NCBI GenBank assembly: GCA_015523565.1
Contig: WAKA01000095.1
Coordinates: forward strand, 1-64,000
Direction of reading: 5' to 3'
DNA length: 64,000 bases
DNA from: Candidatus Heimdallarchaeota archaeon
Lineage (GTDB): Archaea; Asgardarchaeota; Heimdallarchaeia; Heimdallarchaeales; Kariarchaeaceae
A model generated the notes under the pieces. The model searched no databases and was not told where the DNA came from. It was given only the letters and a program-made list of their open reading frames with translations. A program made the translations under genes and the position numbers. Of the stretch, positions 1-64,000 are shown piece by piece; positions within the stretch are counted from its first letter, which is position 1; every line of letters begins with the position of its first letter.

Positions 1-59
1 GTTATTTAATGGAACTTTATTTCAAAAATTACATAAAGGATAAATCTAAATTAAAAAGT

Positions 60-650
60 ATGAGTGTTGCCGTTGCCAACTACATGGCAAAAATTGTTCT
101 TTTAGGCGATGGGGCTGTTGGAAAAACTAGTCTTCGTCGCCGTTATTTGGGGAAAGGGTTTAATACATCTCATTTAATGACAATTGGTGCAGATTTTGCA
201 ACTACGAATATTAATGTAAATGGAGACGTCTTGAATGCACAAATCTGGGATATTGCTGGTCAGCAGAATTTTAAAATGATACGACAGCGGTTTCTTCTTG
301 GGGCACATGGGGCAATGATTGTATTTGACGTGACAAGAAGATCCACATTTGAAAATTTGGGTAATTGGCTAAATGAGCTGTGGGTTACCAATAGGTCAAC
401 AGATATTCCACTCCTATTCATTGGAAATAAAACTGACTTGATTAACCAAAGAAAAGTTACTGAACAAGAAGCATTAAATTTTGTTGAGGATCTCAAAAAG
501 CATCCAAGACTAAAACAAGTTTCTATGTCGTATATAGAGACATCAGCTAAATTAGGGGAAAATGTTAAGGAAGCATTTCATGAACTGGGCAAACATATTA
601 TCATGAACTTCAAGCGTGCTCGCATAAAAAAAGGTAATCTGAGACAGTAA
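60..650 (+). CDS. Rab-like small GTPase (Asgard type)
   Basis: G1 GDGAVGKT, switch I TIGADF, G3 WDIAGQ, G4 NKTD, G5 ETSAK; no C-terminal Cys. The ORF is open from 9, but ATG at 60 is the more likely start. Confidence 0.9.
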   Translation: MSVAVANYMAKIVLLGDGAVGKTSLRRRYLGKGFNTSHLMTIGADFATTNINVNGDVLNAQIWDIAGQQNFKMIRQRFLLGAHGAMIVFDVTRRSTFENLGNWLNELWVTNRSTDIPLLFIGNKTDLINQRKVTEQEALNFVEDLKKHPRLKQVSMSYIETSAKLGENVKEAFHELGKHIIMNFKRARIKKGNLRQ

Positions 651-707
651 ATTGATAGATATTGTTTAGGTAGACTTAAAAGTTCAAAAACAGCCATTTC
701 ATTGTAA

Positions 708-3700
708 ATGAGCCGCACTTTGTTCATTGCAGTCATGTTGATTTCTCTGATGTTGTATCTGCCAAATTCATCAACCTCAACATCATTAGAGCCCACTCAA
801 ATTCCTGTTTTAAAAAAACCAAGTCTCATGCAAACAAGCATATCAAATGCATCCCTCTCTGAGACTGGTCGAATGCTCGTCCTGACTAAAAGTTCAATTC
901 GATATTCATGGGACTATCTTCCTCCATTTAAACTCGGTCAAAAATATCTGCATTTCGTAAATGGAACTGGTCGTCCTGTCATGGACACGTTTCTCTTTGA
1001 CGATCCAAATACCCAATTCATTCCTGATCAAACAATATTTTCAATGACAGCAAGGAAACCTGATCCTTCTCCAAAAATAAATGGATTCATTGCGAAGGAC
1101 ATTATGGGAATGCAGAAAGTTTGGGATGAGTATAATATAACAGGTAATGGCGTTACTTTGGGTGTAACTGATTCTGGAGTCGATTTTGGTGTTGGTGATT
1201 TGGTTGATTCACCAAAACTTCTTTCTTCTGGAATTACTGCCTCATTTGACGCAACTGGATATGGGATTTCACCTACTACCCTAACTTTACAGGCTGAAAT
1301 TATTTCAGGAACAACCGTTTTACCACTGGAAGGACAGAATTTGACAATTAACATGGGTGAGGAAGGAGGTATCGGCCTCAGTTCATCCATTGGCATCTCG
1401 CTTGAAAATTTAGACATTTCGTTAATCGCTAACCGTTCTAAATCTGGAAACTATAAGGTTGGTATGATGTATGAACCTGGAGAAATCAGACAGGTGTTCC
1501 TATATGTTCTGGTTGATAGCAATACAGCAGGAATATATGACGAACTCTGGGTTGACATGAGTACAAGCCTAGGGCTTAGTCTTGCAATGAACGGAATAAT
1601 TTTTGAAGTAGGTCGCCTTTATCGGCAACTTGTCGACTGGTCATTGTCTGATGAAATCCCGTATGGATCATTTAATCCAATAATTGCCCGAGATATTGAT
1701 GGAGACGGCGTGAATGATGTATCCATGGGTGCATTGGCTTCTGTACTTGATTTGCAAGCATTGGTGAATGGTGGAATTGTTCGTGGTATAGATCCACAGG
1801 GAAGGGGAATTGGTGTCATTTATGATGCCGTAGGTCATGGGACTCAAGTTAGCAGTGCTGCTGTTGGTAGGGGGAAAGTACCTATTCAAATATACGACAA
1901 TTTTACCAGTGCTGACGAAATTGAAAACAAGACTGTGTATTATTTACCTGGGTCTGCTCCAAATGCCAATCTTATTGTAACAAAAGGTTTGCAAATCACT
2001 GATTTCTTATTAGGGTGGTTTTGGAGTGCAGGTCTGGAGCCTGTCCTTACTGGAAACGGGGGTTGGATTGTCAATGAGGAGCATAGGGTTGACATATCTT
2101 CTAATTCATGGGGTGATGGTTCAATTGGAACTGTATTGAAAGGGGTAGATACACTTTCATTCTTGGTTGATGCCTTGAGCACTCCAAACATTTTTTCAAA
2201 AATTGACTTTGGAGTAACGTATCCCGATTATCCCGGCATCATTTTTTTCATTGCTTCTGGTAATGGCGGTCCTGGCTTTGGAACTGTTACAGTGCCTGGC
2301 GCATCAGCATCCGCAATTACAGTTGGAGCTTCAACAAGTTTTCATCCACAAAAAAATCCTGGAAGAAATGATGTTGCCTTGTTCAGTGGGAGTGGACCCA
2401 CTCCTACAGGACTGGTGAAACCTGATTTGGTTGCTCTTGGATCTTTCGGCTTTACAATGAAGGTTCTAATTACAGGTGCTGGAAATGGAACAAAAGCGGC
2501 TGGTGAATTTGGTGGAACTAGTGAAGCGACCCCTCGAGCCGCAGGTGTAGGGGCGCTGATAATTGAAGCTCTTAGGAAACAGGGTATAACCCCCACATTA
2601 AATGAATTAAAAACAAGACTCAAATCAACAGCCAAAGATCTTTCATTTCCAACTTTAATACAAGGGTCTGGACTTGTCAATGCCTATGATGCTGTTTCTT
2701 CTGTATTTAACACTGATTATGTTTTACTTAAGGATACTGAATCATCCACTTTAATTGGAAATGAGCTGAACAAGGAATTTTCATCTCTTTTTGGAACCGA
2801 TCATCCATTCTTGAGTGGGACATTTTTTGATAGCTCCATTTATGGTTTTTCATCTAATTATTCCGCGGGAAGAAAAGTTTCTTTGGTATTCTCAAATGGA
2901 AGTGCTGCTCCCCTTAATCGAATGAATATTGTCCAATTTGTTCAAACTGAGGAAAGAACGACTCAATTTACAACATCATTGTCATCAAACGGTATTTATA
3001 AACTTGACAAGCTTTCTTCGCTTGTGGACGGTGATTTTCTACTCATATCGATTGGATTGACTGAAGCTTCCTACGAAAAACTTTCTGAAACTGGATTAAC
3101 AATGCCGAATATGCAGTTGATTGATTTTTCTAGCGGTAGAATCGTCGACGAGTCATTTTCAACTGCATATTCCCAAATATTATATTCTGGCAATCCTGCC
3201 GATGATTTTCCATCAACCCCTGCAATAAAAATAGAGGATCCAGGGTTCCTTGCAGGCGTTCCTTTTTGGGAAGGTCTCACTTTTGAAATACATGCATTTC
3301 AATTTGATCGCGTTATCAAGAACTTTGAATTGTCAAAAACAAATAATGATCTAGTGAATATCAAATCTGAAAATCTATCAGACACATTTCAGATTTTTTC
3401 TGTCGAGCTTAAACAACCAAATGGTACAACATATCTCCCTTTGGTGGTTCTTGATGTAAATGAAGTCAAATATGGCTCTGCTGTTGATCCAATTGGTGAC
3501 GAATTACGTGTAAAAACATATTACTCGGAGAACTTTTCATATGGTGCATTTAATTGGTATGGGAACACTGCCCGCCCAGAAGCAGGTGATTACCGTTTCT
3601 ATAAGCTAAAAGTTCCAAACAACGCTACTTATCTCGCAATACGACTGAATTGGACTCGAAAAGGGATGTTGCCCAATCTTTACCTTTATGATTCAAATGG

Positions 3701-4943
3701 TATCCTAGTAACCAACTCAGCCACTGAATATGTAGGTGGGGGCTTTTACAGAAGTTCCACCTCAGAACCTAATGCGCAAAATCTGTTTATCCCTGTGAAT
3801 GACACAGAATACACCTTATTGGCACATTTTATTCGAACACCTTATGGTGCAGGACCATACCAATTTGATTTGACAGTTAGATACTTAAAACTGAAAGCAA
3901 TACCGAAGCCAGTGGAAACATTTTCTCAAGATTTGACAAAGAACATTTCTGGAACTCTTAATATCAACAGCAATAATTATTCCGTTGCTGAATTCCCAGA
4001 ACTGAAGTTGACAAAAACGTCTGTCCAAATCTTCAAGGGCAATAATGGTACAATTAATGGATCAATTCCCTCATCACTTGTGTCCAATAAATCATTTACT
4101 CCAGAATATTTCTTCCCAATAGAGTTTGAAGCTGGTGACAAAGGAAAAATTGAACTAATATGGTACAATCAATCTTATGACCTCGATATTTATCTGTTTC
4201 CTGCGGATAATACAAAACAAAATGCAGACCTATTAATGAGACAGGGTACCAAACCTGGACCTTTCAATGAAAGTGCATTGTTTGCTATTAACAGAACCTT
4301 GACTTATTTTGTCATGGTGGATTTTGTGGCTGGTGATCCCCCTGCAAACAGTGTAAATTTCATAATCAAGTATGAAACAAGAAACGGTCCGATTTTTTCG
4401 AATGACGGTGCCGAGATTGATATTGATACAACTATTTTTGCCAATGGTCATTATGGCCTAAAAGTATTTTATCAAACTAATTTCCCAATAACATTTGAGA
4501 ATTTCTATGAGACCACACTGTTGAATCATTTCAATTTTTCATCATCTCTGATATCTCCAGATAACTCTGCTGTATTGTCTGGTTTTGCAAATATTTCATG
4601 GACATCTGATGTTCCAACTACTGCTTTGTTTTATCTTGAAAACGACACCCTTTCCATTTTCTTGGGATCCTCAAGTACGCAATCTTTTGCTTTTGATACC
4701 ACCTTGTATGAAAATGGCAACTATAGGCTGAAAATCATTATCACTGATGGCGTATTTAGCCATATCTATTATAGAGACATAAATATTCAAAATGAGCAGT
4801 TTTCATCGCTCCCCCCATTAACTACATTAGCATCCACTAGCCCGATTCCAGTTAACTCATTTTCAATGATTATTGGCTTGGCTATTATTGTTGTCTTTCG
4901 GTTTTTTGTGAAGTTTCAAGGTAAGAAAATCAACAAATATTAA
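708..4943 (+). CDS. Secreted, membrane-anchored S8 (subtilisin-like) serine peptidase
   Basis: Signal peptide; catalytic motifs VTDSGVD, GHGTQV, oxyanion ASGN, GGTSEATP; C-terminal beta-rich domains; terminal TM helix with basic tail. Confidence 0.88.
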   Translation: MSRTLFIAVMLISLMLYLPNSSTSTSLEPTQIPVLKKPSLMQTSISNASLSETGRMLVLTKSSIRYSWDYLPPFKLGQKYLHFVNGTGRPVMDTFLFDDPNTQFIPDQTIFSMTARKPDPSPKINGFIAKDIMGMQKVWDEYNITGNGVTLGVTDSGVDFGVGDLVDSPKLLSSGITASFDATGYGISPTTLTLQAEIISGTTVLPLEGQNLTINMGEEGGIGLSSSIGISLENLDISLIANRSKSGNYKVGMMYEPGEIRQVFLYVLVDSNTAGIYDELWVDMSTSLGLSLAMNGIIFEVGRLYRQLVDWSLSDEIPYGSFNPIIARDIDGDGVNDVSMGALASVLDLQALVNGGIVRGIDPQGRGIGVIYDAVGHGTQVSSAAVGRGKVPIQIYDNFTSADEIENKTVYYLPGSAPNANLIVTKGLQITDFLLGWFWSAGLEPVLTGNGGWIVNEEHRVDISSNSWGDGSIGTVLKGVDTLSFLVDALSTPNIFSKIDFGVTYPDYPGIIFFIASGNGGPGFGTVTVPGASASAITVGASTSFHPQKNPGRNDVALFSGSGPTPTGLVKPDLVALGSFGFTMKVLITGAGNGTKAAGEFGGTSEATPRAAGVGALIIEALRKQGITPTLNELKTRLKSTAKDLSFPTLIQGSGLVNAYDAVSSVFNTDYVLLKDTESSTLIGNELNKEFSSLFGTDHPFLSGTFFDSSIYGFSSNYSAGRKVSLVFSNGSAAPLNRMNIVQFVQTEERTTQFTTSLSSNGIYKLDKLSSLVDGDFLLISIGLTEASYEKLSETGLTMPNMQLIDFSSGRIVDESFSTAYSQILYSGNPADDFPSTPAIKIEDPGFLAGVPFWEGLTFEIHAFQFDRVIKNFELSKTNNDLVNIKSENLSDTFQIFSVELKQPNGTTYLPLVVLDVNEVKYGSAVDPIGDELRVKTYYSENFSYGAFNWYGNTARPEAGDYRFYKLKVPNNATYLAIRLNWTRKGMLPNLYLYDSNGILVTNSATEYVGGGFYRSSTSEPNAQNLFIPVNDTEYTLLAHFIRTPYGAGPYQFDLTVRYLKLKAIPKPVETFSQDLTKNISGTLNINSNNYSVAEFPELKLTKTSVQIFKGNNGTINGSIPSSLVSNKSFTPEYFFPIEFEAGDKGKIELIWYNQSYDLDIYLFPADNTKQNADLLMRQGTKPGPFNESALFAINRTLTYFVMVDFVAGDPPANSVNFIIKYETRNGPIFSNDGAEIDIDTTIFANGHYGLKVFYQTNFPITFENFYETTLLNHFNFSSSLISPDNSAVLSGFANISWTSDVPTTALFYLENDTLSIFLGSSSTQSFAFDTTLYENGNYRLKIIITDGVFSHIYYRDINIQNEQFSSLPPLTTLASTSPIPVNSFSMIIGLAIIVVFRFFVKFQGKKINKY

Positions 4944-4970
4944 TTAATGCAATTCTAATACGAAATAGAA

Positions 4971-5399
4971 GTGTTAAATGAAATTCAACGTGGTCTCATG
5001 AGTGTATTGCAGGACGAGACCCGTTGCAAAATCCTGCAGGAATTATCAGAACGTCCAAGTCCTCCTGATAGACTTGTAGAGGTCACTGGTGTTTCACGCA
5101 CTGCTGTAGAGAAGCACTTGAAACTCCTTTTATTTCATAATCTCATTGAAAGAAGAGCACAAAGCTTTCCCCGGCTTCGATATATCTATTCGATAACATA
5201 TGAAGGTGAAATCTTTCTTTCAGGCATTTCAAATGTAGCTGACATATTCATAGAGTCAACATTGGCAAAATGGGAAGAAGAGCTTACACAGATTGAACAA
5301 GGATATGTTTATGGGGTAATCCAAAAAGAAGAGTATGAAAAAGCGAAAAAGGATTACCAGAAAAAAATCAGTTCATTTACGAAGGGTTTGGGAAAATGA
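4971..5399 (+). CDS. ArsR-like winged-helix transcription regulator with SHOCT-like C-terminal helix
   Basis: DETRCKILQEL...GVSRTAVEKHLKLL...YSITYEG wHTH pattern; C-terminal GVIQKEEYEKAKK. Confidence 0.75.
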   Translation: MLNEIQRGLMSVLQDETRCKILQELSERPSPPDRLVEVTGVSRTAVEKHLKLLLFHNLIERRAQSFPRLRYIYSITYEGEIFLSGISNVADIFIESTLAKWEEELTQIEQGYVYGVIQKEEYEKAKKDYQKKISSFTKGLGK

Positions 5400-6217
5400 A
5401 TGGTGATCTGATAAAACAGTGGGTTGACATTTGGCTTCCTTCCATAAGGAAAACCCTCAATCTATCTTCTGACGATCTTCTCTTTTTAAGGAAATACCAG
5501 AAATTGGGTATGTCTAACCCATTAAATCAAACCGAGCTTTTCAATAGAAACAACTTAGTTCTTTCACAATTTCCACAATCTCATGCAATAGTGTTTGGAG
5601 CGGCAAAAAATTTGGAAAAACACATAATTTCATTAAAAGATGTTCTTGCAGAGGTTTCAATTTCGCCTCTAATTGTTGCCGCAGATGGTGCCAGCTTTGA
5701 ACTTCTCAGACAGAATATTGTACCACATGTGGTTTTTACAGATTTAGATGGGGGTATTGACCTAATTTTGAAATTGATGGGTTATTCCGTATGGCTTTTT
5801 GTTCTTCTCCATCCAGATAATCTTAAACTGATTGATTCACTCTACCATGAATTCCTATCCTACTCCAAAGTTATTTTTTGTACACAAGACCGACCGTCTT
5901 TTGGTTTTGTTAATTCATTTGGGTTTACTGATGGAGATCGTGCGGTTTCATATTTTGCATACTCTGGTTATTTGACATTACCTTTGGGTTTTGATTTATC
6001 CCATGAACCAGGATGGTCTTCTATTCGCAAAAAAGAAGTCACAGAAGAATTTTTAAATCGCAAACTGAAGAAATTGGCAATTGCAAGGGATATTATAGAT
6101 GAAGTGTCAATAACAGGTTTTGTTTATACTATTGATAAAAAACTAAATCCTGGTACTTTATTGCTAGGCAATTCATTGAAAGAAAAACTATTGGCATTTT
6201 TTCATTCCTCTGCATAA
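5396..6217 (+). CDS. mptE: 6-hydroxymethyl-7,8-dihydropterin pyrophosphokinase (MptE/DUF115 family)
   Basis: Motifs VAADGA, VFTDLDG, HPDN, GFTDGDRA and LGFD are typical of MptE. Confidence 0.8.
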   Translation: MNGDLIKQWVDIWLPSIRKTLNLSSDDLLFLRKYQKLGMSNPLNQTELFNRNNLVLSQFPQSHAIVFGAAKNLEKHIISLKDVLAEVSISPLIVAADGASFELLRQNIVPHVVFTDLDGGIDLILKLMGYSVWLFVLLHPDNLKLIDSLYHEFLSYSKVIFCTQDRPSFGFVNSFGFTDGDRAVSYFAYSGYLTLPLGFDLSHEPGWSSIRKKEVTEEFLNRKLKKLAIARDIIDEVSITGFVYTIDKKLNPGTLLLGNSLKEKLLAFFHSSA

Positions 6218-6286
6218 ATCTAGCATATTAACTTTTTAGATAGCAGAAAGTCTTAATATATGTAAATACACAACTACAAGTAAGAA

Positions 6287-6856
6287 ATGACAAAAAACTA
6301 CTTCTTGAAAATTAGTTTACTTGGAGATGGTGCAGTAGGCAAAACAAGCCTTCGCGAACGATTCATGGGACGTGGATTTAGAAAAGAACATATGATGACA
6401 ATTGGTGCTGATTTTGCCAGCTATGAAAGGATGATTGGGGATTACAAAGCTACCTTTCAGATATGGGACATGGCAGGTCAGGAAACATTTCAAAGTATTA
6501 GATCACGCTTTTTCAGGGGATCAATGGGTGCCCTTTGTGTATTTGACGTAACAAGACCTGATAGCTTCATGAACCTTAAGACATGGATCGAAGAACTCTG
6601 GCGGCATAATGGAAGGGGTGTCATCCCAATAACAATTTTGGGAAATAAGGCAGATCTACGAGACAATCATTCTGTCAGTGTTCAACAAGCTGAAGATTAT
6701 GCTCGTGCAATTTCACAGCACACCAAAAAATATGGTTTTGAAGTTGTTTACATGGACACCAGTGCCAAAGAAGGATTGAATGTTGAACGTGCATTTGATA
6801 CTTTGGGGCTGACAATCATTGAAATGCTTCAAAAAGGAAACCTGAAAATCGGATAA
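6287..6856 (+). CDS. Rab-like small GTPase, paralogue of 60-650
   Basis: GDGAVGKT, TIGADF, WDMAGQ, NKAD, DTSAK. Confidence 0.92.
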   Translation: MTKNYFLKISLLGDGAVGKTSLRERFMGRGFRKEHMMTIGADFASYERMIGDYKATFQIWDMAGQETFQSIRSRFFRGSMGALCVFDVTRPDSFMNLKTWIEELWRHNGRGVIPITILGNKADLRDNHSVSVQQAEDYARAISQHTKKYGFEVVYMDTSAKEGLNVERAFDTLGLTIIEMLQKGNLKIG

Positions 6857-6860
6857 CTTA

Positions 6861-7385
6861 TCAACACTCAAAACTTGCAGAGGATTTGGAATACTCACCA
6901 AGCATAACCCTCACTTTTTTCACATTTGGGTATTTAGAAGAAATTTCCTCTTGTAATTTTTTTGTGAAGAACTCTGACAGACATTCAACGGTGGTGTTTC
7001 TTATTGGTAAAAGGTGTACCGTATGTTTTGGAACAATGTATTCTTTTTCAATATTTTTCACATACAATTTCAAGTAATCCCCTTCAATTTCTATAATATC
7101 CAACAATGGATTCTCAGTAGGTAATAACAGGGAATTGTCAAATTCCTCTTTCCACTTCCTGACAATGGGCTTGAGATCAAGGAAATCAATTAACACGTCT
7201 GATTCATTTAGAGTTCCTTCAACTTCAATCTTGATTTGGTATGTATGTCCATGCATTGGCTCAATCAATGTTGGAGACACAACAAAATGGGCACAATTGA
7301 GAACTAGATCATCCCTATTCCAAAATAAAGTTCTTCTTTCCACATTTCTAAATTTAACATTGACTATTAATTGTTGCCAATACAA
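6861..7385 (-). CDS. 6-pyruvoyl-tetrahydropterin synthase/QueD family protein with PTPS-III-type motif
   Basis: AHF...EPMHGHTY, LIDFLDLK, NTTVECLS. The true start may be GTG at 7343. Confidence 0.85.
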   Translation of the reverse strand: MYWQQLIVNVKFRNVERRTLFWNRDDLVLNCAHFVVSPTLIEPMHGHTYQIKIEVEGTLNESDVLIDFLDLKPIVRKWKEEFDNSLLLPTENPLLDIIEIEGDYLKLYVKNIEKEYIVPKHTVHLLPIRNTTVECLSEFFTKKLQEEISSKYPNVKKVRVMLGEYSKSSASFEC

Positions 7386-7398
7386 ACCATATCTTTTT

Positions 7399-7584
7399 TT
7401 AAAACTTCTTCTCGTATTTTGTAGTCCATTTGAGTTTCCGTGGGTTCCTTTTCATTTCTGTAAGGGATACCCTGCATTTCCTACTGCAAAAATTCAAAAT
7501 GGTTCCGTCTGTTTTTACATAAAAGGAACCTGTGGTTTTTGGAATTTCTTTTCCACAAAATGAACATTTGTAGACTCTAATCAT
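7399..7584 (-). CDS. rpl24e: 50S ribosomal protein L24e
   Basis: CSFCG...FCSRKC...RNPRKLKWT. Confidence 0.97.
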   Translation of the reverse strand: MIRVYKCSFCGKEIPKTTGSFYVKTDGTILNFCSRKCRVSLTEMKRNPRKLKWTTKYEKKF

Positions 7585-7585
7585 T

Positions 7586-7828
7586 TTATCGCCTCCTCAT
7601 ATTACGGGCTTCACGTTCTGTATCCTTGAGCATCAAAATATCTCCAAGTTTAACAGGTCCCTTTATGTTCCTTGTCAGGATACGGTTTTTATCCCTTCCC
7701 TCAAGAATTCTAGTTCGGACTTGAATAACCTCTCCAATTGTTGATGCTCTACCAACGATTTGAATGACTTCCGCAGGAATTCCCTCTTCTGACTCGGACA
7801 TTCCTACAGGTTCATTATTTTCACTCAT
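7586..7828 (-). CDS. rps28e: 30S ribosomal protein S28e
   Basis: [10 protein letters not shown]...QVRTRILEG...[21 protein letters not shown]. Confidence 0.97.
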
Positions 7829-7839
7829 GTATTTGCACC

Positions 7840-8184
7840 TCAGTTAAGCTCTTTGATTCGCTCGGCTATGCTTTTGAGGACACCATCTGCCTCTCCTGCA
7901 TCAACAATTGCTGAGGATGCAGTTGGCACTTCAAGCCCTGCTGCCTTTCCCAATGCCTCTGCTGATGGAACCTCAATATAGGGCGTGTTCTTTTCTTTTG
8001 CCAAAATGGGCAAATGCCTTACGATTTCTGGAGGATTGACATCCTTGGCAATAAAGACAAGTTTGGCCTTTCCTCTCTCTACGGTCTTTGTGACCTCATT
8101 TGTACCTTTTTTGATTTTTCCAACCTCTCTTGCTCGTTCAAGCAAGGCGAGTGAGTCATTGATTAAATCTTCTGGATATTCCAT
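7840..8184 (-). CDS. rpl7ae: 50S ribosomal protein L7Ae
   Basis: [36 protein letters not shown]; LGKAAGL. Confidence 0.97.
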
Positions 8185-8189
8185 ATTTA

Positions 8190-8246
8190 TATCTCCTCGG
8201 GTAATTTTATTTCCTGTGAAAGATTAATTACCTTCATCAGGTAATT
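8190..8246 (-). promoter_or_regulatory. Structured rpl7ae 5' leader (alternative pairing, possible K-turn overlapping the SD)
   Basis: mRNA reads AAUUACC-UGAUGA-A-GGUAAUU...AAUUACC-CGAGGAG. The middle arm can pair with either AAUUACC copy, and a box C-like UGAUGA is present. Confidence 0.4.
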
Positions 8247-8335
8247 TTCTTTTCTTGCCAACAATTAAAAGCAATATGATAGAAACGCGAGAATGGTATT
8301 TCAAACTGCATGATTGTTGGGAATGTTTCGTTGAC

Positions 8336-9334
8336 TTATTCACCATTCCCTATTAACAAGCCTTTTATCGAGAGAGATGTCGAAAAAATGTCATATCCTT
8401 CTTTTTCAAGTTTTCCTTTTATCACTTGGGCATTTTCCTCGTCTTTCGGCAAAATGATTACACATCCTCCCCCGCCTGCTCCAGTTAGTTTTGCACCTAA
8501 TGCACCGTTGCTTTTTGCGATCCAGCATATTTTCTCAATTGTCTCATGACTGACACCTATACTCGCCAATAACCCCTGATTGATTTCCATCAACTCCCCT
8601 AGGATGTTCTTGTCATCGAAACCATGCATCATTTCCCTGACCACCTGTCCCATTGTATCAAGGATTTTCCCAACCAAGTTCTCATGGCGTTTATATCTTT
8701 CCCTGACTGCAGATACTAATCGTTTTGTCTCTCTTGGAACTTTTGTGTTGCATATCAATATGGGAAGTTCCTGAACTTGGTCAAGCCACTGCATATTTCC
8801 TTTTTCAAAAAGCATGACTCCTCCGAAAGCCGCCGCAGTATTGTCCACCCCTGACGGCGTTCCATGCGCGATAATTTCTCCCTGAAATGCAAGTTTGGAA
8901 ATAAGTTCTTTGTCAAGCTCTTGATCAAATAAGTCCGAAATTGCCCCGATAGATGCAACCGCCACAGCGGCGCTAGAACCAAGACCTGAAGAAATCGGAA
9001 TCTCACTGTTGACTTGGATTGAAACCCCTCTTTTTGTGTCATGTATCCCCGTCTTCATTAGATATTCCAACAATTGATAAACTGCAAAAGCAATGTTGTC
9101 TGTTGCATGATTAATGGAAATCTCCTTTACATTGAATGCCTCATCATATGTGTAAATCTGTCTGATTCCTAAATCTGGAGCTATGATTTCTATCCCTTCA
9201 TCAGGAAGTAAGGTCGCATGAACCTTTGCCCTAAGGTTAATTGCTGCAACAAGTGCTGGAAAGCCGTAAACAACACTATGTTCCCCACCCAAAATAACTT
9301 TTCCAGGTGCTGACGCAATTCCAATCTCTTTCAT
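8336..9334 (-). CDS. mvk: Mevalonate kinase
   Basis: SAPGKVILGGEHSVVYG, PISSGLGSSAA, HGTPSGVD, KLTGAGGGG. Start placed at MKEIG (9334); the ORF track extends to 9448. Confidence 0.93.
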   Translation of the reverse strand: MKEIGIASAPGKVILGGEHSVVYGFPALVAAINLRAKVHATLLPDEGIEIIAPDLGIRQIYTYDEAFNVKEISINHATDNIAFAVYQLLEYLMKTGIHDTKRGVSIQVNSEIPISSGLGSSAAVAVASIGAISDLFDQELDKELISKLAFQGEIIAHGTPSGVDNTAAAFGGVMLFEKGNMQWLDQVQELPILICNTKVPRETKRLVSAVRERYKRHENLVGKILDTMGQVVREMMHGFDDKNILGELMEINQGLLASIGVSHETIEKICWIAKSNGALGAKLTGAGGGGCVIILPKDEENAQVIKGKLEKEGYDIFSTSLSIKGLLIGNGE

Positions 9335-9462
9335 TAAATGAAACATAAACGATTTTCTTATTAAGTTATAGGAGATTACTGTAACAATTTCTTTTTTTAT
9401 TGCTTTTTTCTTCTTGAACAGGTACGTAAAAATATTAAGACAATACAATCTGCATTGATGCG

Positions 9463-10278
9463 ATGGGAAAAAAAATTGTCATTGTCAAACTTGGTGGGTC
9501 TGTAATAACCCAAAAGGATAAGGAATCGATTCCTAACTTGGAAACAATACAACGTGGGTTTCAAGAACTTGCAAACGCTGATGTCCACCCCATTGTTGTT
9601 CATGGGGCTGGATCATATGGTCATCCCATGGCAAAAAAATATGACCTTGTCTCTGGATTTACTCCTCAAAATCGAGAAAAAGCAATATGGGCTGTATCAC
9701 AGACACGTCTCAACATGATTAGCTTGCATCATTTGATTATCAAAGAGGCTCTTGCAAAAGGTTTCTTTCCTTTCTCCTTCCCTGTTTCTTCTAATACGCT
9801 TGAAATAACTGAAAATTCATTCTCTTTTTTTTCAGACCCACTTACCGTGGCATTGAAACAGGGCTTTAACCCTTTTTTCTATGGTGATGTTGTTCTTAGC
9901 AAGTTTCGCGGCTTCACCATTCTTTCTGGAGATAAAATTATTGAAATGATACTTAAGACATTAAATGGAGGAAATTATTTCCCTGAAGAGGTCATTTTTT
10001 GTTCTGATGTTGATGGGTTCTTTTCTGATGATCCAAAACTTAATCCTGATGCTGAAATGTTTCCAATGGTAAAAAAATCAGACATTCCTAACTTAATTGC
10101 ACATGCAAAAGAAAGCAATAATCCAGATGTGACAAAAGGAATGCTTGGAAAAATTGAATCCATAGAAAAGATACTTTCCTATGGTGCAAAAGTCAAGATT
10201 GTTAATCTCAATGTCGCAAAACGCTTGGAAAATGCATTTGACGAAGAAAAAATCTATGGGACAACATTTATGCCTTGA
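9463..10278 (+). CDS. ipk: Isopentenyl phosphate kinase
   Basis: KLGGSVIT.K, VHGAGSYGH, GDVV, SGD, DVTKGMLGK; adjacent to mvk. Confidence 0.9.
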   Translation: MGKKIVIVKLGGSVITQKDKESIPNLETIQRGFQELANADVHPIVVHGAGSYGHPMAKKYDLVSGFTPQNREKAIWAVSQTRLNMISLHHLIIKEALAKGFFPFSFPVSSNTLEITENSFSFFSDPLTVALKQGFNPFFYGDVVLSKFRGFTILSGDKIIEMILKTLNGGNYFPEEVIFCSDVDGFFSDDPKLNPDAEMFPMVKKSDIPNLIAHAKESNNPDVTKGMLGKIESIEKILSYGAKVKIVNLNVAKRLENAFDEEKIYGTTFMP

Positions 10279-10354
10279 TTTGAAAATATAGTAATACTGA
10301 ATGACAAGAACTAAACCCATTAAAAGCAGTACAACTGATGTAGTGTGAGAACAA

Positions 10355-10999
10355 ATGTCAACAGATCAAGAATTATTTGAAGGGACTATAGATGAGAATG
10401 AACTATTGGTGCCATTGGATGACTATTTGACATCTGGTGTTCATATCGGTACAACTGTTGCAACCAAACAGATGGAACCATTCATTTACAGGGTAAGAAA
10501 TGATGGACTGTATGTTTTGGACATCAAAAAAACAGATGAACGAATCAGGCAGGCCGCAAAAATGCTTGCATTGTATGACCCTGAGGATGTGGTGGTCGTT
10601 TCCCAGAGACAATATGGAACCGTGCCATCCTCGAAATTTGCAAGATTATGTGGATTCAAGGCAATTCCTGGTCGTTTTGTCCCAGGAACATTTACTAACC
10701 CACAGAGCAAATATTTCACAGAACCAAGTATCGTTTTTATCAATGATCCAAAATCAGACAAACAGGCATTGGATGAAGCCAGAAGAATGAACATTCCTGT
10801 CATTGCGCTCTGTGATTCTGACAACACTACAGCTTATGTTGATTTGGCAATTCCTGCTAATAACAAAGGTCGTCGAGCTTTAGCAAGGGTTTATCTTTTG
10901 TTAAGCAGACAGGTTCTGAGAGAACGCAACGAACTTGGTGAAAATGAGCCTCTTGGACTTGAACTTGATGATTTTGCCTTTAAGCTTTTGAGAAACTAG
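10355..10999 (+). CDS. rps2: 30S ribosomal protein S2 (archaeal)
   Basis: GVHIGT, YRVRNDGLYVLD, GRFVPGTFTNP, PANNKGRRAL. Confidence 0.97.
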   Translation: MSTDQELFEGTIDENELLVPLDDYLTSGVHIGTTVATKQMEPFIYRVRNDGLYVLDIKKTDERIRQAAKMLALYDPEDVVVVSQRQYGTVPSSKFARLCGFKAIPGRFVPGTFTNPQSKYFTEPSIVFINDPKSDKQALDEARRMNIPVIALCDSDNTTAYVDLAIPANNKGRRALARVYLLLSRQVLRERNELGENEPLGLELDDFAFKLLRN

Positions 11000-11039
11000 A
11001 TCGCCTCATTTTAAAAACTAATCCGTAATGAAAAAATTA

Positions 11040-11246
11040 TTACCGTTCCTGTTGATATGGAAGAATGGTATCGATTAAATTTACTTGACTAATAACCATC
11101 CTTCGACAGCATACTTTTTTGAGCCGTAGTTCATCCAATATTTCTGAAACTGGGCGATTTGGGTCTTCTTTCTTCATCTGTTCAAATTTTTCCCACTTAT
11201 CGCCTACTATAGTGCCACAAGTGAAGCATCGGACTGGTATAATCAT
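11040..11246 (-). CDS. rpoN: DNA-directed RNA polymerase subunit N (Rpo10)
   Basis: MIIPVRCFTCG...CCRRM; start set at MIIP. Confidence 0.96.
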   Translation of the reverse strand: MIIPVRCFTCGTIVGDKWEKFEQMKKEDPNRPVSEILDELRLKKVCCRRMVISQVNLIDTILPYQQER

Positions 11247-11354
11247 TAATTTCTTCTTTTCTTTCTTCTTCAAAAGATTATTGATACCGCGAGCTTTTAT
11301 AATTTCTAGGACGAAAGGTGTATTTTTTAAAGACTATGACTTTTTTTCTGTTAT

Positions 11355-13262
11355 ATGAAATCACGAAAAGCTCTGACTGTTTCATTACTTGTCATTGCCC
11401 TGATCTTTTCCTCTAATCCCTTATTATCAAATGCTAATACAGATAATTTCAAACTTACAATCATTATCCCTGGCGATAACCAGAGAATTAGAGTCTTTGT
11501 CAACCTTTTGAATGATTATTGGGATCCCTTACATATAGAACTAAATATTGTGGGTTTCCCTGAACCAACATATATTCAAAATCTTTTGAACCCCACCCTG
11601 AGTTGGGACTTGGCAATTATCTCTTTTGATGGGGGTGAGAAAGGAGACCCTGGGCTTTTAGATCTATATGACCCTGAATATTCTGTTATTGCAAAAAAAT
11701 TATTTCCCTTTACAAATCCAGATTTGTTAAGTGAAATTGGAATTGGTAATGATTTCCTTCAGTTACTCCATGATGCTTATTTTACATTTAATAAAACACA
11801 AAAGGTGGAGTTGTTAAAGACATTCCAAAGAAAATTTAATGAAGAGTGGTTGTTGAATTTGCCTCTTTTCACAAAACTTGGTGCAGTGATTGCATATCGG
11901 CAACTAAATGGCTTTAATCCACAGGAAGGAATGGCAAACTCAATTTTCAGTGGCATGCATTGGAACGGCAATGCAAAACGACGAGAGGATCAGGGGGGCA
12001 CAACTGACAATCTTAGACTGCTTATCCAAGATCCAGTTGGAAGTTTTAATCCTCTTTTTACGGTTTCTGGTGATTATGAAGAATTAAATTCTCTGATCTT
12101 TCCCCAATTGATGCTATTTGATGAAAATGTAAATCCATATCCTGATCTTGCTGTCGGCTATGACATTGATTATTTGGCTAATGGAAGTAGCTATATTACC
12201 GTGACCTTAAGAGATGATGCGAATTGGATAAACAAAGACGGACAAATAGAAGGGAAAATTGGTGTAAAAGATGTCAAATTTACTTTTGACGTATTGAAAT
12301 TCGATTGGGTTCCGACTGTATCAAATAACCTCATTCCACGAATCAAATCAATAAAAATCTTGAATGATACATCCATCCAATTTTTCATTTCAAAATCTAG
12401 CCCCTCTGATTTATATCTAATTGGCAGACAACACATTGTTCCTGAATACCTTCTAAACCAAACACTTACAATCCGGAATGAAGAAATAGGAACAATTTAT
12501 GGAGACAAAATTTCTCCCCTAGATTCAGACCAATGGGCAAACTTTGCATCTCAACCAGTTTCTGGTTCCATGTATTATTTCAAATCCAAAAGGGAAAATA
12601 TCATAACTCTCAAACCAAATCCTAGTTATTGGTACCCAACCATTGATGATATTGTCACTCCCACCACATGGGATCCTTCAAGCAATAAATTCTTTGATTG
12701 GAATGATGATCCTTCCACACCAAAAATTGAAAAGCCAGTCAATGCTCTAATTAATGAAATTACCTATGCAATTATTGAAGACAAATCAAGTGCATCATTA
12801 CAGTTCCATTATGGCATACTTGATGTTTTCAGATCCAAGGTTGCCGATTCTAAAAACCTCTATTTGAATGATGAAGACTTGGTAAACAGGGATTTCATTC
12901 CAAAAGGGTATATTGAGACCTTTCTTGTTAATTATGAAAACAACCAATATCTTCGGGACTACCGTGTCCGAAAAGCATTGCTTGCCGCCCTGAACCGTAC
13001 TGAAATGCTTGAAATAATGGGGACAAGTCAGGAAATACAATACTCCCCGATCTCCAAGGCATATACTGAATATTACAGTGACCAAGGGGGGGTTCATTAT
13101 GATTACAATCTAGCAAGGGATTTGTTCAGGGAGGCAGGATTTGTTGCTGAAGAATATTCAACTCTCCAATATTCAACTAGAAACATCAACGTTTCTATTT
13201 CCCTTTTTGGAATTCTTGTGGCTATAATTGTAGGTTTCCGGAAAAGAAAAACGACATATTGA
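11355..13262 (+). CDS. ABC transporter family-5 (Dpp/Opp-like) substrate-binding protein, circularly permuted, C-terminally anchored
   Basis: SFNPL, PYPDLA, DVKFTF, PVSG, DYRVRKALLAALNR, YDYNLARDLFREAG; signal peptide; C-terminal TM plus RKRK. Confidence 0.82.
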   Translation: MKSRKALTVSLLVIALIFSSNPLLSNANTDNFKLTIIIPGDNQRIRVFVNLLNDYWDPLHIELNIVGFPEPTYIQNLLNPTLSWDLAIISFDGGEKGDPGLLDLYDPEYSVIAKKLFPFTNPDLLSEIGIGNDFLQLLHDAYFTFNKTQKVELLKTFQRKFNEEWLLNLPLFTKLGAVIAYRQLNGFNPQEGMANSIFSGMHWNGNAKRREDQGGTTDNLRLLIQDPVGSFNPLFTVSGDYEELNSLIFPQLMLFDENVNPYPDLAVGYDIDYLANGSSYITVTLRDDANWINKDGQIEGKIGVKDVKFTFDVLKFDWVPTVSNNLIPRIKSIKILNDTSIQFFISKSSPSDLYLIGRQHIVPEYLLNQTLTIRNEEIGTIYGDKISPLDSDQWANFASQPVSGSMYYFKSKRENIITLKPNPSYWYPTIDDIVTPTTWDPSSNKFFDWNDDPSTPKIEKPVNALINEITYAIIEDKSSASLQFHYGILDVFRSKVADSKNLYLNDEDLVNRDFIPKGYIETFLVNYENNQYLRDYRVRKALLAALNRTEMLEIMGTSQEIQYSPISKAYTEYYSDQGGVHYDYNLARDLFREAGFVAEEYSTLQYSTRNINVSISLFGILVAIIVGFRKRKTTY

Positions 13263-13558
13263 AATTAGACCGATATTCTTACTATCTAATGACAGATGAC
13301 AAAATGATGCAAAATCTAGCAATCCGTCTTTTTCTTTCCGTCGGTTTTGCAGTATCACTTATTTTGTTTGGAATTATGTTTTTCTTCGTCGGTGTTTTCT
13401 TTCTAGGAAGCACCTCTGTATCAACAGAAAAATACAGAAATTCCTCCAAATGGTGGATTATGACTGGTCTACTTCTTGTCTTTATAGGTTTCCCTCTTTT
13501 AATTCGCATACTTCAAGACACCCCTGAACCTGGGTCTTTGGGATACAAACATTTCTAA
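13259..13558 (+). CDS. Small membrane protein, hypothetical
   Basis: Two hydrophobic helices; start uncertain. Confidence 0.5.
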   Translation: MKLDRYSYYLMTDDKMMQNLAIRLFLSVGFAVSLILFGIMFFFVGVFFLGSTSVSTEKYRNSSKWWIMTGLLLVFIGFPLLIRILQDTPEPGSLGYKHF

Positions 13559-13597
13559 ATGTACAATCTTATATCTTATGTCGTTGAAGGAAAATAG

Positions 13598-14329
13598 ATG
13601 AAAATCAAACAGAAAATCGAAGAAATTTGGACAACAAACAACTCATTAGGTACTGCATTGCCAGAATTGATTGATCTTCTTCAACTCGCAAGAAGTTCAC
13701 AAGAACAAATTCCAGTTGAACTGCAACTTGATATTTTAATGACTGCAAATTATGTCATGGAATATGGTACAACTCGGGATTCTCTTTTTCATTTATCCCA
13801 AACATGGTTGGATGTCATGAAAGAATTGGAAAAAAACACATCTATATCAAATGACTTGCATCGTAAAATCAATAGGTTTAACTCAATCTTTGTCAATGCT
13901 CTTTTAGGATCACTTGTTTATGATAAACAAAATAAAATGTCAGAAACCTCCTCTGCCTTGAATACGGTATTGCATTTCTTAAACTTACCTTCATCACATT
14001 CCAACACTATTGAATTTTCATTGCAATCCATTGTCCATCTGCTTCTGAAATTTTTGGATGTTGCATCGCCAACCTCTTGGTTTTTAGATAATGTGTTTGA
14101 TCTTGTTACCGTTCTTTCTATTCTTGAAGATTTAAACTGTGATGCTACAAATTTTAGGCAAGATTTGGATTCATTGAAATCAAAAATCAAACGAATCGAC
14201 CCAGAACTAACATTAATGTCCAATATTCCAATTCAAACTGAAAAGTACCGGTTCATATCTATAATGATGGACAATGCAAATCCACTTAATGAGACATGGT
14301 TGAAAAATGCCAAATACTTAATCGAATAG
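13598..14329 (+). CDS. Hypothetical alpha-helical protein
   Basis: 243-aa ORF with no recognised motif. Confidence 0.55.
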   Translation: MKIKQKIEEIWTTNNSLGTALPELIDLLQLARSSQEQIPVELQLDILMTANYVMEYGTTRDSLFHLSQTWLDVMKELEKNTSISNDLHRKINRFNSIFVNALLGSLVYDKQNKMSETSSALNTVLHFLNLPSSHSNTIEFSLQSIVHLLLKFLDVASPTSWFLDNVFDLVTVLSILEDLNCDATNFRQDLDSLKSKIKRIDPELTLMSNIPIQTEKYRFISIMMDNANPLNETWLKNAKYLIE

Positions 14330-14489
14330 AATTGAATACCGAAAAATAATGTTTTTTATTACTTCGAATGCTGTTTTTATCAAATCTGCATGTTTAACCC
14401 AGAAGGTGTATTTAAAAATACCCAAGCCCACACCTTACATGCAAGACAAATTTCCGTCTTTGTGAAAAAACACATTATGAGGTGACAAA

Positions 14490-15440
14490 ATGAGTTTAAT
14501 GTCATATTTTATCAGAAGAACATTGGCTATGATACCCCTTACAATCGGGGTTTCAATGCTAATTTTTTTCATGTTCGCAATCACCCCAATTGACCCTGTT
14601 AACATAAAGGTTGGGCTTGACCCTAATGCACAAAAAAATCGTGACCAATATGTTAAGGCATGGGGACTAGACAAACCTATTTACCAACGATACCTTGATT
14701 GGGCTATTCCTATGTTTACCCGACTTGAATTTGGCGAAAGTTGGACAAGGGACGTACCTGTTGAAGAAATCTTCGCACCATATATTGGGAATACAATTTT
14801 CCTCTTTGGAATCTCTTTTGTCCTGTCTTTACTTGTCTCAACAATTATTGGTATCGTTGCCGCAACTCACCATAACTCATGGTTTGATCAATCTGCTTTA
14901 TTTGGGAGCCTTGTTGGTTTCTCTATCCCTGGATTCGTTCTTGGCATTGTTCTTATCATGACTATGTATTCTGCCTTTGGTATTTTGGCAGTTTACCTTT
15001 CAGGGAATGATACAAACCTTGGTGACCAAATTTGGGCAGTTGTCGTTGCGGAATTGACCATGCTTATTTCAGGCATTGCATTTGCGACTCGACTTGTCCG
15101 ATCCCAAATGCTTAATGTCCTTAGGCAAAACTATATCCGTACTGCAAGAGCTAAAGGTCTATCCGAAAGAACAGTGATCTACAAACACGCCCTAAGAAAT
15201 GCATTGTTGCCATTCGTGACAGTCATTGCCCTCTCATTGCCAGGTATTCTCAGTGGCTCTCCAATCATTGAACGTGTATTTAATTATCCCGGTGTTGGCA
15301 GACAACTGATTCGTGCGGCTCTTGAATTTGATTTACCAACAGTTCTTGCTGTAAACATGTTCTTTTCAGTAGTGACAATTTTCATGCTTTTGATCGCAGA
15401 CATTGTTTATGGCATTGTCGACCCAAGGATTAAATTTTAG
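14490..15440 (+). CDS. dppB: Peptide ABC transporter permease (DppB/OppB family)
   Basis: GLDKPIYQRY, YIRTARAKGLSERTVIYKHALRNAL, DPRI; SD AGGTGA upstream. Confidence 0.92.
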   Translation: MSLMSYFIRRTLAMIPLTIGVSMLIFFMFAITPIDPVNIKVGLDPNAQKNRDQYVKAWGLDKPIYQRYLDWAIPMFTRLEFGESWTRDVPVEEIFAPYIGNTIFLFGISFVLSLLVSTIIGIVAATHHNSWFDQSALFGSLVGFSIPGFVLGIVLIMTMYSAFGILAVYLSGNDTNLGDQIWAVVVAELTMLISGIAFATRLVRSQMLNVLRQNYIRTARAKGLSERTVIYKHALRNALLPFVTVIALSLPGILSGSPIIERVFNYPGVGRQLIRAALEFDLPTVLAVNMFFSVVTIFMLLIADIVYGIVDPRIKF

Positions 15441-15448
15441 GAGGATTT

Positions 15449-17188
15449 ATGATGTCATCAGTTACAGTTACAGAAAAAATCTCTGGACCGGTTCTTCCAT
15501 CACCTGGTCGATATAATCCTTCTTATTTCTCAATTGCAATTAATGCAACATCATTGCTTTCATTTTTCTTTATGTTGCGTTTTCTGCTATTTGGCTCCAT
15601 CTTTTTCTTCTTTGGAATACAGGACTACATGGAATATCAAAGGCAATATAAAATCGCCAAGCAGGAATACGAAAAAGAAAAATTGGCCTATATTGGTGCT
15701 AATCCAGATAAGCCATTTACGCAACCATTTTCCTTTGTAGCAAAAGATGCCAATGGAGATCCAATATTCCCAACCTTGCTGTTAAGAGATGCGCTAAAAC
15801 AATTCATGATCCTTCTCCTGATATTCTTCGTCACTAAAAAGGTCTTACAAGCTTATGGTGCAAAAATGGTGACTCTGGATGATGAAGGAATTAGAATTAA
15901 AAGATTTGAATATAAACAACTCTTCAAAAAGGTATTTCTTGCACCATATTACTTCTTAAAAACAAAAAGTTTGGATTTGGATCCATTCAGGGAGGTTGAT
16001 TTTGTTGCTTGGGAAGGTGTTTTGGATGTTCAAGTCAAAAAATCAGAAAGCCTCTTGTCTTCCGTCGCTAAAAACCTCCAAAAAGCAACGATTTATACAA
16101 TGGACAAGTCCATTGGAATCGAAAGCATAAATTATCGAAACTCTGGAGAATTGATGGAAAAGCTAAAAATCTTTGGTGACAGTTTAGAGGAAAAAGTTAT
16201 TGACTTTGGATATGGTGCAAGCATTGCAATCATCTGGAGACGTATGAAAAGATCCAAGGTCGGTGTTTTGGGTTTTGTTCTCGTTGTTTTCTTCTTGGTT
16301 GTCGCCTTGCTCGCTGCGGCATTCAGCATTGCATATCCATTAAAGGATTTAACCATAAGGACTCAACCAGTCCTAGTTGAATTTTTCAAGCTCAACATTG
16401 GCGGTAAGGAGATCCCAATCCATTTAAGAAATCCCAATTATGGAAACGTGCGTGATAGATGGGTTCCTCCCAATGAACAATATTATTTCGGCACAGATGG
16501 TGATGGTCGAGACATTTTTTCAAGGGTTTTCTTTGGATCCTTTTATTCCATTCTAATCGGTATCGTTGCAGAAGTAATTGTTGTGGTTCTTGGCGGTGTC
16601 ATTGGTGCTGCCAGTGGTTATATGGGCGGTGCTTTTGATAACGTCATGATGAGGGTTGCAGATGTCCTTTTGGTTTTGCCTGGTCTTCCTATCCTTATTA
16701 TGATATCTGCCGCTTTCGGATCGGTGTTTGATGTAATCGATATCGAAGGTGCTTATTATCTAATTGTTTATTCAATTTTCTCACTTATCGGATGGTCTGG
16801 CACTGCAAGATATGTGAGGGCAGAAGTTCTGGCATTAAAAGAGGCAGAATTCATCCAAGCAGAGTATGTTTTAGGTGCAACCCATTGGAGAACAATTACC
16901 CGCCACATCATTCCCAATGCAATGTCAACACTCATAATCATATTTACGTTGGGAATTGCAGGTGTCATTCAAGGTGTTGCTTCTCTCGCATTCCTTGGTT
17001 TCGGATCTTCCGACACATTGGTCTGGGGAAGTGATCTCTCTGTTTATACCAATGACACTCGTTTGATCACCCAAGGGACATGGTGGGGCGTTACATTTGT
17101 CTCACTAGCTCTGTTCCTACTTACCTTGGGTTTCAACCTTTTGGGAGATAGCCTTAGGGATGCACTTGATCCAAGATTGAAAGAATAG
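15449..17188 (+). CDS. dppC: Peptide ABC transporter permease (DppC/OppC family) with ~250-aa N-terminal extension
   Basis: FGTDGDGRDIFSR, EFIQAEYVLGA, RHIIPN, FNLLGDSLRDALDP. Confidence 0.9.
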   Translation: MMSSVTVTEKISGPVLPSPGRYNPSYFSIAINATSLLSFFFMLRFLLFGSIFFFFGIQDYMEYQRQYKIAKQEYEKEKLAYIGANPDKPFTQPFSFVAKDANGDPIFPTLLLRDALKQFMILLLIFFVTKKVLQAYGAKMVTLDDEGIRIKRFEYKQLFKKVFLAPYYFLKTKSLDLDPFREVDFVAWEGVLDVQVKKSESLLSSVAKNLQKATIYTMDKSIGIESINYRNSGELMEKLKIFGDSLEEKVIDFGYGASIAIIWRRMKRSKVGVLGFVLVVFFLVVALLAAAFSIAYPLKDLTIRTQPVLVEFFKLNIGGKEIPIHLRNPNYGNVRDRWVPPNEQYYFGTDGDGRDIFSRVFFGSFYSILIGIVAEVIVVVLGGVIGAASGYMGGAFDNVMMRVADVLLVLPGLPILIMISAAFGSVFDVIDIEGAYYLIVYSIFSLIGWSGTARYVRAEVLALKEAEFIQAEYVLGATHWRTITRHIIPNAMSTLIIIFTLGIAGVIQGVASLAFLGFGSSDTLVWGSDLSVYTNDTRLITQGTWWGVTFVSLALFLLTLGFNLLGDSLRDALDPRLKE

Positions 17189-17231
17189 AACAAATTGAAA
17201 ACAACATAATTATTAGATACTTCACAATATT

Positions 17232-17924
17232 TTGTTCATGGAAAAATTACCATCAGATTATGAAGAAGTCAAACAGAAAGGTATTCATGTTTTCATTAAA
17301 GGAAACTTAATTGGCGCTGATTTATTGGAAAAAGTAAAATATTTGATTTTGTATTTCTTTGCTCTTGTCTTGTTACCAATTGCCTTAATCGATGGAATCA
17401 TCTTCTTTCTTTCAGGAAATCAAATCTCAACGATGTGGACTTTCATTTTGATATCTCTATTTGCAACCATTACAATAATTTTCTACTATTATTGGGGCTG
17501 GAAAAAAACATTTGAAGCATGGTATTACTTTGACCATGAAAATGAAATCATGTTCGCGTTGATCAAAAGTAAATCCCCTATACTTCTTGAAATCCCATAT
17601 GAAGAAATAGAAACAATCGATTGGTCTGGTGGGTCAAATGGCTTCGCAATTATTAGGACACCTATCGTATCTTTGAAAACTGAAAGAGCTAAAAACAAAA
17701 GAGAAGGTTCAATTACTGAAATGTGGTCTGAAATTGCAAAAACTAGAGCGCCTTTTCAAGATTGGCCTTATACTTTACTCTGTGTATCCTGTAACGAGGA
17801 ATTTGGGCATCATATCGGCACTGCTGTCTGCCCTTTTGAAGAAAATATCGCTTTAATTGACCCAAATGCTAAAGGAAGACATGATCCTGAATCAATCTCC
17901 CATGAGGATCTTGATCGCGTGTGA
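17232..17924 (+). CDS. Membrane protein (2 TM, PH-like segment, C-terminal Cys/His cluster), hypothetical
   Basis: Two TM helices; EIPYEEIETIDW; CVSC...HH...CP. Confidence 0.55.
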   Translation: MFMEKLPSDYEEVKQKGIHVFIKGNLIGADLLEKVKYLILYFFALVLLPIALIDGIIFFLSGNQISTMWTFILISLFATITIIFYYYWGWKKTFEAWYYFDHENEIMFALIKSKSPILLEIPYEEIETIDWSGGSNGFAIIRTPIVSLKTERAKNKREGSITEMWSEIAKTRAPFQDWPYTLLCVSCNEEFGHHIGTAVCPFEENIALIDPNAKGRHDPESISHEDLDRV

Positions 17925-18089
17925 ATTGATTTTTTTACGATTCTAAACTTGATCGAAATAGTGAAAAATTTAAATATCTCTTAAATTAAAGTCTAAAATC
18001 TATTGTTTCTTTACTTCTGAACCCCCCTTTCATTCCCCTTCTAATTTATTAGTGTTCAAACAAATAGCTAAATTACACTAGCCATAAAG

Positions 18090-18203
18090 AGACTCACTCA
18101 AAATCTATAAAAAGGGTGAGTCTAAAGGCGCAGTAAGGATGACGTCGGCAAAGCCGATCCTCATCACACTATATGCGAAATTCGTAGAATTTCATAAAGG
18201 TGA
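18090..18203 (+). promoter_or_regulatory. Inverted repeat around a TATA-like box, plus a structured leader upstream of the SBP gene
   Basis: AGACTCACTC(18090)/GGGTGAGTCT(18114) flank CTATAAAA; hairpins GATGA..TCGGC-AAA-GCCGA..TCATC and GAAATTC-GTA-GAATTTC; AAGGTGA next to the start. Confidence 0.5.
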
Positions 18204-20318
18204 ATGATTAAGATGAAACACAGAAAATTAATGCTATTGAGCTTCCTTATAATGGGTGCATTCTTTTTGAGCTCATTCGGGAACGCAAGCATTTATTCCC
18301 AAACTGTTGCACAAGGTGTTGTCAACTTTGAAATGGTTGTTGAGACTAATGTTGGTAACAGGAGAAGGGAAAGCTTTGCATACTATCTACAACAAGCACT
18401 TGCTCCACTAGGCATAGATGTCAAGGTAGTCGGCAAGCCATTCAGCCAATTTGTTGGTGACTTGCTCTTTGTCAGTCCCAAACCATATGGCATTGGCATT
18501 GTCGGATTTGTTGGCGGTTCTGTCATTGCCCCTGACTTCTATGACCTTTACCACAGCCAAGGGTTCTTCGGTGATCTCCTCTATCAACTGGCATCTGATG
18601 AATGGCAGTCTTGGTTGCCAAATGACCCTGGCAGCGGTGGTATCACCCAACGTGAGGTGGACAACCTCATCGGCAACATGACAAACTCTTTTGACCTGCT
18701 TGGTGAGAGAAAGCAATTGACATTGCAATTCCAGCAGATGTTTATGGAACAGTTGCTTTATGACTATCCACTTCTTGCCCCAACTGGCATTTTCTCAATT
18801 TGGCATGGACTCGAAAACTTCGACCCTGAAGAGGGTACCCTTGGTTCTGCATACCTTGGTGCATATTGGGGTAATGAAACCTCCCCAGACAGGCAAAACA
18901 ATGCATCAACCATCGCAGTCAGGCTTGCCTCCATTACTGGAAACTTTGACCCTCTCCAAGTTGCAGACAGTGAAACATCAACAACATTGGCTGGATTATT
19001 CCCAAGCCTTCTGTTGTTCTCTGGAAGGGATTACAGCCCCCATCCATTCTTGGCAAAACAATTCAATGTCAGCACATGGTTTGATGCTCCAATTGGTCCA
19101 AACGGAACAACTGTTGATGTGCCTTACGGAAGAATGGACTTTTGGATTAACAATGATTGGAAATGGAGATATCCAAACGGAACTGAATTCGGACCAGTCA
19201 CCGTCGATGATGTCAAGTTCTCATTTGACTTGAGAACCGCACCCCACACCCTTATCAACGGCAAATCCGCGTATCAATATATCCATCATGTCGAGACCAA
19301 TGCGACTGAGGGACGGGTCAGTGTTTTCGTTTCTGTACCAAATGTTGATGACCTCTTTGCATTTGGAGGTATGGATATTGTACCATACGACTTGTTGGGC
19401 GGTGAACTTACATTCGCCAACGGCACAAAAATAACCGCTTTGGGTAATACCTCATACAACCCATTTGAAACCGAAGAATGGAATGCTTTTGAGGACAACC
19501 CAGTGCAAAGCGGTCCATATTACATTGACTTCTCAGACGTCAATCAATACAAGCCTGGTGAGTATATCTACAAGTGGGCAAACCCAGACTTCACCTTCCC
19601 CAATGAATGGGACAGCTCAAACTTTGACATGAGAACCCCTGAAGCAGAGGATGCATACTTCTTCGCATGGGCAGACGATCCAAATACTGCAACCCATGAG
19701 AAACCAACTGAGATGACAATCAACCAATTCTACTATCCAATTGTTGAGGACATCAATGTAGAATTGATCCTCTTCAAAGCAGGTGAAGTTGACTTGACTT
19801 CACCCACTGCTTTCGGTGGTAATGAGCTACAATCCCAAATCAATGATCCAAGGTTTGACGTGCACACTGTTTCAACCACAGCCACAGCAGACCTGTTGAT
19901 ATTCAACCTGCTTGATCCCAACCTGAAGAAATACAATGTCAGGAGAGCAATAGCTCACGCTGTCGACAAAACTGCATTGCAAGCACTTGTTGACAATCTC
20001 CGTGAGCCACAGGACTCACCTGTCAAACCATTCTTCAAGAACAACTACTACTCTGACCAATGGAAGATCCCATACGACATTGAGGCCGCAAAGGATCTTA
20101 TGAGGAAAGAAGGTTATACAATTGTCGACCAAGCCGCAGCTAACCCAACAAGCGTAGCTTCATCCAAAGTCGAACAAATTCAAACCTCTGTCCAATCCAA
20201 GGTTAATTCCGTAGTTAACAAAGTGACACAACAAATCAGTCCAAGCCCAGTTGCAGCATTCTTTGCTTCTTTGGCTGTAATGACTGTTGTTGTTGGTCTT
20301 AAAAGAAGAAAAAACTAA
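18204..20318 (+). CDS. ABC transporter family-5 substrate-binding protein, circularly permuted, C-terminally anchored
   Basis: NFDPL, PHPFLA, DDVKFSF, PVQSGPY, AGEVD, NVRRAIAHAVDK, YDIEAAKDLM; S/T/Q-rich linker, TM, KRRKN. Confidence 0.85.
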   Translation: MIKMKHRKLMLLSFLIMGAFFLSSFGNASIYSQTVAQGVVNFEMVVETNVGNRRRESFAYYLQQALAPLGIDVKVVGKPFSQFVGDLLFVSPKPYGIGIVGFVGGSVIAPDFYDLYHSQGFFGDLLYQLASDEWQSWLPNDPGSGGITQREVDNLIGNMTNSFDLLGERKQLTLQFQQMFMEQLLYDYPLLAPTGIFSIWHGLENFDPEEGTLGSAYLGAYWGNETSPDRQNNASTIAVRLASITGNFDPLQVADSETSTTLAGLFPSLLLFSGRDYSPHPFLAKQFNVSTWFDAPIGPNGTTVDVPYGRMDFWINNDWKWRYPNGTEFGPVTVDDVKFSFDLRTAPHTLINGKSAYQYIHHVETNATEGRVSVFVSVPNVDDLFAFGGMDIVPYDLLGGELTFANGTKITALGNTSYNPFETEEWNAFEDNPVQSGPYYIDFSDVNQYKPGEYIYKWANPDFTFPNEWDSSNFDMRTPEAEDAYFFAWADDPNTATHEKPTEMTINQFYYPIVEDINVELILFKAGEVDLTSPTAFGGNELQSQINDPRFDVHTVSTTATADLLIFNLLDPNLKKYNVRRAIAHAVDKTALQALVDNLREPQDSPVKPFFKNNYYSDQWKIPYDIEAAKDLMRKEGYTIVDQAAANPTSVASSKVEQIQTSVQSKVNSVVNKVTQQISPSPVAAFFASLAVMTVVVGLKRRKN

Positions 20319-20403
20319 ACACTCATCAATTTAAAGTGAAATAGTATCAAAAAGTTATCTTAAACAAAAAAAATCTAAAAAAAGTTTATTTGGAAATAGT
20401 TAC

Positions 20404-22197
20404 GTGCAATTCAAAAATATTAGTATAAGAAAGAAAATATTCATTATTGTTCTTCCTATATTGATCATTTCCGCTTTTATTTTCGGGTATAGGGAATTTA
20501 ATCAAACATCAAATATTATTGTGTCTAATTTCGACGGTAATCTGGAAAACACAATCGATCTGATAAACAACAAATTAATTGAAAGAATCACATTTACGCA
20601 GAATTTATTGAAAATGCTTGCTTTTTCAAATTTGTCCAAAGCTAAATTTAATTTCCCTAACGATAAAACAGTTGATAGCATAGTCTATTCATTTTTGGAT
20701 TCTTTTGAAAACTTGAATGATACTGGAATTTTTGAAGTTTCATTACTTAACTCAACAGGATTTGAAATTGCAAAAGCAGAATACAGGAATCTTAGGGGTA
20801 AATTTTACGCAGTGCCAATCCGCGGATTGAAATTACAAGACCGTACAACCGAGGCTTATTTTATAGAAACAAAAAACCTCGTTGAGGGGCAATTTTTTGT
20901 TGATGAAATTCATTTGCAACGTCAGGACGGCGATATAAGGTTTAATCTTGGAGAAGTTATTCCTGTCTTAAAATTAGGTGCTCCAGTATATGATAATGGT
21001 AATTTCCTTGGAGTGGTTGAAATTGGACTATACTTTGACTTTTTCATTAAATCTGATTTGGAATCCTTGAATAAATTAGGTTCCCTTAATGTTTCAATTG
21101 TTGATAGTCATGGATATTTTCTTTATGATAGCTCGTCACCTTGGTCCTCCCCTCAAGACTTGGCTTCAAATTTCACAATATTTGAAAGATATGAAAACAT
21201 TGTGTTTCCCAAAGGGGATGAATTCAAGATAACAAGCTTTACACAGCAGTCAAGAATCTATTTGAAAACGCTAGGGATACATCCTTCGTCTGGAAATAAA
21301 TATTTCTTTATAATTGATGCTGATTTAAGTAGTACATTTAGTCGTTCTGGCAAACTTGCACTTTCAGGCATCGTTTTGCAATTTTTCATATTCTTGGTAA
21401 TCGGATCTCTAATTTTCTTCTTTTTTGAAATATTTGTATTTAAAAGGCTTCAGCATCTAAATCAACAACTCACAAAAATCGAACAGGGAAAATTGAATGA
21501 GATAAATTTGGAGGAAGAAACGATTGATGAGATAGGTCATATTTACCAAACTTTGAAAGGAATGGTCATTTCATTAAGCGAAATAATCTCAAATGAACGA
21601 ATGCTAATTTCGCAAATAAAGGAAAAAACCGTGCATCTAAATCATACGGCAGAAGATGTGACATCAGCTTCAGAAGAGGTTTCTGCTACTGCTGAATCTC
21701 TTTCATTGGGAGCACAGAACCAAACAGAATTAATGGGAGAGGTGACAGGTTCCCTTCATTCATTAAATAAATTGATAGTGGATGTTTCCAAGGAAATTGA
21801 AATCAGTGCAAAACTCATTTCTGACATCGCAATGCAGACAAACATACTTGCGTTGAATGCAGGTATTGAGGCAAGCAGAGCGGGGGATTATGGTAGGGGT
21901 TTTTCTGTTGTGGCAGACAACATCAGAAAACTTTCAAATGAAACACAAGAGGCAGTCAAAAGAATTGCAGAAACTTCAGAGCACTTGGTAAAGGAAATGA
22001 AAAATTCATTTGACAGTATAGCTTTACAACTCGAAAACGTAATGAGTGTGTCAGAAGAGACCTCTGCCTCTTCAGAAGAAGTGGTGGCTTCCATAGAGGA
22101 AATCAAAAGTTCAATGGCTTCACTTCTCGAAGAATTCCAAAATCTGAAAAGTATTGCAGAAGACTCTGAAAAAGGTCTTTCAAAATTAAAAATTTAG
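20404..22197 (+). CDS. Methyl-accepting chemotaxis-like transducer (TM-Cache-like-TM-HAMP-MA)
   Basis: HAMP DEIGHI; signalling hairpin IAMQTNILALNAGIEASRAGDYGRGFSVVADNIRKLS. Confidence 0.9.
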   Translation: MQFKNISIRKKIFIIVLPILIISAFIFGYREFNQTSNIIVSNFDGNLENTIDLINNKLIERITFTQNLLKMLAFSNLSKAKFNFPNDKTVDSIVYSFLDSFENLNDTGIFEVSLLNSTGFEIAKAEYRNLRGKFYAVPIRGLKLQDRTTEAYFIETKNLVEGQFFVDEIHLQRQDGDIRFNLGEVIPVLKLGAPVYDNGNFLGVVEIGLYFDFFIKSDLESLNKLGSLNVSIVDSHGYFLYDSSSPWSSPQDLASNFTIFERYENIVFPKGDEFKITSFTQQSRIYLKTLGIHPSSGNKYFFIIDADLSSTFSRSGKLALSGIVLQFFIFLVIGSLIFFFFEIFVFKRLQHLNQQLTKIEQGKLNEINLEEETIDEIGHIYQTLKGMVISLSEIISNERMLISQIKEKTVHLNHTAEDVTSASEEVSATAESLSLGAQNQTELMGEVTGSLHSLNKLIVDVSKEIEISAKLISDIAMQTNILALNAGIEASRAGDYGRGFSVVADNIRKLSNETQEAVKRIAETSEHLVKEMKNSFDSIALQLENVMSVSEETSASSEEVVASIEEIKSSMASLLEEFQNLKSIAEDSEKGLSKLKI

Positions 22198-22242
22198 CAT
22201 ACAAGAACAAAATTTTATATCGTTCCCGTAAAATTTGACTTA

Positions 22243-22776
22243 ATGACAATATGGCGATTTAGGGGATGCCAGCCAAAAATAGGGAAAAATGTGTTTATAG
22301 CTCCCTCTGCAGACGTCATTGGTGATGTAACCATTGAAGATGACTGCTACATTGGTTTTGGCTGTAGACTGAGGGGTGATTTCGGTTCAATTCATATTGG
22401 TAAAGGCACCACGATTCAAGAAAATGTCGTTATTCACACAAAACCAGAAGAAACTGTTGAAATTGGTGAAAATGTTACCATAGGTCATGGGTCCGTTCTG
22501 CATGGATGTTCCATTGGCAACTTTGCATTGATTGGAATTCGTTCAATCATAAGTGATTTCGCAACTGTGGGGGAATGGGCTGTTATAGGGGAAGGAAGCT
22601 TAGTTCGAAGGAAACAAATTGTTTCAGCCAGAAGCATTGCTGTTGGTTCCCCTGTAAGGATTATTGGCACAATAGATGATCGAAAAACAGTTAAAATGGA
22701 GATGGAGGAGACAAAAAAACATTATAGGGACCTTCTTGAATGCTTGAACAGCAATGATTGTCTTGAAAAAATATAG
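22243..22776 (+). CDS. Gamma-carbonic anhydrase family protein
   Basis: IGDVTI, LRGD, IQENVVIH, TIGHGSVLHGC hexapeptide repeats with three His ligands. Confidence 0.9.
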   Translation: MTIWRFRGCQPKIGKNVFIAPSADVIGDVTIEDDCYIGFGCRLRGDFGSIHIGKGTTIQENVVIHTKPEETVEIGENVTIGHGSVLHGCSIGNFALIGIRSIISDFATVGEWAVIGEGSLVRRKQIVSARSIAVGSPVRIIGTIDDRKTVKMEMEETKKHYRDLLECLNSNDCLEKI

Positions 22777-22825
22777 GAAGGCAAACTCTATAGATTTTTT
22801 TTTAAATTAGGACAGATATTTCACA

Positions 22826-24280
22826 TTGGAAATGGTTGAGCTAAAAAGAATAAACAATAATGTTTGGGAAATTCCTGTTACTGCCAGGTCAGACATGAAT
22901 GTTCCAGTGCACATTTATTCCTCAGAAATATTATTGAAAGACTTGGATCAGGGAGTTATAAATCAAGGGATGAATGTTGCATCATTGCCTGGCTTGGTGA
23001 AAAAAGTCTCCGTTATGCCTGATGGGCATTGGGGATATGGATTCCCAATTGGTGGCGTTGCCGCAATGGATGTTGAAGAAGGTGTCATTTCTCCAGGCGG
23101 TATTGGTTTTGACATCAATTGTGGAATGCGGTTAATTAGAACTAACCTTACTATTGAAGATGTCAAACCTAAACTAAAGGAATTAGTGGATGAACTATTC
23201 AAGGCAGTTCCAACAGGTGTCGGTACAAAAGGCTTGATTTCGTTGAAAGACCGCCAATTTGACGAAGTTATGCAGAGTGGAATTGATTGGGTGATTGAAA
23301 ATGATCTTGGATGGAAAGAGGATAAGCAATTCATGGAAGAGCAAGGGGTGATCAAGGGTGCAAGGCCTGAATTGATTTCACAAAAGGCACGTTCAAGGGG
23401 TCGTAATCAGTTGGGAACACTTGGCAGTGGCAATCACTTTCTTGAAATTCAAGTGGCACATCCCCAAAACATCCATGACAAGGAAACAGCAGAAGCTTTT
23501 GGTGTAGATATTGACAATCAAATCGTCATCATGATACATTGTGGTTCTCGCGGTTTTGGGCATCAAATAGCTTCTGAACATTTACGTGTCTTTTTGGAGG
23601 CAATGCCGAGATATGGCATAAAAATATTGGATAAGGAACTGGCCGCAGCCCCAATAAAATCGAGAGAAGGTGAAGAATATTTTGCATCCATGGCGGCCGC
23701 TGCAAACATGGCATTCGCAAATCGTGCAATTATTATGCATCAAACAAGGAAAGTTTTCTCAAAAGTGTTCGGTCAGGATCCTGAAGACTTGGGTATGAGA
23801 CTCACTTATGATGTTTGTCACAATATTGCAAAATTTGAGGAACACACTGTTGATGGTGAAAAACGGGAGGTCTTGGTTCATAGAAAAGGTGCGACTCGTG
23901 CTTTCGGTCCCAATCATCCAGATTTGGCAGAAAAATACAAACCTTATGGACAACCAGTCATTATAGGTGGAAGCATGGAAACTGGTTCCTATATCTTGGC
24001 AGGCACAGATGAATCCATGCATGAGGCATTTGGAAGCTCAGCACATGGATCTGGAAGGACAATGAGCCGAAGCAAAGCCAAAAAGCAAATTACAGGACAG
24101 GAACTCTATGAACAAATGTTAACTAAAGGCATATATGTACGGGGCGCTTCTTGGAAAGGTCTTGCCGAAGAAGCAGGATTTGCCTATAAGGATCTTTCAG
24201 AAGTAGTCAAAGCCTGTGAAGGTGGTCATTTGGCCAAACCCATTGTTCAATTAAGACCAATCGGAAATATTAAGGGTTAA
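22826..24280 (+). CDS. rtcB: RNA-splicing ligase RtcB
   Basis: MPDGHWGYGFPIGG, GFDINCG, GTLGSGNHF, HRKGAT, HGSGR, EEA..AYK. Confidence 0.97.
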   Translation: MEMVELKRINNNVWEIPVTARSDMNVPVHIYSSEILLKDLDQGVINQGMNVASLPGLVKKVSVMPDGHWGYGFPIGGVAAMDVEEGVISPGGIGFDINCGMRLIRTNLTIEDVKPKLKELVDELFKAVPTGVGTKGLISLKDRQFDEVMQSGIDWVIENDLGWKEDKQFMEEQGVIKGARPELISQKARSRGRNQLGTLGSGNHFLEIQVAHPQNIHDKETAEAFGVDIDNQIVIMIHCGSRGFGHQIASEHLRVFLEAMPRYGIKILDKELAAAPIKSREGEEYFASMAAAANMAFANRAIIMHQTRKVFSKVFGQDPEDLGMRLTYDVCHNIAKFEEHTVDGEKREVLVHRKGATRAFGPNHPDLAEKYKPYGQPVIIGGSMETGSYILAGTDESMHEAFGSSAHGSGRTMSRSKAKKQITGQELYEQMLTKGIYVRGASWKGLAEEAGFAYKDLSEVVKACEGGHLAKPIVQLRPIGNIKG

Positions 24281-25221
24281 ACATCCCATTCTATAGCCAT
24301 TGTTCCCATTGAAAATCCAAGGCTTGTGCCTGACACCAAGATTTTCGACCCCTTTTTGATCAATCCATGTTCAATCCCATAATTCAATTGAAACAGCAAA
24401 TCATTGGTTCCCATGTGTGGCACTTCTTGAAGGCATTTCAATCCTGTTTTTTCCAATGGGAATTTCATTTGTTCCAACACCATCTTGGTCGCTGCATATG
24501 TTGAACAACTTAAAGCAATAAAATCAATGTCTTTTGGATATGTTTTCATGGCAAGACATGCCTTTCGCATATGAGTTCCGAATGTTTTCACCATGTAAGC
24601 TGAAAGCTCCTTTCCTTTCTGTAAATTTGCCAACTGATATTTTGCATCACTGTTCAGAACAAACATGTCTCTAAAATAAGGGTTTGTGCTTATTTCCACA
24701 TATCTTATCATGTTTCCGTGATCTGCCTTGGAAAACGCAAATGCCCCAATAGAATCAGCAAAGATACAATTCCCGTCTGAACAATTGTTTGTATATTGTG
24801 TTGTCATTTGAACTGATCCAACTATGATGTTTTCAATTTCTGGGTGTATGAAATGGGTTCCCGCGATCTGTGCGGCAACTGTAACCGAAGCACATCCAAG
24901 GGAAAAATCAAATCCAAATCCTTCAGCTCCTGGAAAGGCTTCCATTGTGACTGGGCTTGCTCCTTCTGGATGCCTGTCTATGCCATTATGAATCCCCAAA
25001 AACCCTTGAATGTCTTCTCCTGTCAATCCTGCCATTTCTGCTGTTTTCCTGACTTCACTTATGAGTACCTTGTCCCAATCACTTTCATTTGAATAGACAT
25101 AGGTTGCAGGAACAGGATTTCTACCAAGGACTGTTTTTGGAAGATTAAGCTCTTCAACTGCTATGCGCTTATCGCCCTTGTTGTAACTCCATCCAGAAAG
25201 AGAAAGGTTATCGAACTTCAT
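24277..25221 (-). CDS. KAS III (FabH)-fold condensing or acyl-transfer enzyme with atypical active site
   Basis: Catalytic Cys in LGCAS; IFADSIGA; SCST in place of HQAN; HMGTND in place of GNT; C-terminal GLIKKGSKILVSG..LGFS...IEW. Confidence 0.78.
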   Translation of the reverse strand: MKFDNLSLSGWSYNKGDKRIAVEELNLPKTVLGRNPVPATYVYSNESDWDKVLISEVRKTAEMAGLTGEDIQGFLGIHNGIDRHPEGASPVTMEAFPGAEGFGFDFSLGCASVTVAAQIAGTHFIHPEIENIIVGSVQMTTQYTNNCSDGNCIFADSIGAFAFSKADHGNMIRYVEISTNPYFRDMFVLNSDAKYQLANLQKGKELSAYMVKTFGTHMRKACLAMKTYPKDIDFIALSCSTYAATKMVLEQMKFPLEKTGLKCLQEVPHMGTNDLLFQLNYGIEHGLIKKGSKILVSGTSLGFSMGTMAIEWDV

Positions 25222-25384
25222 AGAACTAATTCATAAGCCAAAAAGCCTATTCAATAAAGTTTCTTTGTTTACAATATCTATTTTACAGATAAAAAACAAG
25301 AAGAGCCCAACATCCCGAAAAGATTTTCTACACTTGATCGCCAATCATGCAACCATTTTTTTATTCATGAAAAAAACTTGAAAC

Positions 25385-26863
25385 ATGATCCAAAAATTAC
25401 TGATTGCCAACCGAGGTGAAATTGCACTCCGCATCATTCGAGCTGCAAAAACCTTGGGGGTTGAAACAATTGCCGTCTATTCAGAACAAGACAGGCATTC
25501 ATCACATGTGAAAATGGCTGATCTGGCAATCAATATTGGCGGAGGTCCTGCAAGCAACAATTACCTGAGCATTGAAAAATTGATTGATGTCGCTGAAAAA
25601 CATGAGGCTGACTCTGTACATCCAGGTTATGGTTTCCTTGCCGAATCCCCTGAATTTGCAGAAGCTGTTGTTAAAGCAGGATTTAAATGGGTTGGGCCAA
25701 GTGCCGAAGTAATCCAAAAACTTGGTGATAAGCTTACTTCTAGATCCATTGCCGAAAAGGTTGGTGTACCCACTACTTCTGGAAGTCCAGATCCAGTACT
25801 TCCAAACGAAGATGCAAAAAAGATTGCAAAAGAAATAGGCTATCCTGTCATGATCAAGGCATCATATGGAGGAGGCGGTATGGGCATTCAGGTTGTAAGA
25901 TCTGAGGATGAATTGCTCCCAACCATTGAAAAAACCTCCAAACAAGCTCAAGCGGCATTTGGGAACCCTGAAGTTTTTATTGAGAAATTCATAGAAAAAC
26001 CACGACATATTGAATTCCAATTCATGGCCGATAAAAGAGGGAATGTTGTCCATTTAGGGGAAAGAGAATGCTCAATTCAAAGAAGACATCAAAAGTTAAT
26101 TGAAGAAGCCCCATCAATGGCTATCAATGAAGAAGAAAGGGAAAAAATGGGCAAACTGGTTAAAAAGCTTGCAAAATATGTGGGATATGAAAATGCAGGG
26201 ACGGCTGAGTTTCTCTATAAGGATGGTCAGTTCTATTTCAATGAAGTAAACACACGAATTCAAGTGGAGCATCCAGTCACAGAAATGATAACGGGCAAGG
26301 ATCTTGTCCTTGAACAACTTCTGGTTGCATCTGGAAAAAGACTTTCATGGAAACAAAAGGATATTGCTTTCAATGGCCATGCAATTGAATTGCGAATCAA
26401 TGCAGAAGACCCTCTCCAAAATTTTGCTCCTACTGCTGGAAAAATAGAACAATTGTCAATCCCTGGTGGTCCTGGCGTCAGATTTGACTCACATATTTAT
26501 TCAGGATATACTATTCCTCGTGAATATGATTCCCTGCTTGGAAAATTGATCATTTGGGGAGAAAACCGCAACCAATCAACTGCTCGTGCTTTTATTGCAA
26601 TGACCGAACTGGCAATAACAGGTGTGCCAACCAATCTCCCATTTCATCGGGTTGCAATTGCCAACAAGAATTTCCAAAAAGGCAATTTGAATACCCATTT
26701 CATCGAAGATAATCTGATACTTCCATATATCCGTGCTGCATACAATAGGAGGGTTGCTGCATTGTTTGCCACACAAATGAAAACGCGAAAGGTCTTTCTT
26801 CCAATCAGGGAGCAATCCAATTGGCGAAGGGTTGCCTTAAAGGAAATGACAAGGAGGTACTGA
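25385..26863 (+). CDS. accC: Biotin carboxylase subunit of acyl-CoA carboxylase
   Basis: LIANRGEIA, HPGYGFLAE, GGGGMG, RECSIQRRHQK, EVNTRIQVEH, RINAEDP. Confidence 0.95.
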   Translation: MIQKLLIANRGEIALRIIRAAKTLGVETIAVYSEQDRHSSHVKMADLAINIGGGPASNNYLSIEKLIDVAEKHEADSVHPGYGFLAESPEFAEAVVKAGFKWVGPSAEVIQKLGDKLTSRSIAEKVGVPTTSGSPDPVLPNEDAKKIAKEIGYPVMIKASYGGGGMGIQVVRSEDELLPTIEKTSKQAQAAFGNPEVFIEKFIEKPRHIEFQFMADKRGNVVHLGERECSIQRRHQKLIEEAPSMAINEEEREKMGKLVKKLAKYVGYENAGTAEFLYKDGQFYFNEVNTRIQVEHPVTEMITGKDLVLEQLLVASGKRLSWKQKDIAFNGHAIELRINAEDPLQNFAPTAGKIEQLSIPGGPGVRFDSHIYSGYTIPREYDSLLGKLIIWGENRNQSTARAFIAMTELAITGVPTNLPFHRVAIANKNFQKGNLNTHFIEDNLILPYIRAAYNRRVAALFATQMKTRKVFLPIREQSNWRRVALKEMTRRY

Positions 26864-26864
26864 A

Positions 26865-27458
26865 ATGACTCATCCTGCAATCAAAAAATCAATGGAAGCA
26901 CAGGAGAAGCTCAAAAAACAATCCCATGAAAAAGTGGAATTGCCTAAAGATTACCTAAAAGAATTCAAATCGTACGATATTGTATTTACAGGTCGAAAGT
27001 CCACACTTCTTTATAATGAAAAAACTGGTGAAATTATCATAGATGGCCAAATATATAAGCCACAAGTGATTGATTGTGGATCCCATTATGAAATTAAGGT
27101 TCTCGGAAAACATTCTTACAATGTATCTTATAGTGAAGGTCACATTTTCCTTGATGGACGGATGGTTGATTTCTCATTTACCCCTTCAGTCCCCAAACTC
27201 AAAAGAAAAGGAAAACACGGTGCCAATAAAATTGAAATCCGTTCTCCTCTACCTGGTGTGATTGTTGGTCTTCATGTCAAAGAAGGGGACATTGTCAAGC
27301 AGGGGGATAAAATTGCCACATTAGAGGCAATGAAAATGCAAAATGAGCTGGTCACCGACCAAGATGGAATTGTTGAAAAAATACATATCAAAATCAATGA
27401 CCAAACAGAAACCAACCAAATTATTGCCCTGATCAACACCAAAATTGAAAGCAATTGA
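26865..27458 (+). CDS. accB: Biotin carboxyl carrier protein
   Basis: SPLPG...EAMKMQNE biotinylation motif in the C-terminal domain. Confidence 0.92.
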   Translation: MTHPAIKKSMEAQEKLKKQSHEKVELPKDYLKEFKSYDIVFTGRKSTLLYNEKTGEIIIDGQIYKPQVIDCGSHYEIKVLGKHSYNVSYSEGHIFLDGRMVDFSFTPSVPKLKRKGKHGANKIEIRSPLPGVIVGLHVKEGDIVKQGDKIATLEAMKMQNELVTDQDGIVEKIHIKINDQTETNQIIALINTKIESN

Positions 27459-27534
27459 TATTCTATAGCTATAGTATAAAAGAAAACTCGACCTGCTCAG
27501 TTGATTTTAAAAACCAATCCGTTTATCCTGATAC

Positions 27535-29106
27535 ATGGGTAACCCCGGGAATGAGGAAACAACAGAAAAAAAAATCCAAAAATTTCTTGAACTCAAAAAA
27601 CAAGCCATGTTAGGCGGGGGGGAAAAACGAATCCATGCACAACATGAAAAAGGCAAGTATACTGCCCGTGAAAGAATTCAGTTGCTTATGGATCCAGGCT
27701 CTTTTGTAGAACTCGGGGGATTTGTAACGCATCACAAAACCGAATTTGGTCTTGACAAAAAAAAATATCTGGGTGACGGTGTTGTCACTGGCTACGGTCG
27801 TGTCAATGGCAGGCTGGTTTATGTCTATGCACAAGATTTTACGGTATTGGGCGGTTCTCTTGGAAATTCACACGCCAAAAAAATTGTAAACATAATGAAT
27901 CTTGCATTGAAAACTGGTGCTCCACTTGTCGGTTTCAATGATTCTGGTGGTGCCCGTATCCAAGAAGGTGTTGATGCCTTGGCAGGTTATGGTGAAATTT
28001 TCTTTCACAACGTTCTTGCTTCTGGTGTGATTCCCCAAATCTCTGTCATTGTTGGCCCTTCAGCAGGTGGCGCAGTTTATTCTCCTGCCCTAACTGACTT
28101 TATCATCATGACAAAAGAAACATCACATATGTTTGTCACTGGTCCATCTGTCGTAAAAACGGTCACTGGTGAGGACATTTCCTTTGAAGAACTTGGCGGG
28201 TCTACAACCCATACCCTGAAATCAGGAGTCGCACACTTTGACGGAGCAGACGAAAAGGAAAGTATCGAATTGATCAAGAAAATTCTAAGCTACCTGCCAT
28301 CAAACAACTTAGAGGATCCTCCCGTTATCACTCCAACTGATGATAAATCCCGAACCAGTGAAAAACTCAATCGCATCATTCCAGATGATTCCAAATTGCC
28401 ATACGATATGAAAGAGGTAATAAAAGAAGTCGTGGATCATGGTGAATTCTTGGAAATCCAAGAAAAATGGGCTAAAAACATCATTATAGGTTTTGCACGT
28501 TTGAATGGCTATCCTGTTGGAATTGTTGCAAACCAACCTCCTGTGCTTGCAGGCGCTCTTGATAGTGAGGCAAGTATAAAGGGTGCAAAGTTTGTCAGGT
28601 TATGTGATGCATTCAATATTCCCATTATTACCTTTGTTGATGTCCCTGGCTTTCTTCCAGGAGTGGATCAGGAATGGAAGGGAATTATCAGAAATGGCGC
28701 AAAGCTTCTTTATGCATATTGTGAAGCTACAGTTCCAAAAATTGCAGTAGTTACGAGAAAAGCATTTGGTGGCGCATATATTGTCATGTCTTCAAAACAT
28801 TTGCGGACTGACGTCAATTTCGCATGGCCAATGGCGGAAATTGCAGTCATGGGATCGGAAGCGGCAGTCAACGTGATTTTCAGAAGGGATTTGGAAAAAG
28901 CTGAAGATCCAATTGCCAAACAAAAGGAAATAGAGGCAGAATACCGAGAAAAGTTCTATAACCCATATTCTGCGGCATCATTTGGATACATCGACGAGGT
29001 AATCCTCCCTTCAGAAACCAGACCAAAACTCATTGAAGCACTCTGGCCCCTACTGACAAAACGTGAAAATCGATTTCCCAAAAAACATGGTAATATCCCA
29101 TTATAG
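27535..29106 (+). CDS. pccB: Acyl-CoA carboxylase carboxyltransferase subunit (PccB/MmdA type)
   Basis: GKYTARERI, DSGGARIQEG, GGAVYSPALTD, DVPGFLPG, KKHGNIPL. Confidence 0.93.
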   Translation: MGNPGNEETTEKKIQKFLELKKQAMLGGGEKRIHAQHEKGKYTARERIQLLMDPGSFVELGGFVTHHKTEFGLDKKKYLGDGVVTGYGRVNGRLVYVYAQDFTVLGGSLGNSHAKKIVNIMNLALKTGAPLVGFNDSGGARIQEGVDALAGYGEIFFHNVLASGVIPQISVIVGPSAGGAVYSPALTDFIIMTKETSHMFVTGPSVVKTVTGEDISFEELGGSTTHTLKSGVAHFDGADEKESIELIKKILSYLPSNNLEDPPVITPTDDKSRTSEKLNRIIPDDSKLPYDMKEVIKEVVDHGEFLEIQEKWAKNIIIGFARLNGYPVGIVANQPPVLAGALDSEASIKGAKFVRLCDAFNIPIITFVDVPGFLPGVDQEWKGIIRNGAKLLYAYCEATVPKIAVVTRKAFGGAYIVMSSKHLRTDVNFAWPMAEIAVMGSEAAVNVIFRRDLEKAEDPIAKQKEIEAEYREKFYNPYSAASFGYIDEVILPSETRPKLIEALWPLLTKRENRFPKKHGNIPL

Positions 29107-29217
29107 ATTATGCAGTGAAAACAGAACCTTAATCCCTTGACTATTTTATGACTAAATAATCAATCTAACACATATTTTAAGAATTGTCAGTCAATCAGTC
29201 ACATAGAAATTACTATA

Positions 29218-32200
29218 GTGATCAATATGAGTGGCAACGACTCCCAAAAAATAAAAATCGAAACTCCTGAAATCTATGATTATGAACCTGTTGCAATTGT
29301 CGGTATTGGTGCAATCATGCCCGACGCACTTAATGCCAAGGAATTTTGGGAGAATATCAAATCTGGTAAAAACAGTATCACTGAAGTGCCCAAAGAACGA
29401 TGGGATCCTGAATTGTTTTACGACCCTGACCCAAGTGTTCCAGACAAGACCTACACTAAAATCGGAGGTTTCATAAAAAATTTTGAGTTCAATGGAATTC
29501 AATTCCGTATTCCACCAAAAATTGCCAGTAAGCTTGACCCAATCCAACAAATGGCTTTGACTGCCGCAAAGGAGGCATTGGAAGACGCCAATTATGAATC
29601 CGATTCATTCAATAAAGAACGAACTGCCGTAATCTTAGGAAATTCTATGGGTGGCGAAATTGTTAGGCAATATACCAGAAGGGTCTATTTTCCTGAAATT
29701 GTCAGAACATTAAAACAAACAAAAGCCTTCAATACACTTGATCAGGATGCACAACAACAATTGTTAATTGAAGTTGAGAAAGAATATAAATCACATCTGG
29801 AAGAAATCACTGAAGATTCCATGCCTGGGGAGCTTGCCAATGTAATTGCCGGTCGTATTGCAAATGTTTTCAATCTTAGGGGAAAAAACATGACCACTGA
29901 TGCAGCATGTGCATCCTCTATGGCCGCCATTGACGAGGCCTTCAAAAGCCTTGTGGCACATGAAGTCGATGCAGTCGTCTGTGGTGGTGCTGACAGGTCA
30001 ATGGATGTCAGTACATATGTCAAATTTTGTAAAATTGGTGCACTGTCACCTGATGGATCATTTCCTTTCGATGCAAGGGCAAATGGCTTTGTCATGGGTG
30101 AAGGTGTGGGATTCTTTGTCCTGAAACGTCTTTCAGATGCAATTCGAGATGGCAACAAAATTTATGCATTAATCAGGGGCGTGGGTTCATCATCTGATGG
30201 AAAAGGAAAAGGGATTACTGCCCCAAATCCAATAGGACAGCAACTTGCAATAGAAAGGGCATATAAGCTTGCAGGTATCTCACCTGCTGAAGTGACATTA
30301 ATTGAGGCTCATGGGACATCCACAAAAGTTGGTGACGTTGTTGAAGTCGAAACGTTGCATAAGGTATTCAACAAATACAATCTACCCAAACAAAGCATTG
30401 CATTAGGTTCAATCAAAAGCCAAATCGGACACCTGAAAAGTGCGGCTGGTGCAGCTGCGATCATAAAGACTGCTTTGGCATTATATCACAAAATCTTGCC
30501 CCCCTCAATAAATTTCGAAACTCCCAATCCAAAAATTGATTGGAGCAATTCCCCCTTTTATGTCAACACACAAGCTAAAGAGTGGATTCATCCTTCAACA
30601 AAGCCACGTAAGGCAGGAGTGTCATCATTTGGTTTTGGAGGAACAAATTTCCACGTGGTAATGGAAGAATATGACCCAAATTTTGACTATTTTGCCCCCC
30701 TAAAGGAAAAGGAAAGGCATAAGGAAACAGAACCATTCGCCTTTCAAGAATTCATTGCCAAAAATAAACATCTCCAAGGAGAGGCATTTGCAATATCTGG
30801 CAAGGATGAAAGCGAATTAAAGGAAAATATTGAATTTTTCTTCAACAGCCTTCCCGAAAATACCTTCTTAGAAGACCCTGAAATGCCTTCCCTAACAGAA
30901 ATTCGAGATCAGGTCAAGTTCAAACCAAATGATGGCTATCGCGTCGCCTTTGCAGCTAATTCTTTGGAACAAATCCATGATAAAAAAGAAATAATCAACA
31001 AGGCAATCTTGACCCCTTCATTCCGAAAAGCGGCGCAGAAAAGAGGCATTTACTTCTCGCAAGATCTCCCAACAGGAAAAATTGCATTTGTCTTCCCTGG
31101 TCAAGGGTCTCAATATGTAAACATGCTAAAAGACCTTCGTGACAGGTATGAAATAGTTCAGAAAACATTTGAAGAAGCAGATACGGTATTGGAGGAATTT
31201 CTAGGAAGAAAACTTTCTGAAATTATTTTTGCTTCCAATCATCAAATAAAGGATAATGAGGAGTTGCTTAAGCAAACCCAATTCACCCAACCTGCAATGC
31301 TTACTGCCGATATTGCAATATTTAGATTGCTGAAAATGCATGGAATTGTCCCTGAAATGGTTGCAGGACACTCTCTCGGTGAATATGCCGCATTGGTCGC
31401 TGCAGGTGTACTTTCGTTCCCAGACGCCTTGAAGGCAGTTGCCATAAGGGGAAGGGCTATGGCTAATGTTGATTCAGAAGACAAGGGAACAATGGCGTCT
31501 GTCTCAGCTCCTTTTGAGAAGGTTCAGGAAGTGCTTAAGACAGTTGATGATTATGTAATTGCCGCTAACCTGAACAGTGTAAAAAGAATTGTCATTTCAG
31601 GGTCAACCCAAGGCGTCAAGAAAGCTATGGAAAAATTCAAGGAACTCGGCATTCAAACTGTTCCCTTATCTGTTTCTGCCGCTTTCCATACTGATATCGT
31701 TGCTCCAGCGGCAAAGGAACTTGCAGAGTTCCTAAAGACAATTGAATTCAAATCACCTCGCATTAAGGTTTCTTCGAATGTTCTTGGCGATTTTTACCCT
31801 GATGACCCTGATGAAATCAGGGCACTTCTTGAAAAACAAGTTGAATCCCCTGTTCATTGGATACAACAATGTGAAACCATGTATCAAGCTGGAGCAAGAA
31901 TTTTCTTTGAAGTGGGTCCAAAAAGGGCTCTTGCTACCTTTGTGCAAGAAAATCTTGAAGGGAAGGACATTGTCTCACAAATCACAAATCATCCAAAGAC
32001 AGGCGACATTTACCAATTCAATGATGCTATTGCATTGGCAAGAGCTTTGGGTATTCAGGTCTCATTTATTGATTTTGAATATCCGAAACCAAAAGTCAAG
32101 CCAAAGAAAGCTGATCCTCTTCCAAAAATAAAACAGCAAATTACTGCTAAAACAGAATATAATCCAAATGAATTGGCCAATTTTGTTAAAACACAACCTT

Positions 32201-35200
32201 CTCTTCAAAAAATCATTAATGATGAGCTGTTTGAACAGTTTCTTAAACATCAAGGTCAAGCCTTCAATAATTTTCTTTTGGAGGCATTTGAGGGATTCAA
32301 GAAAACAATCAAGGAATCAAATGCCATTGCAGAAAAAGTACAGAGGCTTGGATTAAATCTTGATGACATTGTCATTACAGGAACAGGTGTCGGACTTCCT
32401 GGAAAATTCAAGGAAATATTTGACGAACGTAATATTGAGCTGATATTGGATGGTTATAATTTCATTGACCCTGTAGGCGACCGAAAACTCAAACAACAAA
32501 CCGACAAGAATATCGTAAAACTTGTCAAAAGGGATAGGGGTCAACCTACACTTGAGAAAATCAATAATATTAGGGATGTCATAAAGCTTGCCGCCCAAGG
32601 AGGAAAATTTGACTTTGTCGAAGAATTCCAACTTGGTGAGAAAATTGTTGAAGCTTACGATAGAACCACAAAACTTGCCATCGCCGCTGGATTGGAGGCA
32701 TTAAAGGATGCAGGCATCCCATTGGTCAGAAGCTATACAAAAACAAGCACTGGAAGTTATCTCCCTAGCGATTGGGTATTGCCAGAAGATCTACGCGAAG
32801 ATACCGGTGTCATCTTTGCTTCCGCATTTCCAGGATATGACAGCTTAGTTCAGGAAATGACCAAGTTCTATGAAAGCAAATATGCAGGAGAGGCATTGGA
32901 TGTTCTAAGAAAAGTTTATGGCGAAATTGTCAGGAAATTGGGAAACAAGGATGAGTATAGGGAATTTGTCGAATTTCTGGAACAGAATCTCAACGAACTT
33001 GAAGAACATAAGTCGGTCTACCAGTTCAACAGAAAATTCCTTTTCAAGATCCTCTCGATGGGTCATTCTCAATTTGCACAACTTATCAAGGCGTATGGTC
33101 CCAACACACAGGTCAATGCCGCATGTGCATCCACAACACAAGCAGTTGGAATTGCCAATGATTGGATAAGATCTGGTAGATGCAAAAGAGTCATCCTCAT
33201 TGGTGCAGATGATGCTTCAGGTGAAAACCTATTTGAATGGATAGGTTCTGGATTCTTGGCTTCAGGTGCAGCAACAACAAAAGAAAAGGTATCTGAAGCA
33301 GCCTTGCCATTTGACCGAAGAAGACATGGAATGATCATTGGAATGGGGGCAGTTGGAATTGTAATTGAAACAGCAGAAGAAGCAAAACGACGAGGCATTA
33401 AACCCATCGTCAAAATACTTGGGACATATTATTCCAATTCTGCATACCATGGAACAAGACTCGATGTCAATCATATTTCATATGAATTGGAAAAATTCTT
33501 CAAAAAAATAAACGCGACCACTGGTCTGACTCCTGAACAGATTGCAAACTCTGCAATGTTCATGAGTCACGAGACATATACTCCTGCTAGAGGTGGGAGT
33601 GCCGCCGCTGAAATACAATCGCTCCGTCATGTCTTTGGTGAAAATGCTTCAAAGATCATCATTGCAAATACAAAAGGATTTACTGGTCATCCAATGGGCG
33701 CAGGTATTGAAGACGCAATAGCAATCAAGGCACTGCAATACGGGAAAATTCCTCCAATTGCCAATTTCAAAGAACCTGATGAGACATTGGGAAACCTTTC
33801 CCTTTCCAAAGGTGGAAAATACAATGTCAAATATGCAATCCGTTTGGCCGCAGGCTTTGGATCACAGCTTGCATTCGCCCTTTATGAAAAGGCTGCGGGA
33901 ATGGATAGGGAAACTCCTCAATATGAGCAATGGCTTAAATCAATTGGTGGCTCAAAGGCAGACCTAATTAAAGTTGGAAAGACATTAAGATTAAAAGACA
34001 ACGGACCACCAAAGAAATCAATCCAAAAGACCAAAATTGTCAAAAAAGTCAAATCCCCTACTCGACCCATTCCCGCAACAGTTGCAAAACAAAAATCAAC
34101 ACACGCAAATGACATCTTGGAATGGATCGCAAATGAAACTGGCTATCCAAAAGACCTTCTTGATGATTTTGTAAATCCTGTAAAGGATCTAGGAATAAAT
34201 GCTCAGAAGCTCGCTTCTGTTGTAGGACAAACAAATGTTGATAATCTGACAATTGCAGATCTCAAAAAACTTTCTTTCAAAGACACTTCACCCCAAAAAT
34301 CCACCCCTATATCCACGAAACCTGACTCTCCAAAAGATGTGAAAGTTCAAAAACGAACAATGACATCTCAAGATGGTGTTATCAAAGAAATTGTGAAAAT
34401 TGTCGCTGAAAAGACGGGCTATCCTGAAGAAATGCTTGATCCCAATCTTGATATGGAGGCGGATTTGGGTATAGATACCGTTAAACAGGCTGAACTCTTC
34501 GGTTTGATACGGGAACATTACAATATTCCTTTGATTGAAGACCTTGATCTTTCTGAATATAACACCCTTGCAAAAATTGCGGATTTTGTCAATGAGCATT
34601 CGTCATTTGAATCTAAAGCTACTGTTTCATCATCTTCCTCTTCCGCAAACATTGGCATTTCACAAGATCAAGATGAAATCATTAAGACAATTACGTCTTT
34701 GATTGCCGAACAAACTGGTTATCCCAACGAAATGCTTGAACCCGACTTGGACATGGAAGCAGATCTGGGAATTGATACTGTCAAACAAGCAGAGTTGATT
34801 GGGATGATCCGAGATTATTACAACATCCCATTGATTGAAGACCTCGACATATCTGAATACAATACAATCCGTAGGATTGCTAACTTTGTCATGGAATATG
34901 CACCCGCCTCCGACAAAAAACAGGTGGTAGTACATAAAGAGGCAAGAGATCAAGATAGGATTCTGAAAACTATCACATCAATTATTGCAGAAAAAACTGG
35001 TTATCCTGAAGAGATGCTTGAACCTGACTTGGATATGGAGGCAGACTTGGGAATTGACACCGTGAAACAGGCAGAACTAATCGGTGTCATCAGGGAACAC
35101 TACAATATCCCATTGATTGAAGACCTTGATATATCTGAATACAATACGATCCGAAAAATTAGTAAATTTGTCATTGAAAACACAAAACCTACAACAGAAA

Positions 35201-38200
35201 TAGAAAGAAAAGAAATTGAAGATGATAAAACTCCAATACTGCAAACGATTACAAAAATAATTGCAGAAAAAACTGGTTATCCTGAAGAGATGCTTGAACC
35301 TGACTTGGACATGGAAGCAGACTTGGGAATTGACACGGTGAAACAGGCAGAACTGATCGGTGTCATTAGAGAGCATTACAACATCCCATTGATTGAAGAC
35401 CTTGACATATCTGAATACAATACCATTTCCAGAGTGGCGGATTTCGTCATGCAATATAAGCCACAAGAATCTAAGCCGCAAGAATCATCTCAAAAAGAAA
35501 AATCCAAGGAAAGGCAACAAGAAACCCAAAAGGAAAACGAAAAATCCAATGGTGAAATGCTGATCATCCAAAAACTGAAAGAAAAAGTTTCTGAACTGAC
35601 TGGTTTCCCTGCAGAATTGGTTGAGGAAAATATCGACTTGGAAAAAGAAATGGGTATTGACAATGCACAAATATTACAGTTGACAAAATCCCTCCTCGAT
35701 GATTTAAATCTACCAGACATGAAAGTCACTGCAACAAGCATCAAGGAAATAGCACAAGAAATTTCAAAACTTTCGCCCTCTTCCCAAAAAACTTATCGGT
35801 ACGTAATTGAGATGCAGGAATCACCTAGAACCCTTGATCCAAAGAACATTGATTTCATTGTCCTTACTGAAGAGAAATTGGAAAATGTCAAAACAGTGGA
35901 TCTCGATGGTCTAGAACAAACTGAATGCAATCACCTATTGATATTGAATCCCAAACCTGATTTCAATATCTCCAAACTTTTTGAAATTCTGAAAGGGAAA
36001 ATTGATGCACTAAAATCATTTGGCGTTGCAGAAACAATTTCAAGACCAAAATCCATAAACGATATCTCTCCAATTACAGGGGCAATTGGTGGCATGGCAA
36101 AAACCCTGATGCATGAGTTCAATATCAATGCAAAAATAATTGCCGCAAATGATCTCCGTGTCATATTGAATGAATTTACTGATCAAAATCCCGATATTGA
36201 AGTCGTTTTTGATGGATCAAAACGCCTAGTGCCTGCATTGAAAGAAATGGATCTCCCTGTTCCCACTGACATCTCCCTTCCTAAAGGAAGCAATTTTATA
36301 GTCTCTGGAGGCGCTCAAGGAATTACCTTTGAATGTATCATGCCAATTGTAAAATCATCAGAAAACGTTCGGGTGATCCTTATTGGTCGAACTGAAATTA
36401 AGGAAAATGCATCGGAAATTGCACAAATGTCTGATGAACAACTCAAAGAAAAGAAAAATGAACTTCTTGCACAATTAAAGGAAAAACATGAAAAAGTGAC
36501 TCCAGTAATGCTGAACAAAGAATGGTCAAAAATCATAAAATCTGCCATTGTCTACCAGAATATTGAGAAATTGAAATCAATGGGTGCAGAAGTTGTATAT
36601 ATTCAATCAGACATTACTGCTCCCTCTCTCCCCGATAAAATTAAATCCAACATTATTCCTGACAAACCTGTTTTCATTGTCCATGGTGCTGGTGTAGAAA
36701 TATCAAAAGCAACAAAATCCAAACTCACCTCTGAATTTGAATTGGTTTACAACATAAAGGTTGTAGGCATTGAAAACCTCTTGAAATCAGTTAAACAAGA
36801 GAATGTCAAAAGAATCATTTCATTCACTTCTGTTGCTGGTCGTTTTGGAAATGCGACACAAATTGACTATTCTGCCGCAAATGAATATCTTGCAAAACGA
36901 ATGGCAATGCTAAAACGCCAAGGGGTCTCTGCAACCTCTATTGATTGGTCTGCATGGGCAGAGATTGGAATGGCAACAAAAGACACGACAATGAAGGTAT
37001 TACAGGCTGCGGGTGTAACCCCGATTCCTCTGAAAGACGGTGTTGCCCGTTTCCTTTCTGAATTCTTCAATTCCACCGAAGACGAAGTCGTAATAAGCGG
37101 CAAACTGGGAATGTTGGCAAAAGGCACTAAATTCGTAAAAAATGACAAAATACCTCTTCCAGCAACAGAAAACAAGAAAAAACTATCGTCCCAGAAGCAA
37201 AGAAAAGAAGAAGGTGCAAGGAAACAGGAAGCACAAGCTAAATCTGAATCAACCCAAAAGATGGTGACGATAAAAGAACCTCAAACTGAAAAAACAAAAG
37301 AAATAGCGAAAACAAGAGCACCTAACCAAATCAAATCACAATTACATAAGGAACAACCTGTCACAAAAAAAGAACAGAAGACATTCCCCATTCTTAATCC
37401 TGAATTTCCTATGATGCATGGAACAATAACAATCAACAAAATTATTGCGGGTAAAAAAGTGTTGAACTTAGAACAGGATTTGTATCTTGATGACCATCGT
37501 ATTGACGGAAAAGCTGTTCTCCCCGGTGTTATGGGTCTTGAGTTTTTCACTGAGTTTGTAAACTATCATGGTGGCAAGGTAACAGGGATGAGATCTGTTG
37601 TTTTTTCATCCCCTGTCAAACTTCCAAAAGACAAGCCCCTTGAAATTTTTGTCATTCCAGAAAAAGTTACTGGTTTGAATTCAATCAAACTTACTCTCAA
37701 ATCTAAATTCATTGGTCCAGATGGCAAACAACTAGGGGATCTCCGACCCCATTTTGTTGCAGAAATTATTGAAGGAGAATTAGCTCCTGGTTATCCCTTC
37801 CTTCCCGCAACACAATCAAAATGGTTCATTAAGGAGAACTTGGTGATTCCTAAGGAAAAGATCTATGAAGTCTTTTTCCATGGACCTTCATTCCAAGTCC
37901 TTGACGGAATCATAAATTTGGGTGCCAACAGTATTTCTGCCGTATACAATGAACCTAATGAACCCCTGTTCCCTGACAAGAATGCATCTGTGCACCTTGC
38001 ACCTAGACTTATTGAGGCATGTTTCCAAACAGCAGGCATGTATGATTTACTCATCAATAAAACCATGTCCCTTCCAAATGGCATTACAAAAATTCAACTC
38101 TACCAAGGATTTGAGAATGCAAAATATATCCATGCCACCCAAACAAGATCAAAGAACAATATTTCCCATTATAACGTCTTTGCATTGGACAAAGACCTAA

Positions 38201-38949
38201 ACGTTGTTCTTGAACTGATTAACTATGAAATGATCCACACTGGCACAACAGAAATACCTTTCAATACACCTGAAACCGTTGATGAACCTGTTGTTGCAGA
38301 ATTGATGCATCACGTGGGTCAAATCACTCCGTTGGCAGTTTCAATCTCAACAGAAGCAATGGAACACATCAATGAAGAATTCCTCGACGCATATTTACTA
38401 CCCTCTGAAAAAGTAATCTATGCTCGATTCAAAGTGCCAAAAAGGAAAATGGAGTGGCTCGCTGGAACTATCGCCGCAAAAAAGGCAATTTCTCTAACAT
38501 TCAATGTCCCTGAAACTGAAGTGGAAATAATTAAAAACAAAAACGGGAAACCTGGTGGAATCTTTGAAGGAATTGAATATCCTGTCACCAAAACCCATTC
38601 AAATGGTGTTGCCATTGCATTGTCACACCCTGATGGTGGTGTAGGCATTGATATTGAAAAAATAGAGCCAAGAGATCCTTCATTAATTAAAACCGCCTTC
38701 ACCAATGACGAAATCAAGCGGTTCCAGATTAAGCCTGATAAACATAAGCTCATCACCCAACTCTGGTCTATAAAAGAAGCAAGCCTAAAGGCAATAGGAA
38801 CTGGTTTGAAAACATCACTGAAAGACACAATCATCAAAAAATCGAGCAAAAGCAAAAGATATACCGTCCAAATCAAAAAGAAATTGTTGTCAATAACATC
38901 TGTCACAACTGATGATTGGGTTGTCACTTTGGCTATACTGAATCAATGA
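29218..38949 (+). CDS. Type I polyketide/fatty-acid synthase, PfaA-like: KS-AT-KS-(ACP)4+2 degenerate-KR-DH-PPTase
   Basis: KS1 DAACASS/EAHGTST/GHLKSAAG; AT FPGQGSQ/GHSLG/AAFH; KS2 NAACAST/SHETYT/GHPMG; ACPs DLGIDTVKQAE x4; KR SGGAQGIT/DYSAAN; DH DHRIDGKAVLPG; PPTase GVGIDIE/WSIKEA. The start may be ATG at 29227. Confidence 0.95.
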   Translation: MINMSGNDSQKIKIETPEIYDYEPVAIVGIGAIMPDALNAKEFWENIKSGKNSITEVPKERWDPELFYDPDPSVPDKTYTKIGGFIKNFEFNGIQFRIPPKIASKLDPIQQMALTAAKEALEDANYESDSFNKERTAVILGNSMGGEIVRQYTRRVYFPEIVRTLKQTKAFNTLDQDAQQQLLIEVEKEYKSHLEEITEDSMPGELANVIAGRIANVFNLRGKNMTTDAACASSMAAIDEAFKSLVAHEVDAVVCGGADRSMDVSTYVKFCKIGALSPDGSFPFDARANGFVMGEGVGFFVLKRLSDAIRDGNKIYALIRGVGSSSDGKGKGITAPNPIGQQLAIERAYKLAGISPAEVTLIEAHGTSTKVGDVVEVETLHKVFNKYNLPKQSIALGSIKSQIGHLKSAAGAAAIIKTALALYHKILPPSINFETPNPKIDWSNSPFYVNTQAKEWIHPSTKPRKAGVSSFGFGGTNFHVVMEEYDPNFDYFAPLKEKERHKETEPFAFQEFIAKNKHLQGEAFAISGKDESELKENIEFFFNSLPENTFLEDPEMPSLTEIRDQVKFKPNDGYRVAFAANSLEQIHDKKEIINKAILTPSFRKAAQKRGIYFSQDLPTGKIAFVFPGQGSQYVNMLKDLRDRYEIVQKTFEEADTVLEEFLGRKLSEIIFASNHQIKDNEELLKQTQFTQPAMLTADIAIFRLLKMHGIVPEMVAGHSLGEYAALVAAGVLSFPDALKAVAIRGRAMANVDSEDKGTMASVSAPFEKVQEVLKTVDDYVIAANLNSVKRIVISGSTQGVKKAMEKFKELGIQTVPLSVSAAFHTDIVAPAAKELAEFLKTIEFKSPRIKVSSNVLGDFYPDDPDEIRALLEKQVESPVHWIQQCETMYQAGARIFFEVGPKRALATFVQENLEGKDIVSQITNHPKTGDIYQFNDAIALARALGIQVSFIDFEYPKPKVKPKKADPLPKIKQQITAKTEYNPNELANFVKTQPSLQKIINDELFEQFLKHQGQAFNNFLLEAFEGFKKTIKESNAIAEKVQRLGLNLDDIVITGTGVGLPGKFKEIFDERNIELILDGYNFIDPVGDRKLKQQTDKNIVKLVKRDRGQPTLEKINNIRDVIKLAAQGGKFDFVEEFQLGEKIVEAYDRTTKLAIAAGLEALKDAGIPLVRSYTKTSTGSYLPSDWVLPEDLREDTGVIFASAFPGYDSLVQEMTKFYESKYAGEALDVLRKVYGEIVRKLGNKDEYREFVEFLEQNLNELEEHKSVYQFNRKFLFKILSMGHSQFAQLIKAYGPNTQVNAACASTTQAVGIANDWIRSGRCKRVILIGADDASGENLFEWIGSGFLASGAATTKEKVSEAALPFDRRRHGMIIGMGAVGIVIETAEEAKRRGIKPIVKILGTYYSNSAYHGTRLDVNHISYELEKFFKKINATTGLTPEQIANSAMFMSHETYTPARGGSAAAEIQSLRHVFGENASKIIIANTKGFTGHPMGAGIEDAIAIKALQYGKIPPIANFKEPDETLGNLSLSKGGKYNVKYAIRLAAGFGSQLAFALYEKAAGMDRETPQYEQWLKSIGGSKADLIKVGKTLRLKDNGPPKKSIQKTKIVKKVKSPTRPIPATVAKQKSTHANDILEWIANETGYPKDLLDDFVNPVKDLGINAQKLASVVGQTNVDNLTIADLKKLSFKDTSPQKSTPISTKPDSPKDVKVQKRTMTSQDGVIKEIVKIVAEKTGYPEEMLDPNLDMEADLGIDTVKQAELFGLIREHYNIPLIEDLDLSEYNTLAKIADFVNEHSSFESKATVSSSSSSANIGISQDQDEIIKTITSLIAEQTGYPNEMLEPDLDMEADLGIDTVKQAELIGMIRDYYNIPLIEDLDISEYNTIRRIANFVMEYAPASDKKQVVVHKEARDQDRILKTITSIIAEKTGYPEEMLEPDLDMEADLGIDTVKQAELIGVIREHYNIPLIEDLDISEYNTIRKISKFVIENTKPTTEIERKEIEDDKTPILQTITKIIAEKTGYPEEMLEPDLDMEADLGIDTVKQAELIGVIREHYNIPLIEDLDISEYNTISRVADFVMQYKPQESKPQESSQKEKSKERQQETQKENEKSNGEMLIIQKLKEKVSELTGFPAELVEENIDLEKEMGIDNAQILQLTKSLLDDLNLPDMKVTATSIKEIAQEISKLSPSSQKTYRYVIEMQESPRTLDPKNIDFIVLTEEKLENVKTVDLDGLEQTECNHLLILNPKPDFNISKLFEILKGKIDALKSFGVAETISRPKSINDISPITGAIGGMAKTLMHEFNINAKIIAANDLRVILNEFTDQNPDIEVVFDGSKRLVPALKEMDLPVPTDISLPKGSNFIVSGGAQGITFECIMPIVKSSENVRVILIGRTEIKENASEIAQMSDEQLKEKKNELLAQLKEKHEKVTPVMLNKEWSKIIKSAIVYQNIEKLKSMGAEVVYIQSDITAPSLPDKIKSNIIPDKPVFIVHGAGVEISKATKSKLTSEFELVYNIKVVGIENLLKSVKQENVKRIISFTSVAGRFGNATQIDYSAANEYLAKRMAMLKRQGVSATSIDWSAWAEIGMATKDTTMKVLQAAGVTPIPLKDGVARFLSEFFNSTEDEVVISGKLGMLAKGTKFVKNDKIPLPATENKKKLSSQKQRKEEGARKQEAQAKSESTQKMVTIKEPQTEKTKEIAKTRAPNQIKSQLHKEQPVTKKEQKTFPILNPEFPMMHGTITINKIIAGKKVLNLEQDLYLDDHRIDGKAVLPGVMGLEFFTEFVNYHGGKVTGMRSVVFSSPVKLPKDKPLEIFVIPEKVTGLNSIKLTLKSKFIGPDGKQLGDLRPHFVAEIIEGELAPGYPFLPATQSKWFIKENLVIPKEKIYEVFFHGPSFQVLDGIINLGANSISAVYNEPNEPLFPDKNASVHLAPRLIEACFQTAGMYDLLINKTMSLPNGITKIQLYQGFENAKYIHATQTRSKNNISHYNVFALDKDLNVVLELINYEMIHTGTTEIPFNTPETVDEPVVAELMHHVGQITPLAVSISTEAMEHINEEFLDAYLLPSEKVIYARFKVPKRKMEWLAGTIAAKKAISLTFNVPETEVEIIKNKNGKPGGIFEGIEYPVTKTHSNGVAIALSHPDGGVGIDIEKIEPRDPSLIKTAFTNDEIKRFQIKPDKHKLITQLWSIKEASLKAIGTGLKTSLKDTIIKKSSKSKRYTVQIKKKLLSITSVTTDDWVVTLAILNQ
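34378..35460 (+). repeat. Four tandem ACP-domain repeats within the PKS (~280-300 nt period)
   Basis: Near-identical units AEKTGYPEEMLEPDLDMEADLGIDTVKQAELIG.IREHYNIPLIEDLDISEYNTI; degenerate copies at ~34110 and ~35560. Confidence 0.93.
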
Positions 38950-38971
38950 CAAGTTAACGAAGAAAATATTA

Positions 38972-47588: not shown

Positions 47589-48559
47589 TATTTTTTCACT
47601 CTCTTTAATAATGCCCTCAGATCAAACAAATCTGGATATCCATCAAAATCCACAATTTCTGCAAGCTTGACAATTTCATTTAGATAATCATATAATTCTG
47701 ATTCTGGGTCTTGTTCTTTCAAAACCTTTTCCAGATAGTAGGGCTTGAAACCAATTATCCATCTCATTGGTTTTCCTGCAAAAGTGCCATAGGGAAACGT
47801 TCTAGAAAGTAATGCATCCAATTTTTGGAATGTATTTTTCAGATCAAATTGATCATCATCCATTTTCAGATCATCATGTTCTATTATAACGCTTGATTTT
47901 TCCATCATGCTTGTTTCTTCCATTGATCCCTCATTTTTTGTCTCCCTTTCTTTCTTCAAATGGCATGGCACAATTGAAATAAAATTGTATCGATTTTTAA
48001 TTGCGTCTCCCAAATAAATTTCAAGCAGGGATGACTTATTGAGAAACAATTCGTCCCGTTCTGATTGGCGAAGTTTTCTGTTCTTGTCCAAATGAACCCA
48101 TAAAACCCCTTTCTCTCCATTGATTTCCGCATTGGTAATTATCAAATCAAATTTTAAGACTGATGGCTTTGGCTCATAATTGATTTCAATAACACTGTCA
48201 GTTAAACTTATCTCAAATTCATGGCTTGTTTTACATTCCATGCATTTTCCAACCAATGTAAACAGAGTTCCTGCAAATTTCAATTCCGAAAAATAATTTT
48301 CCAATACTTCCCTGCTAAGATAGAATCCATTTTTCTCCCGAACTAATTTTCGTTTTTGTGTTTCAGGATCTCTGGTCTTGACAAAAAAGGAAGCAACATT
48401 TTCTCGTCTGAACCGATATTCTCGAGTGACCGAAGAGAGAAATGTCATCATGTCTCCAAAATCCTTCAGCCCTCGCATGGTTGATGTAAATGCATTAATG
48501 AGTTTTTTATCTTGTTCAACTTCCTTGACCCAGTCTTCAATCCTGTTTTGATGGCTCAA
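47585..48559 (-). CDS. Hypothetical protein
   Basis: 324-aa ORF with one CxxC (CMEC). Confidence 0.6.
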   Translation of the reverse strand: MSHQNRIEDWVKEVEQDKKLINAFTSTMRGLKDFGDMMTFLSSVTREYRFRRENVASFFVKTRDPETQKRKLVREKNGFYLSREVLENYFSELKFAGTLFTLVGKCMECKTSHEFEISLTDSVIEINYEPKPSVLKFDLIITNAEINGEKGVLWVHLDKNRKLRQSERDELFLNKSSLLEIYLGDAIKNRYNFISIVPCHLKKERETKNEGSMEETSMMEKSSVIIEHDDLKMDDDQFDLKNTFQKLDALLSRTFPYGTFAGKPMRWIIGFKPYYLEKVLKEQDPESELYDYLNEIVKLAEIVDFDGYPDLFDLRALLKRVKKY

Positions 48560-48643
48560 ATTCTTTTCGTGGCAAAATCTAATTTAAAAAATAAAAGCGT
48601 TTGGAATCTAAAAAGAATAAATAGGATGATCTAAAGATTAAAA

Positions 48644-49909
48644 TTGCTTCATTCTGCTTTGCGTATGATGGTTGCTTCAGTTGTGAACAATTCTATTTCA
48701 TCAAAGACATCTTCCATAAAAATCTCATTGATTGGGTTGATGCAGCTTTCTGTTGGAATGGTTACGATTGTTGTTGGAAGTTTCATTAATTCAGAGATGG
48801 CTCTCATTGGATGGAAATCAAGTCAAATTTCAATTTTTCTGGGAATTGGGATCTATTTTGAGGTTGTACGAATTTTTGTCGGAAGGTTGAGTGATTATTA
48901 TAATGCTGTTAAACCTTTCTTGATTTTTTCGTTTCTTCTTTCAATTGTCGGTTTTCTATCGGTTCCGTATACCATTTCACCAATAGGCAACCCCCTGATT
49001 ATTGTGTCAATTATTTTATTTTCAATTGGAACTGCAATCATGAGTACATTGATCGATTCTCATGTTACTGCGATCTCCCATCCTTCAGAAAGAAATCGGA
49101 TCGCTGGTCTCATTCAAGGTTTTAGGTTAAGTGGCTTTGCAGTGGGAGGAATTTTGGGCTACGTTTTCTATAAATCTCTTGAATTCTCCCAATTCATTCA
49201 GACAATGGCCCTATTTTATTCAATTTTGACTATTGTTTCCTTATTGAATATTTCTGACAGGGATCGAATTATTCAAGGAAAAACGGATGCGCATATTTTT
49301 CAAATAAATTGGGACTTCCTGTTTTCTGAAAAGACAATTATGATGATCTTATTCCTTGTAATTTATCCGATTTCACTATTTATGCAGGACAATATTTTGG
49401 AACCTTTTGCAATTGATGAGTTGGGATTCAATAAGGACGGTATTGGAAGGCTTTCCACAATTTGGGGTGTTGTTACTCTGCTGTTTGTTCCTATGGGTGT
49501 GAAAATATCGAATGCGATTGGTCGTTTCAAAACTTTGGCAATTGGTCAAATTCTTTCTTCATTCGGATTGGGTCTCTTAATTTACAGCGGTCTTGTAGAA
49601 AATCCACAATGGGTATATGCAGGTCTCACTCTCTTTGGTATTGGTGCGGGCATTTATAGCGTACCTGGAATATCAAGCATGTTTGATTTGGCTTCAGAGG
49701 ATCCTGCATTTTTGGCAACCAATTTGGCAATTTTTGGAATTCTTGTTACGATTGCAAGGGGGAGTGCTTCACTTATTGCTGGTTTTATTCTCAGTTTTTC
49801 AAATGAAAACTATTACTTGGTCTTTCTAACGGAAATAATCTTTTGCTTGGTTTCAATTTTTCCGTTTTATAAAGTTGAAAATGCTCTGGAGGTAATGAAA
49901 TCTAAATGA
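48644..49909 (+). CDS. MFS transporter, PucC/BCD-like family
   Basis: ~12 TM; GRLSD MFS motif; MQDNILEPFA resembles the PucC-family QDxILEP motif. Confidence 0.75.
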   Translation: MLHSALRMMVASVVNNSISSKTSSIKISLIGLMQLSVGMVTIVVGSFINSEMALIGWKSSQISIFLGIGIYFEVVRIFVGRLSDYYNAVKPFLIFSFLLSIVGFLSVPYTISPIGNPLIIVSIILFSIGTAIMSTLIDSHVTAISHPSERNRIAGLIQGFRLSGFAVGGILGYVFYKSLEFSQFIQTMALFYSILTIVSLLNISDRDRIIQGKTDAHIFQINWDFLFSEKTIMMILFLVIYPISLFMQDNILEPFAIDELGFNKDGIGRLSTIWGVVTLLFVPMGVKISNAIGRFKTLAIGQILSSFGLGLLIYSGLVENPQWVYAGLTLFGIGAGIYSVPGISSMFDLASEDPAFLATNLAIFGILVTIARGSASLIAGFILSFSNENYYLVFLTEIIFCLVSIFPFYKVENALEVMKSK

Positions 49910-50313
49910 AATGCATCCCTGTAGTTGCTGGCATTATATGGCATGAAGACAAGGTTCTTGTTGCTCAACGATTAAAAAAGGACAAGGCATTTCCTGGAAT
50001 GTGGGAATTTCCCGGTGGAAAGATAGAGCTTGGTGAAAGCCCGGAAGATGCATTAAAAAGAGAGATCCAAGAGGAATTGGCTTTGGATATTTCAGATTTG
50101 AAACTGTATGATGTTAAAACCCATACAATGTTATACAGAGGTGAAGATATTCAGCTTATTCTTATTTATTATCTTGCAAAAGCAAAAGATACCAACGTCA
50201 TTGAGCTGGAAGTTGAAGATGCAAAATGGGTTTCCAAAGGTGAATTATTGGCTTTTGATTTGACTCCAATGGATGCAACTGTTGCCTATCAACTGAATAA
50301 CCTTGATTATTGA
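49906..50313 (+). CDS. Nudix hydrolase, MutT/NudG-like
   Basis: WEFPGGKIELGESPEDALKREIQEEL Nudix box. Confidence 0.9.
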   Translation: MKCIPVVAGIIWHEDKVLVAQRLKKDKAFPGMWEFPGGKIELGESPEDALKREIQEELALDISDLKLYDVKTHTMLYRGEDIQLILIYYLAKAKDTNVIELEVEDAKWVSKGELLAFDLTPMDATVAYQLNNLDY

Positions 50314-50412
50314 TGTTTACATTGTTACAAATTATTCAAACTCTGTAATATTTTCCTCATTTTTTCATTTCGTGACAAATGGACATATAAATTCAGTAGT
50401 TTCAAGCAACTT

Positions 50413-51954
50413 ATGGGTTCTGATGTTTTTGAAAAATATCCATTTCTTAAAGAACTTGGCATCAAGGAAGTCAACTCTGGTTCATGCTATGGAGAAGACG
50501 GCTGGATGCCTATTGAAGGAAGGGAAATAATTGAATCTGTAACTCCAATAGATGGAACTGTTATTGCGAAAGTTGCTTTGGCAAATGATGAAGATTACGA
50601 GACAATTGTAACCAAGGCACAAGAGGCATTTGAAAAATGGAGAATGACTCCTGCACCAAAACGAGGTTTGGTTGTCAGGGATTTTGCCAATGAACTGAGA
50701 AAATACAAGGATGCATTGGGACAACTCATCACATTGGAAATGGGCAAAATCGTAGTTGAAGGAAAAGGAGAGGTTCAAGAGGCCATTGATATTGCTGATT
50801 TTGCGGTTGGGCTCTCTCGTCAACTTTATGGGTTTACCATGAAATCAGAGAGACCAAGGCACAAAATGTACGAACAATGGCACCCATTGGGTGTAATCGG
50901 TATTATCACTGCCTTTAATTTCCCTGTTGCCGTTTGGTCTTGGAATGCCATGATTGCCGCGGTTTGCGGTGATCCAATGATTTGGAAACCTTCTTCACAA
51001 ACACCTTTATGTGCAATTGCAGTCCAAAACATTGCAAATAAAGTGATGAAGAGACACGGGCTGGAAGGAATATTCAACATCTGCATTGGTAGGGGATCTG
51101 TAGTTGGTGAAAAATTGACAAATGACAGGCGTATCCCATTAATCTCCGCCACTGGTTCCACAAGGATGGGGATTAAGGTTGCTGAGGCTGTGGCCAGAAG
51201 GTTAGGTCGAACCATTCTTGAATTGGGTGGAAACAATGCCATAATAGTGATGGAAGATGCTGATTTGGATCTTGCGGTTCGTGCCATTCTCTTTGGTGCT
51301 GTTGGTACAGCAGGTCAAAGATGTACTACTACTCGACGAATTATTGCACATGAGAGTATTGTGGATGAACTTCAAGAAAGGCTGGTCAATGCTTACAAAC
51401 AAGTGAGAATCGGGAATCCATTGGAAGAGGGCATCTTGATGGGTCCAGTTGTCAGTGAAACTGCAATCAACGATATGATGGCGGCAATTGATAGCTTGCC
51501 TATGCAGGGTGGAAAATTAATTTATGGTGGTGAACGCCTTGATAGACCTGGATATTATGTGACTCCTGCAATTGCCCGTGTTCCAGGCAATGTTCAGATG
51601 GTCTGCCGGGAAACTTTTGCTCCATTGCTTTATATTATGTCATTCAAAGACATTGATGAAGCAATTAAACTCCATAATGAAGTTCCACAAGGTCTATCAT
51701 CCGCTATTTTTACTAATTCCATCAAATATTCCGAAAGATTCCTCTCTGCTATTGGAAGTGATTGTGGTATTGCCAATGTTAATATAGGGACTTCAGGTGC
51801 AGAAATTGGTGGCGCGTTTGGCGGAGAAAAAGAGACGGGTGGTGGGAGAGAAGCTGGATCTGACGCATGGAAAGCCTACATGAGAAGACAGACTAATACA
51901 ATAAATTGGGGTGATGAGCTTCCTCTCGCTCAAGGCATAAAATTTGGTGATTAA
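50413..51954 (+). CDS. Aldehyde dehydrogenase, ALDH7/antiquitin-like
   Basis: ITAFNFP, TGST, LELGGNNA, GTAGQRCTT, ETFAP, AFGGEKETGGGRE.GSDAWKAYMRR. Confidence 0.92.
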   Translation: MGSDVFEKYPFLKELGIKEVNSGSCYGEDGWMPIEGREIIESVTPIDGTVIAKVALANDEDYETIVTKAQEAFEKWRMTPAPKRGLVVRDFANELRKYKDALGQLITLEMGKIVVEGKGEVQEAIDIADFAVGLSRQLYGFTMKSERPRHKMYEQWHPLGVIGIITAFNFPVAVWSWNAMIAAVCGDPMIWKPSSQTPLCAIAVQNIANKVMKRHGLEGIFNICIGRGSVVGEKLTNDRRIPLISATGSTRMGIKVAEAVARRLGRTILELGGNNAIIVMEDADLDLAVRAILFGAVGTAGQRCTTTRRIIAHESIVDELQERLVNAYKQVRIGNPLEEGILMGPVVSETAINDMMAAIDSLPMQGGKLIYGGERLDRPGYYVTPAIARVPGNVQMVCRETFAPLLYIMSFKDIDEAIKLHNEVPQGLSSAIFTNSIKYSERFLSAIGSDCGIANVNIGTSGAEIGGAFGGEKETGGGREAGSDAWKAYMRRQTNTINWGDELPLAQGIKFGD

Positions 51955-52014
51955 CCCGTTTTATCACTCGGAAATTAAATTAAAAGCAAATTAAAATATG
52001 CTCTTGATTTTTGA

Positions 52015-52248
52015 TTACTCGTCAGCTGCAATCATTGTCATTGTTTTCCTGATGCCTTCAATATTCCTGATTCTATCGCTTACCCCTTCCCTGATGGATT
52101 TAAGGTCAGGTGCCTCCACTTTTGCGATAATGTCATAGATGCCGTATACCATATCGACTTCTTTTACTTCAGAAAGTTGTTTCAATTTTTCAACAACTTC
52201 GTCTTCCTTAGAAACATCGGTATTGATTAATATGAATGCGAGTGCTAT
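52015..52248 (-). CDS. Stand-alone Lrp/AsnC ligand-binding (RAM) domain protein, absent from the ORF track; apparent ATA start
   Basis: Manual translation: (M)ALAFILINTDVSKEDEVVEKLKQLSEVKEVDMVYGIYDIIAKVEAPDLKSIREGVSDRIRNIEGIRKTMTMIAADE; GGAGG 7 nt upstream. Confidence 0.85.
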   Translation of the reverse strand: MALAFILINTDVSKEDEVVEKLKQLSEVKEVDMVYGIYDIIAKVEAPDLKSIREGVSDRIRNIEGIRKTMTMIAADE

Positions 52249-52388
52249 ATCAATTCCTCCTTTGACAAATTACCTATCGCAACAAAACTATTTGAAGCTT
52301 TTTCTGCTAAATAATTTCTAAAACACTTGATTCTAATTTTTTGATTTTTTATTCATTGTATAATGCAATTTAAATTTTCATTACTCTA

Positions 52389-53402
52389 ATGCATTTTATG
52401 TCATTGGTATTGGCGATATTAAAAGCAGTGTTTTTTTTGATTGTATTGGCTCTCTCATCAGAACTATTGGCAAAAGGCGCTGAAATTTTGGAAGATCGTT
52501 TTGGTGCTGGATTTGTTGGATCTGTTATTTTGGGTTTTATAACTATGTTGCCAGAACTGATTTTTGTGCTAATTGCAGTTAAGGCAAGTGAAGTCGACGT
52601 TGCTCTTGGATCGGCAATCGGGGGCAATATTCTTCTTTTCACTTTTGGTCTTGGTCTTGTGATTCTACTTGCATTTTGGAAACATGGACAAGCAATTCAA
52701 ATTTCACGACTATTACGGGATGACCTTGCCTATTTATTTGTCTCTTCAATCATTATACTCATTTTTGCATTTGATCATAAATTTCAATTATTAGATGGAT
52801 TAATCCTGATTGGAATTTATCTTGTTTTTATCATTCATCAATATTGGGAGACTAAAAAATATCCAATGGGGTATCATCCTGATGACAAACAGTATTCCAA
52901 AACAATTGAAAATGCAAATATGGATAAAACTGAAAAAAAGAACATGAAGCAGAGTATCTTTTATTTTATTATTGGTGGTGTTGGTATTCTAGTTGCCGCG
53001 GAACCATTTGTTGAAAGTCTTGTCGAAATATCATTTGAAACAGGAATTCCTGCCTTATTTCTTTCATTGATAATTTCTCCACTTGCCTCTGAAATGCCTG
53101 AAAAAATATCTGCATTGATATTAACAATCAAATCAATGACTGGAGCTGAAATGGCTGTCGCTAATTTTATAGGGTCAAAAATTCAGGCAAATTCGCTATT
53201 ATTTGGAGCAATGATTGTTTATTTTTTCTATTTAAATGATTCTGCATTTCCAGTAGGTGATTCTTTTATTGATATCATGATCACAATTCTTGTAACTATT
53301 TTGGGGGTTTATGTTTTCCTTGATCTCAAACTAAACAAAAAAGAGGGTATTCTCGTTTTCATACTTTACATTTTATCGCTTATTGTTTTATATTTCTTCT
53401 AA
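52389..53402 (+). CDS. Sodium/calcium exchanger (CaCA, YrbG-like)
   Basis: Alpha repeats TMLPEL...ALGSAIGGNI and SEMPEK...AVANFIGSKI; ~10 TM. Confidence 0.85.
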   Translation: MHFMSLVLAILKAVFFLIVLALSSELLAKGAEILEDRFGAGFVGSVILGFITMLPELIFVLIAVKASEVDVALGSAIGGNILLFTFGLGLVILLAFWKHGQAIQISRLLRDDLAYLFVSSIIILIFAFDHKFQLLDGLILIGIYLVFIIHQYWETKKYPMGYHPDDKQYSKTIENANMDKTEKKNMKQSIFYFIIGGVGILVAAEPFVESLVEISFETGIPALFLSLIISPLASEMPEKISALILTIKSMTGAEMAVANFIGSKIQANSLLFGAMIVYFFYLNDSAFPVGDSFIDIMITILVTILGVYVFLDLKLNKKEGILVFILYILSLIVLYFF

Positions 53403-53453
53403 AATTCAACTTATGATAGAATCTATTTTATCTTAATTCCCTTAACAAATGAT

Positions 53454-54371
53454 GTGAACAAAATAGCTTTAATTGGTTCGAAGGGCAGCGGTAAAAATAC
53501 ATTCATTAATATTTTTGCAGGTGACAACCGGGTCTTCTCCAACGAAAATCATTTAATGGCAATTTGGACGCTAAATATACAAAATAATGAATTTTTGATT
53601 TATGAAATGGAAAATGAAACCTTGAATCAAAATGTGAGTGTTCTTAACACATGCACTGGTTTCATCATAATTATTGACACTCCAACGATGGAATTTGACA
53701 ATGACAAAGAGATCATTTCATTTTTAATCAACAAATATCCTTCACGGTCTTTTCTAATTATCTTGAATAAGATAGACCAAATTTTTAACAATCAAATTGA
53801 TTTGTCTTTTTTTGAGTGGTTAACTAATTTGAAATCAGACAATATCCAAATAATGGAAACAAGTCTTGCCTACAAATTGGATGTCCCTAAAATCCAAAAG
53901 TGGTTCACCCAACTGAAACCAGTCATAGATGTAAATAATTTGGATTTGGTATTTTATAAACTTGGAAAAAATGGTCCAAAAAATATTTGTTTTCAATTTG
54001 ACAAAATATCTTTTGGGTCAGAAGAAAAAAATATAGAGTTTTTAGAGGAATTCATGATCAATACCTCAATTCAATTGACTCAAGGCGAGGCGTATTCCAA
54101 GGGAATTTTTATTACTCCTGCGGGAAGAGTAAATAGTTTCCGTGCTATAAATATGGTTTGGAGGATGAAAGATCCCAGCCCTGAGAAAGACGAACGTTTG
54201 AATGAAGGATTATTTTTTCTATCGATCTTTCTTCCAAGTGATTCTCCGCTATTTTCAATTCCATATTATGAACTAGATGTATACTTTAGTAAATTATCCT
54301 TTGATGAGCAAAAGGGGTCAAAGGAATTTGTTTATTCTTTATTGAACGATTTTTTTTCTCAATTGATTTAA
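53454..54371 (+). CDS. Divergent small GTPase domain fused to a uDENN/longin-like domain
   Basis: G1 GSKGSGKNT, G4 NKID, G5 ETSL, degenerate G3; the C-terminal domain aligns by eye with that of 60935-61888. Confidence 0.65.
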   Translation: MNKIALIGSKGSGKNTFINIFAGDNRVFSNENHLMAIWTLNIQNNEFLIYEMENETLNQNVSVLNTCTGFIIIIDTPTMEFDNDKEIISFLINKYPSRSFLIILNKIDQIFNNQIDLSFFEWLTNLKSDNIQIMETSLAYKLDVPKIQKWFTQLKPVIDVNNLDLVFYKLGKNGPKNICFQFDKISFGSEEKNIEFLEEFMINTSIQLTQGEAYSKGIFITPAGRVNSFRAINMVWRMKDPSPEKDERLNEGLFFLSIFLPSDSPLFSIPYYELDVYFSKLSFDEQKGSKEFVYSLLNDFFSQLI

Positions 54372-54465
54372 ACCAATGTCAATCTCTATTCATTATTTCC
54401 ATATTTTTCGTAATGGAAAGAAAAAAGGTTTTCAATATTGATGTTTTGTTGATATTTGAAGACAC

Positions 54466-54981
54466 ATGGTCACAGCATACAAAATACTTGTTATTGGGGA
54501 TGGTGCAGTAGGAAAGACAAGCATTGCCACAAGATATACCACTGGCGGTTTCAAAGAAAGCCATTTAATGACTGTTGGGGCAAACTTCATGTTAAAGACA
54601 TTAAATATAGACGGAAAAAGTGTAAAATTAAGTATTTGGGATACCGCAGGTCAAGAAAAGTTCAGGAAAGTTGTTGAATCGTACTATAAAGGGGGAAAGG
54701 GAGTTCTCATCTGCTTTGCAATCAATGATCGTCGTTCTTTTGAGGCACTTGATTATTGGTATTCAAGTACACAAAAACAATTGGGTACCAAAGCAAAATA
54801 TGTTTTAGTTGGAAACAAAAGTGACCTTGAAGATAGCAGAGTGGTTTCCAGAGAAGAAGCTGAAAAATGGGCTGAAGAACATAACATGAAATACTTTGAA
54901 ACTTCAGCCTTACTGAATAAAAACATCTCAGATGTTTTTGAACATATCACCAAATTAATACTATCAAGCGAGGAAAATTAG
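54466..54981 (+). CDS. Rab-like small GTPase
   Basis: GDGAVGKT, TVGANF, KLSIWDTAGQEKFR, SYYKG, NKSD, ETSA. Confidence 0.95.
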   Translation: MVTAYKILVIGDGAVGKTSIATRYTTGGFKESHLMTVGANFMLKTLNIDGKSVKLSIWDTAGQEKFRKVVESYYKGGKGVLICFAINDRRSFEALDYWYSSTQKQLGTKAKYVLVGNKSDLEDSRVVSREEAEKWAEEHNMKYFETSALLNKNISDVFEHITKLILSSEEN

Positions 54982-54983
54982 AG

Positions 54984-56276
54984 ATGTCGGTCAATGAGGA
55001 AACTTCAACTCAAGAAATTGAAATATCTGTAAATGAGCAGATAGAAAAAACATCAATTAATATTTACACATTTTCACTACTTGATGAGGAATCTGGCATT
55101 CCCATGAATTTTCCTTTAATCTTAGGTGGTGAAAATTTAATTACTGATGAAAATGCAAAACTGAAAGTTGAAGAGGCATTTGGTCAGTTAAACCTGCAAA
55201 GCTTGTTTGGGTTTGAAAGACATATATTCCGTTCAGTTGTGTATAGTACTTTCCACCTTCATAATATCAAAGATACATTGACTCCTAATGTCTATATTCA
55301 AAAAGCCTTTACAAACAATGTTTATCTCTTCAATTACCTTTCAACTCCATATTCTGATTTGAATATTGAATCTACATTTGAAGAAATCGATTTTATGAGC
55401 AAGGCTTTATCGGGTGTTTTTAGGAGAGCTAGTGCACAAGAGAATTTAGGCGAAATAGATAATGATCAAAAATTTGAAATTTGCAAGGAAAACGTGGATC
55501 ATCTTGGTGGTTTCATGCATTATAAAATTTTCACCGAAAGGGAATTTCGTGAACGGAGTTCTTCTGTTAAGAAAACTAGTTTAATGATTTTAGGATTATT
55601 TTTTGAACTAGAGGCTGTTGCTTCTGAATATCAATGTCTCGGCAACTGTGGACTTACTTTTTCAGAAAATGACGTTGCTTTCGAAGGAAAAGACCCTTTA
55701 GATGTTGGATGTCCTAATGGTGATGAAGAAGGTCTTGTATTGGCGCCTCCTGCCCTAAAACTAAAAACGGTACAATATGTTTTGCCTCCAAACACAAAAT
55801 CTGTCTTCACTGAATTTTCTGAGGATGACTTGGATACTTCCCTATATCTTGGATATTTCACGGGGATTTTCATGCCTCGAAATATCTCTTTGACTGTAAA
55901 CAGATTGGCACCTTCACATTTTCAAGATTTGGTTTCAATTCCAAGACAGGCATTCTATTCAAACAAAATCAATTTTGAGGATTATGTCAAGATTGATTGC
56001 AATTACCGTATTGAAAACAATAAAATCATTGTATTTGCAAGCATTTCTGATTCAAGGTATAGTCAAAGCAAACATGAAGAAAATCTTGTTTCAAGTCTTT
56101 CTTCAGTAACCCTGAATCGTGATATCGTTGAAGGCTTCAAAAAGGGATATTCTCTGGAAAAAATTATAAGAGGAAGCATTCTCAATGATTGGAAAATGAG
56201 CGAGAAAATTAAAGTTGACGAAATAGGAAAGTATCCGACTCTTTTGGATATTCCAATTCAAAAAGGTGACGCATAA
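54984..56276 (+). CDS. Hypothetical protein in the Rab operon
   Basis: 430-aa ORF 2 nt after the Rab gene; Cys cluster CLGNC...GCP. Confidence 0.6.
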   Translation: MSVNEETSTQEIEISVNEQIEKTSINIYTFSLLDEESGIPMNFPLILGGENLITDENAKLKVEEAFGQLNLQSLFGFERHIFRSVVYSTFHLHNIKDTLTPNVYIQKAFTNNVYLFNYLSTPYSDLNIESTFEEIDFMSKALSGVFRRASAQENLGEIDNDQKFEICKENVDHLGGFMHYKIFTEREFRERSSSVKKTSLMILGLFFELEAVASEYQCLGNCGLTFSENDVAFEGKDPLDVGCPNGDEEGLVLAPPALKLKTVQYVLPPNTKSVFTEFSEDDLDTSLYLGYFTGIFMPRNISLTVNRLAPSHFQDLVSIPRQAFYSNKINFEDYVKIDCNYRIENNKIIVFASISDSRYSQSKHEENLVSSLSSVTLNRDIVEGFKKGYSLEKIIRGSILNDWKMSEKIKVDEIGKYPTLLDIPIQKGDA

Positions 56277-57664
56277 TGGGTCTGCTACGAGAAACACAAG
56301 AAGCAATTGCAAATGAAATCAATAAGACCTTTAGCTCTTTAGCCGCAAAAATAGACGTATTTCAAATCACACAAGATTCTTATGTTGAATCTTTAATTCC
56401 TAAACTTCAACCGTTTTTCCCCCATTTGGATGATGTAACATTGAAACAAGTCGCTGCACTTTATGGGATTTGCCTAACGGATGAATCATTAAGGGATTAT
56501 ACCCCTCAAGGGTTTGCGGAGGATGTTGCATTTCTTAATGAAATAATCCAGGAAAACGAAAACAAGAGTGAAACAGAGCCAGGGGCACCTACTGAAGAAG
56601 AAATTGACGAAGAAAATGATGATGAGATCAAGTCGAAAGAGGATTTGAAATCAGTTCCTTCTTTGGAGGATCAGGGATATGAAAATTGGTCTGATCGACT
56701 TCAAAAGGCAACAGCAGAACAATCCCCCCTAATTCGGGGATTAACAGCTTATTATCAATCCAACATTGATATTTTTAATTTTATTACCGCTTTAACAAAT
56801 GATATTGTCCTGCATAATGTAAATCAAAGAATTGAATTGGCCATCTCTTCCATTTTAATTCGTGAACACATAATTCCATTATTGGATCGATTATATTCAT
56901 TGTATCTTAATTCTGGAATTGACATAGACTTACGTTTCTTAATAGCACAAATACAATATGCTCTGGAAACATATCTTGACAATTCCGTTGAGTTTAAAAA
57001 TTTCAAGAAAAGGTTTGATGAACTAAAGCAGGTTTATCCTCTTGGGAAAGGTGCTGACTTATATTGGGACATGTCTAAGCTTCTTGTTTACGATAAATAT
57101 TATGAACCTTTGAAAAAGATGCTTGAACCAATTATAAATGATCAAATTCGTGAAAGGGAAGAATCTGCCAAGGCAATCAAGAATATTTTGGACGCACCGA
57201 AACCCCGTCAGGGGAGCACTGAATCAATTCGGTCACAAGTGGATAGCCTGATTTTTGAGAGTGTTCGATTTGGTCGTCCTTTCCAAGGGGAGCAAAGAAT
57301 TAAGGCACAGAGACTTATTGCCACAGTTCTTAAACGTATGGCTCTCGAAGAATTTGGGAAACAGGATATCCCACACATGGAAAAGTACAAAGAATATTTC
57401 ATGAAAGAATTCTTTGAACCTATAATGAAGGAATATCCGCAGTTTCTACTTCCGTTTATTGATTTTCGTCTATATCGTGATTTTGCAGAAGACCCTCTTG
57501 CACATTTCGAAAAAAACAAGGATTATATCCTAAACCAATTTTGGTTCAAAATGCGAAAAATGGGATATGTTCCACGTGGCACCCCGAATCAAATTGCAGC
57601 GGCATTTGCAGGATTGTTGCAGGACGTTCTTAATGATCCAAGGGTCAAATCATTTGATGCGTAG
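56276..57664 (+). CDS. Hypothetical helical protein in the Rab operon
   Basis: 462-aa ORF overlapping the upstream stop (TAATG); acidic linker. Confidence 0.6.
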   Translation: MGLLRETQEAIANEINKTFSSLAAKIDVFQITQDSYVESLIPKLQPFFPHLDDVTLKQVAALYGICLTDESLRDYTPQGFAEDVAFLNEIIQENENKSETEPGAPTEEEIDEENDDEIKSKEDLKSVPSLEDQGYENWSDRLQKATAEQSPLIRGLTAYYQSNIDIFNFITALTNDIVLHNVNQRIELAISSILIREHIIPLLDRLYSLYLNSGIDIDLRFLIAQIQYALETYLDNSVEFKNFKKRFDELKQVYPLGKGADLYWDMSKLLVYDKYYEPLKKMLEPIINDQIREREESAKAIKNILDAPKPRQGSTESIRSQVDSLIFESVRFGRPFQGEQRIKAQRLIATVLKRMALEEFGKQDIPHMEKYKEYFMKEFFEPIMKEYPQFLLPFIDFRLYRDFAEDPLAHFEKNKDYILNQFWFKMRKMGYVPRGTPNQIAAAFAGLLQDVLNDPRVKSFDA

Positions 57665-57738
57665 TTTTATTGTCAATTTCCTCATAAAATGTAAACTGAA
57701 AAGGAATTCTTAATTTATGACCTTTCTATTCAAATAAT

Positions 57739-59652
57739 GTGGTTATTGAAAATTATGTAACAATACTCCGGGGAAATGAAAAACAAATAAATTTTGAAGA
57801 CCCTGGGAGTTATTCCGTAATTTCTAAAAATCCTGAATTTGGTGAATCTGTTATATCTACATTGAAAAATATTTTTGGAACCTCGATTATATCATTGGAA
57901 AGTTTTCAAAAAATCAATATTGAAAGTTATGATGATTACTTGGGTCCTGTTTTTTTTGATCCATATTATTTTGTGTTTATAGGGCAGTTTTCTTCATTGA
58001 CAATAATCGCAATTAATAAAAATTATCCATATAATGCCGATTGGATTTTGCAATCTGTAGAATTGCATTTGAATCATAACCGCCCAATTTCTTTCAATAG
58101 TCTTCAAGAAATGCGTTATGAATTTCTTGATATTTGTACTTCTCCAATTTATGACGATACTACAGATAGTTATAATGATTTGTTTGCGACATTTCCTCCC
58201 AGTAATTTTCTCAATTCAATTATTGGTGAATCAAAAATCACCAACAATATTTTAAGTGACACAATTGATGTAACCAATGCAATAGAGATAATTGAATTTT
58301 TCCTTTCACAAATTTATCGATCTGACAACAATCATGGACATATCAAAAATTGGCTAGAGAAAATCCATCAGGTATTTCAAGAACATTTACTTCCCAATTT
58401 GACTCAAAACCCAGAAATAATGTTAATTCTTCTTAATTTTTATGATGCACTTATATTGTTTTCTCCACCGCTGATTTCCCTCCCTATGATTATTTCTTTC
58501 TTGAAAAAGGTACTGAGTTTGGAAGAAATTCAAAAACATCCTTCAGTTCAATATGTGTTAACACTCCAAAAGGCTTTCTTAACTAGGGATTCATTACCTC
58601 CCTTTGAAATTCATAAAAGATCAATCCCTGAAAGTTATAAACTTATCCCCTATTTTCTTGAAGTACTCAAGAAAGAAAACATATCACAAGAAAACTTCAA
58701 TAAGATTCAACAATCCATTTCCCCAGAAATATTTTACCGTGGTTATTTTCAGTTAATGCAATACATTGGTGATGAATTGTTTCGTCAATGCAGATATTCT
58801 GTTGCTGAAATCTACTATTCTGAATTAAGGCAAAAGATCCTGGTAAAAGAATCAAATTTTCCCCTTAAGCGAATTATTGATTCAAAGATTTTTTTCTCGA
58901 AACAGGGGATTTTTAATCTATATGTGAAAACTTCAATCCTTCATTACAATATTCATCAATTTGATAAGGCAATGGATTTTGCTTGGTCTGCAATCAGGAT
59001 AGGATTAAAGACCATTCAATTTGCAATAGAAAACTCTGTGTCTCCAAGCACCCTGATAGATTCACTTTTCAACAATTTTCTTCAAATAAAAGAGTCTTTA
59101 TTGGCAGAGGAAAGGGAAATGAATCCTGTTATTGAGTTAAAACTTGATGAACTCTATACAGACCTTATGGAAATAAAAAATTTGGATGAATTGCTCGAAA
59201 AGATTAATGTTCACCAAGAATCCTTTGCATTCTTAATGCCACAAACTCCCCCAAAATTTTTGTTCCTTACACCAGATGGAAGATTGTTATATTCTGTAAC
59301 TGCCAATTATGACCTTGAAAACAGCGAAGAGGAAACTGAATCACATTTAATGGCTGGTGTATTGACTGCAATACGCACTATTTTCTTGGAGGCTTCATTT
59401 TCAGGAAGTGGAAATGTAAAAGAGATCGATGCAGGTGATACAACCCTATACATTGAAGCAAGAGATTCTGTAGTTGTAGTCGTCTCATCAGTCAATCTTG
59501 ATCAAGAACTGAAAAATTTTGCAAATTGGATAGCCAATGAGATTCAGCTCAATTACAGTGAGATCATTGACAATTGGGATGGGCGAATGCTCTCATTGGA
59601 ACCCATTGTCAAGTTCATTATTCAAAGCATTAAAGAAAAATTATTGGACTAG
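57739..59652 (+). CDS. Helical/TPR-like protein with a C-terminal longin-like domain
   Basis: C-terminal LFLTPDGRLLYS...LMAGVLTAIRTIF.E...VKEIDAGDTTLYIE...VVVVV...LKNFA...Y...IDNWDG resembles Asgard longin-type domains. Confidence 0.65.
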   Translation: MVIENYVTILRGNEKQINFEDPGSYSVISKNPEFGESVISTLKNIFGTSIISLESFQKINIESYDDYLGPVFFDPYYFVFIGQFSSLTIIAINKNYPYNADWILQSVELHLNHNRPISFNSLQEMRYEFLDICTSPIYDDTTDSYNDLFATFPPSNFLNSIIGESKITNNILSDTIDVTNAIEIIEFFLSQIYRSDNNHGHIKNWLEKIHQVFQEHLLPNLTQNPEIMLILLNFYDALILFSPPLISLPMIISFLKKVLSLEEIQKHPSVQYVLTLQKAFLTRDSLPPFEIHKRSIPESYKLIPYFLEVLKKENISQENFNKIQQSISPEIFYRGYFQLMQYIGDELFRQCRYSVAEIYYSELRQKILVKESNFPLKRIIDSKIFFSKQGIFNLYVKTSILHYNIHQFDKAMDFAWSAIRIGLKTIQFAIENSVSPSTLIDSLFNNFLQIKESLLAEEREMNPVIELKLDELYTDLMEIKNLDELLEKINVHQESFAFLMPQTPPKFLFLTPDGRLLYSVTANYDLENSEEETESHLMAGVLTAIRTIFLEASFSGSGNVKEIDAGDTTLYIEARDSVVVVVSSVNLDQELKNFANWIANEIQLNYSEIIDNWDGRMLSLEPIVKFIIQSIKEKLLD

Positions 59653-60426
59653 TTAGATCACAAAAATCTCATGAATTTCTTGCAAGGCAGTTAAATTCCT
59701 AATTTTTATCCCTCCTCCTATTTTCATCCGCAAATTTGGTGTAGATACCAATAATTTTGGACCCATGTTCTCCAAATTGACCTTGATTTCTTGTCTGATT
59801 TGCAAGCCTCTCAGTCCCTTTTTTACATCTTCCCCAACAAATTCAATATAATCAAGCCCTGAAAATCCCGCAATTTCATGCTTTGTAGCTATTCTTAAAC
59901 TATTTATTTGTTCATATTTGGAAAATGCTTTTGAATTTTCAAGTGCACGAATTCTATATTTTTTTACTCCCGCATTTTCAAAAATTTTTTGGGTTCCCTT
60001 GTTTCTTAAACTTTCCAGAATTATTCCATGTTTTGGGAAAAAGAACACCACGTCCCAAAAATCCCAATTCATTTTTAACTTGTCTTTGATTGCACTTCCC
60101 TTTTTAAAATCAGTAAGGCAGACAATTCTTGGTTTTTGAAGTAAAACAGTTTTGGTTCCTAAAATTTGTACCTTGACTTTTTCAATTAGATCTGCTGCAT
60201 TTCCTTCCTCTTTGAAAGACATTAAATTGAATTCGTCACAAAAAAGCCGATGGAACAGGAAAAGCTTCCAAATTCGATTGGATATGCCTCTTTCTTTTAT
60301 ATTTTCATTTATTGCTTCGTTAAACTCTCTTGCTTCTCTATTGATATCTAATGATTCAAATATCTCTGTTGGCACACATTTCTGAGCTATATTGATGACT
60401 TTCCAATAAAGGGATTGTTGTTTCAT
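59653..60426 (-). CDS. Hypothetical basic protein
   Basis: 257-aa ORF, co-oriented with the zinc-ribbon gene. Confidence 0.6.
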   Translation of the reverse strand: MKQQSLYWKVINIAQKCVPTEIFESLDINREAREFNEAINENIKERGISNRIWKLFLFHRLFCDEFNLMSFKEEGNAADLIEKVKVQILGTKTVLLQKPRIVCLTDFKKGSAIKDKLKMNWDFWDVVFFFPKHGIILESLRNKGTQKIFENAGVKKYRIRALENSKAFSKYEQINSLRIATKHEIAGFSGLDYIEFVGEDVKKGLRGLQIRQEIKVNLENMGPKLLVSTPNLRMKIGGGIKIRNLTALQEIHEIFVI

Positions 60427-60436
60427 TTATTCATCA

Positions 60437-60850
60437 CTATTTAAAAATAAACATGTCCTCCTCAATTACTCCATTTACCTTCCCTGAAGAAATATATTTC
60501 TTCAATATTTTGAGAAGATTTTCCTTTGCCACACCAACTTCTGTTGCAAATTCCCCAATGTTGAAATTTTCTGAACTTTTGAGTTTATCTTCAACCAATT
60601 GTTTTTTGGATTTCCCTTGAAAATCTCCTTTTGTTTTTCCCATGGATCCTGTTATGTTTTTTCCACATTTCGGACAGTCCCATGTAGCCATGATTGTAAT
60701 GGTTACATTACCGTCCTTATCAGGCATGGGGGACACCAAGGTCCATTGCTTTTTTGTTGGAACATCGGCAGGCATAAAGGTATGTCCACATTTTTTGCAT
60801 TTGACTGGTTTGACTTTAGGTTTTGTACTTGTCTTTGTTCTTTTACCCAT
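60437..60850 (-). CDS. Cren7-like zinc-ribbon protein with a C-terminal winged helix
   Basis: KPVKCKKCG...KQWTLVSPMPD.DG.VTITIMATWDCPKCGK; C-terminal FNIGEFATEVGV...ISSGKVNGVI. Confidence 0.6.
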   Translation of the reverse strand: MGKRTKTSTKPKVKPVKCKKCGHTFMPADVPTKKQWTLVSPMPDKDGNVTITIMATWDCPKCGKNITGSMGKTKGDFQGKSKKQLVEDKLKSSENFNIGEFATEVGVAKENLLKILKKYISSGKVNGVIEEDMFIFK

Positions 60851-60934
60851 AACTTCACTACCACCTAAACCGTTGAAAAGATTTCTGACTAATTTAAAGA
60901 ATTATGAACAAACATGATCAAAAGTAAGAACTTC

Positions 60935-61888
60935 TCACTTATTGAATTTGCTTTTCAAAAGCAGTTTCTTCTTTACTTCCTTAATAATTTCATCCAATAG
61001 GCTCTTCTTGACTTGAACCCAATCTACTGATTTCAATTCGTTCGGCATTTGTGACATGACTTGGTAAAACATTTTTTCTAATGTGAGAATTTCTGGCAAT
61101 AACGGCATGTGCTCCTTTTCTATAAAAAACACAATTTGAAAATATCCATTTTTCAATCTCGGATCTTCTGCCTCTTTATCCATTAACCTAAAACTGAAAA
61201 CAAGTAGAATAAAATTCTGAAAAAGACCTGATTGGTAAATGGCAAGACCTTCACTATACTCCTCTCCTTGACCTGCTGAAAATAAAGTGTACATACCGAG
61301 TTCAAGAAGTGCATCATCCAATTTGTCTTCAGTCAGAAGATCAAGCTTGTCAAAATCTTTGGTTAGAAGTTTGGGACCAATTGTGTCCATCTTAAAGACT
61401 GCCATGGGAAATTTATCTTCTCTAAACGCCCTTTTGATCAACTCTGAATTTGCTTTTATCAGTTCAATGACATGAAGGGCTGATGAAGTGGTTTTAATGA
61501 GATCTCCCTCTAAGTTCTCTCCCTTTAAAATATATGAGACTCCCTTTTCTACACACTCCAATACCATCCTAATGTCGTCTTGCCCTGAAAGCATAATTAT
61601 GTACATCTCTGGATATTTCGACTGTAAATAATCGATTGTATCGATGGTTGTCTCCCCATGCAAATAGATGTCCAAAAACAAAATGTCTGGCTTAAACTTC
61701 TCAATTCCATCATAAATGTCTTTTTTTCGGGTTATGTTCATGATCTCAAATTTATTTGGATAATGTTTTTCAAGGAACATTGCCAAAAGATAATAGTCCA
61801 TGTCATTATCCTCTACACTTATGACTCGAAATTTCTCATCCTGTTGAAATTTTTCAAACTGATCTTTTGAGATAGGTTTGAATTCCAT
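60935..61888 (-). CDS. Response regulator: receiver domain plus uDENN/longin-like output domain
   Basis: REC motifs VEDND, PDILFLDIYL (phospho-Asp), IIMLSG, YILKG; C-terminal domain shared with 53454-54371. Confidence 0.82.
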   Translation of the reverse strand: MEFKPISKDQFEKFQQDEKFRVISVEDNDMDYYLLAMFLEKHYPNKFEIMNITRKKDIYDGIEKFKPDILFLDIYLHGETTIDTIDYLQSKYPEMYIIMLSGQDDIRMVLECVEKGVSYILKGENLEGDLIKTTSSALHVIELIKANSELIKRAFREDKFPMAVFKMDTIGPKLLTKDFDKLDLLTEDKLDDALLELGMYTLFSAGQGEEYSEGLAIYQSGLFQNFILLVFSFRLMDKEAEDPRLKNGYFQIVFFIEKEHMPLLPEILTLEKMFYQVMSQMPNELKSVDWVQVKKSLLDEIIKEVKKKLLLKSKFNK

Positions 61889-61941
61889 TATTATTATCTT
61901 CCATTGATTTTATCCCATAAAAAAGCTCCTATTTCAGATTA

Positions 61942-62271
61942 TCAGATAGAGGAAAGCTCTTCTACCAAATATACTAATTCATCAAGTAATACCTTCTCTT
62001 CTTCTGTAACCTTTCCATCACTTTCTGCTATTTTCTCACACTTTTTTACGATTTCAGTTTCCATTTTCTTCAATTGTTCTTTGTCAACCATGCCTGTGTT
62101 CAATGAAGATATTATCACATTCAAATAATTATGCAACGCCTCGTTAATTGAACTTAATATTGCTTTTTCTTCATTTGTAACAACCTCATCTGCCATGGCC
62201 AAATCAATCAGTTTTTCCATAATCCTAGACGCTGATTGAACCTTTTCCATTACGTATCCTTGGTCAACCAT
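61942..62271 (-). CDS. TerB-like small protein
   Basis: Duplicated A.(A/S)D..VT.EEK..L motif (AMADEVVTNEEKAIL; AESDGKVTEEEKVLL). Confidence 0.65.
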   Translation of the reverse strand: MVDQGYVMEKVQSASRIMEKLIDLAMADEVVTNEEKAILSSINEALHNYLNVIISSLNTGMVDKEQLKKMETEIVKKCEKIAESDGKVTEEEKVLLDELVYLVEELSSI

Positions 62272-62328
62272 CCATTTTTTTTTATTCTGCTAATTTATTA
62301 ATCTCTTTATGTGATGGTGAATAAATCC

Positions 62329-63885
62329 CTAATTTTCAATTAATGCTAAAAATGAACTTACTGTGATTGGAAATAAAAAGACAATCCCCTCAATGAAAAT
62401 TAATATTCCACTAGAGAATTGATTAATCATTAGATTATATCCAAGACCTATCAAACCCAAACCAAGCAAGGCAAATATTATTGAATTTCTAAACAAATGG
62501 ACATTTCTGTTCCAGACTGATTTTGGATTTGAAGGCATCCCATATTTCAAAAAGCCCAAGATGCTTGCAAACATTATCAATACTGTTGTAGAAATGCCAA
62601 TAATTGTCATAATTGGGATCAATCTCCATTTATAGGATACTCTGGTTGTTTCTTCTTCCCTCAATGATTTGAAAGCAAAAACTAAAATCACAAGATATGT
62701 CATTAATTCAAACAACGGCAACAAGATGTAAGTAGACACAGTTATTTGATTTATTTGGAGTGACGGTCTGACCAAGTTAATTCCTATTCCTCCCAAAAAT
62801 GAGACTATTAGCCCATAAAGAAAAAGTAACGGAACAATGAATGCAATTCCAATGGTGGTTAAAACATCAAGTTTCTGTACTACAGACAAGTTCTTGGAAA
62901 AAATCAGGTTTTTTAGATTTACACGGATTGATTGTCCCGCCCCAAGTGCCCATCTCCAAAGCTGTGAAATTTGTTCCTTATAAGTTAGGGGAGATTTTCC
63001 CCATGACCCAATTCTTTTGACTAATTTTCCATAATAACCATGTACCATTAATTTTATTGTGGTATCCGTATCCTCTGTAATGGAATCATAGGAGAAACCA
63101 TTTATTGACTTTATTGCCGATGTTTTGAACATTGCTGTTGAACCTACAAAAAGGACAGTTTTCCTATTGTTTTTTGGAGTTTCAATGACTTCAAAATTTT
63201 GAAGATATAATAATGCAGAGAAATATGAACTTATTGTCTTCAATCTATTAAAGCGTTTTATTGCTTGCACAAAAGCGAGATTTTCATCATTTGTCTTCTT
63301 GAATTCGGATAACAGAATGTCTATTAAGTCTTTGACTGGAACTTGATCATAATCTAAAATGATAAAATAAGGATCTTTCACTTTTTGAAGGAGGATATTT
63401 ACCATCCCTGCCTTGAATTTTTTTTGTGTTCCTGAATGAAAATAGAAAAGGCCATAATTATTGCACAATTCCTTTATTTTCAATTTCAGTTCCTGTTCTG
63501 TTGTGTCATCTCCTACCATGACCGTCAATTTGTTTCTTGGATAAGTTAAATTTCCAATAGCCTTTACTGTCTCCTCAAAATATGAGAGATTTGGGTTTTT
63601 AATGGGAATCAAGATTGTAACTCTCTCGTCATAATCATGATTGGGATTTGCTGTTTCGATGTTATTCCCATTTCTTCCCCAAAAAAGAAAAATGTTGATC
63701 GTTGCAATTTGAAGAAAAATTAATGATTCAATAGCCAACGTGATCCAATTGATTCTTTTTGCTATCTCGTCTGTTATTTTTCTGATTGGTTGAATTGAGA
63801 AATAAAGGTGTATGCCAAACCCAAAAATGATTGATGAAATCCAAAAAAATGCAAGCCATTTCTCTTTTTTATTTGATCTTTTCAA
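62329..63885 (-). CDS. Membrane-bound processive GT2 glycosyltransferase (cellulose-synthase-like)
   Basis: GDD, KAG, DYD, TED and QLWRW (D,D,D,QxxRW) motifs; N- and C-terminal TM helices. Confidence 0.88.
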   Translation of the reverse strand: MKRSNKKEKWLAFFWISSIIFGFGIHLYFSIQPIRKITDEIAKRINWITLAIESLIFLQIATINIFLFWGRNGNNIETANPNHDYDERVTILIPIKNPNLSYFEETVKAIGNLTYPRNKLTVMVGDDTTEQELKLKIKELCNNYGLFYFHSGTQKKFKAGMVNILLQKVKDPYFIILDYDQVPVKDLIDILLSEFKKTNDENLAFVQAIKRFNRLKTISSYFSALLYLQNFEVIETPKNNRKTVLFVGSTAMFKTSAIKSINGFSYDSITEDTDTTIKLMVHGYYGKLVKRIGSWGKSPLTYKEQISQLWRWALGAGQSIRVNLKNLIFSKNLSVVQKLDVLTTIGIAFIVPLLFLYGLIVSFLGGIGINLVRPSLQINQITVSTYILLPLFELMTYLVILVFAFKSLREEETTRVSYKWRLIPIMTIIGISTTVLIMFASILGFLKYGMPSNPKSVWNRNVHLFRNSIIFALLGLGLIGLGYNLMINQFSSGILIFIEGIVFLFPITVSSFLALIEN

Positions 63886-64000
63886 CCCACTTCAAACTTT
63901 CCTAAAATGTTATTTATATCTAATTGATGGTAACGGCTTAAAATCATTATTCAACAAGATTATATGGCAGGGAAAAGACAAAGGTGGTTCCACTCTCATT

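What the first reader, a model, noticed from the sequence alone, without database searches (positions are those of the whole stretch)
34110..35772. All intact ACP domains have Thr instead of the phosphopantetheinylated Ser
Seen: four ACPs read DLGID-T-VKQAE, with Thr codons ACC (34477), ACT (34777), ACC (35059) and ACG (35335). Three different synonymous codons argue for selection on Thr rather than sequencing error. Two flanking degenerate ACP-like units have GINA and GIDN, and no Ser-type ACP is visible in the locus. Established: PfaA-type ACPs use LGIDS and PPTases modify Ser. Inference: either the fused PPTase phosphopantetheinylates Thr (unusual chemistry), or the ACPs are structural and the enzyme uses CoA thioesters or a trans carrier. 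Similar Thr-ACPs may exist in uncharacterised bacterial homologues; this needs a search.
Basis: partly seen in the sequence, partly recalled or inferred. Interest (0 to 1): 0.88.

Follow-up and report, generated by a model that had tools for sequence, protein, structure and literature searches.

The report
Threonine-type carrier domains in archaeal megasynthase
A giant fatty-acid-synthase-like enzyme of an Asgard archaeon, like about 96% of the intact carrier domains sampled from its large family, has threonine where studied acyl carrier proteins have the serine that holds their cofactor arm, so the arm is probably attached to threonine, which nobody appears to have measured.

Summary
Confirmed. 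The 3243-aa ORF (29218-38949; KS-AT-KS-ACPx4-KR-DH-PPTase, with ACC genes upstream and FabI downstream) has Thr at the phosphopantetheine position of all four intact ACPs. This is a family trait, not decay: 479 of 500 unique intact ACPs in relatives have Thr, 21 have Ser and none has another residue, while all 239 PfaA-type ACPs have Ser. The family matches Shulse and Allen's uncharacterised 'Type R' synthases; that paper never mentions Thr. The core motif is invariant at saturated synonymous divergence. Thr is the first residue of helix II, not its cap. Ser reverts repeatedly, through both codon families. All catalytic sites and the PPTase are intact. In a single-contig Asgard genome, five Thr-ACPs are the only carriers found and the fused PPTase is the only PPTase, which argues against a trans carrier. 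Best reading (about 0.8): the cognate Sfp-type PPTase primes Thr. Against it: E. coli ACP S36T is not primed, I found no Thr-specific PPTase change, and this genome has one unlinked Ser-ACP. Nothing is measured. The scan reported the same feature earlier in other genomes.

The parts
29218..38949 (+). Type R-like megasynthase, 3243 aa: KS1-AT-KS2-(degenerate ACP)-ACPx4-(degenerate ACP)-KR-DH-PPTase
29284..30687 (+). KS1, triad Cys231 (29908), His365, His405
31081..31992 (+). Malonyl-type acyltransferase (Ser719 at 31372, Arg744, His824); the only PF00698 match in the genome
32365..33897 (+). KS2 with intact Cys1303 (33124), His1451, His1491; not a Cys-less CLF
34114..34236 (+). Degenerate ACP-like unit, Ala at the Ppant position (34201)
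34387..34590 (+). ACP1, Thr1754 (ACC 34477)
34687..34890 (+). ACP2, Thr1854 (ACT 34777); the domain that was modelled
34969..35172 (+). ACP3, Thr1948 (ACC 35059)
35242..35448 (+). ACP4, Thr2040 (ACG 35335)
35569..35760 (+). Degenerate ACP-like unit, Asn at the Ppant position (35662)
36295..36963 (+). Ketoreductase (catalytic Tyr2551)
37456..38235 (+). PKS-type dehydratase (His2760)
38344..38946 (+). Fused Sfp-type PPTase with His3127, Asp3145, Glu3147, Trp3183, Lys3186, Glu3187, Lys3191; the only PPTase found in the genome
38972..39784 (+). FabI-like enoyl reductase acting in trans (ER is fused as a PF03060 domain in many relatives)
25385..29106 (+). Acyl-CoA carboxylase: biotin carboxylase 25385-26863, BCCP 26865-27458, carboxyltransferase 27535-29106; linked to the synthase in many relatives
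24277..25221 (-). Divergent KAS III (FabH-like) gene; among the fetched loci found only in the two same-genus ones; role unknown

Best explanation
The four domains are working acyl carriers of an iterative, self-priming type I fatty-acid-type synthase of the 'Type R' family. The fused Sfp-type PPTase transfers 4'-phosphopantetheine from CoA to the Thr hydroxyl at the start of helix II. After that the cycle is ordinary thiol chemistry: ACC makes malonyl-CoA, AT loads the arm, KS1/KS2 condense, and KR, DH and FabI reduce. Shown here: the sequence, its conservation, domain integrity, the absence of other carriers in relatives, and the fold. Inferred: the covalent Thr-O-phosphopantetheine link, iteration and a fatty-acyl product. 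More speculative: Thr makes these carriers invisible to housekeeping AcpS, which would explain why each cluster keeps its own PPTase.
For: (1) Among unique ACP sequences with an intact motif in this family, 479 have Thr, 21 Ser and none another residue. With a definition that ignores the residues at and after the site, the counts are 461 T, 18 S, 1 E, 1 D. Degenerate units drift to E, Q, A, G, K, D, N, P. (2) The AlphaFold model (pLDDT 95.7) starts helix II at the Thr, so the invariant Asp before it is the N-cap, and the fold is a normal ACP (TM 0.8-0.88). No other Ser or Cys column is conserved (highest Ser 21%, Cys 0%). (3) Thr-to-Ser changes are nested at least three times inside a Thr clade that tracks host families. 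They use both AGY and TCN codons, even within one protein, and S-T-S arrays exist, so Ser and Thr swap in one functional slot. (4) PPTase catalytic residues are 97-100% conserved in 104 unique family PPTases and match Sfp His90/Asp107/Glu109/Trp147/Lys150/Glu151/Lys155. KS, AT and KR motifs are intact in 105-107 of 107 long homologues for seven motifs tested. (5) In single-contig genome G229 (4.36 Mb) all five PF00550 matches are Thr-ACPs of the synthase, and the only PPTase and only AT are fused to it. G001, G003 and G012 show the same for carriers and PPTase. (6) 26 of 28 GTDB Type R loci (27 bacterial, one Thermoplasmatota) hold a PPTase, including genomes that already have other PPTases and stand-alone FAS II genes. 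(7) Co-folding scored 0.72 against a best control of 0.18 (mark reached by 58 of 80 solved complexes and 2 of 110 mismatched pairs; runs agree in at least 89% of contacts; partner pLDDT at least 84). It puts the Thr against catalytic Glu3187. Like complexes are solved (4MRT, 2CG5), so this pass may come from memory.
Against: No measurement exists. E. coli ACP S36T cannot be modified and is used as a null (PMC3340395; PMC13343975 shows it is not acylated). I found no PPTase residue that switches between Thr- and Ser-bearing sisters, and the Leu modelled next to the Thr is also Leu in Sfp and the human enzyme. Thr/Ser-only columns also occur at two structural ACP positions (-21 and +29), so this pattern alone is not diagnostic. 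This genome carries one unlinked Ser-ACP on C226 that the PPTase could serve. A secondary alcohol is a more hindered nucleophile (general chemistry). The sampled homologues are the closest 120 of 3766 plus related loci, so they are not independent.
Confidence: 0.8

Rival explanations
1. The Thr-ACPs are never modified. They act as spacers or docking domains, and the enzyme works on free CoA thioesters, like ACP-independent archaeal fatty-acid synthesis.
For: S36T blocks priming in E. coli. ACP-independent synthesis is shown in Sulfolobus (bioRxiv 10.1101/2024.07.05.601840). T/S-only columns can be structural.
Against: An intact PPTase would have no known substrate in G229, G003 or G012. The Thr is at helix N1, where degenerate units accept many residues. 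The PPTase-recognition face is invariant at saturated dS. Reversions go only to Ser.
Confidence: 0.08
2. A separate Ser-ACP is the real carrier in trans, and the fused PPTase primes it.
For: A stand-alone Ser-ACP exists on C226. About 20 relatives have stand-alone PF00550 ORFs, residue not read. Bacterial hosts have FAS II genes.
Against: The C226 ACP is unlinked and sits between a glycosyltransferase-like and an acyl-CoA-ligase-like ORF (my reading of the sequence). No stand-alone carrier was found in single-contig G229 or in G001, G003, G012, G048, G056 or G060. It does not explain the conservation of the cis ACPs.
Confidence: 0.05
3. The Thr hydroxyl is used, but differently: a direct O-acyl ester, or another prosthetic group such as phosphoribosyl-dephospho-CoA.
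For: It fits the hydroxyl-only conservation.
Against: No CitX was found in G000, G003, G012, G020 or G229. Decarboxylative Claisen condensation by Cys-His-His KS domains relies on thioesters (established knowledge). The PPTase would be left without a job.
Confidence: 0.04
4. Sequencing error, genetic-code reassignment, or lineage-specific decay of a dead gene.
For: Two flanking ACP-like units are degenerate.
Against: Contigs of two samples agree. The AT catalytic Ser uses a normal TCT codon. Thr is used in all four codon forms across archaea and several bacterial phyla. The ORF and all active sites are intact.
Confidence: 0.01

Closest known systems
'Type R' secondary lipid synthase cluster (Shulse and Allen 2011, PMC3098273): Koribacter, Solibacter, Elusimicrobium, Roseiflexus
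   Same: One pfaA homologue with KS-MAT-second KS-like domain-ACP(3-6)-KR, an associated PPTase and ACC genes nearby. My Thr loci include Korobacteraceae, other Acidobacteria and Chloroflexota. The PPTase has the hShxH-like P1b' motif.
   Different: The paper has no occurrence of 'threonine' and calls the second KS a CLF, whereas here it keeps Cys-His-His. Here the PPTase is fused, a DH is present and the host is an archaeon. The product is uncharacterised. I did not read the five named genomes.
PfaA of bacterial PUFA synthases (TIGR02813) primed by PfaE
   Same: Scores 1131 bits against a cut-off of 1010. Tandem ACPs share the TGYP and DLGID motifs.
   Different: PfaA ACPs read SIKRVE in 239 of 239 cases. 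PfaA has one KS and needs PfaB/C/D, and no further KS or AT gene was found in this genome.
Sfp / AASDHPPT-type PPTases and their carrier complexes (PDB 1QR0, 4MRT, 2CG5)
   Same: Two-lobed sequence pattern and all catalytic residues.
   Different: All characterised acceptors I know or found are Ser. Activity on Thr is untested.
E. coli AcpP S36T mutant (PMC3340395, PMC13343975)
   Same: The same substitution at the same position.
   Different: There it is an engineered null. Here it is natural, conserved, sits in a fixed TVKQ context and travels with its own PPTase.
Self-priming synthases with an integrated PPTase (fungal FAS alpha; enediyne PKSE from memory)
   Same: C-terminal PPTase on the synthase chain; fungal FAS alpha PPT domains match by sequence.
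   Different: Different domain order and Ser-type carriers (own knowledge).

Membership tests
Acyl carrier protein (PF00550) | ACP helical-bundle fold | tested here: met
   AlphaFold pLDDT 95.7; Foldseek TM 0.8-0.88 to solved ACPs; Pfam above cut-off
Acyl carrier protein (PF00550) | Conserved Ser at the N-terminus of helix II (PMC7949117) | tested here: not met
   Thr in all four domains
Acyl carrier protein (PF00550) | Carries 4'-phosphopantetheine | not testable with these tools
   Needs mass spectrometry
Type R secondary lipid synthase | Single pfaA homologue KS-MAT-KS-like-ACP(3-6)-KR | tested here: met
Type R secondary lipid synthase | Second KS-like domain is a CLF, as the paper labels it | tested here: not met
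   Cys-His-His intact here and in 106-107 of 107 homologues. The label in the paper may be wrong rather than this protein being atypical.
Type R secondary lipid synthase | Associated downstream PPTase | tested here: met
   Fused here; present in 26 of 28 GTDB loci
Type R secondary lipid synthase | Same clade as the five named genomes | tested here: inconclusive
   Korobacteraceae, Acidobacteria and Chloroflexota MAGs share the architecture and Thr, but the named genomes were not fetched and the deep tree node is open
PfaA / PUFA synthase | TIGR02813 score above cut-off | tested here: met
   1131 versus 1010 bits
PfaA / PUFA synthase | One KS in PfaA, plus PfaB/C/D partners | tested here: not met
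   Two KS domains; no other KS or AT gene found in the 90% complete genome
PfaA / PUFA synthase | Ser-type tandem ACPs (GIDSIKR) | tested here: not met
Sfp-type PPTase | CoA-binding His, Mg-binding DxE, and WxxKExxxK | tested here: met
Sfp-type PPTase | Transferase activity | not testable with these tools
   Only a co-folding model, possibly from memory
Citrate lyase / malonate decarboxylase type carrier | CitX-type holo-ACP synthase in the genome | tested here: not met
   0 of 5 genomes; control found in E. coli

The most novel reading that the evidence does not exclude
A natural threonine-linked 4'-phosphopantetheine, installed by a family-specific PPTase and orthogonal to housekeeping AcpS, is the normal carrier chemistry of a family of thousands of enzymes. 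In most sampled genomes of two Heimdallarchaeia orders, that enzyme is a vertically inherited, complete ACP-dependent type I fatty acid synthase.
Probability: 0.55. Interest if true: 0.88.

Novelty: new variant of a known kind. Interest (0 to 1): 0.76.

Why it matters
Ser attachment of phosphopantetheine is treated as invariant, and Ser-to-Thr is used as a knock-out (PMC3340395). A natural Thr-linked form would revise that rule, mean that genome-mining tools wrongly call such carriers inactive, and could provide an orthogonal PPTase/carrier pair for engineering and labelling. It also decides whether this synthase is live. [quoted passage not shown] Yet this enzyme is found in 46 of 72 sampled genomes of this class (G000 included) and 8 other genomes of the phylum. 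That bears on the 'lipid divide' near the origin of eukaryotes. I did not test any link to eukaryotic FAS, and one family of the class has no match (0 of 19). The key test is cheap: one small domain pair and a mass spectrometer.

Tried and rejected
Ten literature searches found no report of natural Thr-pantetheinylation, no follow-up on Type R and no description of this synthase in Asgard archaea beyond a brief note of a Heimdallarchaeota PKS cluster with PUFA-like KS domains (PMC7472256). The library lacks most subscription papers, so absence is not proven. The search for a Thr-specific change in the PPTase, comparing Ser and Thr sisters (P0013/P0014, P0010/P0016, P0017), found none. An alternative attachment residue was rejected because no conserved Ser or Cys column exists. 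The helix N-cap explanation was weakened because the Asp is the cap. No rRNA primer site was found in the assembly, so taxonomy is indirect. No RNA holder was listed, which is no evidence on expression. One search used a wrong column and was redone. My regular expressions for KS1 His and DH motifs were too strict (63-73 of 107), so those counts are not evidence of loss. The tree is a quick run with long branches at depth; I rely only on the well-supported Heimdall clade and sister pairs, and did not test whether all Thr enzymes are one clade. Complex prediction was unreachable four times before it ran.
Full report
OBSERVATION. The stretch lies in one ORF, 29218-38949(+), 3243 aa. Four repeats read DLGIDTVKQAE with Thr codons ACC 34477, ACT 34777, ACC 35059 and ACG 35335. 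The flanking units have Ala (34201) and Asn (35662). Pfam finds PP-binding domains at 34387-34590, 34687-34890, 34969-35172, 35242-35448 and, weakly, 35569-35760. The Thr aligns without gaps to the Ppant Ser of solved ACPs. Contigs of the probable source run match the whole stretch with no differences. A second hydrothermal-vent sample of the same study differs at six places, none in a Thr codon, and skips one 276-base repeat. Over codons -8 to +5 the repeats have dN = 0 while synonymous sites are saturated in five of six pairs; whole-domain dN is 0.07-0.17.

ANATOMY. The protein is KS1-AT-KS2-ACP array-KR-DH-PPTase. Active sites are intact: KS1 C231/H365/H405, AT S719/R744/H824, KS2 C1303/H1451/H1491, KR Y2551, DH H2760, PPTase H3127/D3145/E3147/W3183/K3186/E3187/K3191. 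Upstream are the three acyl-CoA carboxylase genes, and downstream is FabI. In the 90% complete genome the synthase holds the only PPTase and the only AT; the other KS-profile hits are weak 390-400 aa ORFs, probably thiolases. One stand-alone Ser-ACP lies on the 3.2-kb contig C226.

HOST (indirect). The window has archaeal ribosomal and mevalonate genes and Rab-like GTPases. The nearest named homologues are labelled Kariarchaeaceae, Heimdallarchaeota or Asgard; the closest (87%) is labelled Methanobacteriota, which I take to be a mislabel. Two same-order genomes are single contigs of 3,081,793 and 3,326,783 bases, matching the 3.08 and 3.32 Mbp circular Ca. Heimdallarchaeum genomes (PMC8813620). 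I infer Heimdallarchaeia.

FAMILY. Among 80 GTDB loci, the 28 with the KS-AT-KS architecture have Thr in all 120 intact ACPs, and the PfaA-type loci have Ser in all 239. Hosts include Acidobacteria, Chloroflexota, Thermodesulfobacteriota and Thermoplasmatota. Two split-architecture relatives are one Thr (L007) and one Ser (L058). A KS2 search found 3766 proteins at E 1e-50 or better; of the best 120, 116 are all-Thr and 3 all-Ser. Pooled unique intact ACPs: 479 Thr, 21 Ser, nothing else. These sequences are related and were chosen by similarity, so the counts describe the sample and are not a statistical test. In a 301-genome sample of the phylum the ACP profile hits f1 7/8, f2 27/30, f4 2/3, f6 9/10, f5 0/19, f3 0/1 and eight genomes of other classes. 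The Heimdall sequences form one clade (SH-aLRT 99) that follows host families, which suggests vertical inheritance within the class.

WHY THR IS PROBABLY THE ATTACHMENT SITE. First, there is no other candidate residue in the domain. Second, the fold does not need a hydroxyl there: the model begins helix II at the Thr, with Asp as cap, and degenerate units carry E, Q, A, G, K, D, N or P as well as S or T. The internal control cuts both ways: two structural positions are also T/S-only, but the +29 Thr is the cap of helix IV. Third, Ser and Thr swap. P0013 (Ser) is sister to P0014 (Thr), P0010 (Ser) to P0016 (Thr), and the two circular genomes have S-T-S arrays. The Ser codons are both AGY and TCN, each one step from a Thr codon, even within one gene. 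Thr goes with V+1 and Q+3 in 455 of 479 cases, Ser in 1 of 21, which hints that the context supports Thr use. Fourth, the PPTase is kept intact with nothing else to prime. Single-contig genome G229 has five PF00550 matches, all Thr-ACPs in the synthase, and one PPTase, fused and intact; G001, G003 and G012 agree. Bacteria that have other PPTases and FAS II genes still keep a dedicated PPTase beside the synthase. Fifth, co-folding of ACP2 with the PPTase, CoA and Mg scored 0.72 against a best control of 0.18 (mark reached by 58 of 80 solved complexes and 2 of 110 mismatched pairs; at least 89% contact agreement; partner pLDDT at least 84), with the Thr against E3187, the counterpart of Sfp Glu151. 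Such complexes are solved, so this shows likeness, not binding or chemistry.

WHAT SPEAKS AGAINST. E. coli ACP S36T is not modified or acylated, although that concerns E. coli's own PPTases and a different ACP. I found no PPTase change that tracks Thr. This genome has a Ser-ACP elsewhere. There are no biochemical or expression data.

MECHANISM. Most likely (0.8) the C-terminal PPTase primes the four ACPs on Thr, in cis or across a dimer, and the enzyme runs an iterative malonyl-extension cycle with full reduction (ER in trans here, fused in relatives), giving a fatty-acyl chain of unknown length and fate. Rivals: unmodified scaffolds with CoA thioesters (0.08), a trans Ser carrier (0.05), other chemistry on Thr (0.04), artefact or decay (0.01).

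COMPARISON AND VERDICT. It works like a PfaA/PfaE or fungal-FAS-type carrier and PPTase pair. It is not a PUFA synthase (two KS domains, no PfaBCD, no Ser). It fits Type R by architecture, except that the second KS is catalytically complete. The domains are ACPs by fold but fail the Ser criterion. I found no published description of the Thr. Novelty: new variant of a known kind, with a possibly new covalent linkage. Interest 0.76.

Noticed in passing
G000 contig C226:2482-2757 (not in the window): Stand-alone Ser-type ACP between a glycosyltransferase-like and an acyl-CoA-ligase-like ORF. No PPTase other than the fused one was found, so it may be primed in trans by the synthase's PPTase.
   Followed up: partly
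window 22826-24280 and 39781-40218: The lipid block (KAS III, ACC, synthase, FabI) sits between rtcB and archease, which are functional partners; convergent stop codons share TTAA at both ends. It could be an insertion site or chance.
   Followed up: partly
window 32365-33897: The second KS keeps Cys-His-His here and in nearly all homologues, although Type R was described as having a CLF.
   Followed up: partly
window 24277-25221 (-): Divergent KAS III-like gene; this gene and FabI were found next to the synthase only in the two same-genus loci.
   Followed up: partly
L143:3016-14472, L105:4210-14781 and many P proteins: Many relatives carry a fused N-terminal PF03060 (FabK/PfaD-like) enoyl reductase instead of a separate FabI, giving a whole reductive cycle plus PPTase on one chain.
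   Followed up: partly
window 34983-35260: A contig of a second sample skips 276 bases, one ACP repeat: either a copy-number variant or an assembly collapse.
   Followed up: no
L106:987-16200 (G015, circular 3.08 Mb genome): The synthase region looks partly duplicated: a 1510-aa KS-AT frame precedes a 2729-aa frame, and an extra 208-aa PPTase ORF follows.
   Followed up: no
L007:1387-12932 and L058:4620-13958: Split-architecture relatives (KS-KS on one gene, AT-ACP-KR on another, PPTase nearby): Thr in a spirochaete MAG, Ser (SVKQ) in cultured Clostridium bornimense.
   Followed up: no
window 37456-38235: The second catalytic position of the DH appears to be Glu instead of the usual Asp, in all 72 homologues that matched my pattern.
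   Followed up: no
window 38344-38640: The N-terminal lobe of the PPTase is unusually similar to Bacillus AcpS (profile E 2e-18) but has Lys in place of the catalytic Glu.
   Followed up: no
L075:5885-14599: A Brevefilum homologue has two Thr-ACPs between KS1 and AT as well as two in the usual place.
   Followed up: no
   Followed up: no
window 6287-6856, 54466-54981, 8336-10278, 20404-22197, 62329-63885: Two Rab-like small GTPases, mevalonate kinase beside a probable isopentenyl phosphate kinase, a chemoreceptor, and a cellulose-synthase-like glycosyltransferase.
   Followed up: no
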